A stretch of 64,000 bases of DNA from IMG/VR virus record IMGVR_UViG_3300028393_000022. One strand, given 5' to 3'. Below the pieces are notes generated by a model. That model was not told the origin of the DNA and did not search any database. It saw nothing but the letters and a program-made list of their open reading frames with translations. The stretch comes from a virus. Shown here in pieces: positions 1-64,000 of this stretch; the stretch's first letter is position 1; each line of letters begins with the position of its first letter. Made by a program: the position numbers and the translations under genes.

Positions 1-548
1 ATGCGTTGATGGATAGTGAGATTGATGAATTGCCAACAGATTATGTCCGCGGTTTGGATTTTAAGTTTGTTAAAACAAGCAAAGGTGGTTATGCTGACTA
101 CTCTACATCAACTTGGGCTCGTCGTGAACGTGCGTTGGGTGACGATGAGCAAGCAGCAATCAAGCAATACGGTCTTCATGATTTGAAGAGCTTCTTGCCT
201 AAGAAGCCAGGTGAAGTCGAGCTCAAGGTTATTAAAGAAATGTTCGAAGCATCAGTAGATGGTGAAGCATTTGATATGGATCGTTGGGGTCAATACTTCA
301 AGCCAGCAGGCTACGGTGGTCGTGATGGTGGTGAAGGTGGAACAGCTAAACCAGTAGCACCAGCAGCTCGTCCAGTACCGGTGTCTGCACCAGTTGCAGA
401 AGCAGCTCCTTGGGAAGATGATGTTGGCACAGCAGAGAAGTCATTCTCTGCCCCGGCAGCAGCACCAAAAGCTGAAAGCGCAGGCGGCGAAGCATCCAGT
501 CGAGCAGCGGACATTATTGCAATGATCCGTAATCGTCAAAGTACTTAA
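1..548 (+). CDS. Single-stranded DNA-binding protein, T4 gp32-like (C-terminal part; gene begins before the window)
   Basis: GLDFKFVKTSKGGYADYSTS motif typical of gp32-like SSBs; flexible Ala/Pro tail; directly upstream of UvsX. Confidence 0.8.
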   Translation, partial: ALMDSEIDELPTDYVRGLDFKFVKTSKGGYADYSTSTWARRERALGDDEQAAIKQYGLHDLKSFLPKKPGEVELKVIKEMFEASVDGEAFDMDRWGQYFKPAGYGGRDGGEGGTAKPVAPAARPVPVSAPVAEAAPWEDDVGTAEKSFSAPAAAPKAESAGGEASSRAADIIAMIRNRQST

Positions 549-562
549 TTAGGAGATAGACT

Positions 563-1627
563 ATGGCAAAGGCCTTCGATATTTCGAAGTTCCGCAAGTC
601 TATTACTAAAAGTATTGATGGCTTGGGAATCGGGTTTAACGACCCAACCGATTGGATTTCAACCGGTAATTATGCCCTAAACTATCTTATCTCAGGGGAC
701 TTCTTTAAGGGAGTTCCCCTGGGTAAAGTGACAGTTTTTGCGGGTGAATCAGGTGCAGGTAAATCATATATCTGCTCCGGAAACATTATCAAATCAGCAC
801 AAGAACAAGGTATCTTTGTCGTGCTAGTTGATAGTGAAAACGCTCTAGATGAGAAATGGCTTCTTGATCTAGGTGTTAATACAAGTGAAGAAAAACTTCT
901 GAAACTTAACATGGCTATGATTGACGACGTGGCAAAAACCATTAGTGAATTCATGAAAGAGTACAAAGTTATGCCGGACACTGATCGTCCTAAGGTATTG
1001 TTTGTAATTGACTCTTTGGGCATGTTGTTAACTCCAACTGACGTTAATCAGTTTGAAGCAGGTGAGATGAAAGGTGATATGGGCCGTAAGCCTAAAGCAC
1101 TTACAAGTCTTGTTCGCAACTGCGTAAACATGTTCGGTTCGTGGAACGTTGGTATGGTTTGTACAAATCACACTTACGCAAGTCAAGATATGTTTGATCC
1201 AGATGATAAAATTTCAGGTGGTCAGGGTTTCATTTATGCTAGCTCTATTGTAGTTGCTATGCGTAAGTTAAAATTGAAAACTGACGCAGATGGTAATAAG
1301 ACTACCACAGTGAACGGTATTCGTTCAGCTTGTAAGATTATGAAAACACGTTATGCAAAACCATTTGAGGCAGTACAAGTTGAGATTCCATATACAACTG
1401 GTATGAGCCCGCACAGTGGTTTGGTTGATTTGTTTGAAGCCAAAGGCATATTAAAGAAAGAAGGCAATAGCCTTGTTTATACAACTGCCGATGGTGAGAT
1501 TATCAAACAATTCCGCAAAGCATGGGAACGCAATGATAAAGAAGGATTGTCGATCATCATGGAAGAAATTTCCAAGAATGGTATAACGACTGAAGCAGTA
1601 GCAACTGAAAGTGTTGAGGAAGAATAA
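563..1627 (+). CDS. uvsX: RecA/UvsX recombinase
   Basis: Walker A GESGAGKS, VDSENALD, VIDSLG, SGGQGFIYASS; SD AGGAG upstream. Confidence 0.95.
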   Translation: MAKAFDISKFRKSITKSIDGLGIGFNDPTDWISTGNYALNYLISGDFFKGVPLGKVTVFAGESGAGKSYICSGNIIKSAQEQGIFVVLVDSENALDEKWLLDLGVNTSEEKLLKLNMAMIDDVAKTISEFMKEYKVMPDTDRPKVLFVIDSLGMLLTPTDVNQFEAGEMKGDMGRKPKALTSLVRNCVNMFGSWNVGMVCTNHTYASQDMFDPDDKISGGQGFIYASSIVVAMRKLKLKTDADGNKTTTVNGIRSACKIMKTRYAKPFEAVQVEIPYTTGMSPHSGLVDLFEAKGILKKEGNSLVYTTADGEIIKQFRKAWERNDKEGLSIIMEEISKNGITTEAVATESVEEE

Positions 1628-1628
1628 A

Positions 1629-1877
1629 ATGGAAGAACAATTAATTATTGAAGTATGGGATACATTTAGAGATTATATTCCAGAAAAAAGTCGTGAAATT
1701 GCAGCTAGTCAATTTGTAGACTTCTTAGTTAGCAAGGATGTAGAAGTTGCTACATTTGAAAGCCTAATGGGTTATGATCCTCATCTTGACTCTGCTATCC
1801 AAGTCACTTTGGACGAGTTCAATGAAGTTGATGAAGACGATTATGGCATCGACGGAGACAGTGACGAGGACTATTAA
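1629..1877 (+). CDS. Small acidic hypothetical protein
   Basis: ATG at 1629 just after the uvsX stop; stop overlaps the next start (TAATG). Confidence 0.7.
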   Translation: MEEQLIIEVWDTFRDYIPEKSREIAASQFVDFLVSKDVEVATFESLMGYDPHLDSAIQVTLDEFNEVDEDDYGIDGDSDEDY

Positions 1878-2332
1878 TGTCATGGTATTCCAAAGTAAGT
1901 AAAGACATTTCGCATCTTCCTGACTGTATAGATCACTTTTATAAAGAACTAGATTCTGCTCGATACGAAGTTAAAATTCACGGTAGCGTGGAGAAAGCTT
2001 CAAGTCAATTACCCGGTATTGTTGAGCAAAGATTTAACCAGCTTCAAGAAATTGAGGCTGTGTTGGAATATCTCAACATCGAACTTAGACGAACCAGAAG
2101 TAAGGCATTTAAGAAGTATCTAGAAAATTATCAAAGAGCATTGAGCAGTCGAGATGTTGAGAAATATGTTGATGGCGAAGCCGATGTAGTAGACATGGAA
2201 AAAATCATTAATGAATTTGCCATGCTCCGCAATCAATGGCTAGGCATTGTTAAGGCTTTGGATATAAAGCAGTGGCAATTAAGTAATATTATAAAACTTC
2301 GAACCGCTGGTTTAGAAGATGTGGTGATTTAA
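1877..2332 (+). CDS. uvsY: UvsY-like recombination mediator
   Basis: 151-aa helical protein with YVDGEADVV and KALDIKQWQLSNIIKLRTAG, resembling the UvsY C-terminus; uvsX-uvsY-uvsW synteny. Confidence 0.8.
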   Translation: MSWYSKVSKDISHLPDCIDHFYKELDSARYEVKIHGSVEKASSQLPGIVEQRFNQLQEIEAVLEYLNIELRRTRSKAFKKYLENYQRALSSRDVEKYVDGEADVVDMEKIINEFAMLRNQWLGIVKALDIKQWQLSNIIKLRTAGLEDVVI

Positions 2333-2336
2333 AAAC

Positions 2337-2359
2337 AAAAGGAGACTTGTTCTCCTTTT
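2337..2359. terminator. Intrinsic (bidirectional-type) terminator
   Basis: AAAAGGAGA-CTTGT-TCTCCTTTT inverted repeat after uvsY. Confidence 0.7.
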
Positions 2360-2381
2360 AGTTTGATGTTATACTAATACT

Positions 2382-3566
2382 ATGTATATTGAAGACCTAA
2401 TTACAGCACTAGTAATAAATTTTAGAGTGAGTATAAACCCGTTTGACTCAAACTTGGTTTATAGTTTTCACGAACAAATTTCTAGAGGCTCAGGTTTTAC
2501 AGAAAAACAGGCAACTGTGGCAGTAAAGATTTTAAAACGCCATGTGACCAAATTAAAGACATTGGGATTTAATGACGTAAATCAATATATTGAAAATCCC
2601 ACCTATAAACTGCCCATAAGGACCATTATGTCCCATAAACGTATGAGTATCATACCACACGATGTGTATGGACAAGTGATCAAAATGGAATTTCCATTCA
2701 ATGAGGCGTTGTTGGCAAGAATTAGAAATGAAAAAATGAGCCTTAACTACGCAAATTGGAACCCAGAAGAAAAATCATGGATTTTTTCACTGGATGAGCG
2801 GAGTTTGTCTTTTTTAACTAAAGTAGCCAACGAAGAAAATTTTCAGGTTGATGAAAAATTTGAAAATTATCAAAATCAAATCACAGAAATTGAAAGCAAC
2901 TTTGAGCAGTATGTGCCCATGCTTTCATATGATGGCAAAAATTTGAAATTTTCCAATATTTCACTAAAAATTCCTCAACCTGCTAATTCAAACATTTTAG
3001 AAAATTTGTTCGAGGCAAGAAAATTAGGAATTTTTACCTGGGATGAAAGCATACAAGAGACAGATGAGTGGAAAAATGCAGATTCCGTGACCAAGCAATT
3101 TCTACAAGTTTCACCCGATGAAGAATTTTCCATAAATTTAGAAAATACCACTATTTTTTCTCTCAAAGAGATTGTACAATATATGTCTCCTGTACTTTTT
3201 ATAATCCCAGGAGGTACTGAGATTGAAAAATTAGAGATGTGCTATGAATTTTTAAAAACGTTGAATATCGATAACGAAGAAATTAGTGTATTGTTTAGAC
3301 TACCCAAAGACACTGGTGAAAAATTCAATAATTTTGTCAAAGAACAAAAATTAAATTCTCCTATCAGCGAAAAAACCAAAGCAGTGTTTATCAGCAATAA
3401 GGTTCCTAAACCTGTTATTGATTCTAATGTTCATTTTAATGCCATTGTAAGTTTTAACTTTTTTAACATACATTATTCCATCAAAAATTTACTAAAATGG
3501 CACCCAAACGTGATTCAAATGACTGAGAAAAAACAACAAAGGACACTTAACTTTGTCAACATGTAA
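2382..3566 (+). CDS. Hypothetical protein with HARP-like segment, helicase-associated
   Basis: 394 aa; FPFNEALLARIR...WNPEEKSWIF resembles the HARP domain; overlaps the UvsW start. Confidence 0.55.
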   Translation: MYIEDLITALVINFRVSINPFDSNLVYSFHEQISRGSGFTEKQATVAVKILKRHVTKLKTLGFNDVNQYIENPTYKLPIRTIMSHKRMSIIPHDVYGQVIKMEFPFNEALLARIRNEKMSLNYANWNPEEKSWIFSLDERSLSFLTKVANEENFQVDEKFENYQNQITEIESNFEQYVPMLSYDGKNLKFSNISLKIPQPANSNILENLFEARKLGIFTWDESIQETDEWKNADSVTKQFLQVSPDEEFSINLENTTIFSLKEIVQYMSPVLFIIPGGTEIEKLEMCYEFLKTLNIDNEEISVLFRLPKDTGEKFNNFVKEQKLNSPISEKTKAVFISNKVPKPVIDSNVHFNAIVSFNFFNIHYSIKNLLKWHPNVIQMTEKKQQRTLNFVNM

Positions 3567-5013
3567 AATAATTATAAAAGACGAGGTCAATGTTAAGATA
3601 GAAAATCTCGACCTTGATACACGCAAGGCTTTGGTCAAAAAATTCAAGTACGAAGACCCTACTGCACGTTATAGACCCAGCTATAAATTGGGTCGGTGGG
3701 ACGGTGCTGTGAGTTTCTTCGGACTTGGTGGAACTACCTATCTTTCAATGTTGCCGCTGGTACTAGAGTATCTCGAAAACAAAAATTACTACATTGAGGT
3801 TGATGATTTACGCAATCCCATAGCCTTAGATTTTCCTCAAATTTCTGAGGATTTTTGGGGTGATAAAACATGGCCGGTAGGGCATCGTTTTGCCGGCGAA
3901 AAGATTAGGCTACGTGATGACCAAGTCGATGTAGTTAATATCTTTTTACAAAATCCACAGAGTATTCAAGAGATTGCCACAGGTTTTGGCAAGACGATTA
4001 CCACCGCTACACTGGCAAAAATATGTGAAAAATATGGTCGAACAGTGACCATTGTTCCTAACAAAAGTTTAGTTGAACAGACTGAAGAAGACTTTATCAA
4101 CTGTGGTTTAGACGTTGGTGTTTATTATGGTGATAGAAAAAATCTAGACAAAACACATACTATTTGCACTTGGCAAAGTTTGAATATTTTAGACAAAAAA
4201 TCCAAAAATATTGACGAAAATGAATTGCTGACATTGGCAGAATTACTCGACGGTGTTAATTGTGTCATGGTAGATGAGGTGCATATGGCCAAGGCTGAAG
4301 TACTGAAAAATCTATTGACACGCAATCTTGCCAATGCACCAATTCGGTGGGGACTAACTGGTACTGTGCCCAAGGAAGACTTTGAGTTTCAAAGCCTAAA
4401 AGCTAGCCTAGGTGAAGTTGTTAATAGAGTACAGGCTCACACATTACAAGAAGCTGGTATCCTCAGTACATGTCATGTCAATGTTGTTCAGACAGCCGAG
4501 TGGAAAGAGTTTGGTAGTTATCCAGAAGAATTAAAATTTTTAGTCACCGACGAAGACAGGATGAAATTCATATCAGAATTAATTAAAGATATTGGCAATA
4601 CAGGCAACACATTGGTGTTGGTAGATAGAATTGAATGTGGGGAATTTATTGTTAATCAAATTCCAGACAGCGTATTCATCTCAGGTAGAATCAAAACAAA
4701 AGATAGAAAAGAGGAATATGATGAAGTTAAGACTGCTACTAACAAGATTATTGTGGCGACTTACGGTGTGGCCGCTGTGGGTATTAATATCCCCCGTATT
4801 TTTAATCTGGTTATGCTGGAATCCGGAAAGAGCTTTACACGGGTTATACAAAGCATTGGGCGAGGCATTCGAAAAGCAGACGACAAAGACTTCGTCCAGA
4901 TCTGGGATATTACTGCATCAACGAAATATGCGAAGAGACACCTTACAGCACGGAAAAAGTTTTATAAAGACGCTAAGTACCCGTTCGAAATACAAAAAGT
5001 GAAATACAAATAA
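3553..5013 (+). CDS. uvsW: UvsW-like SF2 DNA helicase
   Basis: ATGFGKT, DEVH, GLTGT and QSIGRGIR motifs. Confidence 0.92.
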   Translation: MSTCKIIIKDEVNVKIENLDLDTRKALVKKFKYEDPTARYRPSYKLGRWDGAVSFFGLGGTTYLSMLPLVLEYLENKNYYIEVDDLRNPIALDFPQISEDFWGDKTWPVGHRFAGEKIRLRDDQVDVVNIFLQNPQSIQEIATGFGKTITTATLAKICEKYGRTVTIVPNKSLVEQTEEDFINCGLDVGVYYGDRKNLDKTHTICTWQSLNILDKKSKNIDENELLTLAELLDGVNCVMVDEVHMAKAEVLKNLLTRNLANAPIRWGLTGTVPKEDFEFQSLKASLGEVVNRVQAHTLQEAGILSTCHVNVVQTAEWKEFGSYPEELKFLVTDEDRMKFISELIKDIGNTGNTLVLVDRIECGEFIVNQIPDSVFISGRIKTKDRKEEYDEVKTATNKIIVATYGVAAVGINIPRIFNLVMLESGKSFTRVIQSIGRGIRKADDKDFVQIWDITASTKYAKRHLTARKKFYKDAKYPFEIQKVKYK

Positions 5014-5516
5014 TGCAAATTTTAACCCTCGAAAACAAAACGTTTTTTCTCAATGATCTACCCGAAGAGGTAGATGATGACTTGAGATTCAGCGTACTAG
5101 ACAACAGTGATAATCAAAATCCTGACTACTTTTTTATTCCTTTAATCTTTTTAGAAAGTTTTACAGGCCCAGCAGCAGTGCTAAAAGTTGGACCATATGA
5201 GCTCACCATGCCCTTAGATTGGTGCACCATTGTCGGAGATCCAGAAGGACCGGATATGGAAGTATTGCCACTTACCAGTTTAAATGATCGTGGATTTAAA
5301 ACATTCTGTTTTAACCCTGTAAGTGGTTTCAGACCAGAATTTCATGAGATAGATATCATCGATATATACCAAGATGTCAAATGGTATTTTCCAAAGATGA
5401 AACCCGGACAGCTACTATGTACTCCATTAGCTCCCGGAGAAAAACCGATGTGTGCATACTTTGTTAAAGAAGTTAGTCGCCAAAGTGAGATTGTTGATTA
5501 TACGAGGTGCTGGTAA
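5013..5516 (+). CDS. Hypothetical protein, possible degenerate Hint-like fold
   Basis: 167 aa, coupled to uvsW (TAATG); beta-rich pattern resembling Hint blocks. Confidence 0.55.
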   Translation: MQILTLENKTFFLNDLPEEVDDDLRFSVLDNSDNQNPDYFFIPLIFLESFTGPAAVLKVGPYELTMPLDWCTIVGDPEGPDMEVLPLTSLNDRGFKTFCFNPVSGFRPEFHEIDIIDIYQDVKWYFPKMKPGQLLCTPLAPGEKPMCAYFVKEVSRQSEIVDYTRCW

Positions 5517-5517
5517 T

Positions 5518-5814
5518 ATGGGAAATTTAACTCCAGGTGTGAGCCTTGTATACGAACGCAACGGCGAAGAAATATACGCCCGTGAGTCCGGGGCACCAGC
5601 TCAATCTAGAAAATTAGTCGGCTACCAATATGAAAATAAAGTAGATCCAAGAACTCCGGACGGAAGACCCCTATTCGAACATATGCAAGAAGATAAACTT
5701 TGGGGAGAAATCCGAAGAGCTGGCCGGACAAATCCTACCTTGCAAAAAGCCTTAGAACAGTGTATAATAATATATCAGCTTAGTAAGGACAAAAATGGCA
5801 ACAGCAAAACCTAA
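5518..5814 (+). CDS. Hypothetical protein
   Basis: ATG at 5518 with GAGGTG upstream; fills the gap in the operon. Confidence 0.6.
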   Translation: MGNLTPGVSLVYERNGEEIYARESGAPAQSRKLVGYQYENKVDPRTPDGRPLFEHMQEDKLWGEIRRAGRTNPTLQKALEQCIIIYQLSKDKNGNSKT

Positions 5815-6283
5815 AAAGAAAAAGGAAAGAGCTCTTGATTTGGCTCGTGTACTTGCGGCAGTTGATGTTAAAAATTATAAATTTTATGACGGTCTCAACG
5901 ACGCTGAATTGAAAGAATTTAGTCCCTATGTATTGATGAGATTCATCAGCAATGTCGATACTAGGGACAGAGATATCCAAGAATGGTTTGTTGAAATGAC
6001 CAATGAGCTGGTCAATAAAAACCACTGGGACCTAAGTAAGAATCACGAAAAACTTCTTTGGTTATTGTACTCCGCAGTTGGTGCAGGCGTTAAAAGTTTC
6101 CACCCATATTTGCCAGCACTGAAAAAAGAACTAAACAAAATTGAAAAGCTGTTGGCAGAATTACACCCAACATATAAGTTAGAAGATGTTAAATTGTTAG
6201 CCAGTTTAATGACAGATAAAGAAAAACAAGAGCTGTTTGACAACATGGGTTTTGATAAAAAAGAACGGAAAGAATACGAATGA
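5795..6283 (+). CDS. Clamp loader small subunit, T4 gp62-like
   Basis: FSPYVLMRFIS...NELVN...LLWLL pattern of gp62-like proteins; TTGCAA-N17-TATAAT at 5740-5768 upstream. Confidence 0.7.
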   Translation: MATAKPKKKKERALDLARVLAAVDVKNYKFYDGLNDAELKEFSPYVLMRFISNVDTRDRDIQEWFVEMTNELVNKNHWDLSKNHEKLLWLLYSAVGAGVKSFHPYLPALKKELNKIEKLLAELHPTYKLEDVKLLASLMTDKEKQELFDNMGFDKKERKEYE

Positions 6284-6567
6284 AGTTTAAAAAAAAGCCA
6301 GTGGTAATTGAGGCAATTCAATTCGAATACTCTTCCATTGGGATTGAAAACTTAAAAGCGTTTTGTGGCAGCACTATTGGCAACATTAGTAAAGCCCGCC
6401 ATCCTACCGCCAAAGGGGAAGCAGAAATTGGCACATTAGAAGATGGCATCAACCTAACTGTGCAACACATCGCTACAGAAGGTGATTGGATCATTAAGGG
6501 TATACAAGGCGAATTTTATGCCTGCAAGCCAGATATTTTTGAAGCAACTTACGAACCTGCAGAATGA
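6280..6567 (+). CDS. Conserved phage protein (KKPVVIEA / GEFYACKPDIF type)
   Basis: KKKPVVIEAIQF, TLED, GDWIIKGIQGEFYACKPDIFEATYE are hallmark motifs of a widespread phage family. Confidence 0.8.
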   Translation: MKFKKKPVVIEAIQFEYSSIGIENLKAFCGSTIGNISKARHPTAKGEAEIGTLEDGINLTVQHIATEGDWIIKGIQGEFYACKPDIFEATYEPAE

Positions 6568-7259
6568 TTGCATTAGCGGATCAACCTTATAGCTGTGTGC
6601 ATTGCAACAAGGCCTTTATGAAAGAGAAGACCTTGGTTGCTCATATGTGTGAAAATAAAAGGCGTGCTCTGCAAAAAGATGAGAAGCGTGTTCAGGCCGG
6701 CTACATGGCCTATAACCGTTTCTATCAGCTGACTCAGAATAATAAAATCCCCAAGACCTATGAACACTTTTGCAACAGTGCATACTACAATGCCTTTGTA
6801 AAATTTGGTAGTTTTGTCAATAATGTTAATCCCTTGTATCCAGATAGGTTTATTGACTTTGTTATCAAGAGCGGTGTTAAATTAGATCACTGGTGCAGAG
6901 ATGCACTATATGATCAATACCTTTTTGAGATAGTTAAAGTTGAACCAGTTGAGTCCGCAGTACAAAGAACCCTGCAGACAATGATGGAATGGGGTGATGA
7001 GCACAGTGCAAATTTTGCACATTACTTTGACTATGTGAGCCTTAATAAAGCAGTGCATGATATCCTAAATGGTCGAGTTAGTTGTTGGGTTATTTTAAAT
7101 TCTAATGCTGGCAAAGCTATGGTAGGTAAGATGAATGACGAACAGTTGTCAATGATTGCACCTGCCTTTGAAATCAAATATTGGCAAAAGAAGTTTAGAG
7201 AATTCCCTGCAGATGTTGCACTCGTTAAAGAAATACTTAACGAAGTAGGCATTAAATGA
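6564..7259 (+). CDS. Zinc-finger-containing hypothetical protein
   Basis: N-terminal CxxC-x12-H-x-C (CVHC...HMC), C2H2/C2HC-like. Confidence 0.65.
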   Translation: MIALADQPYSCVHCNKAFMKEKTLVAHMCENKRRALQKDEKRVQAGYMAYNRFYQLTQNNKIPKTYEHFCNSAYYNAFVKFGSFVNNVNPLYPDRFIDFVIKSGVKLDHWCRDALYDQYLFEIVKVEPVESAVQRTLQTMMEWGDEHSANFAHYFDYVSLNKAVHDILNGRVSCWVILNSNAGKAMVGKMNDEQLSMIAPAFEIKYWQKKFREFPADVALVKEILNEVGIK

Positions 7260-7504
7260 CCGAAATTAAATTTAAAGAACTTTTTTCTGAAAAATATACA
7301 GAAATGAGTGCGTGGTGCAAGGAAGAGTTTGGACATCCTGCACTATGGGAGACGCAACTTAATAATCCTCGTAGTCCCGCCAAATGGATTTGCCGTGGTG
7401 ACTATCCTAAAGAACTATATGGTCCGCTGACGGAACCTGGGTCTGCCGTGTTTAAGTTTAGAGAAGGCAAAGATGCAACAATGTTTGCATTGAAATGGTC
7501 ATGA
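7256..7504 (+). CDS. Small protein, DAxMFxLxW family
   Basis: AWCKEEFG...FKFREGKDATMFALKWS. Confidence 0.7.
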   Translation: MTEIKFKELFSEKYTEMSAWCKEEFGHPALWETQLNNPRSPAKWICRGDYPKELYGPLTEPGSAVFKFREGKDATMFALKWS

Positions 7505-7878
7505 GCAAATTTGAAATTAAAAAATTACTATTCTGGCCGCGAGGAGCATATGTAGTATGCGGACTCAACCTTAAAGAAAAACTATGGTGGTATTTTATGC
7601 CTGGACTTGTTATCAATGTAAAGTGGCCAAAAGGTCAAGTTAAGGTAGGACCTAGCCATAGAGATGGCTGGTCAGGATACGGCCCAGAGTTTGAATATGT
7701 TGATAGTGCTGATCCTAATGATCATTACAGACCTTGGATGGAAGAACACGTCGGACGACAAGGCTGGGATTGGGACTGGGGCATGGGCGATACTGATGCA
7801 AGTGAAAATCGTCTAACCATAAAGATTAGACGGAAGTATTCTAAGTATGCTACACTAGCAGCAATAAGGTGGTCATGA
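7501..7878 (+). CDS. Small protein, divergent member of the ...xxRWS family
   Basis: PWMEEHVG...ATLAAIRWS; ATGA coupling at both ends. Confidence 0.65.
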   Translation: MSKFEIKKLLFWPRGAYVVCGLNLKEKLWWYFMPGLVINVKWPKGQVKVGPSHRDGWSGYGPEFEYVDSADPNDHYRPWMEEHVGRQGWDWDWGMGDTDASENRLTIKIRRKYSKYATLAAIRWS

Positions 7879-8087
7879 TTGATTACACAGACTATATGAT
7901 ACTGCCCTGTGGCGGTGTTGCCTATTATGATGAACCCAACCACGGTATGAATTATTTCTGTGCCCAGTGTGATCGCAGAGTATGTGACATGTCTGAAGCA
8001 TGTAAGCGTGAAGAAGATAAATGGTATCTTATAGAAATGCTAGGTGGAAAAGGATGGGATTATTTTGCAGAGCCCGATGAATTTTAG
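7875..8087 (+). CDS. Small Cys-containing hypothetical protein
   Basis: PCGG, CAQC; ATGA-coupled start. Confidence 0.6.
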   Translation: MIDYTDYMILPCGGVAYYDEPNHGMNYFCAQCDRRVCDMSEACKREEDKWYLIEMLGGKGWDYFAEPDEF

Positions 8088-8430
8088 TCCAGAGTGTATA
8101 GCCAGTATGAAAAAATGGGTAAATGAACAGCAGAGTATCTTAGAAAAAGAAATGATAGAAGCTAAGGCTAAAGAAATGCAACGAGAAATCGACTCGGAAG
8201 TTATCAATAGTATTCTATTAGAATCATTAATACACGAAGGATGGACACCGGCTAAAGTCAATCCTGCATTTACAGATATGGGAATGTTGTCTGGCAGATT
8301 TGAAGAATGGTATAGCCAAACAGCAGAATGGTGTCACCGTTATGCCCAAGGTGATTACAAATTGATCAAAGGACAGTGGTTGTTTAAAGATCCTCGAGAT
8401 GCTACAATGTTTATATTGAGGTGGTCATGA
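8077..8430 (+). CDS. Small protein, DAxMFxLxW family
   Basis: EWCHRYAQG...WLFKDPRDATMFILRWS. Confidence 0.7.
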   Translation: MNFSPECIASMKKWVNEQQSILEKEMIEAKAKEMQREIDSEVINSILLESLIHEGWTPAKVNPAFTDMGMLSGRFEEWYSQTAEWCHRYAQGDYKLIKGQWLFKDPRDATMFILRWS

Positions 8431-8651
8431 TTAAAAGAAAAAGCAAACACGAATGGCAAGTGGCTATTCCTAGAGAAAAATATACCAACGATGATATAAG
8501 AGACATCCAGGCTTGGTGCGTTCTAAAATTTGGTGATGCAGGAAAGAAAAGAGATTACCGCTGGCGCTTTGGATGGATTGAAAACAATGATATATTCTAC
8601 TTCCGTGAGCAGGCAGATGCGGCTATGTTCCTATTAGTCTGGGCCAAATGA
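8427..8651 (+). CDS. Small protein, DAxMFxLxW family
   Basis: AWCVLKFG...FYFREQADAAMFLLVWAK. Confidence 0.7.
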   Translation: MIKRKSKHEWQVAIPREKYTNDDIRDIQAWCVLKFGDAGKKRDYRWRFGWIENNDIFYFREQADAAMFLLVWAK

Positions 8652-8663
8652 GACACATTAAGT

Positions 8664-9023
8664 ATGGAAAATGTAAAAAGTTTTTGTGAGCAACATCAAA
8701 TCCGAGTGCTTGATACAAATAAACGAGCACATCGTTATCGTAGAATCAATATGTCCTACTTTAGGGATCCTACGGATTTTATTGTAAATGACACCGAACC
8801 ATTATATACTGTAGAGATTGCAGAAAGTGAATTAGAAAAAATTGCGGATTTTGAATCAGAAGTTTTTAATAATATGAGGAAGCAAGGACATTACAGAATG
8901 TTTGAAACACTAATGGAACAAAAAGAACGTGAGAAATATTTGAGAGATAAGTATCCAGCTGTAAATAATGCATATAAACAATACAGCCTAATGTTGAAAT
9001 TGGCTGAAAGTGGAGAATTATGA
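8664..9023 (+). CDS. Hypothetical protein
   Basis: 119-aa ORF in the operon. Confidence 0.6.
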   Translation: MENVKSFCEQHQIRVLDTNKRAHRYRRINMSYFRDPTDFIVNDTEPLYTVEIAESELEKIADFESEVFNNMRKQGHYRMFETLMEQKEREKYLRDKYPAVNNAYKQYSLMLKLAESGEL

Positions 9024-9199
9024 AATTACCTAAAGTTGGAAGTAAATGGCGGTCTGGAAATTTTAAACATTTTTATGTTAAAGCAGTAGTAGAACTAGAA
9101 GGGCATACATGGGTCTATTATGGAGAGTATGGAACTGATCGAGAATATAGTTGTTATCTAGAAAGTTTTCTAGAAAGATTTAGTGAGGAACTAGTATGA
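9020..9199 (+). CDS. Small hypothetical protein (59 aa, not in ORF track)
   Basis: MKLPKVGSKW...YSCYLESFLERFSEELV; SD GGAG; ATGA-coupled at both ends. Confidence 0.7.
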   Translation: MKLPKVGSKWRSGNFKHFYVKAVVELEGHTWVYYGEYGTDREYSCYLESFLERFSEELV

Positions 9200-9552
9200 G
9201 ATTAGATGGATTTGTAGAAAAAGGTTGGGGTAGCGAATTCATATTTGCAACTAATGACAAGTACTGCGGAAAACTTTTAAAGTTCAATACTGGTGCAAAA
9301 TTTAGTATGCACTTCCATAGTGTAAAGGATGAATCATGGTATGTTCTTGATGGCAAGTTTAAAGTTATCGTAATCAATACTGCTAATGCCAGTCAAACGG
9401 AATATGAATTAGTCGGAGGAATGACTTGGCATAATCCTCCATTATTACCTCATCAAGTTATCTGTATTGAAGAAGGTACTATTATTGAAGTTAGCACACC
9501 TGATAGCGTTGAGGACAACTACAGAGTAGCCAAAGGCGATAGCCAAAAATGA
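9196..9552 (+). CDS. Cupin-fold sugar isomerase-like protein
   Basis: SMHFHSVKDESWYV...PH cupin metal motif; GWGSE; adjacent to heptose genes. Confidence 0.8.
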   Translation: MRLDGFVEKGWGSEFIFATNDKYCGKLLKFNTGAKFSMHFHSVKDESWYVLDGKFKVIVINTANASQTEYELVGGMTWHNPPLLPHQVICIEEGTIIEVSTPDSVEDNYRVAKGDSQK

Positions 9553-9944
9553 AAATAGTCGTCAATGGTACTTTTGATATTCTGCATCGCGGACATATTG
9601 AAATGTTAGAATATGCAAAAAGTCTTGGAGACCATTTACTGGTTTGCATCGATACTGATAGCCGAGTTAAGGAACTCAAAGGATCAGACCGTCCGATTAA
9701 CAATCAGGCTGATAGGGCATTCATGCTCAATGCATTAAAATGTGTAGATGCAGTTTGGATGTTCGCCAATGAAGCCGAATTAGAATATATTCTAGAAACT
9801 TATCAACCAGACGTTATGGTCAAAGGTAGCGACTACGAACACAAACGTATTGTAGGAGAACAGCTTTGCAAAAAAATTAAATTTTATGAACTCGTCGAAC
9901 AATACTCAACAACTAACCTCATTCAACGTATTACTGATCGGTGA
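9549..9944 (+). CDS. Heptose-1-phosphate adenylyltransferase-like (RfaE domain II / HldC)
   Basis: NGTFDILHRGH (HxGH), KGSDRPIN, VKGSDY, YSTTNLI. Confidence 0.85.
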   Translation: MKIVVNGTFDILHRGHIEMLEYAKSLGDHLLVCIDTDSRVKELKGSDRPINNQADRAFMLNALKCVDAVWMFANEAELEYILETYQPDVMVKGSDYEHKRIVGEQLCKKIKFYELVEQYSTTNLIQRITDR

Positions 9945-10668
9945 TAGTTGCACTGATGAATACAAGATCGGAACTGTAGATAGATTAAGTCCCGAGGCTC
10001 CTGTCCCCATTATAAAATTAACAAATGAATATTCACTACCGGGTATGTCTGCAAATGTTCTAAGGAACCTACAGAACTTAGACATCAATCCAGACTTTGT
10101 CACTAACGATAGTGAAATTAAGAAAACAAGATACATTGATCAAAAATCTGGACAGCATCTATTAAGAGTAGATACTGAACCCGCAGTTGTTCCTTGGGAT
10201 GGTAAGACTCCTAACCATATTAAATCATATGATGCTATTTTAATATCAGATTACAACAAGGGTTTTCTAACATATGAAAGTGTAGAACAAGTTATTCGTT
10301 CTGCTAATTGTCCTATATTCATTGATACAAAGAAACAAGACTTATCTAGATTTAGTGCCGCTTGGACATATATAAAAATCAACGAATCAGAATACAAGAA
10401 TCGGTATAGTATTCCAAAACATTTAATTGTCACTCTTGGAGACAAAGGCGCCCAATTTAACGGTAAGATGTATTCAACTACACAAGTAGAAGTTATGGAC
10501 GTATGTGGATGCGGTGATACATTTATGTCTGCATTGGCTGCTCAATATCTCTTTACAAAAGACATAGAAGCTGCTATAATATTTGCTAACGTGGCGGCAG
10601 GTATAACTGTGCAACACCGCGGAAACTACGCACCTACACTTGACGAGATTAGAAATGCCGGATATTGA
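9886..10668 (+). CDS. Heptose-7-phosphate kinase-like PfkB (RfaE domain I / HldA)
   Basis: RLSPEAPVP, ISDYNKG, DVCGCGDTF. Confidence 0.85.
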   Translation: MNSSNNTQQLTSFNVLLIGDSCTDEYKIGTVDRLSPEAPVPIIKLTNEYSLPGMSANVLRNLQNLDINPDFVTNDSEIKKTRYIDQKSGQHLLRVDTEPAVVPWDGKTPNHIKSYDAILISDYNKGFLTYESVEQVIRSANCPIFIDTKKQDLSRFSAAWTYIKINESEYKNRYSIPKHLIVTLGDKGAQFNGKMYSTTQVEVMDVCGCGDTFMSALAAQYLFTKDIEAAIIFANVAAGITVQHRGNYAPTLDEIRNAGY

Positions 10669-11233
10669 TTTAGATTTTCCAGATAGGACACGGGCACTTG
10701 ATGTTATCAAACACATCCCTGCGGCTATGTCAGATAATGGAACTTTTAAAAAGCACAACACTGGTGTATATTGTCATTCTATTCCTTACAATCCCCTAAC
10801 CGAAACTGCCAGTATAGACTACAAACAAGCAGAGGATCGCGGCTACTTTAAGATCGATTTCTTAAATGTCAGTGTCTATAAAGACATTCGAGATGAAGCT
10901 CACCTAACTAGATTACTCAATACGGAACCATTATGGGATTTATTATTGCAAGACGAATTCGTGAATCTGTTATTTCATGTGAACGGACATGGGGCAATTT
11001 TGAGGATGATGAAGCCGACGAGTATCGAGGAGTTAGCCGCTGTATTGGCTATTATCCGCCCGGCAAAACGATATCTGATTGGGCAAGATTGGTCCGTCGT
11101 GAAGAACGAAGTTTGGCAGAAACCCAACAGCGATGAATATTATTTTAAGAAGAGTCACGCCCATAGCTACGCAGCATTAGTAGTCATACATATGAATCTT
11201 ATCTGCGAAGGTATTAGTTATGGTTTTTCTTAA
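10655..11233 (+). CDS. Miniature DNA polymerase III alpha (DnaE)-like protein
   Basis: MPDIDLDF, KHNTGVY, GYFKIDFLN, PTSIEELAAVLAIIRP and FKKSHAHSYA match DnaE motifs in order within 192 aa. Confidence 0.8.
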   Translation: MPDIDLDFPDRTRALDVIKHIPAAMSDNGTFKKHNTGVYCHSIPYNPLTETASIDYKQAEDRGYFKIDFLNVSVYKDIRDEAHLTRLLNTEPLWDLLLQDEFVNLLFHVNGHGAILRMMKPTSIEELAAVLAIIRPAKRYLIGQDWSVVKNEVWQKPNSDEYYFKKSHAHSYAALVVIHMNLICEGISYGFS

Positions 11234-11591
11234 CCGATCTAACTAACTGAATCGATTTGCGTTTAACACGCTTTTCTGCAATTTCACTAAGATTTACCAA
11301 CGGACCAAACATTAACTCTGCATCTTTGGAGTTAAACGTTTTTATAAAGGGTCTAAATATTTGCATTTCTTTCTTTAGAAAAATATTAATTGGTATTTTT
11401 CTATTGCTTTCCCACCACCAAACTTCACCCATTTCTAAAAACAATTGACGTTCTGTTTCGCCTGTAATCATTGATATGTCATATATGCTGGCAACATAGT
11501 CGTCGAAATTTATAACGATACCTACATATTCCTTATCATTGGACTTGACGCAGGAAATAAAGGGGAAGTTGTCTTGAATTTGTTCTTTCAT
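11214..11591 (-). CDS. Conserved hypothetical protein
   Basis: 125 aa, WWWESNRKIPINIFL; convergent with the mini-DnaE. Confidence 0.65.
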   Translation of the reverse strand: MKEQIQDNFPFISCVKSNDKEYVGIVINFDDYVASIYDISMITGETERQLFLEMGEVWWWESNRKIPINIFLKKEMQIFRPFIKTFNSKDAELMFGPLVNLSEIAEKRVKRKSIQLVRSVKKNHN

Positions 11592-11612
11592 CTAGTTAAA
11601 ATAAATACTTAT

Positions 11613-12449
11613 ATGCAAAATTTACCAATCTATTTATACCCAAACACTCTTGACGTTATATTAGATATGGACGCATCTACTAAGGGAATTAATCAAGTTA
11701 TGTATCAACGAGACTTAAAAGTACAAAAAGGGATTAAAAACTTGATTCAAGTCCAGTTTAAGAATAGCGATCAGAAAAGGGTTCCAATTTTTAACACGCA
11801 AACATTTGTTTTTAGTATGTTTGACGCTATTAATCAGCGACTGATAATTGAAAAACCGTTAGATGTATTAGATGTAGGAACTATTACCACTCGTGGTCTT
11901 GCATTACTGACCCTTACTGAAAGTGATACTCTTGACCTAGATAGAACCAGCTATCAGTATAGCGTAAAATTATTAGACACTGACGGTAGCTATACTCCTA
12001 CATATTCCAATACCTATTACAATGTGTCGGGCACACTGCACCTACAGAACGATGTGATGCCAGTTCTTAAGGACAGCACCAGTGTGGTAAATTTTGAATC
12101 AGTTTGGAACGATGCTACTAGATTGTATGAATTTTCTACAGGGAATATATATGCTAGTCCAGAATTTAACGGAAATGGCGCCTTGCATACTTTGGCTATC
12201 TATATGTCAAGATTTAAAGGCACAGTATATATTGAAGGAACACTAGACAACGATCCTGGTGCAAATAATAACTACAGCATCATCAATACTCTAGGCTATA
12301 ACAGTTTTACCGGAATTGATTATGTTAATTTTAACGGTGTCTATTCATATGTAAGATTTCGGTATGTACCGGCTCAAGCTCCTACAGGTGGAGATAATAG
12401 AGACACTACTTATGCCGGAACAGTTGATAAAATTCTCTATCGAAGCTAA
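11613..12449 (+). CDS. Probable virion structural protein (beta-rich)
   Basis: TAAATA 5 nt upstream of ATG; Thr/Asn/Tyr-rich beta pattern. Confidence 0.5.
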   Translation: MQNLPIYLYPNTLDVILDMDASTKGINQVMYQRDLKVQKGIKNLIQVQFKNSDQKRVPIFNTQTFVFSMFDAINQRLIIEKPLDVLDVGTITTRGLALLTLTESDTLDLDRTSYQYSVKLLDTDGSYTPTYSNTYYNVSGTLHLQNDVMPVLKDSTSVVNFESVWNDATRLYEFSTGNIYASPEFNGNGALHTLAIYMSRFKGTVYIEGTLDNDPGANNNYSIINTLGYNSFTGIDYVNFNGVYSYVRFRYVPAQAPTGGDNRDTTYAGTVDKILYRS

Positions 12450-12458
12450 ACTGTATAT

Positions 12459-13466
12459 GTGAATGATATACAATCTGCATTATTAGCATTACTGCCTCCA
12501 AAAAGAAAACTGACATCCGGTGGATGGACAAGTTTTAATGCGCCCTGCTGTCATCATAGAAATGAAGGCAGAGATGATAGACTTCGTGGCGGCATCAAAG
12601 TAGAAAATGATGGATTTGTCTATCATTGCTTTAATTGCGGATTTGCCGCAGGTTGGACTCCGGGCAAACTGTTAAGTAAAAATACCAAAGACTTATTCAA
12701 ATGGGTAGGTATGAGCGAGTTTGAGATAGGTAAACTGAATCTGGCCACTATGAAGATCAAAGATGATCAGCCAGTATTCAAAAAAGCATTTAATCTAACA
12801 CTGCTAGAAAGACCCTTGCCTGACGGAACAATGTCTATAACGGATTGGATCGATACTGCACATTTACCCGATATTTCTGAAGACATTGGTAAAATAATAG
12901 AATATATTTTAGGTCGCGGAATGAAGATGGAATGGTATAACTGGATGTGGTGTGCAAATCCAGGCTACAAAGATCGCGTGTTCATTCCTTTTTATCAAGA
13001 CGGAAAAGTTGTAGGATATACAGGACGTAAGATTACAGAAGGTAAGCCCAAGTATCTAACTGATAGTCAAAGTGGCTATGTGTTTAATATAGATGCCCAG
13101 GACTACACTAGAAAGTTTGTAATTGTATCAGAAGGACAGTTTGACGCTATTGCAGTGGATGGTGTTGCCATAATGACCAATGAGCCCAATGATGCTCAGA
13201 TTGCTAGATTAACTGCACTAGGTAGAGAAGTTATTGTAGTGCCGGACAGAGATCGTCCTGGTGCAAAAATGTTGAAGCACGCCATACAGAATAACTGGAC
13301 TGCCAGTTTGCCGCCTTGGGGTGATGATGTCAAAGACATTGCTGAAGCTGTAAAGAAATATGGACGCTTGTATGTGTTAGCCACAATCTTACACTACAAG
13401 GTCACGGGAGAGATAAAAATAAATCTACTGAAGAAGAAACTAGAAGCAATTAAAGATGATGAATAA
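12459..13466 (+). CDS. DNA primase, gp61-like
   Basis: Zn-binding PCCHH...HCFNC; TOPRIM EGQFDA and PDRD; adjacent to helicase. Confidence 0.9.
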   Translation: MNDIQSALLALLPPKRKLTSGGWTSFNAPCCHHRNEGRDDRLRGGIKVENDGFVYHCFNCGFAAGWTPGKLLSKNTKDLFKWVGMSEFEIGKLNLATMKIKDDQPVFKKAFNLTLLERPLPDGTMSITDWIDTAHLPDISEDIGKIIEYILGRGMKMEWYNWMWCANPGYKDRVFIPFYQDGKVVGYTGRKITEGKPKYLTDSQSGYVFNIDAQDYTRKFVIVSEGQFDAIAVDGVAIMTNEPNDAQIARLTALGREVIVVPDRDRPGAKMLKHAIQNNWTASLPPWGDDVKDIAEAVKKYGRLYVLATILHYKVTGEIKINLLKKKLEAIKDDE

Positions 13467-14922
13467 AAAAGAAAAACAACCTAAACCAAACTACAACTAC
13501 GACATTCAAAAACTGTATCTCGAAATGTTTATGAGTGATGCAGAGACATTTGTCCGCTGCCAAAATATTTTTGATCCATTAAACTTTGACCAACGACTGC
13601 AAGACATTGCTTCATTTATTACCAAGTATGTAGATGAATACAAGGTCATGCCCGAAGCTACGATTGTTAATGCCAGCACAGGTGCGGATCTAAATCCTGT
13701 ACAACTTCCCAAAGAAAACTACGACTGGCTGATGAATGAGTTTGAAAACTTCAGTCGACATAAAGGACTAGAGCGAGCAATTATCAACTCAAGTGATTTG
13801 TTGGAAGCAGGCGATTATGGTCCAGTTGAGAAGCTGATCAAGGATGCTATTCAGATCAGTCTAAATAAAGACATGGGTACTGATTACTTTGAAGACCCTA
13901 GAGCTCGATTGAGTAAACTAAAGGACGGCAATGGACAAATATCTACAGGATGGCCTAGCATTGATAAGAAACTGTATGGAGGTTTCAATAGAGGTGAGCT
14001 TAATATATTTTGCGCTGGCTCCGGTGGTGGCAAGAGTTTGTTTCTGGCTAATATGGGTGTTAACTGGGCGCTCCAAGGGCTCAACGTGCTGTACTTAACA
14101 TTTGAATTGAGTGAAGGCCTGGTGTCTATGCGTTTAGACAGTATGATGACAGGTATCTCAACTCGTGAAGTGTTTAAGAGCATCGATGACGTTGAACTCA
14201 AAGTTAAGATGTTGGGCAAGAAGGCAGGTAATCTCCAGGTCAAGTATATGCCATCGGGCAAGAACTGTAATGATATTCGAGCATACTTGAAAGAGTATCA
14301 AGTTAAGAAAGGCTGCAAGCCTGATGTTATTCTAATTGACTATTTGGACTTGATGATGCCGTTGAGTGTCAAAGTTAGCCCAAGTGATTTGTTTGTTAAG
14401 GACAAATATGTATCAGAAGAGATCCGTAATTTGGCGATGGAAACACAATGTATTACAGTCACAGCTAGCCAGTTAAACCGTAGTGCTGTTGAAGAAATTG
14501 AATTTGATCATAGTCACATCTCAGGTGGCCTGAGTAAGATTATGACAGCAGATAACGTGATTGGTATCTTTACAAGTCGTGCAATGAAGGAACGTGGACG
14601 TTATCAAATCCAGTTTATGAAAACAAGGTCTAGTAGTGGTGTTGGACAGAAAGTTGATCTAGAGTTTAATGTAGAAACACTACGCATCAGTGATCTAGGT
14701 GAGGATGAAGATAGCGGTAGTAGCTTCAGTCAACAAAAGACGCAAGGCGGCGGTAGCAGTGTTTATGCAGGATTGAAACGTACTAGTTCAGTTACAGAAC
14801 AAGTTGACGAGAACGGAGAGATCAATCCCACAGTGGGCTCAAACTTTCCCAAGAGCAAGGCAGCTAATCATGCAGCCGGTATTCGAAACATACTGGCCAC
14901 AATGAACAGCGAAAAAGATTAA
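13456..14922 (+). CDS. Replicative DnaB/gp41-like helicase
   Basis: AGSGGGKS, TFELSE, IDYLDL, TASQLNRS, KTR. Confidence 0.93.
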   Translation: MMNKKEKQPKPNYNYDIQKLYLEMFMSDAETFVRCQNIFDPLNFDQRLQDIASFITKYVDEYKVMPEATIVNASTGADLNPVQLPKENYDWLMNEFENFSRHKGLERAIINSSDLLEAGDYGPVEKLIKDAIQISLNKDMGTDYFEDPRARLSKLKDGNGQISTGWPSIDKKLYGGFNRGELNIFCAGSGGGKSLFLANMGVNWALQGLNVLYLTFELSEGLVSMRLDSMMTGISTREVFKSIDDVELKVKMLGKKAGNLQVKYMPSGKNCNDIRAYLKEYQVKKGCKPDVILIDYLDLMMPLSVKVSPSDLFVKDKYVSEEIRNLAMETQCITVTASQLNRSAVEEIEFDHSHISGGLSKIMTADNVIGIFTSRAMKERGRYQIQFMKTRSSSGVGQKVDLEFNVETLRISDLGEDEDSGSSFSQQKTQGGGSSVYAGLKRTSSVTEQVDENGEINPTVGSNFPKSKAANHAAGIRNILATMNSEKD

Positions 14923-15479
14923 AACCAGTTGGCTATCTGAAGACGACCACTTTCGGCAATGATCTTATGCCACTGGTCGATGTCGTCTAAGCCAAAAAGG
15001 ATCTCAGGATCTGGGGGTATGAAAGTCCATATGTGATTGATACTCCATGGCGCTTCTCCAGCAATCTCGCCTTCCAGGTGTCCCGGCAACCATTTGGTAT
15101 AACCTGCTACTACACGGAAGTTCTCAGGACCCGCATTTTCGCTGATAGCAGCCAGCACACTCATATCATTGCTAACACCAATGGTGTCGCTCAGTTTAAT
15201 AGTCGTGGGGCTGAACCAATCCATACTGTGTATGACATGTATACGATTAGTAGCTTCTGGACCACCATTGTAAAGCGGTTGATCACGGTCGGTATGTAAT
15301 CCCACGTTCTGCATAACAATATCAAAGCTGACATCATTACTAAATGGTTTATTAATTTGTAAGCCTATAGCACCTGTGCTGTCATGATCTAATATCAGCA
15401 TTACGCCCCTACGAGAATACGGGTCTGGTCTTTTAGGATGAGCGGCTAGTAGATAGCCTCTATAGTTTTGTTCAATCAT
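14919..15479 (-). CDS. YqgE/AlgH (DUF179) family protein
   Basis: LLAAHP, GAIGLQINKP, YNGGP, AGYTKWLPGHLEGEI. Confidence 0.85.
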   Translation of the reverse strand: MIEQNYRGYLLAAHPKRPDPYSRRGVMLILDHDSTGAIGLQINKPFSNDVSFDIVMQNVGLHTDRDQPLYNGGPEATNRIHVIHSMDWFSPTTIKLSDTIGVSNDMSVLAAISENAGPENFRVVAGYTKWLPGHLEGEIAGEAPWSINHIWTFIPPDPEILFGLDDIDQWHKIIAESGRLQIANWF

Positions 15480-15508
15480 AACGATATTTAATCGATAAAT
15501 ATTTTAAT

Positions 15509-16198
15509 ATGCGATTACTTGAATTTAATCTAGGTGTTAACGAAAATCCCGACCTGAATCCCAAACTGTGGAAGAATAACGAGCTTATGCTTGATGTTAA
15601 ATCAGCGCTGATTAAAATTGCCCAAGACTTTAAAAAATTCGTAGACATACCTTTTGAAGTACTAGATCTAACCATAACAGGTGGCCAAGTCAGCTATTAC
15701 TACACAGACCAAAGCGATTTGGATCTACACCTGGTTGTAGATATGAATAATACGCCCTGCGATAGAGAAGCAGCCGAATTGTTTGATACCAAACGTATGC
15801 TCTACAAAAAGAAATACACTGTAACGGTAAAAGGTATTCCGGTTGAGCTCTATGTAGAGGATAAAGATTTTCCAGCAGTCAGTGCCAGCTACAGCATACT
15901 AAAAGACAGGTGGATCAAGCATCCAGAACGCAGTCCAGCTGAACTAGATCTGGAAGAAGTCAATAGAATGTCAGAGCAATGGCACAAAATAATCCAGGCC
16001 GTTTTGACGTCAAACGACTTGGAAACCGCTAAAAAAACTATGGGAATGTTGCGGAAATATCGCAAATTAGGCCTAAAACACTCCGGTGAATATGGCGTAG
16101 CTAACTTGGTATACAAAACACTACGCAACAGCAATCTAGTGGAAAAACTCCAAGATTTCATCGATCAAGAGCATGATCGCTCTTTGAGCTTAAAATAA
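15509..16198 (+). CDS. Pol-beta superfamily nucleotidyltransferase-like protein
   Basis: TGG...SDLDLHL and VELYVE; N-terminus MRLLEF; TAAATA upstream. Confidence 0.7.
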   Translation: MRLLEFNLGVNENPDLNPKLWKNNELMLDVKSALIKIAQDFKKFVDIPFEVLDLTITGGQVSYYYTDQSDLDLHLVVDMNNTPCDREAAELFDTKRMLYKKKYTVTVKGIPVELYVEDKDFPAVSASYSILKDRWIKHPERSPAELDLEEVNRMSEQWHKIIQAVLTSNDLETAKKTMGMLRKYRKLGLKHSGEYGVANLVYKTLRNSNLVEKLQDFIDQEHDRSLSLK

Positions 16199-16288
16199 TC
16201 TAAATCTTGTAAACTAATTTCCGGGCTACCGCGTTATATATGTATGCAGGGATAATTCTGCATAATTTAACCAAAAGGAAACTTTATC

Positions 16289-16510
16289 ATGAAATTAGTC
16301 GCAACTTTAATCGCTTCAGCATTTGCTGTTACCGCTTTCGCCGCAGAACCTGCCAAGAAAGAAGAAGCCAAACCTGCCACACCCACAGTGGCAGCTCCTG
16401 CTCCAACAGCCAGTGCTCCAGTTAAGGCTCCTACCAAAAGTGAAGCCAAAGCCGCTCCCGCTAAAAAGGACGACAAAAAGCCTGCTGACGCAGCTACAGC
16501 TAAGAAGTGA
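16289..16510 (+). CDS. Small secreted Ala/Pro/Lys-rich protein (acid-shock-protein-like)
   Basis: Signal peptide MKLVATLIASAFAVTAFA-A; SD AAGGA; low-complexity mature part. Confidence 0.75.
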   Translation: MKLVATLIASAFAVTAFAAEPAKKEEAKPATPTVAAPAPTASAPVKAPTKSEAKAAPAKKDDKKPADAATAKK

Positions 16511-16671
16511 TCTAGAAGAAGGGGATGACACCTACGACGAAGTACTAGATGCACATGTCGGAAGAGTTCGTCCCCAATTGATCGAACCATGGGATGACAA
16601 CAGCCCATTACCCGATCATATACTAGGCAGACTGGCTGAAATTCGAGAACTGGCTCTCAAGGCCTATCGTG

Positions 16672-16699
16672 AAAAAAGGACCTAACTAGTCCTTTTTTT
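16672..16699. terminator. Bidirectional intrinsic terminator
   Basis: AAAAAAGGAC-CTAACTA-GTCCTTTTTTT between convergent genes. Confidence 0.75.
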
Positions 16700-16787
16700 G
16701 CGGGCCCAGATTCAGGAGCCCGAGCCCCACAGCGCGAAGCGCCAAGCGGTAAAAACGATTTTTCCACTCTATTATCTACCCTGATAA

Positions 16788-17330
16788 TTAATCAACAGCG
16801 TGTGAACTCAACTGTCTACGAGCCAAATCCTGCCTTACTTGCTCAATCGCGTCACGTAGATCATGCGACTTGACATGTACAGCCAACCCACCAGCAGCAG
16901 TCCATGCTGCACAGTTGTCCGATCGATCATCTACTAGGATATCTCCGGGCCCGCAATGCTTGTGTTTGTCTGTACTATGCGGCCCAAAAAATACAGGTAT
17001 ATCGGGGAAACGTTCCTGGGCCCAAAGTACTTTGTCATAAAAGACCCAGGGCATGTCATCGTTATGAGGCACAGCAGTGAGAAACCTTAACTCCCAACCC
17101 AGCCGATCACGATACCCTCTAGCCAAATCTACTAAGACTAGAGCATGGGGCATCAAGGGCAAATCACGATACATGCGATGTTCGTTACGTAGCTTTAGCC
17201 ACTCTTGGTCGGTGTTTTTATAGTGCCCATTTACAAACTTTTCTCGTAATGGTCTCCCCAATACACGGGCAGCACCCGCATCCCAATCGGCTACGACGCC
17301 GTCCATATCTAGATAAAATGTATTAGTCAT
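16788..17330 (-). CDS. HAD-family 5'(3')-deoxyribonucleotidase
   Basis: YLDMDGVVAD, FLTA, K, ILVDDR. Confidence 0.88.
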   Translation of the reverse strand: MTNTFYLDMDGVVADWDAGAARVLGRPLREKFVNGHYKNTDQEWLKLRNEHRMYRDLPLMPHALVLVDLARGYRDRLGWELRFLTAVPHNDDMPWVFYDKVLWAQERFPDIPVFFGPHSTDKHKHCGPGDILVDDRSDNCAAWTAAGGLAVHVKSHDLRDAIEQVRQDLARRQLSSHAVD

Positions 17331-17775
17331 TGAAGGTATATATGTAGTTGACTGTATTGCTGTTGACGCTGAGTACGTCTGCACCATTGCGTGTATGAAA
17401 TGAGCGAGCCATATCAGTGGGTGGCGATAGTGTGACGTATTGAGTGATATTCTTACGTGTAGCTCTTATATTAGCACAGGCTTCACGTATAAGTCTACGG
17501 CCAGCACCGGGTGCATAACTCCAAATGGTATAGAATACTGCTACAGTGGGGGTACCCTCGTTAGGCACAGCTAACTCAAGCACATCTTTGGGCACTGAAT
17601 CTTTATAAGCAGCACAGACCACAGCTTGTGGCTTCAAATACTGTTCATCCAACAGTACAAACACAGCACATGACTCAGAAACTCTAAACTCACGTGGTAT
17701 TTCTGGGCGTACTGGATCATCTCTAATGAGTTCTAACAGTGGGTCTGACAGTGTGGTAATAATGTGTAGGGGCAT
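17323..17775 (-). CDS. GNAT-fold protein resembling the malonyl-CoA decarboxylase catalytic domain
   Basis: TVAVFYTIWSYAPGAGRRLI...VTLSP. Confidence 0.6.
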   Translation of the reverse strand: MPLHIITTLSDPLLELIRDDPVRPEIPREFRVSESCAVFVLLDEQYLKPQAVVCAAYKDSVPKDVLELAVPNEGTPTVAVFYTIWSYAPGAGRRLIREACANIRATRKNITQYVTLSPPTDMARSFHTRNGADVLSVNSNTVNYIYTFND

Positions 17776-17820
17776 ACAGAGCAATAAGTATTATATACGT
17801 ACTTATACAAAATAACAAAA

Positions 17821-18030
17821 ATGCACCTAATATTCCCGGAAGCAGCAGACAGTAGCCCAGCATTGCTAATGTTGAGAGTTTATCTAGTACTGTGGAGTCA
17901 ACGTACTGGCATCAAGCATGATTTCAGACTGGACGATCCACGTGGACTTATAGTGACATTGCCATTAGAACAACACTATACACAGTTTGCTCTACAGTGG
18001 GATCACGGTGAATTCTATATAGTAGAGTAA
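17821..18030 (+). CDS. Small protein with FALQW motif
   Basis: YTQFALQWD resembles the C-terminus of the 7.2-8.6 kb family. Confidence 0.5.
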   Translation: MHLIFPEAADSSPALLMLRVYLVLWSQRTGIKHDFRLDDPRGLIVTLPLEQHYTQFALQWDHGEFYIVE

Positions 18031-18105
18031 AAAAACAGCGCAAAAAAATTTTAGATGCCAAAATGTGTTGACAGTGAGAGTTTTACACTGTACACTGTAA
18101 GAACT

Positions 18106-18315
18106 ATGTACTTAAAATTAACCAACGCTAGCCCACAGCACAGAGGCACCAAATTAGCCATAGACCGCGATCTAGTAGTGACTGCACACAGTAGTCAAGT
18201 GACTAGAGACGATGGATTAACGGAAATGGTGACATTCTTGTTCTGCCCGCCACACGGCACTTGGGAAGTGAGCGAGACTTTTGATCAAGTGTTGAGCCAG
18301 TTGAACAAAGTCTAA
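18106..18315 (+). CDS. FlbD-like small protein
   Basis: MYLKLTN...AIDRDLV...WEVSETFDQVLSQL; TTGACA-N17-TACACT at 18068-18096. Confidence 0.55.
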   Translation: MYLKLTNASPQHRGTKLAIDRDLVVTAHSSQVTRDDGLTEMVTFLFCPPHGTWEVSETFDQVLSQLNKV

Positions 18316-18429
18316 AGAATTGATCAGACCGAGGTCGAGTGCGGGCAAAAAAATTTGCCGCGCAGTTAAAAATAGGTCAAGAGATCTCGGCCCCTGGTGA
18401 TCTAGTCTAACCATGGTGGTAAAAACTGT

Positions 18430-18574
18430 GGGGAATGATTTGGGGAGTGGGGGATGAATTTGGAGATTGGGGAAAGGTTTGGCATGCAAGCTGCACACTG
18501 CAACAGTGCAACAGCGTGTGCAACCTGACCACCCCCCACCATGTCCCACCCGGGCCGGCCACCCCCCACACCCC
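18430..18574. repeat. G-tract / TGCA repeat / C-tract non-coding element
   Basis: Four G4-5 runs (18430-18472), five TGCA (18485-18522), five C3-6 runs (18532-18574). Confidence 0.7.
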
Positions 18575-18871
18575 TCAACCTGCCTCCAGTTCCTCTGCAC
18601 AGTCCCAAGTAGGTTCATCAAAGTTGTAGCCTTCTGCCACCAGTTCTTCTACAGCGGCGTTGAACTCTGCTTCCAAGTCCCACACTGCTGCCGCAACACG
18701 CTGATCTTTCACGCGGCGTGCCCGTGCTGTACCCTGCTTGTAGACTAGGAACACATGCTCTTGGCAGTAGCTCTTGCCCAGTACAGTGGCACAGCCGCAG
18801 GCCACTAGTGCGTTGCCCATATAGGTACAGGAGTCTAATGCGGCTGCTGTTGTTGTAAAGGTATTAGTCAT
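18575..18871 (-). CDS. Hypothetical protein with C..C..CxxH metal-binding pattern
   Basis: CTYMG...CGC...SYCQEH. Confidence 0.6.
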   Translation of the reverse strand: MTNTFTTTAAALDSCTYMGNALVACGCATVLGKSYCQEHVFLVYKQGTARARRVKDQRVAAAVWDLEAEFNAAVEELVAEGYNFDEPTWDCAEELEAG

Positions 18872-19091
18872 TGTCTTTCACGATCCGGTCAAGTTCTTGG
18901 CGTTGTTGTTCATTGGCATTGATGTAGGCACTCATACCGTGCACCAATCCTTGTTCGTATCCGTCTCGGCGGGCTAGGTAATCACTGCACATGAACAAGG
19001 CCAGTATGCACCAGAATCCCCATGTGTCCCAGCGGCACTCTAGAGCATCCAGTAGGAGCCCTAGAGTTGCATATACTACTAGCCTGGTCAT
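18864..19091 (-). CDS. Small membrane protein
   Basis: Two hydrophobic segments; ATGA-coupled to the ATPase. Confidence 0.6.
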   Translation of the reverse strand: MTRLVVYATLGLLLDALECRWDTWGFWCILALFMCSDYLARRDGYEQGLVHGMSAYINANEQQRQELDRIVKDND

Positions 19092-19960
19092 ACCCGCTTC
19101 ATGCAGGTAGTCTTGGCCATGGCCTTCCAAGTCTTTGGAAAGGATTTACGCAGGTCTGCCAGTTTCAGCACCATACGCAGGCTCAGCTCACGCAGTCGGT
19201 CTTGGTTCTCTACTACGAACTCAACGATCTCGTCCTTCTGCACCTGCTCAAAGTCAAAGCGGGCCAGCATGTCGTTGTCTTTGACCACCTGCTTGATACG
19301 CAAGATCTTCTCACGGTTGGTGTCAATGGCCAAATCAATGTAGTGGCAACGGCTTTCCAGGGCGTCCAGGTGATCACGCAGTCGTTTGCTACGAACGTGC
19401 TCGAACTTGATGTTGGTAATGAAGATGGCTGCACCTTTGAACTCAAAGCGATCTGGAATGCCTTCACTACGTAGGATCCGGCTGTCTGTGTTCCAGCTGA
19501 TGAATCGGCGCTCACTGCTATCCAAGGCACCCTTGAGAATGTTCAGGCTCAGGTCTTCCATAAGGATACTGTCACAGTCATCAAACACCACCACATTGCC
19601 TTTTTCGGCAAACTCGTAGAGTTTAGCGTACAAGCCGATTGAGCTCATAGCACCTTTTACCACTTCGAACTTGGGCTTCTTCTCTGCTAGCGTATTGAAC
19701 AGATCTGCTTTCTGTAGCACTCGCTCAACACCAAAGGATTTACCAACGCCTGGAGGGCCGCTGACGATCATAGCACGGACATCACCTTGCTTGACTGCCT
19801 TGGTCATCTCGTCCAAGATCTCAAAGCGTTCTGCCAAACGATCCAGAATGCTTTGATCTGTCTCCAGGGCAACTTCTTTCTCACGACGCTTGATAGCATC
19901 GGTATCGAATTCCAATACAGTGGTGCCCTTGCTGGGTGCTTTGCTTTTTGCTGCGGCCAT
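19088..19960 (-). CDS. AAA+-type P-loop ATPase
   Basis: GPPGVGKS, VVVFDDCD, FITN, ALESR; SD AAGGA. Confidence 0.85.
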   Translation of the reverse strand: MAAAKSKAPSKGTTVLEFDTDAIKRREKEVALETDQSILDRLAERFEILDEMTKAVKQGDVRAMIVSGPPGVGKSFGVERVLQKADLFNTLAEKKPKFEVVKGAMSSIGLYAKLYEFAEKGNVVVFDDCDSILMEDLSLNILKGALDSSERRFISWNTDSRILRSEGIPDRFEFKGAAIFITNIKFEHVRSKRLRDHLDALESRCHYIDLAIDTNREKILRIKQVVKDNDMLARFDFEQVQKDEIVEFVVENQDRLRELSLRMVLKLADLRKSFPKTWKAMAKTTCMKRV

Positions 19961-20039
19961 TTTGTTTCCTTTAGTGTGTTGCGAAGTATGTATTATAACA
20001 CCAAAAGAGCCTGTTGTCAAGCTCTTTCAGTCTTACTTA

Positions 20040-20387
20040 TCAGTCCATTCGGCTTCCAGCGTAGACCTTTTCCAAGCCCAGCTTGGCTTTGAGCACCTCT
20101 GCGTAGGCGTAGGCGCCTGCTTCCAGGATGCCCATGCTCTGCACACCTGCCTTGCTGGGATTCCACAGCTGGAGACTGCCGGTATAGTCCTTGCGGAAGC
20201 CAGCTGCCTGCAGGGCCTTGCCCAACTTTGAGTTGCTACGGACACCGTAGACGTTGACCCAAGCAAAGCCGCAAGCGTCACGATCGCCGTAGCGTTGAAG
20301 GGCTTCCTTAGCGGCTGTACGAGCAGCCATGGCGGCTTCGTTGCAGGCGTCTTGGACGGCTTCCAGGTTAAATGCTAGTGCTGTCAT
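20040..20387 (-). CDS. Conserved phage early protein
   Basis: CGFAWV motif; own promoter and RBS. Confidence 0.7.
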   Translation of the reverse strand: MTALAFNLEAVQDACNEAAMAARTAAKEALQRYGDRDACGFAWVNVYGVRSNSKLGKALQAAGFRKDYTGSLQLWNPSKAGVQSMGILEAGAYAYAEVLKAKLGLEKVYAGSRMD

Positions 20388-20449
20388 TTCGGTTTCCTTT
20401 TTGTTTAACATGTATGTATTATAACAAGGTTTTACCAGTTTGTCAACTG

Positions 20450-20659
20450 TTATTTGCTGGTGTGGTTTTTAAACAACAGGCCGCACAGCAGGCTAATTCC
20501 CCAGGCTGTAGTCCATTCGATAGTATGCACACCGTCTACTGCACCAACAAGGGCGCCGTTCCACAGCATGAACACGGGCCAGCTCATTACGAAGCTGATC
20601 AGGACAAAGCCGCCAACAACCACCACCGTGGCTCCAATGGCTGTAATGAACTTGTCCAT
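20450..20659 (-). CDS. Small membrane protein
   Basis: Hydrophobic, MLWN...WGI pattern. Confidence 0.65.
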   Translation of the reverse strand: MDKFITAIGATVVVVGGFVLISFVMSWPVFMLWNGALVGAVDGVHTIEWTTAWGISLLCGLLFKNHTSK

Positions 20660-20793
20660 TACTTGCCTGCCTTGGCTTCTTGAGCGGCGATCTTGCCGCT
20701 GTATGCCTTGCCTGCGGTATGGATCAGTCCGGTCTTGGTGTAGGTAATAACGCCGCCGGTGCTGGATGCGATTGGTTTAGCTAGTGTAGTCAT
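20659..20793 (-). CDS. 44-aa early peptide (not in ORF track)
   Basis: MTTLAKPIASSTGG...; SD AAGGA; directly downstream of promoter; TAATG-coupled. Confidence 0.6.
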   Translation of the reverse strand: MTTLAKPIASSTGGVITYTKTGLIHTAGKAYSGKIAAQEAKAGK

Positions 20794-20860
20794 CTTGTTC
20801 CTTTGTTGTTTAAGTATGTATTATAACGTCTTTTCAAAGCCCTGTCAACCACTAGGGTCT

Positions 20861-21247
20861 TTAGAAAGGTGCTGATTGCCCGTACATGCGTCGAGTGCCC
20901 CGCACTCGTTCTGCTGTGGCCTTGAGGTTTTCCTTACGATGTACCAGCATATAGGCATCGTAGTCTACTGCATCAAAGCGGCAGAACTGGAAGTCTATGC
21001 CCTGTGCTTTGAGCACCTTGTTCACTTGGACCAGGGTGGCTTCTGCCACTGCAATACCTACCAAGATATCATCGTTGGTGACTTCTTCGGTTTCAGTCAA
21101 ACCAGCCTGTTCCAAGATCAGTTCGATGTTGGCTGGATCATCCAACACCATGAACTTGTGCAGACGCTTGTTCAGTGCTGAGTTGCAGTAGTCCTCCAAA
21201 TAATCGCCTAATCGGTTGCTGTCGATGTCTTTGAGTGTTTTAGCCAT
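20861..21247 (-). CDS. Hypothetical early protein
   Basis: Promoter plus AAGGAG RBS. Confidence 0.7.
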   Translation of the reverse strand: MAKTLKDIDSNRLGDYLEDYCNSALNKRLHKFMVLDDPANIELILEQAGLTETEEVTNDDILVGIAVAEATLVQVNKVLKAQGIDFQFCRFDAVDYDAYMLVHRKENLKATAERVRGTRRMYGQSAPF

Positions 21248-21311
21248 GTAGTGCTCCTTGTTGCGATATATGTATTATAACACCAAACTGATACCCTGTC
21301 AACCACTAGGG

Positions 21312-21485
21312 TTAATAGGTTTCTTTGACGATATCGAACTGATCGGCAGGGTATTGGGCCTTGAACTCCTCAGTCTTGACATATTCGTTGTAGCTCTTGG
21401 CTTCGAAGAATACCTTCTTGAGAACACTCACATGCTTGCCTTTGGGCAGTACGGTTAGGTAGATGGATTTTGCTTTGCCTGCCAT
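21312..21485 (-). CDS. 57-aa early protein (not in ORF track)
   Basis: MAGKAKSIYLTV...KETY; SD AAGGA. Confidence 0.65.
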   Translation of the reverse strand: MAGKAKSIYLTVLPKGKHVSVLKKVFFEAKSYNEYVKTEEFKAQYPADQFDIVKETY

Positions 21486-21494
21486 GGTGTTTCC

Positions 21495-21701
21495 TTAGAT
21501 GAATTTGCTGAGAACTTGTTCTGCTTCTTTGAACTGACGCATCCGTGCCACACGGTCGTCGATGGCGATCAGGTGTGCTTCTGCCATGAGTTCTTCTGCG
21601 TAGTTGCGGTCATCGTCTGATGCCTGCAGGAACCAATCCTCTAGTGCAGAGCTGCTCATGTTCATCAGGAACAAGAGGTTGTTCTTATCGTATTCGTTCA
21701 T
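21495..21701 (-). CDS. Hypothetical early protein
   Basis: 68-aa acidic ORF in the operon. Confidence 0.65.
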   Translation of the reverse strand: MNEYDKNNLLFLMNMSSSALEDWFLQASDDDRNYAEELMAEAHLIAIDDRVARMRQFKEAEQVLSKFI

Positions 21702-21796
21702 TATTCAGCTCCAAAGTAAGGTGCGATGAGGATGGACAATCCCAGTGCCAACAAGGGCAATCCCAGGACCAATGCGAGGTTGATCAGTGCTGTCAT
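21701..21796 (-). CDS. 31-aa single-TM peptide (not in ORF track)
   Basis: MTALINLALVLGLPLLALGLSILIAPYFGAE; TAATG-coupled. Confidence 0.5.
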   Translation of the reverse strand: MTALINLALVLGLPLLALGLSILIAPYFGAE

Positions 21797-21797
21797 A

Positions 21798-22028
21798 TCA
21801 ATATTCCTTGTGAAGGCCGTTGGCTTCGTTGTCTGTATAGCCTGCGGTATAGGCCACGATCTCATCGGGTGTCATCTGTGCCAACTCAATGCGAGGGCTG
21901 GAATAGCTGTCACCGACAAAGTAGTGGGGATTGTATTCGCGTCCGTACCAGCTGTCGGCTTGACCGCGATCGTATGGTCCACCGTGTCGTTCATCGTAGA
22001 ATCTAGTGTAGATTGCTTCTTTAATCAT
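21798..22028 (-). CDS. Hypothetical early protein
   Basis: HGGPYDRGQADSWY; promoter plus RBS. Confidence 0.7.
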   Translation of the reverse strand: MIKEAIYTRFYDERHGGPYDRGQADSWYGREYNPHYFVGDSYSSPRIELAQMTPDEIVAYTAGYTDNEANGLHKEY

Positions 22029-22095
22029 CTTTGCTCCTTAGTGTCTATAAGTGTATTATAACAGGATTTTGATACCCTGTCAACCACTAGGGTCT

Positions 22096-22413
22096 TTACC
22101 AAACCAACTCTTTAGGACCGTATGTGACCTTGCCCTCGTACTCCAACTGGCTCTTTTCGAACTCTGTGAGGTAGTTGTCTTTGACAATGCGGAAGTCGAT
22201 GATGTTCTCACGGAAGCCTACATTGTCGCACTCAATCTGGCTACGGAGGGCCATGACCGCCATGGTAGCATCAGCATGGCTACCTTTGAACTTCTTGATC
22301 ACGTAGTCACTACCGCCTTTGAACTTCCAGTACTGTGGGCACTCGCCTATACCGTCCCAATCGTGGGCACCGTAGTTCTCTTGAGTCTGTGTAGTGATTA
22401 AGATCTTAGCCAT
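22096..22413 (-). CDS. Conserved phage early protein
   Basis: ENYGAHDW...PQYWKFKGG; promoter plus RBS. Confidence 0.7.
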   Translation of the reverse strand: MAKILITTQTQENYGAHDWDGIGECPQYWKFKGGSDYVIKKFKGSHADATMAVMALRSQIECDNVGFRENIIDFRIVKDNYLTEFEKSQLEYEGKVTYGPKELVW

Positions 22414-22507
22414 TTGTTGCTCCTAGTGTGTTGCTGTCTATGTATGTATTATAACATGGTTTTACCAAACTGTCAACCACTTTTGGTGTTGTATTTTTAC
22501 AACAAGA

Positions 22508-22582
22508 TGGTCCGGCGTAGAGGAATCGAACCTCTATAATGACTTTAGAAGAATCATGTCCTATCCGTTGAACGAACGCCAG
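22508..22582 (-). tRNA. tRNA-Arg (UCU)
   Basis: Cloverleaf: CTGGCGT/ACGCCGG acceptor, TGATT-CTTCTAA-AGTCA anticodon arm, GGTTCGATTCC T arm, encoded CCA; own promoter at 22590-22618. Confidence 0.92.
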
Positions 22583-22609
22583 TCACTTAATTATAGCACG
22601 GATCAACCG

Positions 22610-22822
22610 TTAGGTCAATGCCGCAAAGGTCCGACCCTTGAGATCCAAGGTCATGGGCTTCTTGAAGCGGAACAGCTCCTTGGTGCCTGCTCTCACATAT
22701 CCGATGGCTTTGGCTGTTCGTGTGTTTGGTTTCTCGCTGAACACGTAGACATGATTGGCCTGAGTTGGTTCCTGCCACACAGTGGTCTCAACGTAGATGT
22801 AATTAGTCGATTTGGATGTCAT
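22610..22822 (-). CDS. Hypothetical early protein
   Basis: 70-aa ORF in the operon. Confidence 0.6.
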   Translation of the reverse strand: MTSKSTNYIYVETTVWQEPTQANHVYVFSEKPNTRTAKAIGYVRAGTKELFRFKKPMTLDLKGRTFAALT

Positions 22823-22988
22823 GGATCCTGCCTTCCTTGAAGATATAGTAGAGGTTCATAGAACCATAATAGACCCAGATGCAGTCCTTGCCCTTGGTCA
22901 TTGTGTAGGTTGTGACTCCTCTACGGGCCATATCCTCTTCGACCAGCATGACCTCTAGAGGATTCAGTTCTGGATGGATCCTAAGCAC
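22803..22988 (-). CDS. Hypothetical early protein
   Basis: 61-aa ORF overlapping neighbours. Confidence 0.55.
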   Translation of the reverse strand: MLRIHPELNPLEVMLVEEDMARRGVTTYTMTKGKDCIWVYYGSMNLYYIFKEGRIHDIQID

Positions 22989-23202
22989 GAGCCAAGACCT
23001 CCATCAAGCGGTTGTTGATGATATCCATCTCATCACGCTCCACATAGAAGTCAGTGGTTGGATCGTAGTAGGCGCCTTCAACAGGATCGTAGTACAGAAC
23101 ACGACCTGAGAAGTTGAACGGGCCTTCAAGTCCCTTGCGTGGGCCGTACTTGACACGCATCATGTCCATCTCGTCCTTACCAGCAATTACTTTGTATCCC
23201 AT
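22981..23202 (-). CDS. Conserved phage early protein
   Basis: GLEGPF...LYYDPVEGAYYDPTTDFY; promoter plus AAGGAG. Confidence 0.7.
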   Translation of the reverse strand: MGYKVIAGKDEMDMMRVKYGPRKGLEGPFNFSGRVLYYDPVEGAYYDPTTDFYVERDEMDIINNRLMEVLARA

Positions 23203-23266
23203 GTTCCACTCCTTGTTGCGATGTATGTATTATAACACCAAATTGGCAACCTGTCAACCAGTAGGG

Positions 23267-23455
23267 TTATTCATCCTCATCGGCGGTCAATTGATAAACC
23301 AAAACCTCCAAACGCTCAACTTCCTGATTGGATGATTCGTACATACTCAGCAACCACTCAACTCGCTCGGCTAGACTACCCTCACGCCAGTCCTTGCTAC
23401 CCTCGAACAGGTCTGTGGGCAGGAGTTCCTGGATGCGTTCAATTTCTGTTTTCAT
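23267..23455 (-). CDS. Hypothetical early protein
   Basis: Promoter plus AAGGAG. Confidence 0.65.
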   Translation of the reverse strand: MKTEIERIQELLPTDLFEGSKDWREGSLAERVEWLLSMYESSNQEVERLEVLVYQLTADEDE

Positions 23456-23622
23456 TCTTCACTCCTTGTTGCGATGTATGTATTATAACACGGTTTTACC
23501 AGGTTGTCAACCATTTGTTTGTTGTATTTTTACAACAGATAAGGCGGACCCCTCAACAGCTTCACAGCGTGGAGGGGTCCTATTGTTGCCGGGACACTAC
23601 CCCCGGACTTCGGAGCGATCTA

Positions 23623-23892
23623 TTAGACTAGACCCAATTGCATGGCTTTGTAGCCGGCTGCAATCAATTTGCGGCTTGGACGGCCGATTGCGTACTCAGT
23701 GACCTGGACGTGATTGCCAGCGACACGAGTGTTGGCGTAGACTGCATAACCGTTCTGACGGATGCGGCTTACTTCGGCACTGATGTTCTTGATACCGAAA
23801 CGCTTAGAAGCGGCGCTTGCTGTCATCTTCTCACCTTGATACAGGGCGTTGAAGAGTTTAAATGTCTTGGTTTCTGGATTGAAATGTTTCAT
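23623..23892 (-). CDS. Winged helix-turn-helix DNA-binding protein
   Basis: MTASAASKRFGIKNISAEVSRIRQNGYAV...TEY. Confidence 0.65.
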   Translation of the reverse strand: MKHFNPETKTFKLFNALYQGEKMTASAASKRFGIKNISAEVSRIRQNGYAVYANTRVAGNHVQVTEYAIGRPSRKLIAAGYKAMQLGLV

Positions 23893-24043
23893 TTTGTTTT
23901 CCTTATTAGATACTGCTGTGCAGTTATCTACAAGTATACACACATCTGTAATCTAGATCAAGAACTCATTTGTCCAAATACCCCGTTGTGGGTTATCGAA
24001 GAGGACTTATTGGCACTGCCTCTACGCACACTGCAGGGGTTGA

Positions 24044-24451
24044 TCAGTAAGGAGCGTCTTCCAACTGGGCGTCGACTTCAGCTTTGGTCACAGTGGTCTT
24101 CGGTGCCTTGGCACGGATGGAGTCCAGTGTAGGCTTAGCAGCCTTAGGAGCCTTGGCCTTAGGAGCTGCTTTAGTAGCAGTGACCTTGGCAACTTCTGAA
24201 CGCTTGTCCAACTCATTGGCCAGTGCTTCTTGCACCAAGGCATTGGTCACGCCGTCTTTGGTAGCAAAGTCGATCTCCATAAGGAATGCAACAGCATCCT
24301 CTTTGGTCATGGCGTGCTTGAGTTCGATGATATCAATATCAGTGTGACCGTTCTTGATCAGAACCTTGGTACGCATCGCGTCATTGGCGAAGCGAACTTT
24401 GAACTGACCGTCTTGTTTAGAAACGCCTGCATGGGTAAAAGATTTAGACAT
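24044..24451 (-). CDS. Conserved phage protein with Ala/Lys-rich tail
   Basis: AGVS...KVRFAND...GHTDIDIIEL; KAAPKAKAPK tail. Confidence 0.7.
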   Translation of the reverse strand: MSKSFTHAGVSKQDGQFKVRFANDAMRTKVLIKNGHTDIDIIELKHAMTKEDAVAFLMEIDFATKDGVTNALVQEALANELDKRSEVAKVTATKAAPKAKAPKAAKPTLDSIRAKAPKTTVTKAEVDAQLEDAPY

Positions 24452-24551
24452 AAAATTTCCTTTGTGAGTCTGTGTGTAATATGAGCAGCACCGCGCTGTC
24501 CATACCTTAATTATACAACGATTTTGGTTCGTTGTCAACCATTATCTGGCT

Positions 24552-24743
24552 TTAGGAGTTGATTGTTTCGAACGGATTGTAATCCTCCTGTGGCGTTTCC
24601 GCAACATCTGCCACATTCATCGCCTCCAAGGCACCCAGGACAATCTCAATCGGGCAGTTCAATTCGTTTGCAATAGCTCGCGAGTTGAAGCCGTCGATAT
24701 ACAGTTGCTCGATATCGTATGCTAGATCTTTAAGTGTGCTCAT
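24552..24743 (-). CDS. Small HTH-like protein
   Basis: GFNSRAIANELNCPIEIV. Confidence 0.55.
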   Translation of the reverse strand: MSTLKDLAYDIEQLYIDGFNSRAIANELNCPIEIVLGALEAMNVADVAETPQEDYNPFETINS

Positions 24744-25213
24744 TATGCTTCTTCCTTGATGTTTTTAAATGCTTCGACCAACGGCACATAACGGTCGCTG
24801 TGGTCCGCTACAAACCAAACAGCCTTGCCGTCTATGTTGCGCAAGATGTATTCGTATTCCTCATATTGGTGGTTAGCCATATAGCTTGAGAAGCTAACGA
24901 ACTTCTTGGCAGTAATGCCTGCCTCGCCGCGATCGCGTCCGTAGAATGTAGTTGCACCTGCCAAATCAACTGCTTCGTGGAAAGCGGCTTCATCTTCTGG
25001 GCTACTGTGTGGGCTGAAAGGGTGCTTGCTGCCAACTTCTTTGCCCAGCGAGCTGATGTCGCCCAAGTCAATCAAGTCGCGCAGTTTGAACGGATCGCTG
25101 TAGTGTTCCAACAGGATCTTGCCGTTGTTTTCCAAGTAGCCGTCCCAGTGGCAATATACTTGCTGGACTGTGCCGTCTGCGAATTCCAATGCGATAGTGC
25201 TTCGTGTTCCCAT
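24743..25213 (-). CDS. Conserved phage protein (MGTRS...YCHWDGY type)
   Basis: MGTRSTI, YCHWDGY, YGRDRGE, EEYEY. Confidence 0.75.
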   Translation of the reverse strand: MGTRSTIALEFADGTVQQVYCHWDGYLENNGKILLEHYSDPFKLRDLIDLGDISSLGKEVGSKHPFSPHSSPEDEAAFHEAVDLAGATTFYGRDRGEAGITAKKFVSFSSYMANHQYEEYEYILRNIDGKAVWFVADHSDRYVPLVEAFKNIKEEA

Positions 25214-25279
25214 TTAGTGCTCCTAGTGTGTTGCTGTCTATGTGTTAATTATAACACGGTTTTACCAGACTGTCAACCA

Positions 25280-25546
25280 TTATTTGTAGTAGGCAATATA
25301 CATTCTCTTGCCTACAGTTGCGTAGACGTGCCCGCCCTCGTCAATTGGGTTGTTGGCACTTAGGATCTTGCCCACAACCTTACGCACCGTAACGTCATTG
25401 ACATCGCCATCGTCGTAGGCATATCCCCTGTCCTGGTCTGCAAACTCTTTGTGTGCAGAGGCAATATGGTACTTGCCTGAACAGCCACAGCAACAGCGAT
25501 TGAGCTTGCCGTTGTAGACTTTGAAAACTTTGCTAACATCTAACAT
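25280..25546 (-). CDS. Hypothetical early protein with CCCGCSG
   Basis: Promoter plus AAGGAG. Confidence 0.65.
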   Translation of the reverse strand: MLDVSKVFKVYNGKLNRCCCGCSGKYHIASAHKEFADQDRGYAYDDGDVNDVTVRKVVGKILSANNPIDEGGHVYATVGKRMYIAYYK

Positions 25547-25597
25547 GGTTGCTCCTTTGTTGCTATGTGTGTATTATAACACGGTTTTACCAGACTG

Positions 25598-25828
25598 TCA
25601 ACCGATACTTGCAGTAACCCTATCCGCTGTAGGGTCATAACGCAGGAACAATTTGCTCTCAATTCCCTCAATGTCTGCTACTCTGTAGCAGAACTCACTG
25701 CCGTTAGTCATGCCCAGGAACTCTGCTTTGTCAAACACAAGACCCTTGATCTTGTTGTTGAGAGCAATAGCTTTGAGATGTTCGACAGGGATGTCGATCA
25801 TGTAGCGAACATTCTTTGCTGTGATCAT
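25598..25828 (-). CDS. Hypothetical early protein
   Basis: 76 aa; 3' end encodes the next promoter elements. Confidence 0.6.
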   Translation of the reverse strand: MITAKNVRYMIDIPVEHLKAIALNNKIKGLVFDKAEFLGMTNGSEFCYRVADIEGIESKLFLRYDPTADRVTASIG

Positions 25829-26010
25829 ACAGTCCCCTCATCAAGCAAAGTAATGTCGCAGACAATGTCGTCTGCAATGTCCTGGATACGCATGTGGTTA
25901 TCCCACGTTACATCGCTGTCCCCTAGTGCTAGTTGCTGTAAGCGGTCTGCCTCGTTAAGCATGTCTACAACTTGATTAAGCAAAGCACTCTTTTCTGCGT
26001 TTGTCAGCAT
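25825..26010 (-). CDS. Hypothetical early protein
   Basis: Promoter plus AGGGG RBS. Confidence 0.6.
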   Translation of the reverse strand: MLTNAEKSALLNQVVDMLNEADRLQQLALGDSDVTWDNHMRIQDIADDIVCDITLLDEGTV

Positions 26011-26075
26011 GTCAGCCCCTGTTTAGTGTAAGTGTATTATAACACTCTTTTGGGTGAGTGTCAACCAATAACTCT

Positions 26076-26297
26076 TTAGCAATCAGGGTCAAAGGATTCC
26101 CACTCTTGGGCTTCGTCGGGCTGACCGTCTTCCTCATCTTCATCCTCGAACTGCTCTTCGATGAACTCGTTAGCTTCCATCATGTCCTGCACCTCTTGTT
26201 CGCTCATTGCACCGAGGCAGGCTTTGATCACAGTGTCGCGATCCAGCAGGCCATCGTCGATCATTTCCAACAGCATGTTTGTGTAGTAACGTGTCAT
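26076..26297 (-). CDS. Acidic early protein ending EWESFDPDC
   Basis: Promoter plus AAGGAG; very acidic (possible DNA mimic, inference). Confidence 0.65.
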   Translation of the reverse strand: MTRYYTNMLLEMIDDGLLDRDTVIKACLGAMSEQEVQDMMEANEFIEEQFEDEDEEDGQPDEAQEWESFDPDC

Positions 26298-26400
26298 ATC
26301 AGCTCCTTAGTGTTTCAGTGTAAGTGTATTATAACGCACTTTTACCAATCTGTCAACCAACCCTATTCGCTGTAGGGTCGATTGTGGCTTTAATACAACA

Positions 26401-26970
26401 TCACTCTTCGTTCTCTTCTGCCTGCTCTTGTTCCCACTCACTGACTGCTTGACTGATACCAAACGCCTCGTCCAGCTCTGGGGGCAGGGTGTCTTCAATC
26501 TCATCTGCTGTCATACCACCATACTCATAGTAGTCGTCATCACCGTTGTACCACCGACCAGCAAAGCACATACCAGGCTCGTAGTACATGGCCAGGATCT
26601 CGAAGCCTTGCTCTTGCAACAGTGCATAGGCTGCAATCGGTGGCGACCAGGCACTGTCAAAGGTAATGATCACACCGCCTTCAATGTCCTGAACACTACC
26701 ATCCTCACCGCCCACGTCCCATTTGGTTCCCCACTTGGACACATTGTGTTCATACCAAGTGCTATAACCATACCGCTCACGGTTGGCTGCTTGCTGGGCT
26801 TCCAGCTTCTCTTGCTCAGGACCAAAGCCGCTCACAGTGTCAATCAACGCCTGCGGGCAAGGAATGAACTCATTAAGGAATGTACCAGCGGCAAATGCAG
26901 TCTTGGCACGCTCGATCATTGCTGGATCTGTGTGTTCCAGCGTCACTGTGTTGTTGCACCAATTAGGCAT
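26401..26970 (-). CDS. DUF1281/YubB-like ferredoxin-fold protein
   Basis: MPNWCNN, WYE...WGTKWD, FDSAWSPP, YYEPGMCFAG. Confidence 0.8.
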   Translation of the reverse strand: MPNWCNNTVTLEHTDPAMIERAKTAFAAGTFLNEFIPCPQALIDTVSGFGPEQEKLEAQQAANRERYGYSTWYEHNVSKWGTKWDVGGEDGSVQDIEGGVIITFDSAWSPPIAAYALLQEQGFEILAMYYEPGMCFAGRWYNGDDDYYEYGGMTADEIEDTLPPELDEAFGISQAVSEWEQEQAEENEE

Positions 26971-27175
26971 CGAAGCTCTCCTCACCAAGTTCAGTAATCT
27001 CTTCTTCCACAACACCCAGATCAACGATACGGGCAGTCTGATCTTCATTGCTCACACCCTGGAAGGCAGTGCGGAATGATTGCACCTCTGACAGGAAGTC
27101 CAAGACATCTTCTCGCTCCCAACTGTCTGGCACTTCCAGCTCTTGCCGGATAATAGTGGTCACATAGGCTTTCAT
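26963..27175 (-). CDS. Hypothetical acidic early protein
   Basis: 70 aa in the operon. Confidence 0.6.
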   Translation of the reverse strand: MKAYVTTIIRQELEVPDSWEREDVLDFLSEVQSFRTAFQGVSNEDQTARIVDLGVVEEEITELGEESFDA

Positions 27176-27176
27176 C

Positions 27177-27443
27177 TTATTCTCCTGTGTAGAATTCGTA
27201 GATCTTAACGCTGGGGTCCAACTGCACCAACTCCTGTGCCGCTTTGGTCAATGTCTTGTAGCGACGAGCAACCTCTGCACGGGGCAGTTCGCCATCGCAG
27301 GTCAAGTTCTCTGGACTCAAGTCTGCGTCCAACATACCAGCCACTTCCAGGCGACCAAACTTGCTCACGATCTCATACTGCTTCCCGTTGAAGATCGCGT
27401 TCCACTTGTTCTTCTGATCCACGTATGCTTGCAATGCTTTCAT
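27177..27443 (-). CDS. Conserved phage early protein
   Basis: LSPENLTCDGE; promoter plus RBS. Confidence 0.7.
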   Translation of the reverse strand: MKALQAYVDQKNKWNAIFNGKQYEIVSKFGRLEVAGMLDADLSPENLTCDGELPRAEVARRYKTLTKAAQELVQLDPSVKIYEFYTGE

Positions 27444-27480
27444 CTCTGCTCCTTAGTGTGTGTAAGTATGTATTATACAA

Positions 27481-27681
27481 TCAAACCGCTACCTTGTCAA
27501 GCTCTTTTTGTATCTGCTGTGCAAATAATTTCTGTTGCTTCTTTGTCAGCAGACCAAACATCTCAACGACCATGCTCTCATAGTAGCCAGCAGTGTATGC
27601 GTAGGAATACTCTGCTTCTTTGACGGCGGCGAATGCTTGCAGTGACTGCTTGAACTCCTGTTGGGCCTGTGTAGTAAACAT
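27481..27681 (-). CDS. Hypothetical early protein
   Basis: YAYTAGYYES; the -35 of the next promoter is encoded in its LDK codons. Confidence 0.65.
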   Translation of the reverse strand: MFTTQAQQEFKQSLQAFAAVKEAEYSYAYTAGYYESMVVEMFGLLTKKQQKLFAQQIQKELDKVAV

Positions 27682-27738
27682 CTCTGCTCCTTAGTTGCTG
27701 TGTCTAAGTCTTAATTATACAGTGGTTTTACCAAGATG

Positions 27739-27969
27739 TCAACCTAGTTCGTTGTATAACCCTAGAAGCGTTATGGCTACTCCCACAACGTTAACGATCA
27801 TCTGTTGTCTATTAGCCACACGCAATGACCATACGAGAAACAGGGCACCGCCCATGCATCCGGCAATTAATTGCAGGGTATGCAGTTCTTTGAAGAAACT
27901 CATGGTCACATACATGACCATGAAACAAACGGTGCCTGCCCACTGTAGTACTTCGTTAATATTACGCAT
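27739..27969 (-). CDS. Small 3-TM membrane protein
   Basis: Three hydrophobic helices. Confidence 0.6.
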   Translation of the reverse strand: MRNINEVLQWAGTVCFMVMYVTMSFFKELHTLQLIAGCMGGALFLVWSLRVANRQQMIVNVVGVAITLLGLYNELG

Positions 27970-28342
27970 CAATGCCTTCACGATCAATATTAAAGCTCAA
28001 CTCTTGGAACCGCTTGTACATGCGATAGACATCACGTTTGGCTTCGATCAAAGCTTCACTGATGAGGTCCTCGGCAGTCCCGTCAGTAAGCACGTCTTTG
28101 GCATTCTCGTATAGGCATCCGCCGAGGTAGGAACTGCCCATCTCGTGTCCGTCGACCAGCACCCGTACACGTAGCATGAACCAATCGAGTTTGCAATCAT
28201 TGATGTCTTCACAGAGTTGTTTGATATCAGTGATCGAGTCGTCGAAACAGTCATGTGGACTGAGGTCTTCATAGGTCTTGTCTACAATAATAAAGAAACC
28301 ATCGCGTTCAAAGCTGGCGATCTCATCGTAATAGCGTGTCAT
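27962..28342 (-). CDS. Hypothetical early protein
   Basis: SYLGGCLY; SD AAGGA. Confidence 0.65.
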   Translation of the reverse strand: MTRYYDEIASFERDGFFIIVDKTYEDLSPHDCFDDSITDIKQLCEDINDCKLDWFMLRVRVLVDGHEMGSSYLGGCLYENAKDVLTDGTAEDLISEALIEAKRDVYRMYKRFQELSFNIDREGIDA

Positions 28343-28351
28343 ACTAGTTCC

Positions 28352-28498
28352 TTATCGTGTTGCGGGTTTAACAATGATGTCCGAAGGGTAGCCGTCATGT
28401 TCGATCAGGCCCTTGCGCACGTACCACAGCTCACAGTCTACGTCATAGAATACAGTGTCAATGACTCGACCGTTGCGTATAACATCCCATGCTTTCAT
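28352..28498 (-). CDS. 48-aa early protein (not in ORF track)
   Basis: MKAWDVIRNGRVIDTVFY...LIEHDGYP; SD AAGGAG. Confidence 0.6.
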   Translation of the reverse strand: MKAWDVIRNGRVIDTVFYDVDCELWYVRKGLIEHDGYPSDIIVKPATR

Positions 28499-28523
28499 AT
28501 CAGCTCCTTGTTGCGTATTAATA

Positions 28524-28703
28524 TTAAGGGCGGCTCATTGTGTCAACAAATTCGTCTTCCACCAGTGCGTGGCAAGCATTCATTGTCATCTGCATGATGA
28601 GATAGGCCTGTGCCTTTTCTTTGCCCGTCATCATCTCAATGTACTCTTGCAACTCTGCAAGCGTCTTAGTGGCAAACATGCCGGAGAATGGAATTGGATT
28701 CAT
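28524..28703 (-). CDS. Hypothetical early protein
   Basis: Promoter plus AAGGAG. Confidence 0.6.
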   Translation of the reverse strand: MNPIPFSGMFATKTLAELQEYIEMMTGKEKAQAYLIMQMTMNACHALVEDEFVDTMSRP

Positions 28704-28783
28704 AGTGTGCTCCTTAGTGTGTATAGAACAATTATAACATGGTTTTACCAACCTGTCAACCAAAGACCCTTGCGGGCCCTGGG

Positions 28784-29056
28784 TTATACGACTTCCAGCA
28801 TGTTAGCAGGCACTTTCCACAGACCACTTCCTGTGCGCACTGTGACGAATTTGATAGCGATCTTATCCACAGAACCCATATGGATCAATCCTGACTTTGA
28901 CGATGTGAACTTGACAGTTCCGCCTATGCGCAGGTTTCGCTTGTTCTGATCTGTAAGCCGTGCTCGGGCGAACTTGACTGCATCGATGATCGAAGTCAGT
29001 TGATCGTTAGTGAAGTTGCCTGCGAGGATCTCTGCGTTGACTGTTTGAATACTCAT
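28784..29056 (-). CDS. Early protein with C-terminal SH3-like beta domain
   Basis: LRIGGTVKF...GSVDKIAIKFVTV...WKVPANML. Confidence 0.6.
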   Translation of the reverse strand: MSIQTVNAEILAGNFTNDQLTSIIDAVKFARARLTDQNKRNLRIGGTVKFTSSKSGLIHMGSVDKIAIKFVTVRTGSGLWKVPANMLEVV

Positions 29057-29112
29057 ATCAGCTCCTAGTTAGTGTAGAACAATTATAACATGGTTTTACC
29101 ATGTTGTCAACC

Positions 29113-29391
29113 TCACATTGACCAAAACAATTCACTTGATGGATCACATGCACGTGGTGTATCATGTGGGATCTCCACCATCTCCCCGCTCATCAGGTTG
29201 CGTACCCGCTTGATGGTGGGCACGAACTCGAACCTTGCAACAGGTCCTGAGTAGGCATCGAGTGCGATCTCTCGCATCTCTCGCTCCGAGCGCTGTGACG
29301 TATGGTCACGCCATACACTGGTATGAACCAGCCGCTCGCCTGACCGGCAACGGCGATCCTGCTTGTAGACGTACAGGGTGTATTGTTGCAT
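29113..29391 (-). CDS. Conserved phage early protein
   Basis: YKQDRR, RNLMSG, TPRACDPSSELFWSM. Confidence 0.7.
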   Translation of the reverse strand: MQQYTLYVYKQDRRCRSGERLVHTSVWRDHTSQRSEREMREIALDAYSGPVARFEFVPTIKRVRNLMSGEMVEIPHDTPRACDPSSELFWSM

Positions 29392-29468
29392 GGTTGTTCC
29401 TTTTTGTGTTTGTGTTTTGTTCATGTGTGTATTATAACACGAATTCAATGACCTTGTCAACCGATGGG

Positions 29469-29963
29469 TTATTTGCGGGCTTTGTTCAAACGAGGCAGAT
29501 TGCCCGTTTGGCTAAAGATATAGTCCAGGTACCTCATCTCAAGATCTTTGTGGAAGCTGGTCATTGTGGAGTCTTCGCACCCAGCTACAGACACAGTCAA
29601 CGACACCATTTCGCAACGCCGGGCCCACAGTGTGACACGACCTTCGCGCACTTCTCTCCGCAGTTCATCGCGAATGAACCAGTCAGTGGCATCTCCTGCA
29701 CGATAGCGTCCAAAGCGTCCTTCAGTACCATACTTGGGCTGATTGCTGGTCTTCATGCGTACACCCAACGGATTGCCAGTCTCGCCCACTTTGACAATCT
29801 CGTCATCTACTACAACGAAGTAGACCCAACTGCGGTGATCACTGAACATCATGGCCTCGTTGATGTTCTCGTAGAACCAACGGTTCTCAGTATCCCTAGC
29901 CACATCACATACCTTGACAAACCCGTCTGCGGTATAAGTGTTGATGTTCAGTGATGCATTCAT
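29469..29963 (-). CDS. GIY-YIG-like protein
   Basis: WVYFVVV...VKVGET, R, LE, LPRLN. Confidence 0.55.
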   Translation of the reverse strand: MNASLNINTYTADGFVKVCDVARDTENRWFYENINEAMMFSDHRSWVYFVVVDDEIVKVGETGNPLGVRMKTSNQPKYGTEGRFGRYRAGDATDWFIRDELRREVREGRVTLWARRCEMVSLTVSVAGCEDSTMTSFHKDLEMRYLDYIFSQTGNLPRLNKARK

Positions 29964-30031
29964 AGTACGCTCCTTGTTAGTGTATGTGAGTATTATAACA
30001 TGGTTTTACCAGTTTGTCAACCAAAGCCCGT

Positions 30032-30370
30032 TCAATCTCCACGGACATCAGTATTCAGAACAGGCTTAACCATTCTACGGATCTCAACCTCACGACGATG
30101 AGCAGCCGCCTTGCCACGGATCACCTCGTGTACGTAGACCTCTATCTCGCTCTTGTCGTTCAGCTTACGCAACTCAGCACACAGAAGCCAGTTCTTGTCT
30201 TCAGTCTTGGCACGGTAGAAGTGCTTGGCAGCTCGAGCCAATACACTCTTGTTCACAGTGCTTTCAGTCTTGGCTGTGACACCTATGTAGTTGAGCCCAT
30301 TGACCACAAGCTCATAGATGATGTGGTTGCGGTCCGCTCTCTTTTTGCGTAGTGTGTTTGTCTGTGTCAT
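30032..30370 (-). CDS. Minimal GIY-YIG nuclease-like protein (apparently leaderless)
   Basis: IIYELVV...YIGVT, R, RE...PVLN; ATG 5 nt after TATAAT. Confidence 0.65.
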   Translation of the reverse strand: MTQTNTLRKKRADRNHIIYELVVNGLNYIGVTAKTESTVNKSVLARAAKHFYRAKTEDKNWLLCAELRKLNDKSEIEVYVHEVIRGKAAAHRREVEIRRMVKPVLNTDVRGD

Positions 30371-30420
30371 AGTGTATTATAACATGGTTTTACCAGTGTG
30401 TCAACCAAAGACCCTACACT

Positions 30421-30585
30421 TTACTCGGTCTCTGCGTAGCCGTCCTCTTGCCACTCGCTATGCTGTCCTACTACGCCCACACTATCTACCTCTGTAGCGT
30501 AGGCAATAGCGTCTGCTGCCTCAGCGGACTCTGCCTCTATTTGCAAGCTATAAACAACTGTTTGTGTGTAGTAAAATGTCTTCAT
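30421..30585 (-). CDS. 54-aa acidic early protein (not in ORF track)
   Basis: IEAESAEAADAIA; promoter plus AAGGAG. Confidence 0.6.
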   Translation of the reverse strand: MKTFYYTQTVVYSLQIEAESAEAADAIAYATEVDSVGVVGQHSEWQEDGYAETE

Positions 30586-30674
30586 CTAAGCTCCTTTTAG
30601 TGTAACTGTATTATACAACACTTTTGCCACTTTGTCAATACCCCTACACACAGGCCGTGTATAAAAAGCCACAC

Positions 30675-30703
30675 TTGACGGCACTGCAAAACGGTGTTAT
30701 AAT
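30675..30703 (+). promoter_or_regulatory. Divergent sigma70-type early promoter
   Basis: TTGACG-N17-TATAAT with TGn extension. Confidence 0.85.
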
Positions 30704-30728
30704 ACGCTTACACTAAAAAGGAAGCGTA

Positions 30729-30989
30729 ATGAGTAATATTAAAACTGCCAATATTGCAAAAGCAAAAGTAATTTATTATAAAGATAAAGAAACATATAAG
30801 ATTATATTTGCATTTAATGTACACATAAAAGAAAAAGATAATGGAGATATTGTACACGTATTTCCTACACAAGCAAAATGTGCTTATGTAAGTGGAGATA
30901 TTGCATATGAGACATTACAACAAGATAAACTACGCATTATAGCACAAGCTAAACAGGTAATGCGTACCGATTATGTAGAGTTTGTTTAA
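30729..30989 (+). CDS. Hypothetical early protein
   Basis: Promoter plus AAGGA. Confidence 0.65.
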   Translation: MSNIKTANIAKAKVIYYKDKETYKIIFAFNVHIKEKDNGDIVHVFPTQAKCAYVSGDIAYETLQQDKLRIIAQAKQVMRTDYVEFV

Positions 30990-31002
30990 AAAGGAAATTA
31001 AA

Positions 31003-31299
31003 ATGGCACGAGTAACTAAAACACATGCAGTAGCTATTAATAAGTTAATGCTCCCACTTGTTAATACTGTAGCGTTTTATGATGAGAATGAAACGGACTT
31101 TATTATGTTTAAAATGTGTGCAGATGACATTGCACATAATGTCGCAGCACTACAAGTGTTTAATAGCACACTAGATGCAGCAGTATTACACGAGAGCATT
31201 ATGCGACAGGATACTTGCCCCAGAGAGCACTTTTATACTGTGTTAAAGTATATAGAGGATAATCGGTTAATCCCCGCTAATATGTTTACTTGCAGTTAA
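31003..31299 (+). CDS. Hypothetical early protein
   Basis: SD AAGGA before ATG 31003. Confidence 0.65.
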   Translation: MARVTKTHAVAINKLMLPLVNTVAFYDENETDFIMFKMCADDIAHNVAALQVFNSTLDAAVLHESIMRQDTCPREHFYTVLKYIEDNRLIPANMFTCS

Positions 31300-31305
31300 A
31301 CACGA

Positions 31306-31520
31306 ACCTTTTACTACAGAGAAACCGACCGATAATATTATCCCATAATGCGCATAGAGGCCGCAAACGCATTATGCTTTAATAAAGTCGATTCTACGTA
31401 GTAAAAGGTCTAAAGATAATAGGGATAATGCCCAAAAACATTATCCCTATAATCAGTATCCAATATACGCAGGTGTCAGTATTGGATCCCGCTCCAATTA
31501 TTCCTATTATCTCTCGATAA
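31306..31520. repeat. Nested inverted repeats and GATAAT/ATTATC iterations
   Basis: ACCTTTTACTAC/GTAGTAAAAGGT; GATAATATTATC palindrome; CATAATGCG/CGCATTATG; TAGGGATAATG/CATTATCCCTA. Confidence 0.75.
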
Positions 31521-31709
31521 TGAGCCCTTACCACTATGAGTTAATGGTTTTGGATTCGGCCAGACTGCGGTTTGTCTATAACTTGCCTCACCTGCCTTCA
31601 GAGATCTCCCAGACTCATAGCTCCTGATCTCGTTGTACAGTATATATCTCTTAGCCTACGGTTTGTATAGTGTGTATAGTGTGTATATGTATAGTGTATA
31701 TATACACTA

Positions 31710-31787
<78 letters not shown>

Positions 31788-31992
31788 ACTATAGTGTATA
31801 CATAGTCTATATGTTATACAGTGTATGTACTTATTATAGCACGGATCTAGGGTTTGAGCAAGTGAGATCACCGTGGAAAAGGTTCAAAAACGGTGTCAAA
31901 ACGGTGGAAATATTGTGGATTTTCGGTGGATTCTGTGGCTTTTTGGCACGGTTTTACGGTGGATTCAGCGTGATTTTATAGTGTAGTATCGT

Positions 31993-32048
31993 GGGGTCAG
32001 GGTGGGGTGGAGGGGTAATGCTCAAATGGTTTTTCAAAAGGCCCCACC
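31993..32048 (+). other. Canonical G-quadruplex motif followed by complementary C-tract
   Basis: GGGG-TCA-GGG-T-GGGG-TGGA-GGGG, then CCCCACC at 32042. Confidence 0.6.
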
Positions 32049-32060
32049 ATTCTCTCACCA

Positions 32061-32193
32061 CTCTAGCGGGGTTTTCTTATATAGGGTACAGTAGTATATA
32101 CAATATACCAAGTAGGGCTCCAGCGGGGTTTTGTTGTATCGAGTGTACTACGCTGCACACCGATCATTGATCGTCTCTAGCGGGGTTTTCTTA
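32061..32193. repeat. Three 19-bp direct repeats with exact 57-bp period
   Basis: CTCTAGCGGGGTTTTCTTA at 32061 and 32175; CTCCAGCGGGGTTTTGTTG at 32118. Confidence 0.8.
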
Positions 32194-32741
32194 CGTATAT
32201 GAACTCTAACAGTGTGTGATCGTAAACTATTCTCACTTACAAATAGCCCACTACAGCTAACACACTTGTATTTCCTGGTGTCTTCTAGTAGGGTGCTTTC
32301 TGGATGATCTTTACGTATATGTTTACTCATATACTGAGGAGCATACTCTTTGGCACACAACACACATATACTCTTTGTATGCTTACGCCCTTTAAGACTA
32401 TTACTAATAGCAGAGAGTGTTTCTTCACTATGCTTTTTACCAGTCATACCATTGGCCTCTCCGTATAGTATAGGATTGACTCCGCCGTCTGTTTTGTTAT
32501 GTAGTATGCCCGTGCCTAGATCTTTACGTCCGTAATGTTTAATAAGCTCTGTTTCCAAATCCATAGCTTGTTCATTAGTAAGACTTTCTTGTAGTATTAT
32601 TATACGAGAGCGATCTGGAGGAAGTTGTATTCCTCGTTTGACATGTCCAGACTTATCCCAAGCTCGATAGCCTTTACCTTTGCCTATATAGTAGGGAGAT
32701 TGATCTTCACGCAGGTATGCGTATACGTAGTAAATAGTCAT
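32148..32741 (-). CDS. Free-standing GIY-YIG homing endonuclease with NUMOD3 and C-terminal C2H2-like fingers
   Basis: YVYAY...YYIGKG, R, ETELI, LHNKTDGG; GKKHSEET; CVLC..HIRKDH and CVSC..HTVRVH. Confidence 0.85.
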   Translation of the reverse strand: MTIYYVYAYLREDQSPYYIGKGKGYRAWDKSGHVKRGIQLPPDRSRIIILQESLTNEQAMDLETELIKHYGRKDLGTGILHNKTDGGVNPILYGEANGMTGKKHSEETLSAISNSLKGRKHTKSICVLCAKEYAPQYMSKHIRKDHPESTLLEDTRKYKCVSCSGLFVSENSLRSHTVRVHIRKKTPLETINDRCAA

Positions 32742-32815
32742 GCTGATAGTTCCTTTCAAATGTTGACTGTTAGAGTGGATGGATACTGGTAATATCGCGA
32801 TCCGCACCATTATTT
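32732..32815. ncRNA. Conserved two-hairpin element over the GIY-YIG RBS/start (copy 1)
   Basis: Shares AAATAGTCATGCTGAT, TCCTT, TTAGAGT, CGCGA, CACC and TTATTT with 53969-54046; stems covary. Confidence 0.65.
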
Positions 32816-32853
32816 GTTGATTTGCCCCATGTCTAATATGATATATACTATAT

Positions 32854-33627
32854 ATGAATCCTAATCTACTATTAACCGGCAATTATCAAAATCAACCTTT
32901 AGTGCAAAAGTTTATGGATACTGACACGAGAGAATTATACATAAAAAATTTCACATCACTCAGTGATTTCCGTGCGCAATGGAAAGCTCGTCCAATCACT
33001 TATACTACCAATAGTGATCATTATCGTTGTCCAGAGTGGGAGGATATAGTTTGGAATGACAGCATACTCATGCTGGGCTGTAGTGTTACATTTGGTGTGG
33101 GTCTTGATGACAGTGATACCATCAGTAGTCATCTAAGTTCTTATCTAGGGGGAATTCCTGTAGTAAATCTCGGACAGGGAGGTAGTTCTTGGACATTTCA
33201 GTGGATCAATACAGTTAGACTAGTTGCCGCTGGGATTCGTCCTCGTGCTGTTGTTTATATATGGCCCGACGTTTCTAGATACACTCGTATGCTGGATTCG
33301 AAACTTGCACGGCACACAGGTTCTTGGAGTGCTCAAGGTCTGGGACTGGAATACCTAAAGGACACTGATCATGCACAGGCCATCAGCGGAGAGATCTTGG
33401 CCTGTGTGCGAGCACTGTGGTCTTGCCCCCAACTGCACTATACCTGGAGTCCCCAGGTTGATCCAAACTGGAGCGTGCCTCGGCTGACTGCACCAATAGA
33501 CCGTGCTCGAGATCGTATGCACCCGGGACCTGAGACTGCTGGAATATGGGCCGGTAACATAGCTCGGGACCTGGGAGAGCTCAATAGCTCTTTTCTTCTT
33601 GGATCGTCGAACCAGTTAAGAGATTGA
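32854..33627 (+). CDS. SGNH-hydrolase-like protein
   Basis: GCSVTFG, NLGQGG, DRMHPG. Confidence 0.75.
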   Translation: MNPNLLLTGNYQNQPLVQKFMDTDTRELYIKNFTSLSDFRAQWKARPITYTTNSDHYRCPEWEDIVWNDSILMLGCSVTFGVGLDDSDTISSHLSSYLGGIPVVNLGQGGSSWTFQWINTVRLVAAGIRPRAVVYIWPDVSRYTRMLDSKLARHTGSWSAQGLGLEYLKDTDHAQAISGEILACVRALWSCPQLHYTWSPQVDPNWSVPRLTAPIDRARDRMHPGPETAGIWAGNIARDLGELNSSFLLGSSNQLRD

Positions 33628-33952
33628 TCTCTCGTTTGATTTCAGCACGGCGGTCGTTCTTTAGGTATACATTGCGAGCAGCTTCTATGAACAGGAAGTC
33701 AAATCGCCGATCCTGTTCACAGGCACGTTTGTAGTTCTCTATATCCCAAAGTTCATTATTGACTAGGTATAGCTGTTCTTCTTCTGCTTCTAGACTGGGC
33801 ACACCTGAACTTGTTCGTATTTCTTCAAGTAATTGCAGTTCCTGTTCTATGTTCTTTAGTTTAGCAGGGCTGAGGATTCGTTCTCGTTTGATCTTCAGTA
33901 TAGTGATCTTGTCAATCAGTTCACCTACTGATATTGGTGCAGATACTATCAT
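33581..33952 (-). CDS. DUF6165-like protein
   Basis: PISVGELIDKITILKIK, LWDIE, NDRRAEIKREIN, EEKSY. Confidence 0.8.
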   Translation of the reverse strand: MIVSAPISVGELIDKITILKIKRERILSPAKLKNIEQELQLLEEIRTSSGVPSLEAEEEQLYLVNNELWDIENYKRACEQDRRFDFLFIEAARNVYLKNDRRAEIKREINLLTGSTIQEEKSY

Positions 33953-33958
33953 TGTTTA

Positions 33959-34720
33959 TTATCCCGCGGAGAAGATACGGCTGCGAGGGTTTATCTGGCT
34001 GTTTTCCAACCATGTCCAAGCGCCCAGGAATGTGGGTGTCAATTGTATATGATGCTGTGGAATAAAGTAGCGTTCTGGTTTGGGGAAGTCCCAACCGTCT
34101 ACCAAATTGGCAAAAACACTGTCAGTCATGATCGCTGCATCACTGTGTTCGATCAGCTTTAGCCAATCAAATACAGTGCCCTCATTGGTGATGTCCACAC
34201 GGGCGTACTCAGCGGGTATCAGGGCCGGATCAATGCTCACGGTCTGTTGGCTTGACTCAAGGTGTGTGATCACATAGGGCTGACCATCTCGAGGTGCATA
34301 ACGATCGTAGAACTCCTGTTCTCTTTGGTGGTCTCGGGTGATACATTCAGCCAAGCGCAGCTTGTCTTTGAAGGGTACCCCTGCACGTATATACTTGTAT
34401 TGGTCAAAGCCCGTGTGTTGGAACCAGGGCTCGGCGCTGAACTCCGGGTGACCTGTCAAGGCTTGGTAAAGGCATATGATCTCATCGCACTTGAAGTTCT
34501 TGAGACGCTTCATAGGCTCGTCGTAGAAAAACGCTCCAGCATCGGGGGTCACTGGAATCCATTTGACCCAGGGCGCATGGCGGGTCAACTGCTCTAGCCA
34601 ATTGTCCTGTATGGGCCAGTGTACATGATAGCCCTGCTCATGATAGTGTAGGGCTATGGGCAAGGCGATCATGATGTCTCCCAGGCCTCGGGTCTGTATA
34701 ATACCTAATCGTTTGGTCAT
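33959..34720 (-). CDS. GT9 (heptosyltransferase)-like glycosyltransferase
   Basis: RGLGDIMIALP; MTDSVFANL. Confidence 0.7.
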   Translation of the reverse strand: MTKRLGIIQTRGLGDIMIALPIALHYHEQGYHVHWPIQDNWLEQLTRHAPWVKWIPVTPDAGAFFYDEPMKRLKNFKCDEIICLYQALTGHPEFSAEPWFQHTGFDQYKYIRAGVPFKDKLRLAECITRDHQREQEFYDRYAPRDGQPYVITHLESSQQTVSIDPALIPAEYARVDITNEGTVFDWLKLIEHSDAAIMTDSVFANLVDGWDFPKPERYFIPQHHIQLTPTFLGAWTWLENSQINPRSRIFSAG

Positions 34721-34796
34721 AGTTTGTATGTTTCCTATTATGTATGTATTTAATTATAGCATCAACTGACCCATAAAAAAAGCTAAATACTCAATT

Positions 34797-35630
34797 ATGA
34801 CAGCCACCACAGGATCCACCCTACTTGTTTCGGACTACAACAGTATTCAAACCACCGTATCTAACATACTGGGATTAAATCCTCAAGGTTATGGACTACC
34901 CTATGTGGCCAGTCGCCCTGTGTCTAGATCGGACAAGGTTCGAGCTTCAGATTGGAAGAATCTCCAATCTGATCTCAACATGATAAACAAGCATGTGACC
35001 GGCAGCTACACGCAGCTCACTACCGGTACTCGAAGCCAGCCAATCACTTCGGATATCCCAGCTTCTTACACAGACTTATCTAACTTTCTACTGGACTCCG
35101 GCAATGGTGATGCATCTAGGAGATTTACCTGTGCTGAAAGTGAATATTATGTGGACCCTGTGACGTCCAACACCATTAACTATACTGGGGGTGTCAGTAC
35201 ACGAACTACAGTGTGGGGCATACAGGAATCATACATAACACACGTGGTTCGTGTTGGGTTTCCCACAGCAGATACCATGGTCTACTTCTTTAACCTGGGC
35301 AGTTATATTACCTTTTTGCCATTTCGTGTGGGTGCAGGGCTGAACAGTGCGGACTATGAATGGTTTACTTTTATCAATTGGCTACGTTCCGGAGATCCGG
35401 CTGTGCCTGTGCTGCACTATGATAGAAGCCACAGTATAGTGCATAATCCAGGCAGTACGATCAACAACATATACAATGCCACTACTTCTACCTCGGGTAT
35501 CAGTATTGATGTATCAGTGACCAAAAGTCTAAATGGAAAATACCTAGACTTTACAGTTGCCTATCGAAATAACGATATTGCAGCCATTGTAATTGACCCC
35601 TCAACAAGAATTTGGACAACCTTGGTATAA
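34797..35630 (+). CDS. Probable virion structural protein
   Basis: TAAATA upstream; Thr/Ser-rich; DYNSIQ...GYG...FFNLG. Confidence 0.55.
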   Translation: MTATTGSTLLVSDYNSIQTTVSNILGLNPQGYGLPYVASRPVSRSDKVRASDWKNLQSDLNMINKHVTGSYTQLTTGTRSQPITSDIPASYTDLSNFLLDSGNGDASRRFTCAESEYYVDPVTSNTINYTGGVSTRTTVWGIQESYITHVVRVGFPTADTMVYFFNLGSYITFLPFRVGAGLNSADYEWFTFINWLRSGDPAVPVLHYDRSHSIVHNPGSTINNIYNATTSTSGISIDVSVTKSLNGKYLDFTVAYRNNDIAAIVIDPSTRIWTTLV

Positions 35631-35634
35631 TATA

Positions 35635-37005
35635 ATGGCCAGCATTTTCACCTACACCATCATCAATAACGACCCTGTTCTTCCTGCGGTCCTTAATTAC
35701 ATAACGATTGCTACCAATCTTACTCAAATACAGCATCATTTACAGTTATCTGATTGGCCAAATTGGCAAATTCCATGGAGCTCTGCACCCTATGACGACT
35801 TTCAAGGCTCTTCCACTATTAGAACTAGCTCCAAACCTTATGTAGGGCTAGTAACAGATGTGATCAAAACCTACCAAGGTAACGTTGTTTCATCTGGCAT
35901 CTACTATATGAAATTGAGCAACAATACAGATATTTCAGCAGGGTATGCAGTATCTGGAGAAAATTTTACTGGTCCTACGGTAGTCGCTACCAGTGGCACT
36001 ACATGGGTTCAGCTGAGTACAGATCCGGTTCCGAGTATACCATTGGTAATTGGTTCGTCTAATATTACGTTCACACCTCCCGAACAATTGTTGATATTAG
36101 AAAACACGCTGGGTTTGTCAGCAGGCTGGACGGCATCTGGCAATGGATATTCTGGGCAAACAATCATTTCTGTTAAAAACGAAAGTATTTTGGTAATGAG
36201 TGGGCCTCCGAGCACTACTCCTACCGGAAGCATATTATTCACTTCTAATTTAGACCAAATGATCACTGTGACTCCGGGCGGAGGAACACAGGTATTTTCG
36301 ATGGACTACAACAATGTGACTTCGGCAATTGGGACCTACACTTCAGCAGTATCTTTACATTTTACGTTGGGCGGTAGTAGCGTAGTTAAAAATATCACTA
36401 ATTTATATGCAATTAATAGTGCCCCAGTTTTTGATGTGTATAATCCAAGCTATGATTGGGGTGGCACCGGCGGCGATGGCGGCCCTGGAGGAGGTTGTGG
36501 CACCGGCGGCGATGGCGGCAGTTGTGGTGCGGCAGTGTGTGTTACTGCTGGAACATTGATCAGAATGGGTGATGGTACATTAAAAGTTGTAGAAGATATA
36601 GTAGTAGGTGATACTGTACTCACTACAAATGGCATTTCTAATGTGGTAAAATTAAGAAGGTCAGTTCTGGAACATAGATGGATTTGGGTAATTAACGAAC
36701 ATCTCGAAATCACTGGCGATCATTTGATCAAGACCACGGCAGGATGGAAATGTGTTGAACCTGATTCTTATTTGAACCGCAAGGCCAATGGTCTTGCTCC
36801 ACATCAAGTGCAATATGACAAAATAAACATTGGTGATATTCTAATAACTGAAAATGGAACTGAAGAATTTACAACAATCCGAGCAAAGTATTTTAGTCCA
36901 ACGACAATTGTTTATACAATGTATGTAGACGGAATCTCCGAATATTTCGCTAGCAGTATCTGTATTGACGGAATGCTAATGCCAGTAGATTATAGAACTA
37001 ATTAA
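35635..37005 (+). CDS. Virion protein with Gly-rich linker and C-terminal Hint domain
   Basis: CVTAGTLIRMGDG (36538), VEDIVVGDTV, ITGDH, GDIL, VYTMYVDG. Confidence 0.8.
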   Translation: MASIFTYTIINNDPVLPAVLNYITIATNLTQIQHHLQLSDWPNWQIPWSSAPYDDFQGSSTIRTSSKPYVGLVTDVIKTYQGNVVSSGIYYMKLSNNTDISAGYAVSGENFTGPTVVATSGTTWVQLSTDPVPSIPLVIGSSNITFTPPEQLLILENTLGLSAGWTASGNGYSGQTIISVKNESILVMSGPPSTTPTGSILFTSNLDQMITVTPGGGTQVFSMDYNNVTSAIGTYTSAVSLHFTLGGSSVVKNITNLYAINSAPVFDVYNPSYDWGGTGGDGGPGGGCGTGGDGGSCGAAVCVTAGTLIRMGDGTLKVVEDIVVGDTVLTTNGISNVVKLRRSVLEHRWIWVINEHLEITGDHLIKTTAGWKCVEPDSYLNRKANGLAPHQVQYDKINIGDILITENGTEEFTTIRAKYFSPTTIVYTMYVDGISEYFASSICIDGMLMPVDYRTN

Positions 37006-37010
37006 CAATT

Positions 37011-38480
37011 ATGCCAGCATTAACAGAATTTGACGTAAACTTAACCATAGGTAGCAGTATCGGCTTTCGCCAAGTGGGCGGAGGAGCCTCGAACGGAGCA
37101 ATTATTGGACCGTACCCAATTGTTCAGACCCTTCGAGACCTAGAAGGCAATACATATCCGTTTATAGAAGCCAATAGCGCTATTTTAGATATCGATCCAT
37201 TAGATACTTTCTATATCTATCCAGGTGGAACAAGTGCTGTTCAGAATGTAGTTATCCACAATCGAGGCAACCTTGCCTTGGTAATTAATTCAGCTAGTGA
37301 CATTTCTTTTACTTCTGAAAGTGTAACTCCGAATCTATCAGCTACTTTTCCAATTAGCATTGCCCCATTGAGTTCTTCTACAGTTGCATTATCCTATAGC
37401 AGCAACGATATAGGCGAATATGTCAACTATTTTATAATCAATTCTAATCATTATTCTAGAAAATACAAGGTTATTACACGTCAAACAGTAAGTAATGACT
37501 CTAGGTTTACAGCAACACCTACGGTATTTTCTGTATCAACTACTGAAATAGGTAAATCTGAAACTGAAACAATACATCTTATTCCTATTACTAACGGTAT
37601 TGAAATTTTAGATTTTGCATTACCGTTTACTACTTCAATATCTGGAAGCGACGGATGGTCTGTGTCAACGGGATCTGATGCAATCAACACCATTTATCTA
37701 ACGTGGGACCCAAACCAAGTTAATAATATCAATGGCACATATAACTCTGTACTGACAATCACGGCGGAAACGGCCGCTCCTGTTTTAATTTACAATACTG
37801 CTGTGGTCAATATCGATTATACCAAATATAAAAACATTGCCACCTGGATAAGTCCAGCAGCTTATAATAACAGCATTATTGGTATAAGTCTTGACTATAT
37901 CAATAGCGTCAAGACCATTACAATTGGAGTTGGCGCAGGAGGTGATGGCACACCAGTATATGCTGACGGTGGCAATGAATTTGTCAGCCTAAGAAACATT
38001 GCTTTCGATGCAGGTCCATTAAAAACACCATACCCATACTGGGCAATTGGTTATAGAATTCCCTTAGAGTCTGTGGGGACATATCTAAGCGGACAGTTAG
38101 ATATCAATGGCTTACCTCTGTACGAAAAGAAAGTTACCGAAGGCCTTAACTATTCTGATTACTTTGGCTATGAACAAAGCCCTGGATACAGGTCTATGTT
38201 TATTGTAGATCACGATAGTGTGGGGAATATTACTGTAGAGATTAACAATTTGCGAGAATTATCCGGCGACCCTGCATTTGATGCTACATTAGAAAATTTA
38301 ACTAGAGCATTCCACTACTATTCAGACGTGGACAATACCATTAGATATTATCAATTAGGTGCCCCTGTTCAGGATGGTACGGTCGGTTATCTATTTAGAG
38401 GTTTTACTACGTCATACTCAACTGCTACATCCGCATGGAGCTGGTCCACCGAAGTGAGCCTGGTAAATTTACCAACTTAA
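37011..38480 (+). CDS. Probable virion structural protein (Ig-like segments)
   Basis: Ser/Thr-rich beta protein, NRGNLALVIN. Confidence 0.55.
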   Translation: MPALTEFDVNLTIGSSIGFRQVGGGASNGAIIGPYPIVQTLRDLEGNTYPFIEANSAILDIDPLDTFYIYPGGTSAVQNVVIHNRGNLALVINSASDISFTSESVTPNLSATFPISIAPLSSSTVALSYSSNDIGEYVNYFIINSNHYSRKYKVITRQTVSNDSRFTATPTVFSVSTTEIGKSETETIHLIPITNGIEILDFALPFTTSISGSDGWSVSTGSDAINTIYLTWDPNQVNNINGTYNSVLTITAETAAPVLIYNTAVVNIDYTKYKNIATWISPAAYNNSIIGISLDYINSVKTITIGVGAGGDGTPVYADGGNEFVSLRNIAFDAGPLKTPYPYWAIGYRIPLESVGTYLSGQLDINGLPLYEKKVTEGLNYSDYFGYEQSPGYRSMFIVDHDSVGNITVEINNLRELSGDPAFDATLENLTRAFHYYSDVDNTIRYYQLGAPVQDGTVGYLFRGFTTSYSTATSAWSWSTEVSLVNLPT

Positions 38481-38519
38481 TATATTCTTTACCATTCTGT
38501 ACTAAGATAATTAGTACAT

Positions 38520-40322
38520 ATGCTAGACGATATATATCAAATACCCTATGAAGAAGTAGCAGCCGTTGAATGGGATGGCAATAACATCTATTACGATGTA
38601 AATCTGTTTAATCTCAATAACGGCCACTCTCAATTCATTGCTTTTAATCCTTGGACACCACATACAGATGTTCGCCGTTTTATCGATGACATTCCCTATT
38701 CAGAAAAATGTGTGGTCTACACCTATGAAGGTGAATGGATCGCCAAATTATTCACTGATCGTTGGAATCCTGTAAAAGGATACGAAACAATAGAGATTAT
38801 TAAACCTAAACCCATTTGGACAAAGAATCCAGAAATAGACAAATTAATGCAGTTCGTTGATGATCCATTTGCCGTACATGAACTAGACAAATGGGAAAGA
38901 GATTATAAATTAGTTTGGTATATGGATCCTAAGTTTGTCCCCTCAGAAGATAAAGTTTGGGCAATGTCTGTTCAAATTGAAGGTAAGGAAATACTAGGTA
39001 CAAAGGACATGGGATACCTTACTCCAGATGTGTCTATAGACTTTAATGAACACTTACCTGACTTAGGAATTAACGTAGATGAATGTTGCCCACCGTTTTG
39101 GGATCTGTCTAATGAATGTGCATACGAATTAGATCCTATACATCAAACATCTGAGTTAACTGAACGTATGTGGGTTGTTAAGTTTAGACCAAACTGGCGT
39201 AAACCTAAGGAATGGAAATGGTACGGAGTAATAAGTCCCCAGTACCACATAATATATAATCCATTATTGCCTAAATTAGATTATAGTATAGATTATGTCG
39301 CACCTTGGTACGACCTTAAGTTTGAACATGTTTGGATGCTGGATAGAAAGCATTTGCAACACGGAGAAGATGATATATGGGCATTCACTATCCAGATTGC
39401 TGATGAACCAGAAGGCTCTAAGATAATTGATTACGTTAGTCCTAACATTAAACTAAAACACAATTCAAAACTTCCTAAAATATGCAATGATATAGACTAC
39501 GATATCCCTTGGTATGACTTTGAATTTGAACATGTTTGGTACCTAGATGACCCATCAGTCTCTCAAGATAATATTTGGATCTCTCGATATAGATTGACCG
39601 ACAACACAACAGGTGAAAAACAAGTTGGCACATTGACTCCTCTATGGGCAGATCAAATGGATGTTATTTTTATAAGTTATCACGAACTAAATGCAGAACA
39701 AAATTGGAAACGTGTTCTACAGAAAGCACCTGATGCTAAACGAGTCGATGGGGTTAAGGGTATATTTGAAGCACATAAGGCCGCAGCTAAGTTGGCAAAG
39801 ACTGATATGTTTTTTGTTGTAGACGGTGATGCTTATCTAATGTTTGATTGGAAATTTAATTTTCAACCAGGCATATTTGATAGAGATTGCACCTATGTTT
39901 GGAAAAGTAAAAATCCTGTAAACAACTTGACATACGGTTACGGAGGTGTTAAACTGTTTAATACGTCTAAGATGCGATCCCTTAAATCATGGGACACTGA
40001 TCTAACACAGAGCGTCGGTAAGAAATTAACGGTTATGGATAGTGTTAGCAATGTTACACAATTTAACACATCAGAGTACAACACTTGGAAAGCTGCCTTT
40101 AGAGAATGTGCAAAATTGTCTAAAAATAATGATGCTGAATCTAAAGAAAGATTAAGAGAATGGCTCGATCCAATCAAATTTGCCGACTTTGCAAAATGGG
40201 CAAAGCTGGGAGCAGAGCAAGGAGTAGCATTTGCTAATTCTAATGAAGACATTACTAAAGTAAACGACTACAACTGGCTAGAAAAAACTTTTAATAAATA
40301 TATTAAAGCTATAGATAATTAA
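38520..40322 (+). CDS. Glycosyltransferase-like protein with N-terminal Trp-rich repeats
   Basis: About 4 repeats PW(Y)D..(F)EHVWxLD; C-terminal DVIFISY, FFVVDGD, YGYGGVKLF, WKAAFRE. Confidence 0.7.
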   Translation: MLDDIYQIPYEEVAAVEWDGNNIYYDVNLFNLNNGHSQFIAFNPWTPHTDVRRFIDDIPYSEKCVVYTYEGEWIAKLFTDRWNPVKGYETIEIIKPKPIWTKNPEIDKLMQFVDDPFAVHELDKWERDYKLVWYMDPKFVPSEDKVWAMSVQIEGKEILGTKDMGYLTPDVSIDFNEHLPDLGINVDECCPPFWDLSNECAYELDPIHQTSELTERMWVVKFRPNWRKPKEWKWYGVISPQYHIIYNPLLPKLDYSIDYVAPWYDLKFEHVWMLDRKHLQHGEDDIWAFTIQIADEPEGSKIIDYVSPNIKLKHNSKLPKICNDIDYDIPWYDFEFEHVWYLDDPSVSQDNIWISRYRLTDNTTGEKQVGTLTPLWADQMDVIFISYHELNAEQNWKRVLQKAPDAKRVDGVKGIFEAHKAAAKLAKTDMFFVVDGDAYLMFDWKFNFQPGIFDRDCTYVWKSKNPVNNLTYGYGGVKLFNTSKMRSLKSWDTDLTQSVGKKLTVMDSVSNVTQFNTSEYNTWKAAFRECAKLSKNNDAESKERLREWLDPIKFADFAKWAKLGAEQGVAFANSNEDITKVNDYNWLEKTFNKYIKAIDN

Positions 40323-40329
40323 GTACAAA

Positions 40330-41784
40330 ATGGATCATCAAAAAATATTTCAAACAACAAAAGAACAGTTAGATGCAGTGAGTCCTACTTTCTGTGTTGC
40401 AAAATGGAACCAGCTCAGTCTCCACTTAGGAACAGGGTTGAATCATAGTTGTCATCATCCTGCCCCACACAAAATCTCTATTGACGAAATTAAAATAAAC
40501 CCTTCCGCCTTACATAATACATCTTATAAGAAAGAACAACGAAAATTAATGTTAGAAGGTAAACGTCCTAGTGAATGTGATTACTGTTGGCGAGCCGAGG
40601 ATGCAGTAATAAATGAAAATGAAAGCAACATTTTCAGCGAACGAATTACAAAAAGTGCAGATGCTTGGGCATTGCCTCATATAGACAAAATCAAGTCTCT
40701 GCCTTGGGATGCGGATGTTAATCCTACTTATTTAGAAGTTTCGTTTGACACTGCCTGCAATTTTAAATGTGCATACTGTAGTCCTGGTTATTCATCTACA
40801 TGGAAACAAGAGATAGAACAGTACGGTCCTTACAATCTACAAGATATAACCTTACACAGTTTAGATTATCTAAAAGAGACAGGCCAAATGCCGTTACCTA
40901 TAACAAAACCAAATCCATACATTGATGCATTCTGGAAATGGTGGCCCGATGTTGTAGGCGACTTGCATACTTTTAGAATCACAGGTGGCGAACCGTTGAT
41001 GAGTAAGCAGGTCTTTAGAGTGTTGGACTTCTTGATAGAGAACCCGCAACCGCAAATGGAATTTAGTATTAACTCTAATCTTGATGTTCCTAAAAATCTC
41101 ATCAATCAATTTATTGAGAAGATGCAGACTATTCAAGAAAAGAAAGCTGTTAAGAGTTTCAAATTGTTTACCAGTAACGAAGCACACGGGAAACAAGCAG
41201 AATACATTAGATTTGGATTAAATTACAATCGTTGGTTGGTAAATTGTCATAGGGTTTTAGCTGAAATTCCCGACAGTCATCTTACTGTAATGGCAGCTTA
41301 CAATATATTGAGCATGCCTAGTTTTAAATTACTAATGGATGATATACTAGACATGAAAAGAAAGTATACTTTACAACCTGTTAGAAAGAACCCTGTATCA
41401 TTAGACATACCCTATATTCGCTGGCCCGAATTCTTAGCACCATGGGTTGCGGATTCTAGATTCCTTCCTATGGTTGAAGATGCTGTTACTCATATGTTTC
41501 AAAACTTGCACCAATTGAATTGGCCTCCTTTATGTGGAAAAGGGTTCTTCGACTTTGAAGTAAACAGGATTGAAAGACTGTACTTTACTGTAAGAGATGA
41601 GATGATGCGTAGTCACAAGGATCCCAATGTGATTGGTCCTTTGCGGGCACAATTTGCAGAATATATCACTGAGTACGATCTTCGAAGAGGTACTAACTTC
41701 GTAGAAACATTTCCCGAACTAGCAGACTTCTATCAAGAAGCTAAAATGTACACTGTAAGATGGCAAACGAAAGGCCCTTTCTAA
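40330..41784 (+). CDS. Twitch-domain radical SAM protein
   Basis: FCVAKW...SCHH, ECDYCW, CNFKCAYC, TGGEP. Confidence 0.9.
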   Translation: MDHQKIFQTTKEQLDAVSPTFCVAKWNQLSLHLGTGLNHSCHHPAPHKISIDEIKINPSALHNTSYKKEQRKLMLEGKRPSECDYCWRAEDAVINENESNIFSERITKSADAWALPHIDKIKSLPWDADVNPTYLEVSFDTACNFKCAYCSPGYSSTWKQEIEQYGPYNLQDITLHSLDYLKETGQMPLPITKPNPYIDAFWKWWPDVVGDLHTFRITGGEPLMSKQVFRVLDFLIENPQPQMEFSINSNLDVPKNLINQFIEKMQTIQEKKAVKSFKLFTSNEAHGKQAEYIRFGLNYNRWLVNCHRVLAEIPDSHLTVMAAYNILSMPSFKLLMDDILDMKRKYTLQPVRKNPVSLDIPYIRWPEFLAPWVADSRFLPMVEDAVTHMFQNLHQLNWPPLCGKGFFDFEVNRIERLYFTVRDEMMRSHKDPNVIGPLRAQFAEYITEYDLRRGTNFVETFPELADFYQEAKMYTVRWQTKGPF

Positions 41785-41785
41785 T

Positions 41786-43216
41786 ATGAGCGAACACCTA
41801 ATACATTGGCGCAATGTACACCTGAATTCAATAAGCCCTAGCTTCTGTGCAGCTAAATGGTATAATGCCAGCATACACCTAGGTAGCGGTCAAACAACCA
41901 GTTGTCATCTACCGTTGCCACATCCCATTGATCTAGAACAGATTAAAACTAATCCATCTGCTATCCACAACACTGATCATAAAAAGCAGATGCGTAAAAT
42001 GATGTTGGAAGGAGCAAAGCCTGCAGAGTGTTCTTACTGTTGGAAGATAGAAGGCATTGGTAGAGATAATCCAAGTGATAGGATCTATAAAAGTGAAATC
42101 TACAAGAATGAAGACATACAACAATTAAGAGACCTACCTTGGGACGCTGACTCTATACTTAAAACATTAGAAATAAGTTTTGACAGACAATGTAATTTTG
42201 CCTGTAGTTATTGCAATGCCGGTTATAGTTCTACATGGTCAGAAGATCTAAAGAAGAACGGTGCCTATCAAAACTTTTCAGCACACGGCGGCGGCGGAGC
42301 ATACCAGTCAGACGGTAGCTGGTCTGAAACTAACGGACGTCATTTAGAAAACAATCCTTATATAGATGCTTTCTTTCAATGGTGGCCTGAATTATCACAG
42401 ACACTGCAAGAAATACGAATCACCGGCGGCGAAGCAACAGTGAGTCAGAACTTTTGGCGATTTGTAGATATACTGCATACCACCGACGCTAGTAATTTAA
42501 GATTTGCCGTTAACAGTAATTTAGGTATGAGTGATAAGGCTCTTGAAAAGCTGATAGGCATTACCAAGACATTACCAATTAAAGAATTTGATTTATATAC
42601 CAGTAATGAAAGCTTCGGAGCACACGCCGAGTATATTAGAGACGGTTTAGTATATAAACAATGGCGTGATAATCTTTCAACTTTTATAGAAAATGCCAAT
42701 TTTAGGGCAGTGACTATAATGATGACTATTAATAATCTTTGCCTGTTTAGTATAACGGAGTTCTTAGATGATATCATTGAGTTAAAATCAAAGTATGGAC
42801 ATCATAGGCCCAACTTGTCATTAAACATGTTAAGATGGCCGAGCTTTATGAGTCCTCTTGCTTTGCCGGATGAAGTCAAACGAGAATTACATGCTAAATT
42901 AAAAGTTTGGTATGATAAAAATAAAAACTCTAAACTATTTGTTGATGGCGAAATGGCACAGATTAAACGTCTACTCGACTACATAGAAGTGCTAGACAAG
43001 GGGCATGTGTTTATGCCCGATGATAAGAAGTCATTGCTTGTTGATTTTAAAAGTTTCTTTACACAATATGATCAAAGACGAAATAAGAACATACTAGAAA
43101 CTTTTCCAGAGATCGCTTCCTGGTATAATTCAATAGAACTGCCTAAGGTGTTTCCTATTATGGAACTGAATAAGCACGGAATATCTAACTATGAAACGGG
43201 TGTATATGAACCCTAA
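41786..43216 (+). CDS. Twitch-domain radical SAM protein (paralog)
   Basis: FCAAKW...SCH, ECSYCW, CNFACSYC, TGGEA. Confidence 0.9.
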   Translation: MSEHLIHWRNVHLNSISPSFCAAKWYNASIHLGSGQTTSCHLPLPHPIDLEQIKTNPSAIHNTDHKKQMRKMMLEGAKPAECSYCWKIEGIGRDNPSDRIYKSEIYKNEDIQQLRDLPWDADSILKTLEISFDRQCNFACSYCNAGYSSTWSEDLKKNGAYQNFSAHGGGGAYQSDGSWSETNGRHLENNPYIDAFFQWWPELSQTLQEIRITGGEATVSQNFWRFVDILHTTDASNLRFAVNSNLGMSDKALEKLIGITKTLPIKEFDLYTSNESFGAHAEYIRDGLVYKQWRDNLSTFIENANFRAVTIMMTINNLCLFSITEFLDDIIELKSKYGHHRPNLSLNMLRWPSFMSPLALPDEVKRELHAKLKVWYDKNKNSKLFVDGEMAQIKRLLDYIEVLDKGHVFMPDDKKSLLVDFKSFFTQYDQRRNKNILETFPEIASWYNSIELPKVFPIMELNKHGISNYETGVYEP

Positions 43217-43736
43217 AATAGCTGTATGCCTCTATGGATCGTCAAACAGTAATGTTCTTGGTATCCAGAATTATCTAAATGCACTAGGGTATGATATAAC
43301 CTACTTTGAACACTACGAAGATGACATATACAGAAGCCTCTGGGTATCAGCATTTAAAAAACGTCAGCAAGAATTAGACAAAAGACAAGAATTTGATATT
43401 TGTCTAGCAGTAGATTCTAGTAATAAGACACTCGAGTTGTTTGCAAGGCATAACAATCTATTGTTAAATATAAGTTCTTATAAAGATAATAAAATATATT
43501 TTGTTCGAGGATCCTTTGTTCAGGGTCAGGGCTCTACTAATGTATCTCCCCAGATATTCTTTTCAAACTCACTTACGTTTGATTTTGCCTGCAATTTTGG
43601 AACAGAATATAAAACTCTGCCAATAGATAGAAAACAGGGCGGTATTGGTACTGATTTTTATTATTTTTTAAAAACTTTAAAAATAAAAACCGAATGTATA
43701 AATTTTGAAAATACTGAATTATTTGAAATAATATGA
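43206..43736 (+). CDS. Degenerate GT-like protein
   Basis: KIAVCLYG N-terminus shared with neighbours. Confidence 0.5.
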   Translation: MNPKIAVCLYGSSNSNVLGIQNYLNALGYDITYFEHYEDDIYRSLWVSAFKKRQQELDKRQEFDICLAVDSSNKTLELFARHNNLLLNISSYKDNKIYFVRGSFVQGQGSTNVSPQIFFSNSLTFDFACNFGTEYKTLPIDRKQGGIGTDFYYFLKTLKIKTECINFENTELFEII

Positions 43737-44521
43737 GAATAGCAGTTTGTTTAAGTGGACAACCTAGGACAATAGAGGCCGCCATACCTAACATCTTGAA
43801 ATACTTTTCAGGAGAGCACGAATACGATTTCTTTTGCCATACCTGGGATTATAATACATATAAAAGAAGAAACAAAAATGCAGCTAATAATGAACAACCT
43901 GTGTATTGGGAAGGCGATGTACCTGTTGATCGTAATTGGTTGCATGAACAGGTAAAGCGATTTTCTCCTAAACACTATATTATTGATTCGGCAGAAGTAA
44001 TTGGTGCAGGATTCTCATGGGCATCTTTAACCTACTCTTTAATGATGGCTAATCATTTAAAAAAACGGTATGAAATTGAAAATAATTTTAGATATGATTT
44101 GGTTGTTAGAAGCAGGTACGATATAATATTTGAACCTACACATAATTTTTACGCAATCCCATTGGTTATGAAGCCTCAATATTTAGATATTGTATGTGTA
44201 CATGCAGGCAGAATGACCTACGAGTTTAATAGAGTAAATGTTTCTGATCAGTTTTTCTACGGATCGTCGACTGCTATGGATTTGATTTCAGATCTGTATA
44301 GAAAAATACAAAAACATCAAGTTAGACAAGACGACTATGATCTAATAGGACCTGGTGCATTTATATCAGATCATACCGAAGAACGAAATTTAAAAGTACA
44401 CACTGACTGGAGTAATATTCAGTCAACTGTTTTTAGACCAGAAGTTGCTGATATTGATTCTTTAACTCAACTTGGTTATCAACAGATAAACAATTATTCT
44501 CAAACTTTTTACAAATTATGA
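43733..44521 (+). CDS. Putative glycosyltransferase (IAVCLSGQPR type)
   Basis: IAVCLSGQPR, FFCHTW, YDLVVRSRYD, DQFFYG. Confidence 0.7.
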   Translation: MRIAVCLSGQPRTIEAAIPNILKYFSGEHEYDFFCHTWDYNTYKRRNKNAANNEQPVYWEGDVPVDRNWLHEQVKRFSPKHYIIDSAEVIGAGFSWASLTYSLMMANHLKKRYEIENNFRYDLVVRSRYDIIFEPTHNFYAIPLVMKPQYLDIVCVHAGRMTYEFNRVNVSDQFFYGSSTAMDLISDLYRKIQKHQVRQDDYDLIGPGAFISDHTEERNLKVHTDWSNIQSTVFRPEVADIDSLTQLGYQQINNYSQTFYKL

Positions 44522-45258
44522 TTAAATTTTTTTACGCTACAGGAGACTCTTTTGTATTTGGACACGAACTTGACGAAAATGGTTCAGAAGAAGATGTAAG
44601 TTTATTTGATTTTACTCAGTATAAAAGAAAACATTGTTATACCGGTATAATGTCCGATACATTGAGTATAGGAGATTATCAGAATACAGGATGTCCAGGT
44701 GGTTCTAATGAACGTGCATACAGGGTGTTAATATCTGATGTAACAAAAAAACTTAAAATATATAAACCTGAAGAAATATTTGTTAATGTAAGTCTAACAC
44801 ATACTACTCGTAGAGAATTCTGTTTTGGTATTGACCCCCCAGCATATTATATTCATATGAATGCGTTTGAACCCAACAAAAGGGCAAACCCTAAACACCA
44901 TCAACTATGGGAGATTCTTGTAAAAGAGTTTAATTACAATCACGGACATTTTACATTTGATATGATGATAGTGCTAGGGATACAAAATTTCTTAAGAATT
45001 AACAAAATACCTTATCTATTAACATCATCGATGGGAATAGAACACAGTATACAAGAAAGTATTATATCAACTGAATTATTAGATCAGTTGGTTAAAAATA
45101 GATATTATGTGTATCCTTCTTTTAGCAATTTTGCCAAAGCAAATGATTATAAAATAGGACCCATGCTCCACCCATTAGAAGAAGGTCATGCAGCCTGGGC
45201 AAGTCATTTACTAAATCATATTAACGAAAATAATTTATTGGATAATTCAGACTTATGA
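44518..45258 (+). CDS. SGNH-like protein
   Basis: GDSFVFG, GGSNER, HPLEEGH. Confidence 0.75.
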   Translation: MIKFFYATGDSFVFGHELDENGSEEDVSLFDFTQYKRKHCYTGIMSDTLSIGDYQNTGCPGGSNERAYRVLISDVTKKLKIYKPEEIFVNVSLTHTTRREFCFGIDPPAYYIHMNAFEPNKRANPKHHQLWEILVKEFNYNHGHFTFDMMIVLGIQNFLRINKIPYLLTSSMGIEHSIQESIISTELLDQLVKNRYYVYPSFSNFAKANDYKIGPMLHPLEEGHAAWASHLLNHINENNLLDNSDL

Positions 45259-47000
45259 AAATTGCAGTTTTAATAGCAGGAGAATATAGAGAATTTCCTG
45301 TTGCTCACAAATTCTGGACATTTTTAAAATGGGATAATGTTGATTCTTATTTCTCTACTTGGAATACAAGTAAAATGTTGTTGAAAGGCAAAGGGGAGAT
45401 AATGGAACAGATCTCTGAAGATAAAATTCTTAATTTTATTACACCTATATCAATCGACCTTGCTAGTTTAGATGACCCTCCACAAAATCAAATTTGTTAT
45501 CAGGGATATCTAATCAACCGATGGAAATCTGCAATCAACCTTATGAACAACTCAGGTATTCAATACGATCGAGTAATATTGTTAAGACCGGACGTTGCTT
45601 TAGATTACGACGAAGAATTTTTTAAAGAATGGCTTGCTAATATACCTAACGATGCTCATGACACACTTTATGCAATTACTGGGGGTAGGTTGGACGAATT
45701 ATTTCCATTAGACAAATATAGACAGATGAGTGATATGATATATGTAGGGACCCAACAAAGCATTTCAAAAATTCTAGACATAGAAATGGATATCTTCAAT
45801 ACTATTTATATGGTTGACACACATAGATACCTAGCAGATCAATTTGTAATAATATATAATAAAATTATGAATATGCCTGTACAATGGAGCATTGTGAGAA
45901 GCAACTGTAGATATCGGACTGATCTTGATTTTAACGGGGTTAAATTAAAATCTAAAGAATGGTGGGAACATCGTATGAAAATGTTTTTTCATTCGGGGCC
46001 AAACCGCTGGGGACAAGATTTACCTAAATCAGAGACTGACATAGTTGTGCGTACCAATCCTCCTGAAAATTTAACTAGTTATAATTTATGGAACAAATAT
46101 AATTTTGAGTTATTCCCAGAGAGGAATACCAGTCCCTTCTGGAAATCACCTGATGATCTGTATACATATAACAAAACAAAGGAGGATCGAGAAACAAAAT
46201 ATATAACATACGGTGAATATGATATTACATATGATTATAATTCTTATGGTTTTAGATCAAACAATTTCATTAAAGAATTTGAGCAAGCATACGATTATCC
46301 AACAATGTTGGTTAGTGGTTGTTCGTTTACAGAAGGAATAGGTCTTCCTGTAGATCACTTATGGCATACATTTTTAAAACACCGAATTCTTACAAAAATT
46401 AACAAAGGTCCTATAGCCGTATTCAATCTTGGTAAAGGAGGAATTAGTGCTATTTCCGCCATTAGAAATGTATATATTTCTATAGAACATATGGGTGCTA
46501 GACCTGATTTGGTTTATATCTTGTTACCCCCTGTGACCAGAAAAGAATTGGTATTTACAAATACAGACGGGACAGGAATTACTGCAGGATTTATGCCAGG
46601 CAACCCATTAACAGGTATGTTTTATGATAATGTTCTTGATTTTATGCAAAAAAATCTAGACCTAAGACAATCATATCATGAATATTACCAAATTCTTCTT
46701 TTTATAAAATATTATTTAAAATCTAAAAATATACCTTTCTTTTTTAGTTGTTGGAATGGAGACCTTCAGGGAGTTGACTATCCACCCGAACTCAACATTA
46801 ATTATATCCCTGGTATGATGCATTACTTTGAAAAGGATATTAATCCTGTTCTAAAGCCTTTTAAACAAAATAGGGCTAGAGATTGTGCCCACCCCGGACC
46901 AAACTCGCATTACGAGTTTGCCGAAAATGCGTTCAACCAATTATTAGAACGTCAAGAATTTTTGGATGTTTTAGAAAAATGGAAAAGCAATGACAGATAA
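45255..47000 (+). CDS. Fusion of GT-like domain and SGNH-like domain
   Basis: N: IAVLIAGEYR, STW, YDRVILLRPD; C: NSYGFRS, GCSFTEG, NLGKGG, DCAHPG. Confidence 0.75.
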   Translation: MKIAVLIAGEYREFPVAHKFWTFLKWDNVDSYFSTWNTSKMLLKGKGEIMEQISEDKILNFITPISIDLASLDDPPQNQICYQGYLINRWKSAINLMNNSGIQYDRVILLRPDVALDYDEEFFKEWLANIPNDAHDTLYAITGGRLDELFPLDKYRQMSDMIYVGTQQSISKILDIEMDIFNTIYMVDTHRYLADQFVIIYNKIMNMPVQWSIVRSNCRYRTDLDFNGVKLKSKEWWEHRMKMFFHSGPNRWGQDLPKSETDIVVRTNPPENLTSYNLWNKYNFELFPERNTSPFWKSPDDLYTYNKTKEDRETKYITYGEYDITYDYNSYGFRSNNFIKEFEQAYDYPTMLVSGCSFTEGIGLPVDHLWHTFLKHRILTKINKGPIAVFNLGKGGISAISAIRNVYISIEHMGARPDLVYILLPPVTRKELVFTNTDGTGITAGFMPGNPLTGMFYDNVLDFMQKNLDLRQSYHEYYQILLFIKYYLKSKNIPFFFSCWNGDLQGVDYPPELNINYIPGMMHYFEKDINPVLKPFKQNRARDCAHPGPNSHYEFAENAFNQLLERQEFLDVLEKWKSNDR

Positions 47001-47793
47001 AAAACTAATGGTTGTATGCGGAGACAGCTTTAACTATGGTATTGGGTGTACAGATTTACACACAAAGCCCTACGGCGTGTTAACTGCTCAAAATTTTGAT
47101 TGGGACTTGATAAGACTTGCCCGAGGTAGTGCAAGTAATTTTACTGTTTATCTTCAAGGAGAGTACGCTTCAAAAATGAACCCTAAACCGCATCTAGTAA
47201 TTTTAGGCACAACGTCCATTGATAGATTAGAATGGATCACTACTGGTAAAACATCAGATCCAAACATCCCGTTAACAGCATTAGACATTAACTATCACGA
47301 ATACCCGCCTCATAACTGGGCACAACCAAATCATGACGCTCCTATGGATTTTCATTTTAAAAACGATCCAAATTACAATCCTAGAATGTTAAGCGAACAA
47401 GTATTAGCTCTTACTGACTTTTTAAAAATAGAGAAATCAAAACAGCCTAATCATTATACAAGGATGTTAACAGAAGGTGCGGAGAAAATACAACTTATAG
47501 AAGACTACTACTTTGATATATTTGACTCTCGAATTAAACAAGATTACGACCGCGGAGTCATATTAATGGCATATAATATGATTAAAAAACAAGGAATAAA
47601 CTGTATTATATTTTCAGTGGATGTAATGTTTAAAGATTTAGTTGATGATCCTAGAGATTACTGTAGGCAAGATTGGCACAGATGCTGTCAACTATGGCCA
47701 GACACTATTGGATCATTCCATACAGGTGATGGTGGGCATCAAGACACAGCGGATCGATTAATCGAACATATTAAAACAAACGGATTTATTTAA
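46990..47793 (+). CDS. SGNH-like protein (tandem paralog A)
   Basis: GDSFNYG, LARGSASN, HTGDGGH. Confidence 0.75.
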   Translation: MTDKKLMVVCGDSFNYGIGCTDLHTKPYGVLTAQNFDWDLIRLARGSASNFTVYLQGEYASKMNPKPHLVILGTTSIDRLEWITTGKTSDPNIPLTALDINYHEYPPHNWAQPNHDAPMDFHFKNDPNYNPRMLSEQVLALTDFLKIEKSKQPNHYTRMLTEGAEKIQLIEDYYFDIFDSRIKQDYDRGVILMAYNMIKKQGINCIIFSVDVMFKDLVDDPRDYCRQDWHRCCQLWPDTIGSFHTGDGGHQDTADRLIEHIKTNGFI

Positions 47794-47794
47794 G

Positions 47795-48604
47795 ATGACT
47801 ACAGATAAGAAACTAATAGTAGTATGTGGAGATAGTTTTAATTACGGTATTGGCTGTACAGATCTGTATACAAAGCCTTATGGTGTACTGACTGCTCAAC
47901 ACTTTGATTGGAACCTTGTTAGACTGGCAAGAGGAAGTGCTAGTAATTTTACAATATACCTACAAGGAGCATACGCAGCTAAGATGTCTCCTAAACCGCA
48001 CTTGGTAATTTTAGGTACAACATCTAATGATAGGATAGAATGGATTGCTACAGGTAAAACTACAGATACAAATGTACCGTTAACTGCATTGGATATTAAC
48101 TATCATCTATATCCTCCGCACTATCATACTCCTCCATTGCATGATGCTCCAATGGATTTTTATTTTAAAGATAACCCGGAGTATTCTCCTAAGATACTAA
48201 GTGAGCAGGTAATAGCATTTTCTGAATACTTGAAGTTGGCTAAAGCCAATAACAAAAATGATTATTACAAAAGACTACATACAGAGTCTATAGAAAAAGT
48301 AGAGTTGATGGAAAATTATTACTTTGATATATTTGACTCTCGCATTAAGCGAGACTATGATCGCGGCGTTATATTAATGGCCTATAAGATGATTAAGAAA
48401 CAGGGAATAAACTGTATTATATTTTCATCTGATACTAATTTTAAAGATCTGGTTGAAGATCCTAGAGATTATTATAATCAAGATTGGGGTCGTTGCACAC
48501 GGTTGTGGCCTGACACAGTTAACAGTATGCACACCGGAGACGGTGGACATCAAGATACAGCAAATAGGTTAATTGAACATATTAAAACAAATAGATTTAT
48601 TTAA
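47795..48604 (+). CDS. SGNH-like protein (tandem paralog B)
   Basis: Nearly colinear with 46990-47793. Confidence 0.75.
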   Translation: MTTDKKLIVVCGDSFNYGIGCTDLYTKPYGVLTAQHFDWNLVRLARGSASNFTIYLQGAYAAKMSPKPHLVILGTTSNDRIEWIATGKTTDTNVPLTALDINYHLYPPHYHTPPLHDAPMDFYFKDNPEYSPKILSEQVIAFSEYLKLAKANNKNDYYKRLHTESIEKVELMENYYFDIFDSRIKRDYDRGVILMAYKMIKKQGINCIIFSSDTNFKDLVEDPRDYYNQDWGRCTRLWPDTVNSMHTGDGGHQDTANRLIEHIKTNRFI

Positions 48605-48605
48605 A

Positions 48606-48731
48606 ATGTCTATACTAGAAAAAATCAAATTCTACATTGTAGAACGACTGTTTGGTAAACTTACTAGACAGATAAGATATCGCAGACGATTAAAACAGCT
48701 TAAAGCTAAAGATCCTTATATCTACAAATAA
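48606..48731 (+). CDS. 41-aa basic peptide ending DPYIYK (not in ORF track)
   Basis: MSILEKIKF...RRRLKQLKAKDPYIYK; fills the gap exactly; tail matches 49395-49802. Confidence 0.7.
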   Translation: MSILEKIKFYIVERLFGKLTRQIRYRRRLKQLKAKDPYIYK

Positions 48732-48733
48732 CA

Positions 48734-49393
48734 ATGAAGATAGCACTACTCATCGGCGGAGAATATAGAAACTTTTCTCAACAGTTTCCAACATGGAAAT
48801 TTTTAGATCGGTTTGACTATGACATCTTTATGAGTACCTGGAATCTATCAAACCCAACCACTGATAGACTAGGATATGAAGGGCCGAAAGAGTTGATTAC
48901 AGCAGAAAAGATATTGTCAGTTGTTGGCAAGACTCCAATTTATTTAAACATAGAACAAGAAATCAATTTTGATCATCGTGGCAATAAACAAATTTATCAT
49001 TGGCAAAATTTATTAACTACCTTAATTAATTTGCAAAAAGATTACGACTATGCTATAATTACAAGACCAGACATAGAAATTCCGGACGTAGATAGTTTTA
49101 ATGGATTTATTGATAAAATTGATCAATCTAAGATTTATGGTGCAAGTGCAATAAATGTGACAGAACCGCCAAATCCAAATATGCTAACAGTGAACGATAT
49201 ATTTTTTATGGCTAATCCTAAACTGTTAATTGATACATTATTGCCTGTTCCGTATATGAAAATGAAAGGCCATGAAGAAATAATAGCAGGTAGAGGTGAT
49301 AATTTTCATACTCATTTAGCTAATTATTTTATATCAAATAGAACATATATTCATCAAACTCCTGGTGGTATTATGGTAAAAAGAGGAAACTAA
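48734..49393 (+). CDS. Putative glycosyltransferase-like protein
   Basis: IALLIGGEYR, FMSTW, YDYAIITRPD. Confidence 0.65.
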   Translation: MKIALLIGGEYRNFSQQFPTWKFLDRFDYDIFMSTWNLSNPTTDRLGYEGPKELITAEKILSVVGKTPIYLNIEQEINFDHRGNKQIYHWQNLLTTLINLQKDYDYAIITRPDIEIPDVDSFNGFIDKIDQSKIYGASAINVTEPPNPNMLTVNDIFFMANPKLLIDTLLPVPYMKMKGHEEIIAGRGDNFHTHLANYFISNRTYIHQTPGGIMVKRGN

Positions 49394-49394
49394 A

Positions 49395-49802
49395 ATGAGC
49401 GATCATATTGAAAAATTATCACGTGATTATGCTAATGCATTTAGCAATAAAGATATCACAACACTAACTGAAATGTTTGACAATGACATACATCTTGTCG
49501 ATTGGCAAATTTATATACAAGGTATAGATGCAATATTAGAATATCATAAAATGTTGTTCAACAGTGTAGAAACAATTCAAATAGAAGTCTTGTCTGTAAC
49601 TTCATCGCCAACTACGGCATTTGCTGAAATTAACGTAATAATTGACAGGCTACCGATAAAAGTCCTTGATGTAATTACATTTAACGACGTAGATAAAATT
49701 ATAAAAGTAGAGGCATACAAATTTGAAGAAGTTCCTGAAGATGTTCTTTGGCAACGGAAATTGGCAGAATTGCGTAATCGTGACCCGTTTATTTACAAAT
49801 AA
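49395..49802 (+). CDS. NTF2/SnoaL-like protein with DPFIYK tail
   Basis: YANAFSNKD, VLDVITF...KIIKVEAY. Confidence 0.75.
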   Translation: MSDHIEKLSRDYANAFSNKDITTLTEMFDNDIHLVDWQIYIQGIDAILEYHKMLFNSVETIQIEVLSVTSSPTTAFAEINVIIDRLPIKVLDVITFNDVDKIIKVEAYKFEEVPEDVLWQRKLAELRNRDPFIYK

Positions 49803-49821
49803 AGATATTTTATAATAACGT

Positions 49822-50589
49822 ATGAGAAAAATTGTACTATGTACTGGAGGATACGATCCTATCCATTCTGGGCACATTGCCTATTTTAAAGAAGCTCGAG
49901 GACTTGGAGATGTTCTCATCGTTGGAGTTAACTCAGACGATTGGCTAACACGCAAGAAGGGCAGATCTTTTATGCCTTGGGAAGAACGTGCAACCATTGT
50001 TGCCGCAATACATCATGTTGATAGGGTTATTAACTTTGATGATACCGATGGGTCTGCAAAAGATGCAATCCGCAAGACACGAGCAATATATCCCAACTGT
50101 GAAATTATATTTGCCAACGGTGGAGATCGCACCAAAGAGAACATTCCAGAAATGGACTTGCTTAACGAGTACCTACATTTACGATTTGTATTTGGTATCG
50201 GTGGCGACAACAAAGCCAATAGCAGTAGTTGGATATTAGAAGAATGGAAATCTCCTAAGACTATCCGCCCATGGGGATACTATCGTGTGTTGCATGAAGT
50301 TCCCGGAATGAAGGTTAAAGAACTAACAGTAGATCCTAAACAAAGTCTCAGTATGCAAAGGCACGATCACCGTGCTGAGTATTGGATTGTCAGTGAAGGA
50401 ACTGCTATTGTTAATAGTAAAATGCCAGGAGGATATAATATGCCTAGTCTTAGATTAGAGAAACACGCAGAGTATAAGGTACCGGCTAAAGAATGGCACC
50501 AATTGACTAACCCGTTCGATGTACCGTGTAAAATTATAGAGATACAGTATGGATTACAATGCGACGAGTCAGATATTGAACGTCAATAA
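49822..50589 (+). CDS. Cytidylyltransferase-like + mannose-6-phosphate isomerase-type cupin fusion
   Basis: GGYDPIHSGH, FANGGDR; RPWGYY, SLSMQRH, EYW. Confidence 0.85.
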   Translation: MRKIVLCTGGYDPIHSGHIAYFKEARGLGDVLIVGVNSDDWLTRKKGRSFMPWEERATIVAAIHHVDRVINFDDTDGSAKDAIRKTRAIYPNCEIIFANGGDRTKENIPEMDLLNEYLHLRFVFGIGGDNKANSSSWILEEWKSPKTIRPWGYYRVLHEVPGMKVKELTVDPKQSLSMQRHDHRAEYWIVSEGTAIVNSKMPGGYNMPSLRLEKHAEYKVPAKEWHQLTNPFDVPCKIIEIQYGLQCDESDIERQ

Positions 50590-51127
50590 AGATGCGTTCA
50601 GTAGCGGCCAAATTGGCAGCAAGATCTGGCTCTGTGAAGAATTAGAAAAGCTCTTTGATAGTATTGACTCTATTTGGATCTACGGTGGCTGGTATGGTGT
50701 TTCTGCATTCCTGTTGTTAAGCAGGAATAATATAGAGATAGAATACGTTCGTAGCTATGATGTAGATCCTGCCTGTGCAGAAGTTGCTGACATGATTAAC
50801 GAAAACTGGGTATATCAAGACTGGAAATTTAAAGCTAAAACACAAGACTGCAACCTATTAGAAATAGATTGGACAGGCCCTGACCTAATAATTAACACAA
50901 GTACTGAACACTTTGAAAGCATGGATTGGTGGAACAACATACCGCAGGGTACAACAGTTGCACTACAAGGCAACAATATGATACATGATGATCATCATAT
51001 ACATAGTACATCTCTAAAAGAATTTACAGCACAATTTCCAGTCAGTGAAATTCTGTATAATGGCGAGAAAGAGTTTGTATATCCCAACTGGAGATTTACA
51101 AGGTACATGTTGATTGGTGTTAAATAA
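50549..51127 (+). CDS. Class I SAM-methyltransferase-like protein
   Basis: GQIGSKIW, IYGGWYG, YDVD, INTSTEH. Confidence 0.65.
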   Translation: MDYNATSQILNVNKDAFSSGQIGSKIWLCEELEKLFDSIDSIWIYGGWYGVSAFLLLSRNNIEIEYVRSYDVDPACAEVADMINENWVYQDWKFKAKTQDCNLLEIDWTGPDLIINTSTEHFESMDWWNNIPQGTTVALQGNNMIHDDHHIHSTSLKEFTAQFPVSEILYNGEKEFVYPNWRFTRYMLIGVK

Positions 51128-51130
51128 AAT

Positions 51131-52612
51131 ATGAACTACATTGGATTAAGTTGCGGGTTCCATGATGCCGCAGTAAGTGTTATTAACAGCTACGGTGAGA
51201 TTGTATTTGCCGGCCATAGCGAACGATACAGCAAAAACAAGCATGATGATAGTCTATGTGAGACCGTCGTTAAGGATGCATTGGCATATACCGTAGAAGA
51301 TTACTCTGTACACTATTACGAACGTCCTACATTAAAGTATCTGCGTCAATTAATAGCAGGACAAAAGCCATCGGTTAGCAATCTGCGGGCCAAGAACATT
51401 ATTGGCAAAGACATAATATCTTTACTAGATAATAAAACAGTTCATACACATAACCATCATCTGAGCCATGCAGCCGCAGGATTCCAAACAAGTCCTTTCG
51501 ATGATGCTACTGTTGTAATCATAGATGCCATTGGCGAGTTTGATACAATTACAATATGGCATGCAGACTATGATAGTGATACAGGCCGAGCTGAATATAA
51601 GAAGTTATGGTCTCAACGGTATCCTAACAGCATAGGATTATTCTATAGTGCAATGACTGACCGTGTGGGCCTACGTCCCTTAGATGAAGAATACATATTA
51701 ATGGGTATGGCAGCATATGGGTCTAACACTGTAGATTTAAAACAACATCTAATTGCAGACGAGAACAAATTGACCTTTAAGTATAATCTACATAAAGGTA
51801 TGGATCCGTTCTTTGAACAAGGCGCTGACAAATACGACATCGCAGCCAGCAGCCAAGCTCTAGTTGAAACACTAATTACCACAGTAATAGGCAAGGCTCG
51901 TAGGTTAGGCCATAGTAAGAATCTAGTCTATGGCGGAGGTGTTGCCCTTAACTGTTCAGCAAATAGATTGTTGGGCAACTACTATGACAACATTTGGATC
52001 ATGCCCAATCCGGGTGATGCTGGCAGTAGTTTAGGTGCAGCCGCATTGGGATATCGATGCAAAGTACAGTGGACAGATGCGTTCCTTGGGCATGATATAC
52101 CGGGCAACTATCCAGTTGACAAGATTATAAAAGAACTATACACTAATAAGATAGTAGGGGTGGCTAACGGTCGAGCAGAGTTCGGCCCTAGAGCATTAGG
52201 CAACCGCAGCCTACTAGCAGACCCCAGAGGTCCAGACATCAAGGATAAAGTAAATGACATCAAAAGACGACAGAAGTTCCGACCCTTTGCGCCCGTTATT
52301 TTGGAAGAGTTGGCTGGCGATTACTTTGATATGCCTGCTGGTTTCAGTAGCAGTAGGTATATGCAGTCAGTCGCTCATTGCCGGCATCCTGACCTATATC
52401 CTGCTATCGTTCACTATGATGGGACTAGTCGCGTCCAGACTGTTGCAAACGATGGCAGCGGAATACGAAAGCTCTTGGAAAAGTGGTACGCCTTAACAGG
52501 CTGTCCAATGTTGTTAAACACCAGTCTTAACATACGAGGCGAGCCAATGGTCAATGACAGAGCCGATGCAGATCGCTTTGAACAACAGTATAAGATCACA
52601 GTCTGCTCCTAA
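51131..52612 (+). CDS. Carbamoyltransferase (NodU/CmcH family)
   Basis: FHDAA, HHLSHAA, DAIGE, GGVALN, EFGPRALGNRS, FRPFAP, LNTSLN. Confidence 0.93.
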   Translation: MNYIGLSCGFHDAAVSVINSYGEIVFAGHSERYSKNKHDDSLCETVVKDALAYTVEDYSVHYYERPTLKYLRQLIAGQKPSVSNLRAKNIIGKDIISLLDNKTVHTHNHHLSHAAAGFQTSPFDDATVVIIDAIGEFDTITIWHADYDSDTGRAEYKKLWSQRYPNSIGLFYSAMTDRVGLRPLDEEYILMGMAAYGSNTVDLKQHLIADENKLTFKYNLHKGMDPFFEQGADKYDIAASSQALVETLITTVIGKARRLGHSKNLVYGGGVALNCSANRLLGNYYDNIWIMPNPGDAGSSLGAAALGYRCKVQWTDAFLGHDIPGNYPVDKIIKELYTNKIVGVANGRAEFGPRALGNRSLLADPRGPDIKDKVNDIKRRQKFRPFAPVILEELAGDYFDMPAGFSSSRYMQSVAHCRHPDLYPAIVHYDGTSRVQTVANDGSGIRKLLEKWYALTGCPMLLNTSLNIRGEPMVNDRADADRFEQQYKITVCS

Positions 52613-52628
52613 TTTTTACCAAAATGGC

Positions 52629-52657
52629 TTGACAAAGCCCTGTTTCAGTGCTATACT
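52629..52657 (+). promoter_or_regulatory. sigma70-type promoter
   Basis: TTGACA-N17-TATACT. Confidence 0.75.
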
Positions 52658-52707
52658 AGTGCTTCGCTGATAACTAAACTTACCACTAACGAAGAAGGAG
52701 GTCTTAA

Positions 52708-53286
52708 ATGACTGAAATTACGCTAGATCGGGAACAGGCACAAGTAGAGATTCCTAGTTCGGTCTTAAAAGGAATCAAAGCTCTACTAATGGTGCTGGCA
52801 CTGACTTTTTCAGTGTTGATGCTCAAATGGGTTGTAGTTGACAAGCTCGACAAATACGAATCCGCTGAGAGTTCTCAAATCACAACAGCAATGAGGGAAC
52901 GACAACTAGGTTGTTTGTCCAAAAATATTTACTATGAAGCAGGTAGCGAGCCATTTGAGGGGAGAGTTGCAGTGGCTCAGGTAACAATGAACCGTGTGAA
53001 CAGCGGACAGTTTCCGGATGATGTTTGCAAAACAATTTATCAACGCAATATCTTTTATGAAAAGATTATATGTCAGTTTTCTTGGACATGTAATAGAGAT
53101 TCTGGTATGCGGCCACCCGATAATGCTAGCTACAGAGAAAGCGAAGAAGTGGCTAAGAAAGTTCTCTTAGAAGGCTTCCGTTTACCTAGTTTGGACAAAG
53201 CATTGTACTATCATGCCTCGTATATATCGCCGGGATGGAAACGTAAACGTATTATACAAATTGGACAGCATATCTTTTATGAGTGA
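52708..53286 (+). CDS. Cell-wall hydrolase, SleB/Hydrolase_2 family, with N-terminal TM
   Basis: CLSKNIYYEA, VAQVTMNRV, CQFSW, YYHA, IGQHIFY. Confidence 0.9.
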   Translation: MTEITLDREQAQVEIPSSVLKGIKALLMVLALTFSVLMLKWVVVDKLDKYESAESSQITTAMRERQLGCLSKNIYYEAGSEPFEGRVAVAQVTMNRVNSGQFPDDVCKTIYQRNIFYEKIICQFSWTCNRDSGMRPPDNASYRESEEVAKKVLLEGFRLPSLDKALYYHASYISPGWKRKRIIQIGQHIFYE

Positions 53287-53978
53287 ATTGAGCAATGCCA
53301 TCCGTTGTATATTTTACAACGTCCATTAGCAATATTTCTCATTGCTCTTTCATCTAAGGAATTTTCTTTACAAAAGTTCCTTAGATTCTTTATTATTTCT
53401 GTAGTTCCTGTCGGATGAGTTATACACCAAGTCTTTGCCCTACACATGTTATTAAGGGCATCTTTTGAATAATTCATTGTTTTGCCTTTATTATGTGCAG
53501 GTCTTGGATTTAATTTCTTAGTGTTACTAATTCTTTGTTTCATTGATTCGGACATAGGTACTCCTTTGTTATGTGGAGTTTTTCCTTTATTCTTTAATCC
53601 AATTTTAATTTTTGATTCAGTAGTATGATGGTCACCCCATCTTGGATGATTCTGTTTTTGAACATTTGATCCGTGAAATCCATTTGGTTTTGCTAATGCT
53701 CGATTTGCATACATACAGGAATTAACTACTTTGAAGTGCAGATGAAATTTTAATTCTCTACATCGAGCATCCTCACTACTGTTATGTATAGAAATTATAA
53801 TTGTTTTAAATAAATGAGGATTAGTTTTCACTTCGCTATCCCATATTGTCTTATATAATTTTGATGATACTGACCCCTTATATCCATTCTGTATTTTTTC
53901 AACCGAGGAAGATCCTATATAAAATGGAGGTAGTTTATTTCCCAAGTAGGTAGTTAAATATGTACAATAAATAGTCAT
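53277..53978 (-). CDS. Free-standing Seg-like GIY-YIG homing endonuclease with NUMOD3
   Basis: CTYLT...FYIGSS, YKGS, E, N; HTTESKIKI, PHNKG repeats. Confidence 0.8.
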   Translation of the reverse strand: MTIYCTYLTTYLGNKLPPFYIGSSSVEKIQNGYKGSVSSKLYKTIWDSEVKTNPHLFKTIIISIHNSSEDARCRELKFHLHFKVVNSCMYANRALAKPNGFHGSNVQKQNHPRWGDHHTTESKIKIGLKNKGKTPHNKGVPMSESMKQRISNTKKLNPRPAHNKGKTMNYSKDALNNMCRAKTWCITHPTGTTEIIKNLRNFCKENSLDERAMRNIANGRCKIYNGWHCSIHS

Positions 53979-54046
53979 GCTGATTGCTCCTTGTTAGCAT
54001 TAGAGTAGTTGGGGAGTGGACGCCCGCGAACTACACCTTTATTTAT
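53969..54046. ncRNA. Conserved two-hairpin element over the GIY-YIG RBS/start (copy 2)
   Basis: See copy 1 at 32732-32815. Confidence 0.65.
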
Positions 54047-54050
54047 TAGA

Positions 54051-54079
54051 TTGACAACTGTGTTGATCTATGTTATAAT
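54051..54079 (+). promoter_or_regulatory. sigma70 consensus promoter
   Basis: TTGACA-N17-TATAAT. Confidence 0.8.
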
Positions 54080-54112
54080 TAATTCATCATCTTTTACAAG
54101 TAAGGACTCGAA

Positions 54113-54433
54113 ATGAAATTTCTCGGATCTATTGTCCGCTCGATCGACTTTGTCTATATGTTCTTTAAGAACCATTTGGGCCATTTGAGTGCTCATACAC
54201 TAGGCTGGATTACCATTGTTCTATTGCACTTTGCGGCTGTTCCTACCCTATTAGCAATGATCCTAGCACAAAGCGACAAACTGCCGCCCTACGATCTTAT
54301 GTTGTTTGTTTGGGCAGCTCTAACTACACTATTCTTTAAGAGTTTGATTGAGAAGAACTTCCTGTATGTTTCTACAATCTGTATGGGATTTATTGGTCAA
54401 GTAGTAATGCTGGGAATGATCGTATTCAAATAA
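54113..54433 (+). CDS. Small 3-TM membrane protein
   Basis: Three hydrophobic helices, LGW...VPTL. Confidence 0.65.
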   Translation: MKFLGSIVRSIDFVYMFFKNHLGHLSAHTLGWITIVLLHFAAVPTLLAMILAQSDKLPPYDLMLFVWAALTTLFFKSLIEKNFLYVSTICMGFIGQVVMLGMIVFK

Positions 54434-54441
54434 ATAAATGA

Positions 54442-54735
54442 ATGCGAGCACACGAATTTATTGACGAATCAGCGGCCTGGCACCGCAAAGCAGGTAAAAG
54501 CAAATCCGGCGGCCTAAACGCCAAAGGAGTTGCTTCTTATCGTAGAGAACATCCAGGTAGCCATCTACAGACAGCAGTGACTACTAAACCTAGCAAATTA
54601 AAAGCAGGAAGTAAAGCGGCTAAACGCCGTAAGAGCTTCTGTGCTAGAATGGGCGGAGTAGATGGTCCTATGAAGAAACCCAACGGTGAACCAACACGCA
54701 AAGCCTTGGCTTTACGCAAATGGAATTGCGAATGA
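54442..54735 (+). CDS. DUF6321-like basic protein
   Basis: GGLNAKG, RRKSFCARM, ALRKWNC; N-terminal MRAHEFIDE. Confidence 0.75.
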   Translation: MRAHEFIDESAAWHRKAGKSKSGGLNAKGVASYRREHPGSHLQTAVTTKPSKLKAGSKAAKRRKSFCARMGGVDGPMKKPNGEPTRKALALRKWNCE

Positions 54736-54977
54736 AAATTACAGAACTACTATCTGAAAAGAAATTGGCCACGCCCACACAAAGTCAATGCTCTGTAGGG
54801 CATAGCCGTTTAAGCAATGTACGTTATGCACAATGCGTAAGCAACGGAATGTTAAAGCATGATACTGGACATACTGACGGTACCGGCAAGCAGGGTGTTA
54901 AAGGTAGCGGCCACCCACTAAAAGGCCGCAAATCCAAGAGTGAAGTTCATGGCGGTCCGGTCAAGGACTATTCATAA
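54732..54977 (+). CDS. Small basic hypothetical protein
   Basis: MKITELLSE N-terminus; ATGA-coupled. Confidence 0.6.
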   Translation: MKITELLSEKKLATPTQSQCSVGHSRLSNVRYAQCVSNGMLKHDTGHTDGTGKQGVKGSGHPLKGRKSKSEVHGGPVKDYS

Positions 54978-55322
54978 ACTGTCAAAATCGTCCTCATTGA
55001 ACTTTTCCACAACCTGTTCTAAAAATTCATGATGATCTAATACGGCCCAACGGTCGTCTAGCTCATATATTTTTTCTTCCCCACCTTCCCATTCCTTGAC
55101 GCCTAACATTTCCATTAATTCTGTAAATGTAATGGGTTCATCTCGCATATGACTTACCCAGATGCAGGTAAGGAAACTGCACATAAAAACAACCTTGTTG
55201 TCATATATACCGTATTCTTCACACCATGCCACTGTTCTGTCTAAGTAATAGTCAATGTCTTCGATCCTATGTTCGAGCTGTGCTATCCATTCTTTGGTAT
55301 CGTTTCTGGACCAGTAGGACAT
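54972..55322 (-). CDS. Acidic hypothetical protein
   Basis: MSYWSR...; TGATG-coupled to the upstream Cys-rich ORF. Confidence 0.6.
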   Translation of the reverse strand: MSYWSRNDTKEWIAQLEHRIEDIDYYLDRTVAWCEEYGIYDNKVVFMCSFLTCIWVSHMRDEPITFTELMEMLGVKEWEGGEEKIYELDDRWAVLDHHEFLEQVVEKFNEDDFDSL

Positions 55323-55480
55323 CAATCGCCCCTTTTGTCTAGTTTGATGCAGACCGGACATTCACAGTCTGGGCAGTATTCGCATTTGGTACAGCCATGA
55401 TTGCAGTGTGCAGGACACCCACATTTGCATTTAGATGTAAATCGTTTGTAGTTCTGAAAGTCGTCCATGTATTTTTCCAT
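55322..55480 (-). CDS. Metallothionein-like Cys-rich peptide, 52 aa (not in ORF track)
   Basis: [27 protein letters not shown]; SD AGGAG; TAAATA upstream. Confidence 0.7.
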
Positions 55481-55520
55481 GTTTTTCTCCTGCTTGGATA
55501 TTTATAGTGTAAATATGAGT

Positions 55521-55844
55521 ATGATCGATATTACAGCAGCCGCAAAAGAAAAGATAACTGACCTATTAATGCAGGAAAATAATCCCAAACTGTCATTACG
55601 GACATTTGTACAGGGCGGTGGATGCAGTGGATTTAGCTACGGTTTTACCTTTGACGAAGAAAAGAACGAAGACGACTTTGAATTCTCAATTGGAGATTTT
55701 AGAGTATTGGTAGATGCAATGAGTATGCAATACCTACAAGGTGCTAACATTGATTATAAAGAAGAACTGATGGGCAGTAGTTTTGTAATTAATAACCCAA
55801 ATGCTGAGAGTACATGCGGTTGCGGTAGTAGTTTCTCCATTTAA
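55521..55844 (+). CDS. erpA: Fe-S cluster carrier, ErpA/IscA family
   Basis: [33 protein letters not shown]. Confidence 0.92.
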
Positions 55845-55858
55845 GTGGTAAAAATCAC

Positions 55859-55887
55859 TTGACAGCCTGTTAAAATTGCTGTATAAT
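55859..55887 (+). promoter_or_regulatory. sigma70 consensus promoter
   Basis: TTGACA-N17-TATAAT upstream of the ligase. Confidence 0.8.
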
Positions 55888-55918
55888 AAGCTATGTTTAA
55901 CACAAACACACTCTAAAT

Positions 55919-57214
55919 ATGATCGATCCTTGCTATCTGGTTATTTCTTCTTTGGAAGATCACTCTAGTCGCCTTAACAAAGAAGCTATCATAGAAGCCC
56001 AAATGGACAATACAGAATTGTTCGAAGGCTTTAATCTAGCACTTAGCCCATTTATTACATTTGGTGTCAAGAAAGTTCCTACATTTACTGGTCCAGATGG
56101 ACAAGGACTTCCCTGGGAAGCCTTTAAAGAATTATGCCACCTACTGTCAACACGACAGCTCACAGGTGATGACGCTCGTTCAGCAATTGAATTGGCCCTG
56201 TCTGCCAGCACAGAGAAACAATGGAACGGCTGGTATCGTCGTATCCTTATCAAAGACCTACGTTGCGGTGTTAGTGAAAAGACCGTTAACAAGATTAAAA
56301 AGAACGCGGTACCTTTGTTCGAGTGCATGTTGGCACACGATGGTGCCAATCACGAGAAAAAGATCGTAGGCAAAAAGCTGCTTGAACCCAAGTTGGACGG
56401 TGTCCGTGTACTGACTATCATCGACTCCGTTGCTAAAACCGCAACAATGTACAGTCGCAACGGCAAAGTACTAGAAAACTTTGGACATATCACTAGCTCT
56501 ATCGAAGCCAACATCAATTTGTTTGAACGCAGTATTGTCATTGATGGAGAAGTTGTTAGTAGCAGTTTCCAAGCATTGATGAAGCAGGTGCATCGTAAGA
56601 GCAATGCTGATGCGGGTGATGCTCGCCTTATGGCATTTGACATCCTTCCACTTAGCGAATTCCAAATTGGCAAAAGTGTTCTAGGACAGAAACGCCGTAG
56701 TAATTTGCTACGCAGTATGAAAACCACACTGGACAAGGTAGGCAGCATTGACATCATTCCACAAAAAGAAATTGATCTAGACAGCTATGTTGGGGAGCTA
56801 GAATTTAAACAATACAACCTAGATGCTATCGAAGCAGGTTTCGAAGGCATCATGATCAAAGATCTAGATGCAATCTACGAATCAAAACGCAGTGCAAGCT
56901 GGCTCAAGATGAAGCCGTTTATTGAAGTGTCTTTAGAGGTCACAGATGTTGAAGAAGGTACTGGAAAAAATGAGGGCCGCCTTGGGGCACTGGTCTGTTC
57001 TGGTGTGGACGACGGAAAGACTATCGTCGTCAATGTTGGTAGTGGCTTTAGCGATAGTGATCGAATTGAGTTTTGGGCTAATCGTGATAGTCTCCCTGGT
57101 CAAATTGTTGAAGTGAGAGCAGATGCTATTACACAGAATCAAGACGGAACTTATAGTCTTCGCTTCCCGCGTTTTCTCCGATTCCGCGGCTTCGTGGCTG
57201 GCGAGAAGATTTAA
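55919..57214 (+). CDS. ATP-dependent DNA ligase
   Basis: EPKLDGVR, DGE, EGIMIK, WLKMKP, VGSGF, SLRFPRF. Confidence 0.95.
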   Translation: MIDPCYLVISSLEDHSSRLNKEAIIEAQMDNTELFEGFNLALSPFITFGVKKVPTFTGPDGQGLPWEAFKELCHLLSTRQLTGDDARSAIELALSASTEKQWNGWYRRILIKDLRCGVSEKTVNKIKKNAVPLFECMLAHDGANHEKKIVGKKLLEPKLDGVRVLTIIDSVAKTATMYSRNGKVLENFGHITSSIEANINLFERSIVIDGEVVSSSFQALMKQVHRKSNADAGDARLMAFDILPLSEFQIGKSVLGQKRRSNLLRSMKTTLDKVGSIDIIPQKEIDLDSYVGELEFKQYNLDAIEAGFEGIMIKDLDAIYESKRSASWLKMKPFIEVSLEVTDVEEGTGKNEGRLGALVCSGVDDGKTIVVNVGSGFSDSDRIEFWANRDSLPGQIVEVRADAITQNQDGTYSLRFPRFLRFRGFVAGEKI

Positions 57215-57215
57215 T

Positions 57216-57458
57216 ATGGAACAACTGGCTCTTAAAGATACACTTTATGCAGGCATACATGCCCTAGCAGAGAATCGTAGGTATTATTACCACAGTTCCG
57301 TAGGATCTGATTATAGTCGTTGGACCGACGAAGGTATCCTAGCTATAACTGAATATACCAAGATAATGGTTGAAATGATGTTAGCTGAAGAAGAAAGATC
57401 GTTAAATAAACGTGCCAAAGATCTAGTGATCAAAGGCCTAAAAGGAGAAACTGTTTAA
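57216..57458 (+). CDS. Hypothetical protein
   Basis: ATG right after the ligase stop. Confidence 0.6.
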   Translation: MEQLALKDTLYAGIHALAENRRYYYHSSVGSDYSRWTDEGILAITEYTKIMVEMMLAEEERSLNKRAKDLVIKGLKGETV

Positions 57459-57677
57459 GTGAGCAAAGAGGAAGCAATAACAGCAGAAGGCATAGTAGAG
57501 GAAGTCTTGCCAAATGCAATGTTCAGAATAAAGTTGGCGCACGGGCCAATTGTCTTGGGACACATCAGTGGCAGGATGCGTCAAAATAAAATCCAAATCC
57601 TCACAGGTGATAAGGTACGTATTGAGTTAAGTCCTTATGACTTGTCAAAGTGCCGAATAGTGTATCGCGAACGCTGA
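57459..57677 (+). CDS. infA: Translation initiation factor IF-1
   Basis: 72 aa; [44 protein letters not shown]. Confidence 0.95.
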
Positions 57678-57678
57678 T

Positions 57679-57891
57679 ATGCATCCCGGACCAAGCGACA
57701 CGTTTGTCTTTAGGAAGATAGAAGTATTACTTTGGGCAAAGTGGTTTGCTTGGCGTCCTGTTAAAATACACAATAAAAGAGTTTGGTTAAAGACAGTCTA
57801 TCGACGTGAAATAAACACATATGTTGATATGGAAGATTGGGCTAGATACGAATACGGCACACTATTTGACGTCCTAAAACACAGCCAATAA
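57679..57891 (+). CDS. Small hypothetical protein (WFAWRPV type)
   Basis: WAKWFAWRPVK...WLKTVYRR. Confidence 0.6.
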   Translation: MHPGPSDTFVFRKIEVLLWAKWFAWRPVKIHNKRVWLKTVYRREINTYVDMEDWARYEYGTLFDVLKHSQ

Positions 57892-57915
57892 AAAAGCGCC
57901 CAGGGCGCTTTTTTT
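57890..57915. terminator. Bidirectional intrinsic terminator
   Basis: AAAAAAGCGCC-CAG-GGCGCTTTTTTT between convergent genes. Confidence 0.85.
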
Positions 57916-58426
57916 ATGTTAAGTACATTTCCCAACTTGGGTGTTGTAAGTGGAATTTCATCTTCTTACGCTTGTCAACCAATTGGAAGTACGTAGGCTT
58001 ATAAGGCTTGACTTTGGGAACAATTTTTTTATTGTTGCCTTTGTTAGCATTACAGTCTGTACATGCACAGCAGGTATTTTCATAGGTAGTTTTACCACCA
58101 TGACTTGTTGGCAGTACATGATCCAATGTGGCGGCTTTATGAGTTACATCATCACCGCAGTATTGGCATTTGTATTCATCACGTAAGAATACGTTATGTT
58201 TAGAAAACCTTACTCCAGTCTTTTTCTTTTGGTATTCTTTCAAGATCATAACTGCAGGAACACGGGTTTCCCAGTATTCACTGTGAACAATCCAGTCGTC
58301 ATACCATTCCAAAACCGTAGCTTTATCTGTTACTAGGTAACGAATTGCTTCTTCCCAGCTGATTGTACTCAGTGGAAGTACGGAGATTGGACTTGCATCG
58401 GCGTTAAGGATTAATGTTGCGGACAT
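57914..58426 (-). CDS. HNH endonuclease
   Basis: RDEYKCQYCG, TLDHVLP..HGG, NTCCACTDCN..K; TTGACT-N17-TATAAT at 58461-58489. Confidence 0.9.
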   Translation of the reverse strand: MSATLILNADASPISVLPLSTISWEEAIRYLVTDKATVLEWYDDWIVHSEYWETRVPAVMILKEYQKKKTGVRFSKHNVFLRDEYKCQYCGDDVTHKAATLDHVLPTSHGGKTTYENTCCACTDCNANKGNNKKIVPKVKPYKPTYFQLVDKRKKMKFHLQHPSWEMYLT

Positions 58427-58491
58427 GATTTTACTACTTGGTTATTGTTCCATAATATTTATTATAGCATGGAATACCGGTAAAGTCAATG

Positions 58492-58779
58492 CTATAACTT
58501 GCTTATTTTTAAGTCGCTGTCCACAGATATATTCCATAATCTCCTATTCTCTACACCTCTTGCCTGTGCGAATTGTTTTGGATTACAATTCGCACAGACA
58601 TGTTGGTAGTCATTGCTAACTCTACGATGATCCATTTTTCCTAAAGCTCTTTCAAAAACAGATTTACAACAGTTGCATTCAAATACAGCTATGGTCTTTG
58701 TTCTCGAGTAGGAGTGTTCAACCCCTAGATTGCTTTTTCTAATATATTGTACAGTAATTTTTTTTGTTGATAAGAACAT
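58492..58779 (-). CDS. Zinc-ribbon hypothetical protein
   Basis: CNCC...CANC; TAAATA 4 nt upstream. Confidence 0.6.
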   Translation of the reverse strand: MFLSTKKITVQYIRKSNLGVEHSYSRTKTIAVFECNCCKSVFERALGKMDHRRVSNDYQHVCANCNPKQFAQARGVENRRLWNISVDSDLKISKL

Positions 58780-58824
58780 TGAGTATTTACGTTTGGATTA
58801 TAAAAATCCAAACTAAATAGTGGT

Positions 58825-58908
58825 ATGAGCCAATCTACTATTATCCATTCCAGTCTGGTAAATCCAGCCAACCCTCAAAATTCTAAAGAAGTGAAGGACA
58901 GACAATGA
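58825..58908 (+). CDS. Putative 27-aa leader ORF coupled to the fibre gene
   Basis: ATG 5 nt after TAAATA; TGA overlaps the fibre ATG (ATGA). Confidence 0.35.
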
Positions 58909-61900
58909 CTATTCAATATATCAACACAGGATCGAGTGCAAACGCAGGCAATGGTGATAGTCTAAGATCTGCATTTATTAAGGTTAATAATAATTTTGCA
59001 TATTTGAGTACAGCTACTGGCACAGGTGGCATAGGAATTGTAAATTCTGGCCTAAAAGGAAGATTAGCATATTATGCCAATACAGGTACAACACTAAGTT
59101 CGATACCATCGATCAGTTATACTACCTCTACACCATACCCTGTATTGCAAATTGGTAACAATTCTTCTTCTCCGTCATTGGTAATTGTAAGCAATGGTTA
59201 TAATAACTCTCCTGTTGGAGGATTTACATTTTCTCAACATCACAATAATCCAGGCGCTACGAATTTTAATTATTATAGATCACGAGGTACTTCGGCAATA
59301 AACACCAATGTACTTGCTGGCGACAGTATTATTGACATTGCATTTGGAGGTTATAATAACGGAATCAGTATTGCTGCACAGTTTACAGTGTCTGTAGAAG
59401 GAACTCCTACTACACCCGGTCACATCCCTGCAAAATATCAAATTGGTACAGACAATGGTACAAGTTTTGCGTTTGGCGCAGAATTAAGTAGTTCTAGTAC
59501 TTGGAAAATTAATAAATTAAGCAATCTATCTACTACGACTAATTCTATTAGTGTTTTTACCGATCTAGTACCTGATCAAACGGATCTACGAAATTTGGGT
59601 AGCACAAGCAGCCAATGGAAAAATTTATATGTAAATGGTTCTGTCAACTTAAACGGCATCGAAATAGGTTACGGTTATACTGGTAGTAGAGGTTTCCAAG
59701 GTGTTCAAGGAAATACAGGAACACAGGGTATCCAAGGTGTTCAAGGAAATACAGGAACACAGGGTGTTCAAGGAAACACAGGAACACAGGGTATCCAAGG
59801 TCCTATTGGTGTAACAGGTGATCAAGGAGCAATAGGTAATACAGGAACACAAGGCGTTAGAGGATTTACCGGTGCTCAAGGTATTTCAGTTACATTAATT
59901 GGTAGTACAAGTACAAGTGCAGGATTACCAATTCCAGGTAATCCGGGTGATGGATGGATTGTTACGGATACTGGTAATTTATGGTTCTGGAACACTGTGG
60001 CTCAAACATGGAATGATATTGGAGCCATTGTTGGACCACAGGGCGACCCCGGTATACAAGGTATTAAGGGCGACCAAGGTCTTCGAGGAAATACCGGTGC
60101 TCAAGGAGTTCAGGGAGTTCAAGGCGAACAAGGAGTTCAAGGAGTTCAAGGGGCCAAGGGTGATCAGGGAGTTCAGGGAGTTCAAGGCGAACAAGGAGTT
60201 CAGGGTAATACTGGAGAACAGGGTGATCGAGGTTATACTGGTAGTCGTGGAAATACTGGCTATGTAGGATCACAGGGTGACATTGGCTATGTAGGTAGTA
60301 AAGGTGACCAAGGTGCTCCGGGCGGTAATGCCAATACAGCAAATTTTGTATTCACTAATAATCAAATAACTGTTGCCAACGATGGAAATATAAATCTGTT
60401 AACAAATGGTAATAATTGGACATTTAGTAATTCTGGTACATTGACATTGCCAACCGGATATAGTATAGGTGGTAATACTAATGGTAATGACGGTATTGCT
60501 TTGACTACAGACCGTGGTACAATATTGTTTGGAAATCATCCTGAACAATGTACTCCTCCTACTAGCGGATCACATTTCCACATAATGAGAGAGAATAACA
60601 GCACCACAGAGTTATTCTTTGGTGATGATTACAACTATGTTAAACTACCTAAATCAGATAACGGTAATGGTGTAGAAATTGGTACCAATGCCGATCATGT
60701 TTGGCGATTTGACACCGATGGTGTATTAAACTTCCCCAACAATAACGGACAGATAGGACAACTAACATCACCATATACAGGATTAGAGTTCCGCACTGGA
60801 TCAGGTGCTGATTGGATTGGTATTAGTTACGGTGAGATCAACGACAACAACACCAGTTACTTTTACTTTGACAAAGATGGTAGTGATTACACAACTGCCA
60901 ATCATCGTGCCCATTTACAGATTAAGAGTCCGGAGCAGGCCTATGGCGCAAGCCACCTAGAATGGTTGTTCGATGCTGACGGTAATTTAACAATACCCCA
61001 TGGTGGTAAGTTAGGATTTGATCTACTTGCCGATCATAATTATGGAACAATAGTATTACAATCAGCAGGAGGCACCGGGACTTATGCGGCAATTGCCGGA
61101 CATTGGTCGTATGTTATGGCTTCTGATAATGAAGTTCGTATACAAACCGGGATTGAAGGTAGCCCGTATTACGATTGGACATTTGGCGCAGATGGTACCA
61201 CAAAATTCCCTAACAATACATTGGACGCTGGCACTAGTACAATTGCCATTAGATCAACAGTGGGTGCCGAACTAGATTATATCAAAGAAAATGTTCAAAA
61301 TACAGCAAATGAAGTATTGAGTGCGTATGTGGGCGTTGATAACAACGGTCCATACATGGCCAACAGTGCCTTAAACAGCAGCAACACTGATGCTAATTTT
61401 AGTATCTGGAGTGTTGACAGTAAGGGTAATTTGGTAACATCAATCGTACATGAAATTTCCACTGGCACCGATGTTGGTGATATTGTTGATATTGATGGCA
61501 ACAGTATTATCTATACAGTAGCCAGTGAAACTCCTCCAACTCGTGCTCCTAATGGACGCTTATGGTACAACAGTGTAGAAGGTCGCATGTATATTAGATA
61601 CACGGATCTATGGGTTGATGCCAGTCCCACAGTTATTCCACCTATCAGCACTTACTTGGAAGGATTGACTGTCGATGGCACAACTATAGGCACAGTTGAT
61701 TCCAGTGCTACAGTCAGTGTTTCCAGTGGCATGGACAATGTTTGGACATTTGACAACGCTGGAACTTTGACATTCCCAGCAGGATATGCTTTGCCAAACA
61801 CTATGGGCACAGCAGGACAGGTATTGTCTGTAAGTACAAATTCTAATGTTTTATATTGGACAACAGCCAGTGGCGGAGCCAGTTTCAAATACGCAAGAGT

Positions 61901-64000
61901 TCAAGAAGGTATCACCAACCATCCAGTAACCAGTATTACAGGTAACTCCGGAGATGGATTAAGTCTAACTAGCGATCGCTGGGCCCAATTGATGTGGGTT
62001 CCTGATACCGGGGTTGTAACCATTGGGGACATTGATAACGGTGGTGCAGCATATAATTGGGCCTATGTTAGTGCCACAGGGTTTACTGTTGAAAATAAAA
62101 ACTTGGGCACGACATCAACTTGGAAATTTGGCACAGACGGTACATTAACATTGCCAGATGGCGCTAGACTATATGATGACGATGGCGGAATTAATCTAGG
62201 CGGTTATCAGGCTGAATTTGCGGATAAAGTAATTCAACTTGTCACTACTAACACTGGTGGCGGCGAACATGTTTGGAGATTTGAAGAAACAGGAACCCTT
62301 AAACTTCCGGGTGCTATCACAGGATGGCAATCACCGGTTGTTATTCAAACCAGTCCAGATTATGTTACTACTTCAACTTGGACATTTGGTACTGATGGTA
62401 ATTTAACATTACCACTTGAGACTAAATTAAATTCAGGCGGTGTTGGCGTTGCCAATAGTGCAGAGTTGGGAACATCAGTTACGTTGTCAACATCAACTGT
62501 TGTTAATAGTGAAATCTACATGGGATCTGGCTACGGTGAATTCCGTAGCATATACAACAAGGTGGGTTCAACTTCATCTGGATTAACTTACGCCGGTGTA
62601 GAAGGATTTAATTATGCCCAGTATGGAGATGTTAACTTCAGCGGCATGGTCAGTCAAACTCCTCATATAGATAGTATGTATACTATTTCTGTCAGTACAA
62701 CTACTGGACTGATCAGCATTGGATTTACACAGGATGGTGGAACATCAGTATCAAAAGATTGGATTACTGTATTAGGAACGCTTAACACTGGATACACAGT
62801 TAATGGTATTTTTGCCGATACTACTCAAACTGTTATAGCAGGTGGCGATGGTGTTTTGAGTAGCATTGTTAAATTAACAGATTCTGTGAACATTACCACT
62901 ATTGATAGTATATCAACAGCTACTCAGACATGGACCTTTGGCACAGATGGTAAACTGAAATTCCCTAACAACTCCTCATTTGATGGTCAGACTTTATCAA
63001 ATACTAACACTGGTGTTAACTATACCTTAAAGATTGCCAATGGTGGTGGTGCTGGCAGTGTATTTGGTATAGGAACAGGAAATGCCACATATGGCATTGC
63101 CAACGATGCTCTCAATCATGCACAAGATGGTTATGTTCCTTATACCATAACTGCTCAAAAAATTAATCTTACAGTACCAGGAGCTGGTCAGTGGCAGTTT
63201 GATACAGATGGTGGATTAAAATTCCCAGGAGACAACACAGCCACACAATATTTGGCCTACACAGGTATCTTAAATGATTTAATAGACGTTGACACAGCTA
63301 CTCCGACTAACGGTGATGTTCTACAATATGATAGTGCATCTGGAATATGGAGACACGTTCAATTAGCTACAGGATCCATTACATTAAAAGGTGTTTGGGA
63401 TGCTAGCACTAATACCCCTACATTGTCAGCAAATCAAGTAGGAGCAGACGCAGGTTGGGAATATCTAGTCCAAGTCGCAGGTACGCAGAATCTAGGTCTC
63501 GGAACCAGTACATATCATGTCGGAGATTTGGTATTGTATGACGGTACAAACTGGAATAACATTCCGGGCAGCGCCAGTGTTAATAGTTTCAACACTCGGG
63601 TCGGTGCCGTTGTATTATCCAGTCAAGATGTAACTACTGCATTAGGATTTACTCCCGGTTTAGGTGCTGCAGGACCACAAGGCCCACAAGGACCTTCGGG
63701 TGTAACTGGACCACAAGGACCAACTGGGGCAACTGGACCACAAGGCCCGAGCGGACCAAGTGGCGTAACTGGTGTAACTGGACCACAAGGACCAACTGGG
63801 GCAACTGGGGCAACTGGACCACAAGGCCCGCACGGGGTAACTGGACCACAAGGACCAACTGGGGCAACTGGGGCAACTGGACCACAAGGCCCGAGCGGAC
63901 CAAGTGGCGTAACTGGTGTAACTGGACCACAAGGCCCGAGCGGACCAAGTGGCGTAACTGGTGTAACTGGACCACAAGGACCAAGTGGCGTAACTGGACC
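58905..64000 (+). CDS. Very large collagen-repeat tail fibre/virion protein (at least 1698 aa, runs off the window; absent from ORF track)
   Basis: N-terminal [26 protein letters not shown] (T4 gp9/gp10-like); in-frame Gly-X-Y tracts at ~59680-59885, ~60033-60325 and 63663-end; ~11 WxFxxDGxLxxP repeats. Confidence 0.85.
63663..64000 (+). repeat. Tandem 9-nt-unit repeats encoding collagen-like [15 protein letters not shown]
   Basis: GGACCACAA, GGGGCAACT and GGCGTAACT units. Confidence 0.9.

Follow-up and report, generated by a model that had tools for sequence, protein, structure and literature searches.

The gene studied here lies at positions 10655 to 11233 (plus strand) of a 64,000-nucleotide stretch of DNA from an uncultured jumbo phage (hereafter the window) and encodes, without internal stop codons, a protein of 192 amino acids starting with MPDIDLDF. 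We refer to this protein and its homologues as the C-unit, and to a separate GRGS-containing protein of about 168 amino acids as the N-unit. The C-unit gene is embedded in a module of the T4-like replication and recombination type, which runs from RecA/UvsX-like, UvsY-like, and UvsW-like helicase genes through several small genes to the C-unit and continues with a convergent 125-codon gene, a virion-protein-like gene, a DnaG-like primase gene, and a DnaB/gp41-like helicase gene. This order matches that found in Escherichia phage 121Q and Sinorhizobium phage Phosso. The UvsW-like helicase gene (3553 to 5013, plus strand; Pfam ResIII, Helicase_C, and UvsW_N) is syntenic with 121Q gp10, and the primase gene (12459 to 13466, plus strand; DNAG_N) and the DnaB/gp41-like gene (13456 to 14922, plus strand; DnaB_C) follow each other as they do in 121Q and Phosso.

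Three overlapping genes, encoding a cupin, a cytidylyltransferase-like protein, and a PfkB-family kinase, occupy positions 9196 to 10668 (plus strand) immediately upstream of the C-unit gene. By sequence, the trio resembles a split HldE-type heptose-nucleotide pathway. Since the PfkB gene directly precedes the C-unit gene in just 17 of the 76 related loci, this heptose-nucleotide module represents a variable insertion. We assigned the start of the C-unit to the ATG at 10655, which gives an overlap of 14 nt with the PfkB-like gene, and not to the listed TTG at 10640, which would add five residues, as the homologues start with M-P-D-I-D. About 75 nt upstream of this ATG, still within the 3'-terminal part of the PfkB-like coding sequence, a consensus scan detected a sigma-70-like promoter match (10552 to 10580, plus strand; TTTACA-17-TATAAT with TG, 11/12), which could possibly be the C-unit gene's own promoter. 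The scan of the region returned 19 sites, as pattern matches only, versus 11.1 expected from shuffled sequences.

On its downstream side, the C-unit gene meets a convergent gene (11214 to 11591, minus strand) whose 3' end overlaps its own by 20 nt and whose 125-amino-acid product belongs to phrog_11637 (E value of 8.6e-33). We found this gene in 76 of the 80 related loci; in at least 64 of 74, it immediately followed the C-unit gene in convergent orientation, an arrangement also seen for 121Q gp17 and Phosso CDS 438. A protein-atlas search with the phrog_11637 neighbor gave no usable match. The linkage extends throughout the clade and makes the product the leading candidate for a further subunit, unless it reflects nothing more than synteny. 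Farther upstream, a gene at 6564 to 7259 (plus strand) encodes a 231-amino-acid protein of phrog_11058 with weak N-terminal C2H2-like zinc-finger matches below the cutoff. It was found in 72 of the 80 related loci, has a homologue in 121Q gp14, and is linked context only. No signaling or effector genes adjoin the C-unit.

Several other features of the window were recorded. Between 16000 and 36000, the G+C content is 0.45 to 0.50, compared to 0.33 to 0.42 elsewhere, open reading frames of at least 150 codons are few, and the skew is opposite; this block contains a tRNA-Arg(TCT) gene (22508 to 22582, minus strand) and a tRNA-Met(CAT) gene (31710 to 31787, minus strand). An open reading frame of 470 codons (35593 to 37005, plus strand) gave weak Hint/Vint matches around residues 315 to 386 (E value of 9e-5, below the cutoff) and may encode an intein-like or Hedgehog/intein-type autoprocessing module. 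In the regions 40330 to 43216 and 51131 to 52612 (both plus strand), two adjacent open reading frames of about 480 codons gave weak radical-SAM matches, with a clear carbamoyltransferase (PF16861/PF02543) nearby, and together these genes may form a cluster for the modification of nucleotides or sugars. Finally, an open reading frame of more than 1,698 codons (58905 to 63998, plus strand), open at its 3' end, had many tail-fiber and collagen-like PHROG matches.

We then analyzed the relationship of the C-unit to DnaE. Its motifs occur in the DnaE order, namely PDIDLDF (residues 2 to 8), KHNTGVY (33 to 39), GYFKIDFL (63 to 70), KPTSIEELAAVLAIIRP (120 to 136), and YFKKSHAHSYA (163 to 173). The phrog_11778 profile, annotated as DNA polymerase, matched with an E value of 1.1e-64, residues 3 to 185 aligning with profile positions 8 to 193 of 197. 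The match to phrog_405, which comprises full-length phage DnaE proteins, had an E value of 1.2e-8 and covered the K-x-D strand and the first fingers segment. In the Pfam scan, the fingers family PF17657 scored 14.6 bits against a cutoff of 22, PF07733 was not reported, and there was no PHP match. phmmer aligned the protein collinearly with Mycobacterium tuberculosis DnaE1 (residues 1 to 14 on 413 to 426, 55 to 140 on 568 to 666, and 161 to 173 on 774 to 786). A profile of 86 homologues searched against the PDB matched only Pol III alpha chains (E value of 2e-5), and its alignment with Escherichia coli alpha placed residues 54 to 139 on 539 to 641 and residues 151 to 177 on 740 to 767. K66 and D68 thereby correspond to K553 and D555, and F164 to H168 correspond to F756 to H760, while the phmmer and profile alignments together equate D3, D5, and D68 with D401, D403, and D555. 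The motifs thus represent true DnaE homology, well beyond chance. The preliminary description of this locus had reported DnaE motifs in order and all three catalytic aspartates retained, and both observations hold, D3, D5, and D68 being invariant in the 86 homologues. At the nucleotide level, a megablast with 3 kb against cultured phages gave no match.

The AF2 model of the C-unit, based on an alignment of 86 sequences, had a pLDDT of 94.6 and a pTM of 0.87, and its top 17 Foldseek matches were all family-C polymerases. With VIA-align, 185 to 189 of the 192 residues were superimposed on the Pol III alpha subunits of Taq, E. coli, and M. tuberculosis and on PolC with Z scores of 9.3 to 9.6 (Taq alpha 461 to 841: Z 9.6, 188 residues, rmsd 3.6; E. 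coli alpha 400 to 781: Z 9.3, 185 residues, rmsd 4.0; PolC 971 to 1299: Z 9.4), whereas the best unrelated chain reached a Z score of 3.8. The comparison with Pol III alpha that the preliminary description had proposed thus yielded a family-C fold. The 192 residues cover a stretch of 382 residues of E. coli alpha (400 to 781), and nothing in the protein corresponds to alpha before 400 or beyond about 781. Within this stretch, alpha 414 to 538 (about 125 residues) is reduced to about 40 residues, and alpha 642 to 739 (about 98 residues) is reduced to about 11.

Compared to bacterial DnaE, the C-unit therefore shares the aspartate triad, K553, and the RP and FNKSH motifs, and its entire length is collinear with alpha 400 to 781, but it lacks the PHP domain, the thumb (alpha 432 to 511), about 90 residues of the fingers, and everything past about residue 781, that is, the rest of the fingers and the beta-binding, HhH, OB, and tau-binding regions. 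This is in good agreement with the initial account, in which PHP, most of the thumb and fingers, HhH, and OB were listed as absent. No conserved C-terminal clamp-binding tail was found, the last seven or so residues being unconserved and of low pLDDT. Because the model covers alpha 400 to 781 only, the GS triphosphate-binding motif is missing as well, and the palm is incomplete on this one chain. In bacterial DnaE, the first palm half belongs to the same polypeptide, whereas here it resides on another one.

Homologues of the C-unit were detected by tblastn in 96 cultured jumbo phages, with lineages of the Rak2, 121Q, PBECO4, GAP32, CBB, PA5oct, Atu_ph07, Phosso, RsoM2USA, and XacN1 types. Phosso and Atu_ph07 harbor the closest cultured relatives, at about 50% identity. 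In IMG/VR, 427 stretches were confirmed to encode a C-unit relative. The family comprises at least 7,984 protein clusters, almost all of 189 to 204 amino acids, and an exhaustive search yielded 424 C-unit clusters at 50% identity. All 80 related loci that were fetched carried an intact gene, and pairwise dN/dS had a median of 0.12 and a maximum of 0.24, indicating purifying selection. D3, D5, K66, D68, R135, and P136 were invariant in the 86 homologues, down to 30% identity, and the fingers motifs RP and F-N/K-K-S-H were conserved. The view that the deletions do not reflect random decay, previously based on their position between motifs, is thus borne out by the intact loci, the low dN/dS, and a length that is constant across thousands of clusters.

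In Pol-beta-like nucleotidyltransferases, the DxD strand must be preceded by a helix-G[GS]-strand element, to which the triphosphate binds. Since the C-unit starts exactly at the DxD strand, it is devoid of this element for the incoming triphosphate. A Pfam search of related genomes identified a small separate open reading frame matching only positions 13 to 96, approximately, of PF07733. Of the six related genomes and contigs that were searched, five contained this N-unit, and the remaining one is only 40% complete. In 121Q, it is gp56, which is annotated as "DNA polymerase III alpha subunit" and lies 31 kb downstream from gp16, the C-unit. In Phosso, the PF07733 search located it about 224 kb from the C-unit, and in the three closest large IMG/VR contigs (60 to 83% complete), it is 160 to 185 kb away on the same strand. 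The distance between the two genes thus ranged from 31 to 224 kb in the five genomes measured. In Ralstonia phage RsoM2USA (MG752970.1), by contrast, the C-unit match (133312 to 133872) and the N-unit match (138067 to 138393), both on the minus strand, are separated by only about 4 kb, so that the spacing of the halves is highly variable.

The N-unit family corresponds to phrog_11127 (E value of 3.5e-36) and comprises 5,690 clusters of about 168 amino acids. The N-units identified share an invariant G-x-G-R-G-S-S motif and end in F-L-(R/K/N), and it is after the equivalent of this end that DnaE runs on with NPER..PDxDxD. The AF2 model of the N-unit had a pLDDT of 81.9, and its residues 59 to 168 aligned with E. 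coli alpha 271 to 393 (Z 9.8) and with M. tuberculosis DnaE1 303 to 413 (Z 11.0), so that the alpha GRGS region (361 to 364) falls on the N-unit. As a single sequence, the N-unit P0122 matched E. coli alpha 323 to 392 (4e-4), and the N-unit alignment profile searched against the PDB gave nothing at 1e-3. The first 58 or so residues (in P0122, encoded at L086:1498-2004, minus strand) were modeled as a small alpha/beta element with moderate pLDDT. They could be aligned neither with Pol III alpha nor with any other solved chain and represent a phage-specific N-terminal extension. Since the N-unit corresponds to alpha 271 to 393 and the C-unit to alpha 400 to 781, the two halves abut without overlap, and the break lies in the loop that connects the GS strand to the DxD strand, at alpha 393/400.

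No N-unit was found in the 64-kb window. An HMM of five N-units, run over all six frames with filters off, gave a best E value of 0.59, and tblastn with the 121Q and Phosso N-units gave no match, which agrees with the initial statement that the window holds no complementary fragment. The halves are 160 to 185 kb apart in the nearest relatives, and we therefore expect the partner gene to lie outside the window.

The two units nevertheless go together. Both were present in each of the examined relatives that was sufficiently complete (121Q, Phosso, and all three relatives that were at least 60% complete), and the cultured lineages with an N-unit mirror those with a C-unit, Escherichia phages, for example, contributing 34 records to each. 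We also identified a natural fusion of the two, P0342, a protein of 375 amino acids in which phrog_11127 spans residues 8 to 180 and phrog_11778 spans residues 190 to 374, separated by a linker of nine residues. The C-terminal part starts with A-D-F-D-I-D. The gene (L094:1066-2193, plus strand) lies on a single 2.4-kb ENA metagenome contig, and no other fused form was found, either among longer homologues, which are weak evidence in this respect, or in an IMG/VR scan with P0342. In a quick tree, rooted at the midpoint only, P0342 was nested beside the split proteins P0325 and P0335, although not with strong support (SH-aLRT of 88). The separate GRGS protein and this fusion support one of the options raised in the preliminary description, namely that the C-unit is one subunit of a split polymerase. 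We also considered trans-splicing by a split intein, but the N-unit sequence ending in FLR runs straight into the MPD of the C-unit, with no room for intein halves and no +1 nucleophile. In the absence of intein features, any assembly of the two units must be noncovalent.

A full-size family-B polymerase (PolB) was present in four of the five relatives searched, with open reading frames of 857 to 892 codons or more. The window itself harbors the RecA/UvsX-, UvsY-, and UvsW-like genes, the primase, and the DnaB/gp41-like helicase but no PolB, as judged by tblastn with the relatives' PolB. A stand-alone DnaQ-like exonuclease is encoded by 121Q gp9 (RNase_T, E value of 6.7e-15), and such exonucleases have also been reported for CBB_280 (PMC5259590) and Atu_ph07 gp671 (PMC6102473). 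At the position of 121Q gp9, between the uvsY-like and uvsW-like genes, the window has an open reading frame of 394 codons (2382 to 3566, plus strand) with no Pfam or PHROG match and no similarity to gp9, and tblastn found no gp9-like exonuclease anywhere in the 64 kb. RNase_T was found in only one of three incomplete near relatives. On these grounds, a proofreading partner is not established, the syntenic open reading frame being unrelated and RNase_T being present in just one of these three relatives.

Taken together, these data make it probable that the gene encodes the C-unit of a minimal split Pol III alpha, which would combine with the N-unit into a heterodimer. The active site of this heterodimer would be composed of both chains, and the enzyme would serve as a distributive DNA polymerase in an auxiliary role. 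The C-unit would supply the second half of the palm, i.e., the PDxDxD strand and the K-x-D strand with the third metal-binding aspartate, together with a shortened piece of the fingers carrying the RP and F-K-K-S-H motifs. The N-unit would supply the first half of the palm, whose GRGS loop would hold the triphosphate of the incoming nucleotide. We infer that the two most likely associate noncovalently and rebuild the palm sheet and a single active site across their interface, an assembly indirectly supported by the fusion P0342 and by the adjoining alpha ranges of the two halves. Such a pair would polymerize DNA by extending primers distributively, without a thumb, clamp contact, or intrinsic proofreading, and would assist the PolB replicase in short-patch synthesis, repair, gap filling, or primer extension. 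Since the pair is devoid of PHP, thumb, clamp-binding, HhH, and OB elements and the relatives encode a PolB replicase, it is probably auxiliary and not the main replicase.

Three observations call for caution regarding this model. The halves are usually encoded 31 to 224 kb apart, which is unusual for obligate subunits and counts against pairing, a pair lacking the thumb and most DNA-binding elements may perform templated synthesis poorly on its own, and the search for fusions yielded a single one, on a short contig. It is conceivable, though clearly less likely, that the core of N-unit and C-unit cannot hold DNA alone and that the phrog_11637 and/or phrog_11058 proteins replace the thumb or clamp parts, which would make it a novel type of multisubunit family-C enzyme, or that the core carries out nonreplicative nucleotidyl transfer. 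We give the same low weight to a specialized nucleotidyltransferase, in which the two units would share a composite active site but perform tailing, primer-independent synthesis, or signal synthesis instead of templated polymerization, perhaps with neighboring gene products as subunits. The loss of the thumb, clamp-binding, HhH, and OB parts, the reduction of alpha 414 to 538 and 642 to 739 to about 40 and 11 residues, the PolB replicase already present in these phages, and the tightly linked small phrog_11637 gene are all compatible with such an enzyme. In the ternary complex of Pol III alpha, however, the fingers region with RP and FNKSH adjoins the nascent base pair and the template, and precisely these motifs (RP and F-N/K-K-S-H) are conserved in the C-unit. 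Moreover, the gene resides within a replication and recombination module, next to which there are no signaling or effector genes.

The remaining explanations assign the C-unit a function by itself, or none. That the 192-residue protein works alone as a minimal nucleotidyltransferase, as the preliminary description had envisaged, would fit its three invariant metal-binding aspartates, the invariant K66, and a model that is confident without a partner. This is nonetheless very improbable, since the protein starts at the DxD strand without the GS element, which is a separate protein in five of six relatives and is fused to the C-unit in P0342; a self-contained polymerase or nucleotidyltransferase would lack its triphosphate-binding element. 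We consider it just as improbable that the C-unit is a noncatalytic decoy or regulator binding host replisome partners, another of the earlier suggestions. Its small size and the possible sigma-70-type promoter, a pattern match hinting at early expression, would suit this role, but the alpha surfaces for beta, tau, and epsilon (PHP, the beta-binding motif, and the C-terminal domain) are the very parts that are missing, and the decoy reading is further disfavored by the dN/dS of 0.12 and by catalytic aspartate, lysine, and arginine residues that are invariant in 86 sequences down to 30% identity, a degree of conservation that a decoy does not require. The idea of a captured dnaE in the course of decay, to which the length of about one sixth of DnaE might point, is refuted by the 80 intact loci out of 80, the same low dN/dS, the constant length, and the confident fold, and retains only a negligible probability.

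The family to which the C-unit belongs has been described before. Iyer, Anantharaman, Krishnan, Burroughs, and Aravind (2021, Viruses 13:63; PMC7824862) defined a "minimal split DNA polymerase III alpha" in group 2.2 jumbo phages, i.e., those similar to Rak2, 121Q, PA5oct, and Atu_ph07. Reading from sequence, they assigned Mg2+ and template binding to the C-terminal unit, proposed that the split alpha may cooperate with PolB in one-strand synthesis or in repair, and speculated on a model of the primordial Pol III (PMC7824862). An earlier phage paper had listed a "truncated" alpha, CBB_328, of 172 amino acids (PMC5259590), and another had used the plain annotation "DNA polymerase III alpha" (PMC6102473). 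The PaBG and RsoM2USA papers contained nothing on a split alpha, and we found no experimental study of it, biochemical or genetic, in the literature searched. The family is thus known and defined by bioinformatics, and our result is a correct rediscovery; the novelty implied in the preliminary description did not stand, given the report of Iyer et al. (PMC7824862).

The protein studied here agrees with the split Pol III alpha C-unit (phrog_11778) in family profile, length, PDxDxD start, and replication-module context, and its relatives share the co-occurring N-unit and PolB, so that nothing essential is different. Compared to other phrog_11778 members, it is a copy from an uncultured phage, with about 50% identity to the closest cultured members (Phosso and Atu_ph07), and is preceded by the heptose-nucleotide module. 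It differs from the DnaE-like polymerases of phrog_405 (group 3.2 jumbo phages, for example, Bacillus phage G, as well as numerous phages of Streptomyces and Bacillus), to which it showed only the weak match mentioned above; these are single-chain enzymes of about 1,100 amino acids with a PHP domain, close to host DnaE, that serve as the phage replicase.

What the present analysis adds is the structure-based localization of the break at residues 393/400 of E. coli alpha, figures for selection and abundance, the fused form, and the convergent neighbor. Among the known relatives of the bacterial replicase, the split family is the smallest, with an active site apparently distributed over two polypeptides, and both halves are very abundant in environmental jumbo phages, with thousands of clusters each. 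Should the heterodimer prove active, it would delimit the smallest catalytic core of family-C polymerases, provide a tractable model for the modular assembly of Pol III, and prompt the question of why phages with a PolB replicase retain an additional polymerase that lacks a clamp. If instead the multisubunit or nonreplicative reading is true, the system would represent a working model of the primordial Pol III, as speculated by Iyer et al.

Follow-up and report, generated by a model that had tools for sequence, protein, structure and literature searches.

A portable two-hairpin cassette at the start of homing endonuclease genes in uncultured T4-type freshwater phages, with a putative antisense RNA over the ribosome-binding site

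No selfish genes are commoner in large phages than homing endonucleases, and how one phage copes with twelve or more of these genes has been explained only in part. In the textbook scheme, phage homing endonucleases are controlled by late promoters and by hairpins at the ribosome-binding site (RBS) on the mRNA. In E. coli, the cis-antisense sRNA SymR of about 77 nt is transcribed from a promoter just inside the symE coding region. Control by a late promoter and an RBS hairpin has been described for I-TevI of T-even phages and for mobE of phage Aeh1, and conserved 5' hairpins with TATAAATA were found upstream of free-standing endonuclease genes in the GOS metagenomes (PMC2677866). For the T4-like cyanophage S-PM2, the antisense RNA CfrI was observed opposite a homing endonuclease gene, and NATAAATA represents the late promoter of T4-like cyanophages (PMC2984593). 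T4-like phages also contain the PeSL cassettes, which consist of a simple stem-loop and an early promoter (PMC4122927). Finally, RNA-OUT of IS10/Tn10 is a 69-nt structured antisense RNA directed against the transposase; its promoter faces the enzyme's own promoter, and the repression rises with the copy number of IS10 (PMC5006887).

The window analyzed here, i.e. the whole 64,000-nt stretch of the virus record IMGVR_UViG_3300028393_000022, contains two copies of an element that is best explained as a portable expression-and-control cassette of about 85 bp, which heads free-standing homing endonuclease genes in T4-type freshwater phages that have not been cultured. A preliminary description of this DNA had placed two related leaders on the starts of two dissimilar endonuclease genes, and both were found again. 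Pattern search of the window located TAAATAGTCATGCTGAT at 32731-32747 and 53968-53984 and the downstream core pattern at 32770-32815 and 54000-54044 with a chance expectation of 0.00 matches, while the covariance model R1, built from 148 distinct homologues, matched exactly two copies, at 32731-32822 (copy 1, 71.1 bits) and 53968-54051 (copy 2, 92.5 bits). The two endonucleases have 11 of their first 22 residues in common and no more, whereas the leaders of their ORFs align with 77% identity. The coordinates of all features are given in Table 1.

Table 1. Positions of the two endonuclease genes, the parts of both cassette copies and the adjacent promoter in the window.
Feature	Position	Strand	Description
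Homing endonuclease 1 (P0001)	32148..32741	-	197 aa, MTIYYVYAYLRED...; GIY-YIG-type N-terminal domain, NUMOD3, C2H2-like zinc fingers
Copy 1 TAAATA box	32731..32736	+	In nuclease codons 2-4; 5 nt before core; candidate late-type antisense promoter
Copy 1 structured core	32742..32805	+	R1 71.1 bits, E 1.9e-18
Copy 1 P1	32743-32773	+	CUGA...UUAG around inner stem; CUCC-type anti-RBS in loop
Copy 1 linker	A32774	+	
Copy 1 P2	32775-32805	+	Outer stem GUGGAU/AUCCGC; GG/CGCG with two bulged G's; inner stem GAUA/UAUC
Copy 1 tail	32806..32822	+	ACCAT-TATTTG-TTGATT; U-rich
Homing endonuclease 2 (P0002)	53277..53978	-	233 aa, MTIYCTYLTTYLGNKLPPFYIGSS...; NUMOD3
Copy 2 TAAATA box	53968..53973	+	8-mer AATAAATA, equal to full NATAAATA; 5 nt before core
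Copy 2 structured core	53979..54034	+	R1 92.5 bits, E 5.9e-25
Copy 2 P1	53980-54003	+	
Copy 2 linker	A54004	+	
Copy 2 P2	54005-54034	+	Outer stem GUAGUU/AACUAC; inner stem GGG/CCC
Copy 2 tail	54035..54047	+	ACCTT-TATTTA-TT; U-rich tract after P2
TTGACA-17-TATAAT promoter	54051..54079	+	Perfect (12/12, with TG); serves gene 54113-54433

The assignment of the two nucleases differs in its basis. In the alignment A4 of P0001 with 39 relatives, the residues Y5/Y7/Y9, Y17-Y18-I-G20, R26, E63 and N82 are invariant, and the profile of this alignment matches a solved GIY-YIG protein with an E value of 0.004; P0001 itself matched the Pfam GIY-YIG family with an E value of 0.09 only. For P0002, endonuclease matches were obtained with the PHROGs phrog_10820 (9e-31) and phrog_314 (1e-17), there was no match to Pfam GIY-YIG, and a GIY-YIG-like N-terminal motif (IYCTYL...FYIGSS) was recognized by eye only. 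P0002 is also encoded on short contigs of other samples, and its locus is present in the JGI lake samples 3300009182 and 3300009151. Among the ORFs headed by the cassette, the domains NUMOD3 (41), HNH_3 (17), GIY-YIG (10) and HNH (9) were found, and the PHROG families were phrog_314 (81) and phrog_655 (36). Judged from these domain and family matches, the cassette is tied to homing endonucleases of several families, namely GIY-YIG-type, HNH and others; hence, the proposed link to endonucleases stands, while its restriction to the GIY-YIG type in the title of the preliminary description was too narrow. No conserved element was found at the 3' ends of the nuclease genes.

The element is carried by more than 230 loci, all of them from uncultured viral contigs, in which two pattern scans detected at least 119 and at least 117 loci, respectively. 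A single phage of 333 kb with a T4-type Gp23 capsid gene (E 2e-98) harbors 13 copies, and a second carrier phage has 8 copies. Among cultured phages (INPHARED), blastn with the two copies gave no relevant match, and megablast with 4 kb around copy 1 returned tRNA matches only. In bacterial genomes, matches were restricted to four short MAG contigs (two Bacteroidetes, Haliscomenobacter and one Erysipelotrichaceae bin), which probably represent binned phage DNA. The hundreds of homologues and the tight nuclease link agree with the earlier proposal that homing endonucleases are accompanied by a mobile module of structured RNA, and the element is a marker for a large clade of uncultured T4-type phages from freshwater. 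It had also been stated that the element belongs to no named family, which is consistent with the Rfam searches. With Rfam 15 at gathering threshold, the whole window yielded only two tRNAs and nothing at the cassette, and when E values up to 1 or up to 10 were admitted (loci L050 and L007 and the window), again no family was reported at the cassette; the best sub-threshold match was Yfr19 with 16 bits versus a cut-off of 70. The family is thus absent from Rfam 15, and it may overlap with the GOS hairpins (PMC2677866) or with the 10,006 viral candidate RNAs of a supplementary list (PMC10690425). Inside one genome, homogenisation of the copies is weak at best, judged from the identity of one paired segment, the outer stem of hairpin P2, in 0.49 of within-locus pairs versus 0.385 between loci.

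The fold consists of two adjacent hairpins, P1 and P2. In the 148 distinct sequences, 97.1% of the paired cells can pair, versus 83.1% in shuffled alignments and 33-43% when the partners were slid, and 375 double-change cells were observed where 99 were expected. Compensatory changes occur in 9 of the 11 P2 pairs, and the outer stem of copy 2 P2 is the most frequent haplotype in the family. The covariation that had been read from two copies is therefore upheld by the larger collection, although some details of the drawing changed. The first hairpin exists and had been drawn too short, since an invariant CUGA pairs with UUAG around the covarying inner stem, and its loop displays CUCC, the complement of the RBS. 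The supposed GCG bulge of the second hairpin turned out to be two single bulged G's, with the C between them being paired (G59:C79; G-C in 128, G-U in 17 and A-U in 3 sequences). In contrast to the covarying stems, the unpaired UUAGAG, GG/CGCGA with the two bulged G's and GCUGAU are near-invariant in the 148 sequences. The invariance of UUAGAG and GG/CGCGA exceeds the needs of simple antisense pairing, which hints at a further partner. The core covers the RBS complement, and the complement of the start codon is situated in the 5-nt spacer before it. Pairing of TAAATA with TATTTA as a closing helix P0 was considered and rejected, because these hexamers are near-fixed without compensatory changes and L197 pairs TAAATA with TACTTA. 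Folding of single sequences gave z values of -0.9 and -1.5 for the two window copies, which are not significant. Given such unremarkable single-sequence energies, the case for the predicted fold is a comparative one.

The same alignment indicates on which strand the fold has been selected. Read on the element strand, G:T and T:G combinations sum up to 306 versus 16 for A:C and C:A; within P2 alone the counts are 48 versus 1, and among the 40 P2 outer-stem haplotypes G:T was present in 17 and A:C in 1. By this G:U excess over A:C, the selected fold is placed on the + strand, antisense to the nuclease mRNA, as had been suggested from the wobble pairs of the two copies. Selection of a hairpin on the mRNA strand was rejected, since only 86.7% of the same pairs are standard when read there, compared with 97.1% on the other strand. 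Energies point in the same direction: RNAalifold gave -18.0 for the element strand versus -11.7 for the opposite strand, copy 1 folds with -16.2 kcal/mol (+) versus -9.5 kcal/mol (-) and copy 2 with -17.4 kcal/mol (+) versus -13.7 kcal/mol (-). P2 showed no dependence on the orientation of the flanking genes. It is intact in all flank orientations, including 20 contexts in which both flanks are co-directional with the nuclease, so that the fold is independent of read-through from the neighbors.

The core is framed by two boxes of mirrored sequence. The preliminary description had pointed to a late-promoter-like TAAATA on the + strand, and this box keeps a spacer of 5 nt to GCUG in 163 of 201 homologues, even where the start codon shifts. 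On the nuclease strand, the distance of TATTTA from the preceding ATG varies: the offset is 3 in 17 distinct ORFs, 4 in 11 and 5 in 109, and the encoded residues are Y-L, I-F and I-Y, respectively. Judged from these offsets, the left box is conserved as a nucleotide-level signal independent of the reading frame. It should be mentioned that the box is coding and that I-Y also starts the GIY-YIG fold, hence its conservation could partly reflect the protein. The right box is found 5 nt outside the P2 base in 155 of 201 instances, by which a late promoter inside the hairpin, as in I-TevI and mobE, was rejected. The 8-mer profiles of both boxes mirror each other, with NATAAATA in 97 of 200 left and 119 of 200 right boxes; about 30% of the left boxes deviate from TAAATA (TAAGTA, TATATA), and the presence of one box is not correlated with that of the other (Fisher p 0.75). 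In the window, copy 1 has both boxes off consensus, because its left 8-mer is AGTAAATA, short of the full NATAAATA, and the complement of its tail gives the degenerate late-promoter-like box AACAAATA on the nuclease strand, 5 nt upstream of the P2 base. The tail complement of copy 2 is AATAAATA, a late-promoter-like box for the nuclease mRNA, also 5 nt from the P2 base. In the carrier G001, 43 further genes have a co-oriented ATAAATA in their upstream 70 nt, versus 8 with the opposite orientation, and the motif probably acts as a promoter signal in the carrier lineage. TATAAATA was not enriched in the window (3 found, 5.7 expected), and it was absent from the 200 nt preceding gp23 in three carriers.

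The right box has a second aspect, as its complement supplies the U-rich tail after hairpin 2. Between positions +3 and +12 past P2, 5-8 T were counted in 200 of 204 instances, and the T-run persists where an inserted TTGAC-N17-TATAxT promoter has displaced TATTTA. A TTGAC starting 10-29 nt after P2 was detected in 35 of 204 instances; in the window, the sigma-70 promoter of Table 1 begins 4 nt past the copy 2 cassette. Because of its two bulges and the gap of 2-3 nt to the U tract, P2 is no textbook intrinsic terminator, and it was not called by a scan with a simple terminator consensus.

These features are combined in the explanation that we slightly prefer over all others taken together, in which a late-promoter-driven cis-antisense RNA of about 70-80 nt over RBS and AUG would control the nuclease. 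Along the + strand, the proposed layout is TAAATA, 5 nt with the start-codon complement, the two-hairpin core of about 65-70 nt, 5 nt and TATTTA. On the nuclease strand, the right box would correspond to NATAAATA, a late promoter of T4 type with the 5' UTR, the RBS, the AUG and the first 3-4 codons behind it. The left box would be a second late-type promoter in the opposite direction, with transcription starting at the G of GCUGAU, and the resulting product of about 70-80 nt would end at P2 and the U-rich tract. Such an antisense RNA would be fully complementary to the mRNA leader, the RBS and the AUG and would present the anti-RBS CUCC in the loop of P1. Duplex formation could then block ribosome binding or induce duplex cleavage, or both, and the potentially self-damaging nuclease would be kept low, possibly also in trans across the many copies per genome. 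Transcription from either box, its termination at P2 and an outcome of repression rather than mRNA stabilisation are inferred. Of the four functions offered in the preliminary description, the antisense silencer fits best and the recombination handle is compatible as well, because one leader heads unrelated nuclease families; a ribozyme and an autoregulatory protein switch found no support. It is conceivable, though rather doubtful, that the cassettes form a trans-acting family of master antisense RNAs that is at the same time a recombination handle and contains a bulged-G docking site for a helper protein. Since P1 and the single-stranded segments hardly vary from copy to copy, trans action across copies might be expected, and the master RNA would put a shared ceiling on all 2 to 13 unrelated endonucleases of one genome as a phage version of multicopy inhibition. 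Through the handle, a newly captured nuclease body would be provided at once with a promoter, an RBS and its first codons, and a phage or host protein that aids pairing would dock at the invariant bulged-G motif.

Other explanations have to be weighed against the antisense RNA. The element could be a mere + strand terminator or insulator without a separate small RNA, in which P2 and the U tract stop + strand transcription and shield the next phage gene with its own promoter like a PeSL-type terminator-promoter module and the left TAAATA is a coding by-product. This unlikely reading accounts for the + strand selection of the fold and is in line with the T-run that always follows P2, with the downstream TTGAC in part of the copies, with the perfect promoter directly after copy 2 and with flanking genes that favor the element strand (right 84 vs 49, left 95 vs 39). 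However, P2 is equally intact in the 20 contexts without expected read-through, the conserved bulged G's are not needed for termination, and P1, the invariant linker and the frame-independent TAAATA with its 5-nt spacer are left unexplained; moreover, termination at the distal end of antisense transcription would leave the nuclease gene itself without protection. The strand asymmetry also bears on the classical T-even scheme, in which, as for I-TevI and mobE, an RBS-sequestering mRNA hairpin would make early read-through transcripts untranslatable while transcripts from the late promoter are translatable. The position of NATAAATA on the nuclease strand 5 nt from the core, the RBS within the complement of P1, and similar hairpins with TATAAATA that precede free-standing endonuclease genes in metagenomes of oceans and lakes (PMC2677866) would fit to this scheme. 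We nevertheless regard it as most improbable, because the 306 G:U pairs of the antisense strand become A:C mismatches in the mRNA, an asymmetry opposite to the prediction, and the invariant P1 pair G19:U49 turns into A:C, opening the stem around the RBS. Furthermore, with the box outside both hairpins, late and read-through transcripts would fold alike, by which the logic of the T4 switch is lost.

The near-invariance of unpaired UUAGAG, GG/CGCGA and GCUGAU beside covarying stems could alternatively mean that the + strand RNA or ssDNA is a ligand of a phage or host factor, a nuclease-binding RNA antitoxin, a small ribozyme or a recombination handle. In this regard, one leader is shared by nuclease genes of GIY-YIG type, HNH and other families, to which it contributes the first 3-4 codons in three different frames, a pattern that is expected from recombination at the leader. 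These functions are nonetheless distinctly unlikely as the explanation, since no Rfam ribozyme or protein-binding family was matched even at E values up to 10 and the nucleases are too diverse for a common RNA-binding surface; for recombination, the nuclease 3' ends without any conserved mark would leave a single handle only, and the copies within one genome are not clearly homogenised. Finally, the same antisense RNA might have the opposite effect, because the structural case applies equally to a duplex that protects the mRNA from RNase E or other decay or that times translation. Shielding of mRNA by antisense RNA from RNase E during phage infection has been described (PMC3113571), and in cyanophage S-PM2, CfrI and the endonuclease gene that it overlaps are expressed together (PMC2984593). 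Protection is, however, very unlikely, as a duplex over RBS and AUG normally blocks initiation and the close analogues IS10 RNA-OUT and SymR are repressors.

If antisense control by the cassette is true, many unrelated nuclease genes would have a new control layer within their initial 85 bp, and the cassette would provide a defined RNA family for Rfam. It would also offer a reason why many such proteins begin with M-x-I-Y. Moreover, the RBS and the antisense RNA, together with the two late promoters that face each other, would make up a compact transferable module.

Among the known systems, the PeSLs are likewise short, conserved regulatory modules that recur between variable genes and may serve as recombination points, and a subset of the cassette copies is similarly followed by a sigma-70 promoter. 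PeSLs differ from the cassette by other sequences, the lack of a tie to endonuclease starts and the lack of an antisense-strand fold over the RBS; membership of the cassette in this group was rejected, given the low share of copies with a downstream TTGAC and stems that differ from published PeSLs. CfrI, in contrast to the cassette, is about 225 nt long, connects psbA with the endonuclease gene, is not reported to have a conserved two-hairpin fold and is non-portable. With I-TevI, mobE and the GOS genes, the cassette shares the free-standing endonuclease genes of T4-like type, the TATAAATA-type box upstream and a hairpin between box and RBS. In those systems the hairpin is on the mRNA strand and the promoter lies inside it, whereas the cassette folds on the opposite strand, has the box outside and contains a second, mirrored box. 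When compared by description only, the GOS hairpins may include the cassette family. The pair SymR/symE resembles the cassette in the putative antisense promoter within the first codons of a toxic nuclease-like gene and in an RNA over RBS and AUG, but it is a single, SOS-regulated and non-portable chromosomal locus. As in IS10, the DNA-cutting enzyme of a selfish element is opposed by an antisense RNA complementary to the translation-initiation region, which is a prediction in the present case, and the copy-number effect of IS10 is relevant here with up to 13 cassettes per genome. Unlike IS10, the cassette has an unrelated sequence and fold and putative T4-type late boxes instead of sigma-70 promoters, the overlap comprises the whole leader of about 65-70 nt, and many unrelated phage nuclease families are served.

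The two copies of the leader element in the window have the 17-mer TAAATAGTCATGCTGAT in common without any difference, and the gapped pattern of the second hairpin matched there at these two sites only (0.00 expected by chance). The covariance model built from the homologues likewise recovered both known copies and nothing else in the window, with 92.5 and 71.1 bits. The two nucleases headed by the element are identical in 11 of 22 N-terminal residues, and both match NUMOD3 and PHROG homing-endonuclease families. The hallmark residues of GIY-YIG enzymes are invariant in an alignment of nuclease 1 with 39 relatives in all, and the profile from this alignment matches a solved GIY-YIG protein (E 0.004); nuclease 2 appears to be of the same type by eye, from its motif. 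A UvsX-like recombinase, DnaB/gp41-type helicases, a ligase and two tRNAs encoded in the window show it to be part of a large T4-like phage; a search for a close cultured phage found none.

Features of the window discussed in the text
Feature	Position	Strand	Remark
Copy 1 of the element	32731-32822	+	overlaps start of - strand ORF 32148-32741
Copy 2 of the element	53968-54051	+	overlaps start of - strand ORF 53277-53978
Nuclease gene 1	32148-32741	-	197 aa
Nuclease gene 2	53277-53978	-	233 aa
tRNA gene	31713-31787	-	just past 3' end of nuclease gene 1
HNH endonuclease gene	57914-58426	-	HNH_5 match at 3e-11
Plain AATAAATA box	about 58456-58462		~30 nt upstream of ATG of the HNH gene
Endolysin-like gene	52708-53286		convergent with nuclease gene 2
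AT-rich hairpin	53352-53386	+	within 3' part of nuclease gene 2
Promoter	52629-52657	+	flanks nuclease 2 locus
Promoter	54051-54079	+	flanks nuclease 2 locus

Several neighbouring features deserve mention. The segB gene of T4 adjoins an RNA-gene cluster, and nuclease gene 1 similarly lies beside a tRNA gene. The HNH endonuclease gene has a plain box upstream and no structured cassette was found there with the covariance model, hence not all nuclease genes of this phage use the module. Within the 3' part of nuclease gene 2, an AT-rich hairpin of 14 bp with TCTTTATTAT behind it is situated 66 nt past the stop of the endolysin-like gene and could terminate the transcript of that gene, which would otherwise continue antisense through the nuclease gene. 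Both + strand neighbours of this locus have their own early-type promoters, as indicated by the near-perfect TTGACA-17-TATAAT/TATACT sequences with TG. Three Logan contigs (L262, L263, L264) from independent assemblies of three sequencing runs, 1229-1251 nt long, end nearly alike around nuclease gene 2, which could reflect strain-variant breakpoints or another cause.

The element is widespread among uncultured phages. Exact-pattern scans of IMG/VR with two patterns gave at least 119 and at least 117 loci, and the cassette architecture was the same in nearly all of the matches listed. About 200 distinct instances were gathered, 148 of which were aligned. Several loci contain 2-3 copies, while 13 occur on a 333-kb contig (G001, 92% complete) and eight on a 259-kb contig, both encoding a T4-type Gp23 capsid protein (E about 1e-98). 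No cassette was found by blastn among 50,697 records of cultured phages, and among 185,579 species genomes of bacteria and archaea only four short MAG contigs matched (L256-L259; two uncultured Bacteroidetes, Haliscomenobacter sp. and one Erysipelotrichaceae bin). The latter are a weak hint at freshwater Bacteroidota as hosts, or they are merely binned phage DNA. One carrier locus also contains a freshwater-2 RNA (L050:3490-3567, - strand; Rfam RF02980, 66 bits, cut-off 49.9) about 2.6 kb away from its cassette, thus this orphan motif is also present in the cassette-bearing lake-phage clade.

On the + strand, the consensus of the structured core starts with GCUGAU, an inner stem with CUCC in its loop and UUAGAG, followed by a 6-bp stem, GG, a second inner stem and loop, CGCGA, the 6-bp complement, ACC and UUUAUUUAU. 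RNAalifold predicts two adjacent hairpins, P1, in which CUGA:UUAG pairing encloses the first inner stem, and P2, which starts one A later and has two bulged G's. Among the 148 sequences, 97.1% of the cells are standard pairs compared with 83.1% after column shuffling and 33-43% after sliding the partners by 1-3 columns, and double changes occur in 375 cells where 99 are expected. Compensatory changes affect 9 of the 11 P2 pairs including G59:C79 (G-C 128, G-U 17, A-U 3). Single-sequence folding z-scores are unremarkable, hence the case for the fold rests on comparison. In a variant class beginning with GCTGGTCAT... (L168:845-881 and 2598-2633, L128, L152, L207, L138/L175), the first hairpin differs (ATGATGGTTTCCATTG...), the start codon lies within P1 and the protein is extended by M-T-S ahead of T-I-Y; UUAGAG and P2 are retained.

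Which strand folds can be judged from the wobble pairs. Read on the element strand, i.e. antisense to the nuclease mRNA, all pairs together comprise 306 G:T or T:G cells versus 16 A:C or C:A cells. P2, which either strand could form, has 48 wobble cells versus one of the A:C type, and when its distinct outer stems are counted as independent haplotypes, G:T occurs in 17 of 40 and A:C in one of 40. Moreover, A20:U48 of P1 is changed to G:U in 15 sequences, and the invariant G19:U49 corresponds to A:C in the mRNA. Collectively, the wobble asymmetry, the haplotype count and the G:U pairs of P1 place the selected fold on the antisense strand of the nuclease genes. The asymmetry also means that the antisense RNA would be tightly folded and the mRNA leader partly open. 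Alifold energies (-18.0 for the element strand, -11.7 for the other) are in agreement, and so are those of the single copies; the respective values are -16.2 and -9.5 for copy 1, and -17.4 and -13.7 for copy 2.

The core is bordered by a box on each side. In 163 of 201 distinct instances, a TAAATA or one-off variant of it precedes the G of GCUGAU by exactly 5 nt, and TATTTA follows 5 nt past the final P2 base in 155 of 201. T4-type late promoters read TATAAATA or NATAAATA at -13 to -6, with five bases between promoter and start. When the 8-mers from -13 to -6 were compared in fixed register on each strand, the two strands were mirror images, with NATAAATA in 97/200 and 119/200 and NNTAAATA in 137/200 and 154/200. 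The cassette can hence be read as two facing putative late promoters, each with its predicted start at a terminal base of the structured core; NATAAATA has been described as late promoter of T4-like cyanophages (PMC2984593). The left box occupies codons 2-4 of the nuclease ORF, and after the ATG its TATTTA is found at offset 5 (M-x-I-Y) in 109, offset 3 (M-Y-L) in 17 and offset 4 (M-I-F or M-L-F) in 11 distinct ORFs. Since these six bases occur in each of the three reading frames, ahead of unrelated protein bodies, the left box is apparently more than a coding by-product. Where the start codon is displaced by 1-2 nt, filler bases leave box and core 4-6 nt apart, and the distance is exactly 5 nt in 9/9 cases of a 2-nt displacement. 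On G001, ATAAATA lies within 70 nt upstream and on the same strand of 43 genes not adjoining a cassette versus 8 in opposite orientation, a bias indicating that this lineage uses the signal. About 14 genes of this contig (L239-L255; e.g. those starting at 21339, 103270, 126474, 275963, 279944, 281531 and 326592) have only 4-5 nt between ATAAATA and ATG; they would give leaderless late mRNAs, provided that the box is a late promoter.

In 200 of 204 distinct instances, P2 is followed by 2-3 bases and then a tract with 5-8 T per ten positions. TATTTA is absent from its usual place in 17 instances, many of which have an inserted TTGAC-N17-TATAxT promoter with TATTTAT further on. Because the T-run persists in most of them, the U tract seems to matter by itself, beyond complementing the nuclease promoter. 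P2 and its tail look like an atypical intrinsic terminator; a simple terminator scan did not call them. It might be considered that the fold depends on read-through from adjacent genes. Neighbouring genes point along the element strand rather than the nuclease strand in 84 versus 49 cases on the right and 95 versus 39 on the left, and they also do so at both window copies. However, P2 is equally intact in all flank-orientation classes, which opposes such a dependence and favours a promoter of its own for the element.

The 148 distinct ORFs starting in the cassette include Pfam matches to NUMOD3 (41), HNH_3 (17), GIY-YIG (10) and HNH (9), and PHROGs matches to phrog_314 (81), phrog_655 (36) and several HNH families. 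In about twenty instances the ORF behind the cassette is truncated and represents a decaying nuclease gene. On G001, a cassette adjoins each of the six HNH_3 genes that exceed the cut-off, and several other genes of HNH or GIY-YIG type have the plain ATAAATA box only. At the 3' end of the cassette-headed genes no conserved element was found.

The best-supported reading of these comparisons is a compact antisense RNA gene within a portable leader. A late-type promoter within the first codons would drive an RNA of ~70-80 nt, in which P1 would present an anti-RBS in its loop and P2 would act as terminator-like stabiliser. This RNA would complement the predicted 5' end of the nuclease mRNA and what follows, across the RBS to the AUG, and may repress, protect or merely terminate. 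Antisense pairing alone does not account for the near-invariant UUAGAG and GG/CGCGA, so that a protein partner is conceivable.

GOS data have yielded conserved hairpins with TATAAATA ahead of free-standing endonuclease genes, which were interpreted as structures of the mRNA strand (PMC2677866). These hairpins may overlap with the cassette family, which may also be present, unnamed, among the 10,006 viral candidate RNAs listed in PMC10690425. The classical T-even model, in which a hairpin of the mRNA contains the late promoter, fails here in two of its defining features, because the fold is antisense and the box is outside the hairpins. SymR/symE and CfrI of S-PM2 represent further parallels to the proposed RNA. 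Its closest analogue is RNA-OUT of IS10, a 69-nt RNA from a facing promoter that keeps ribosomes from binding to the transposase mRNA, with a stronger effect at high copy number (PMC5006887).
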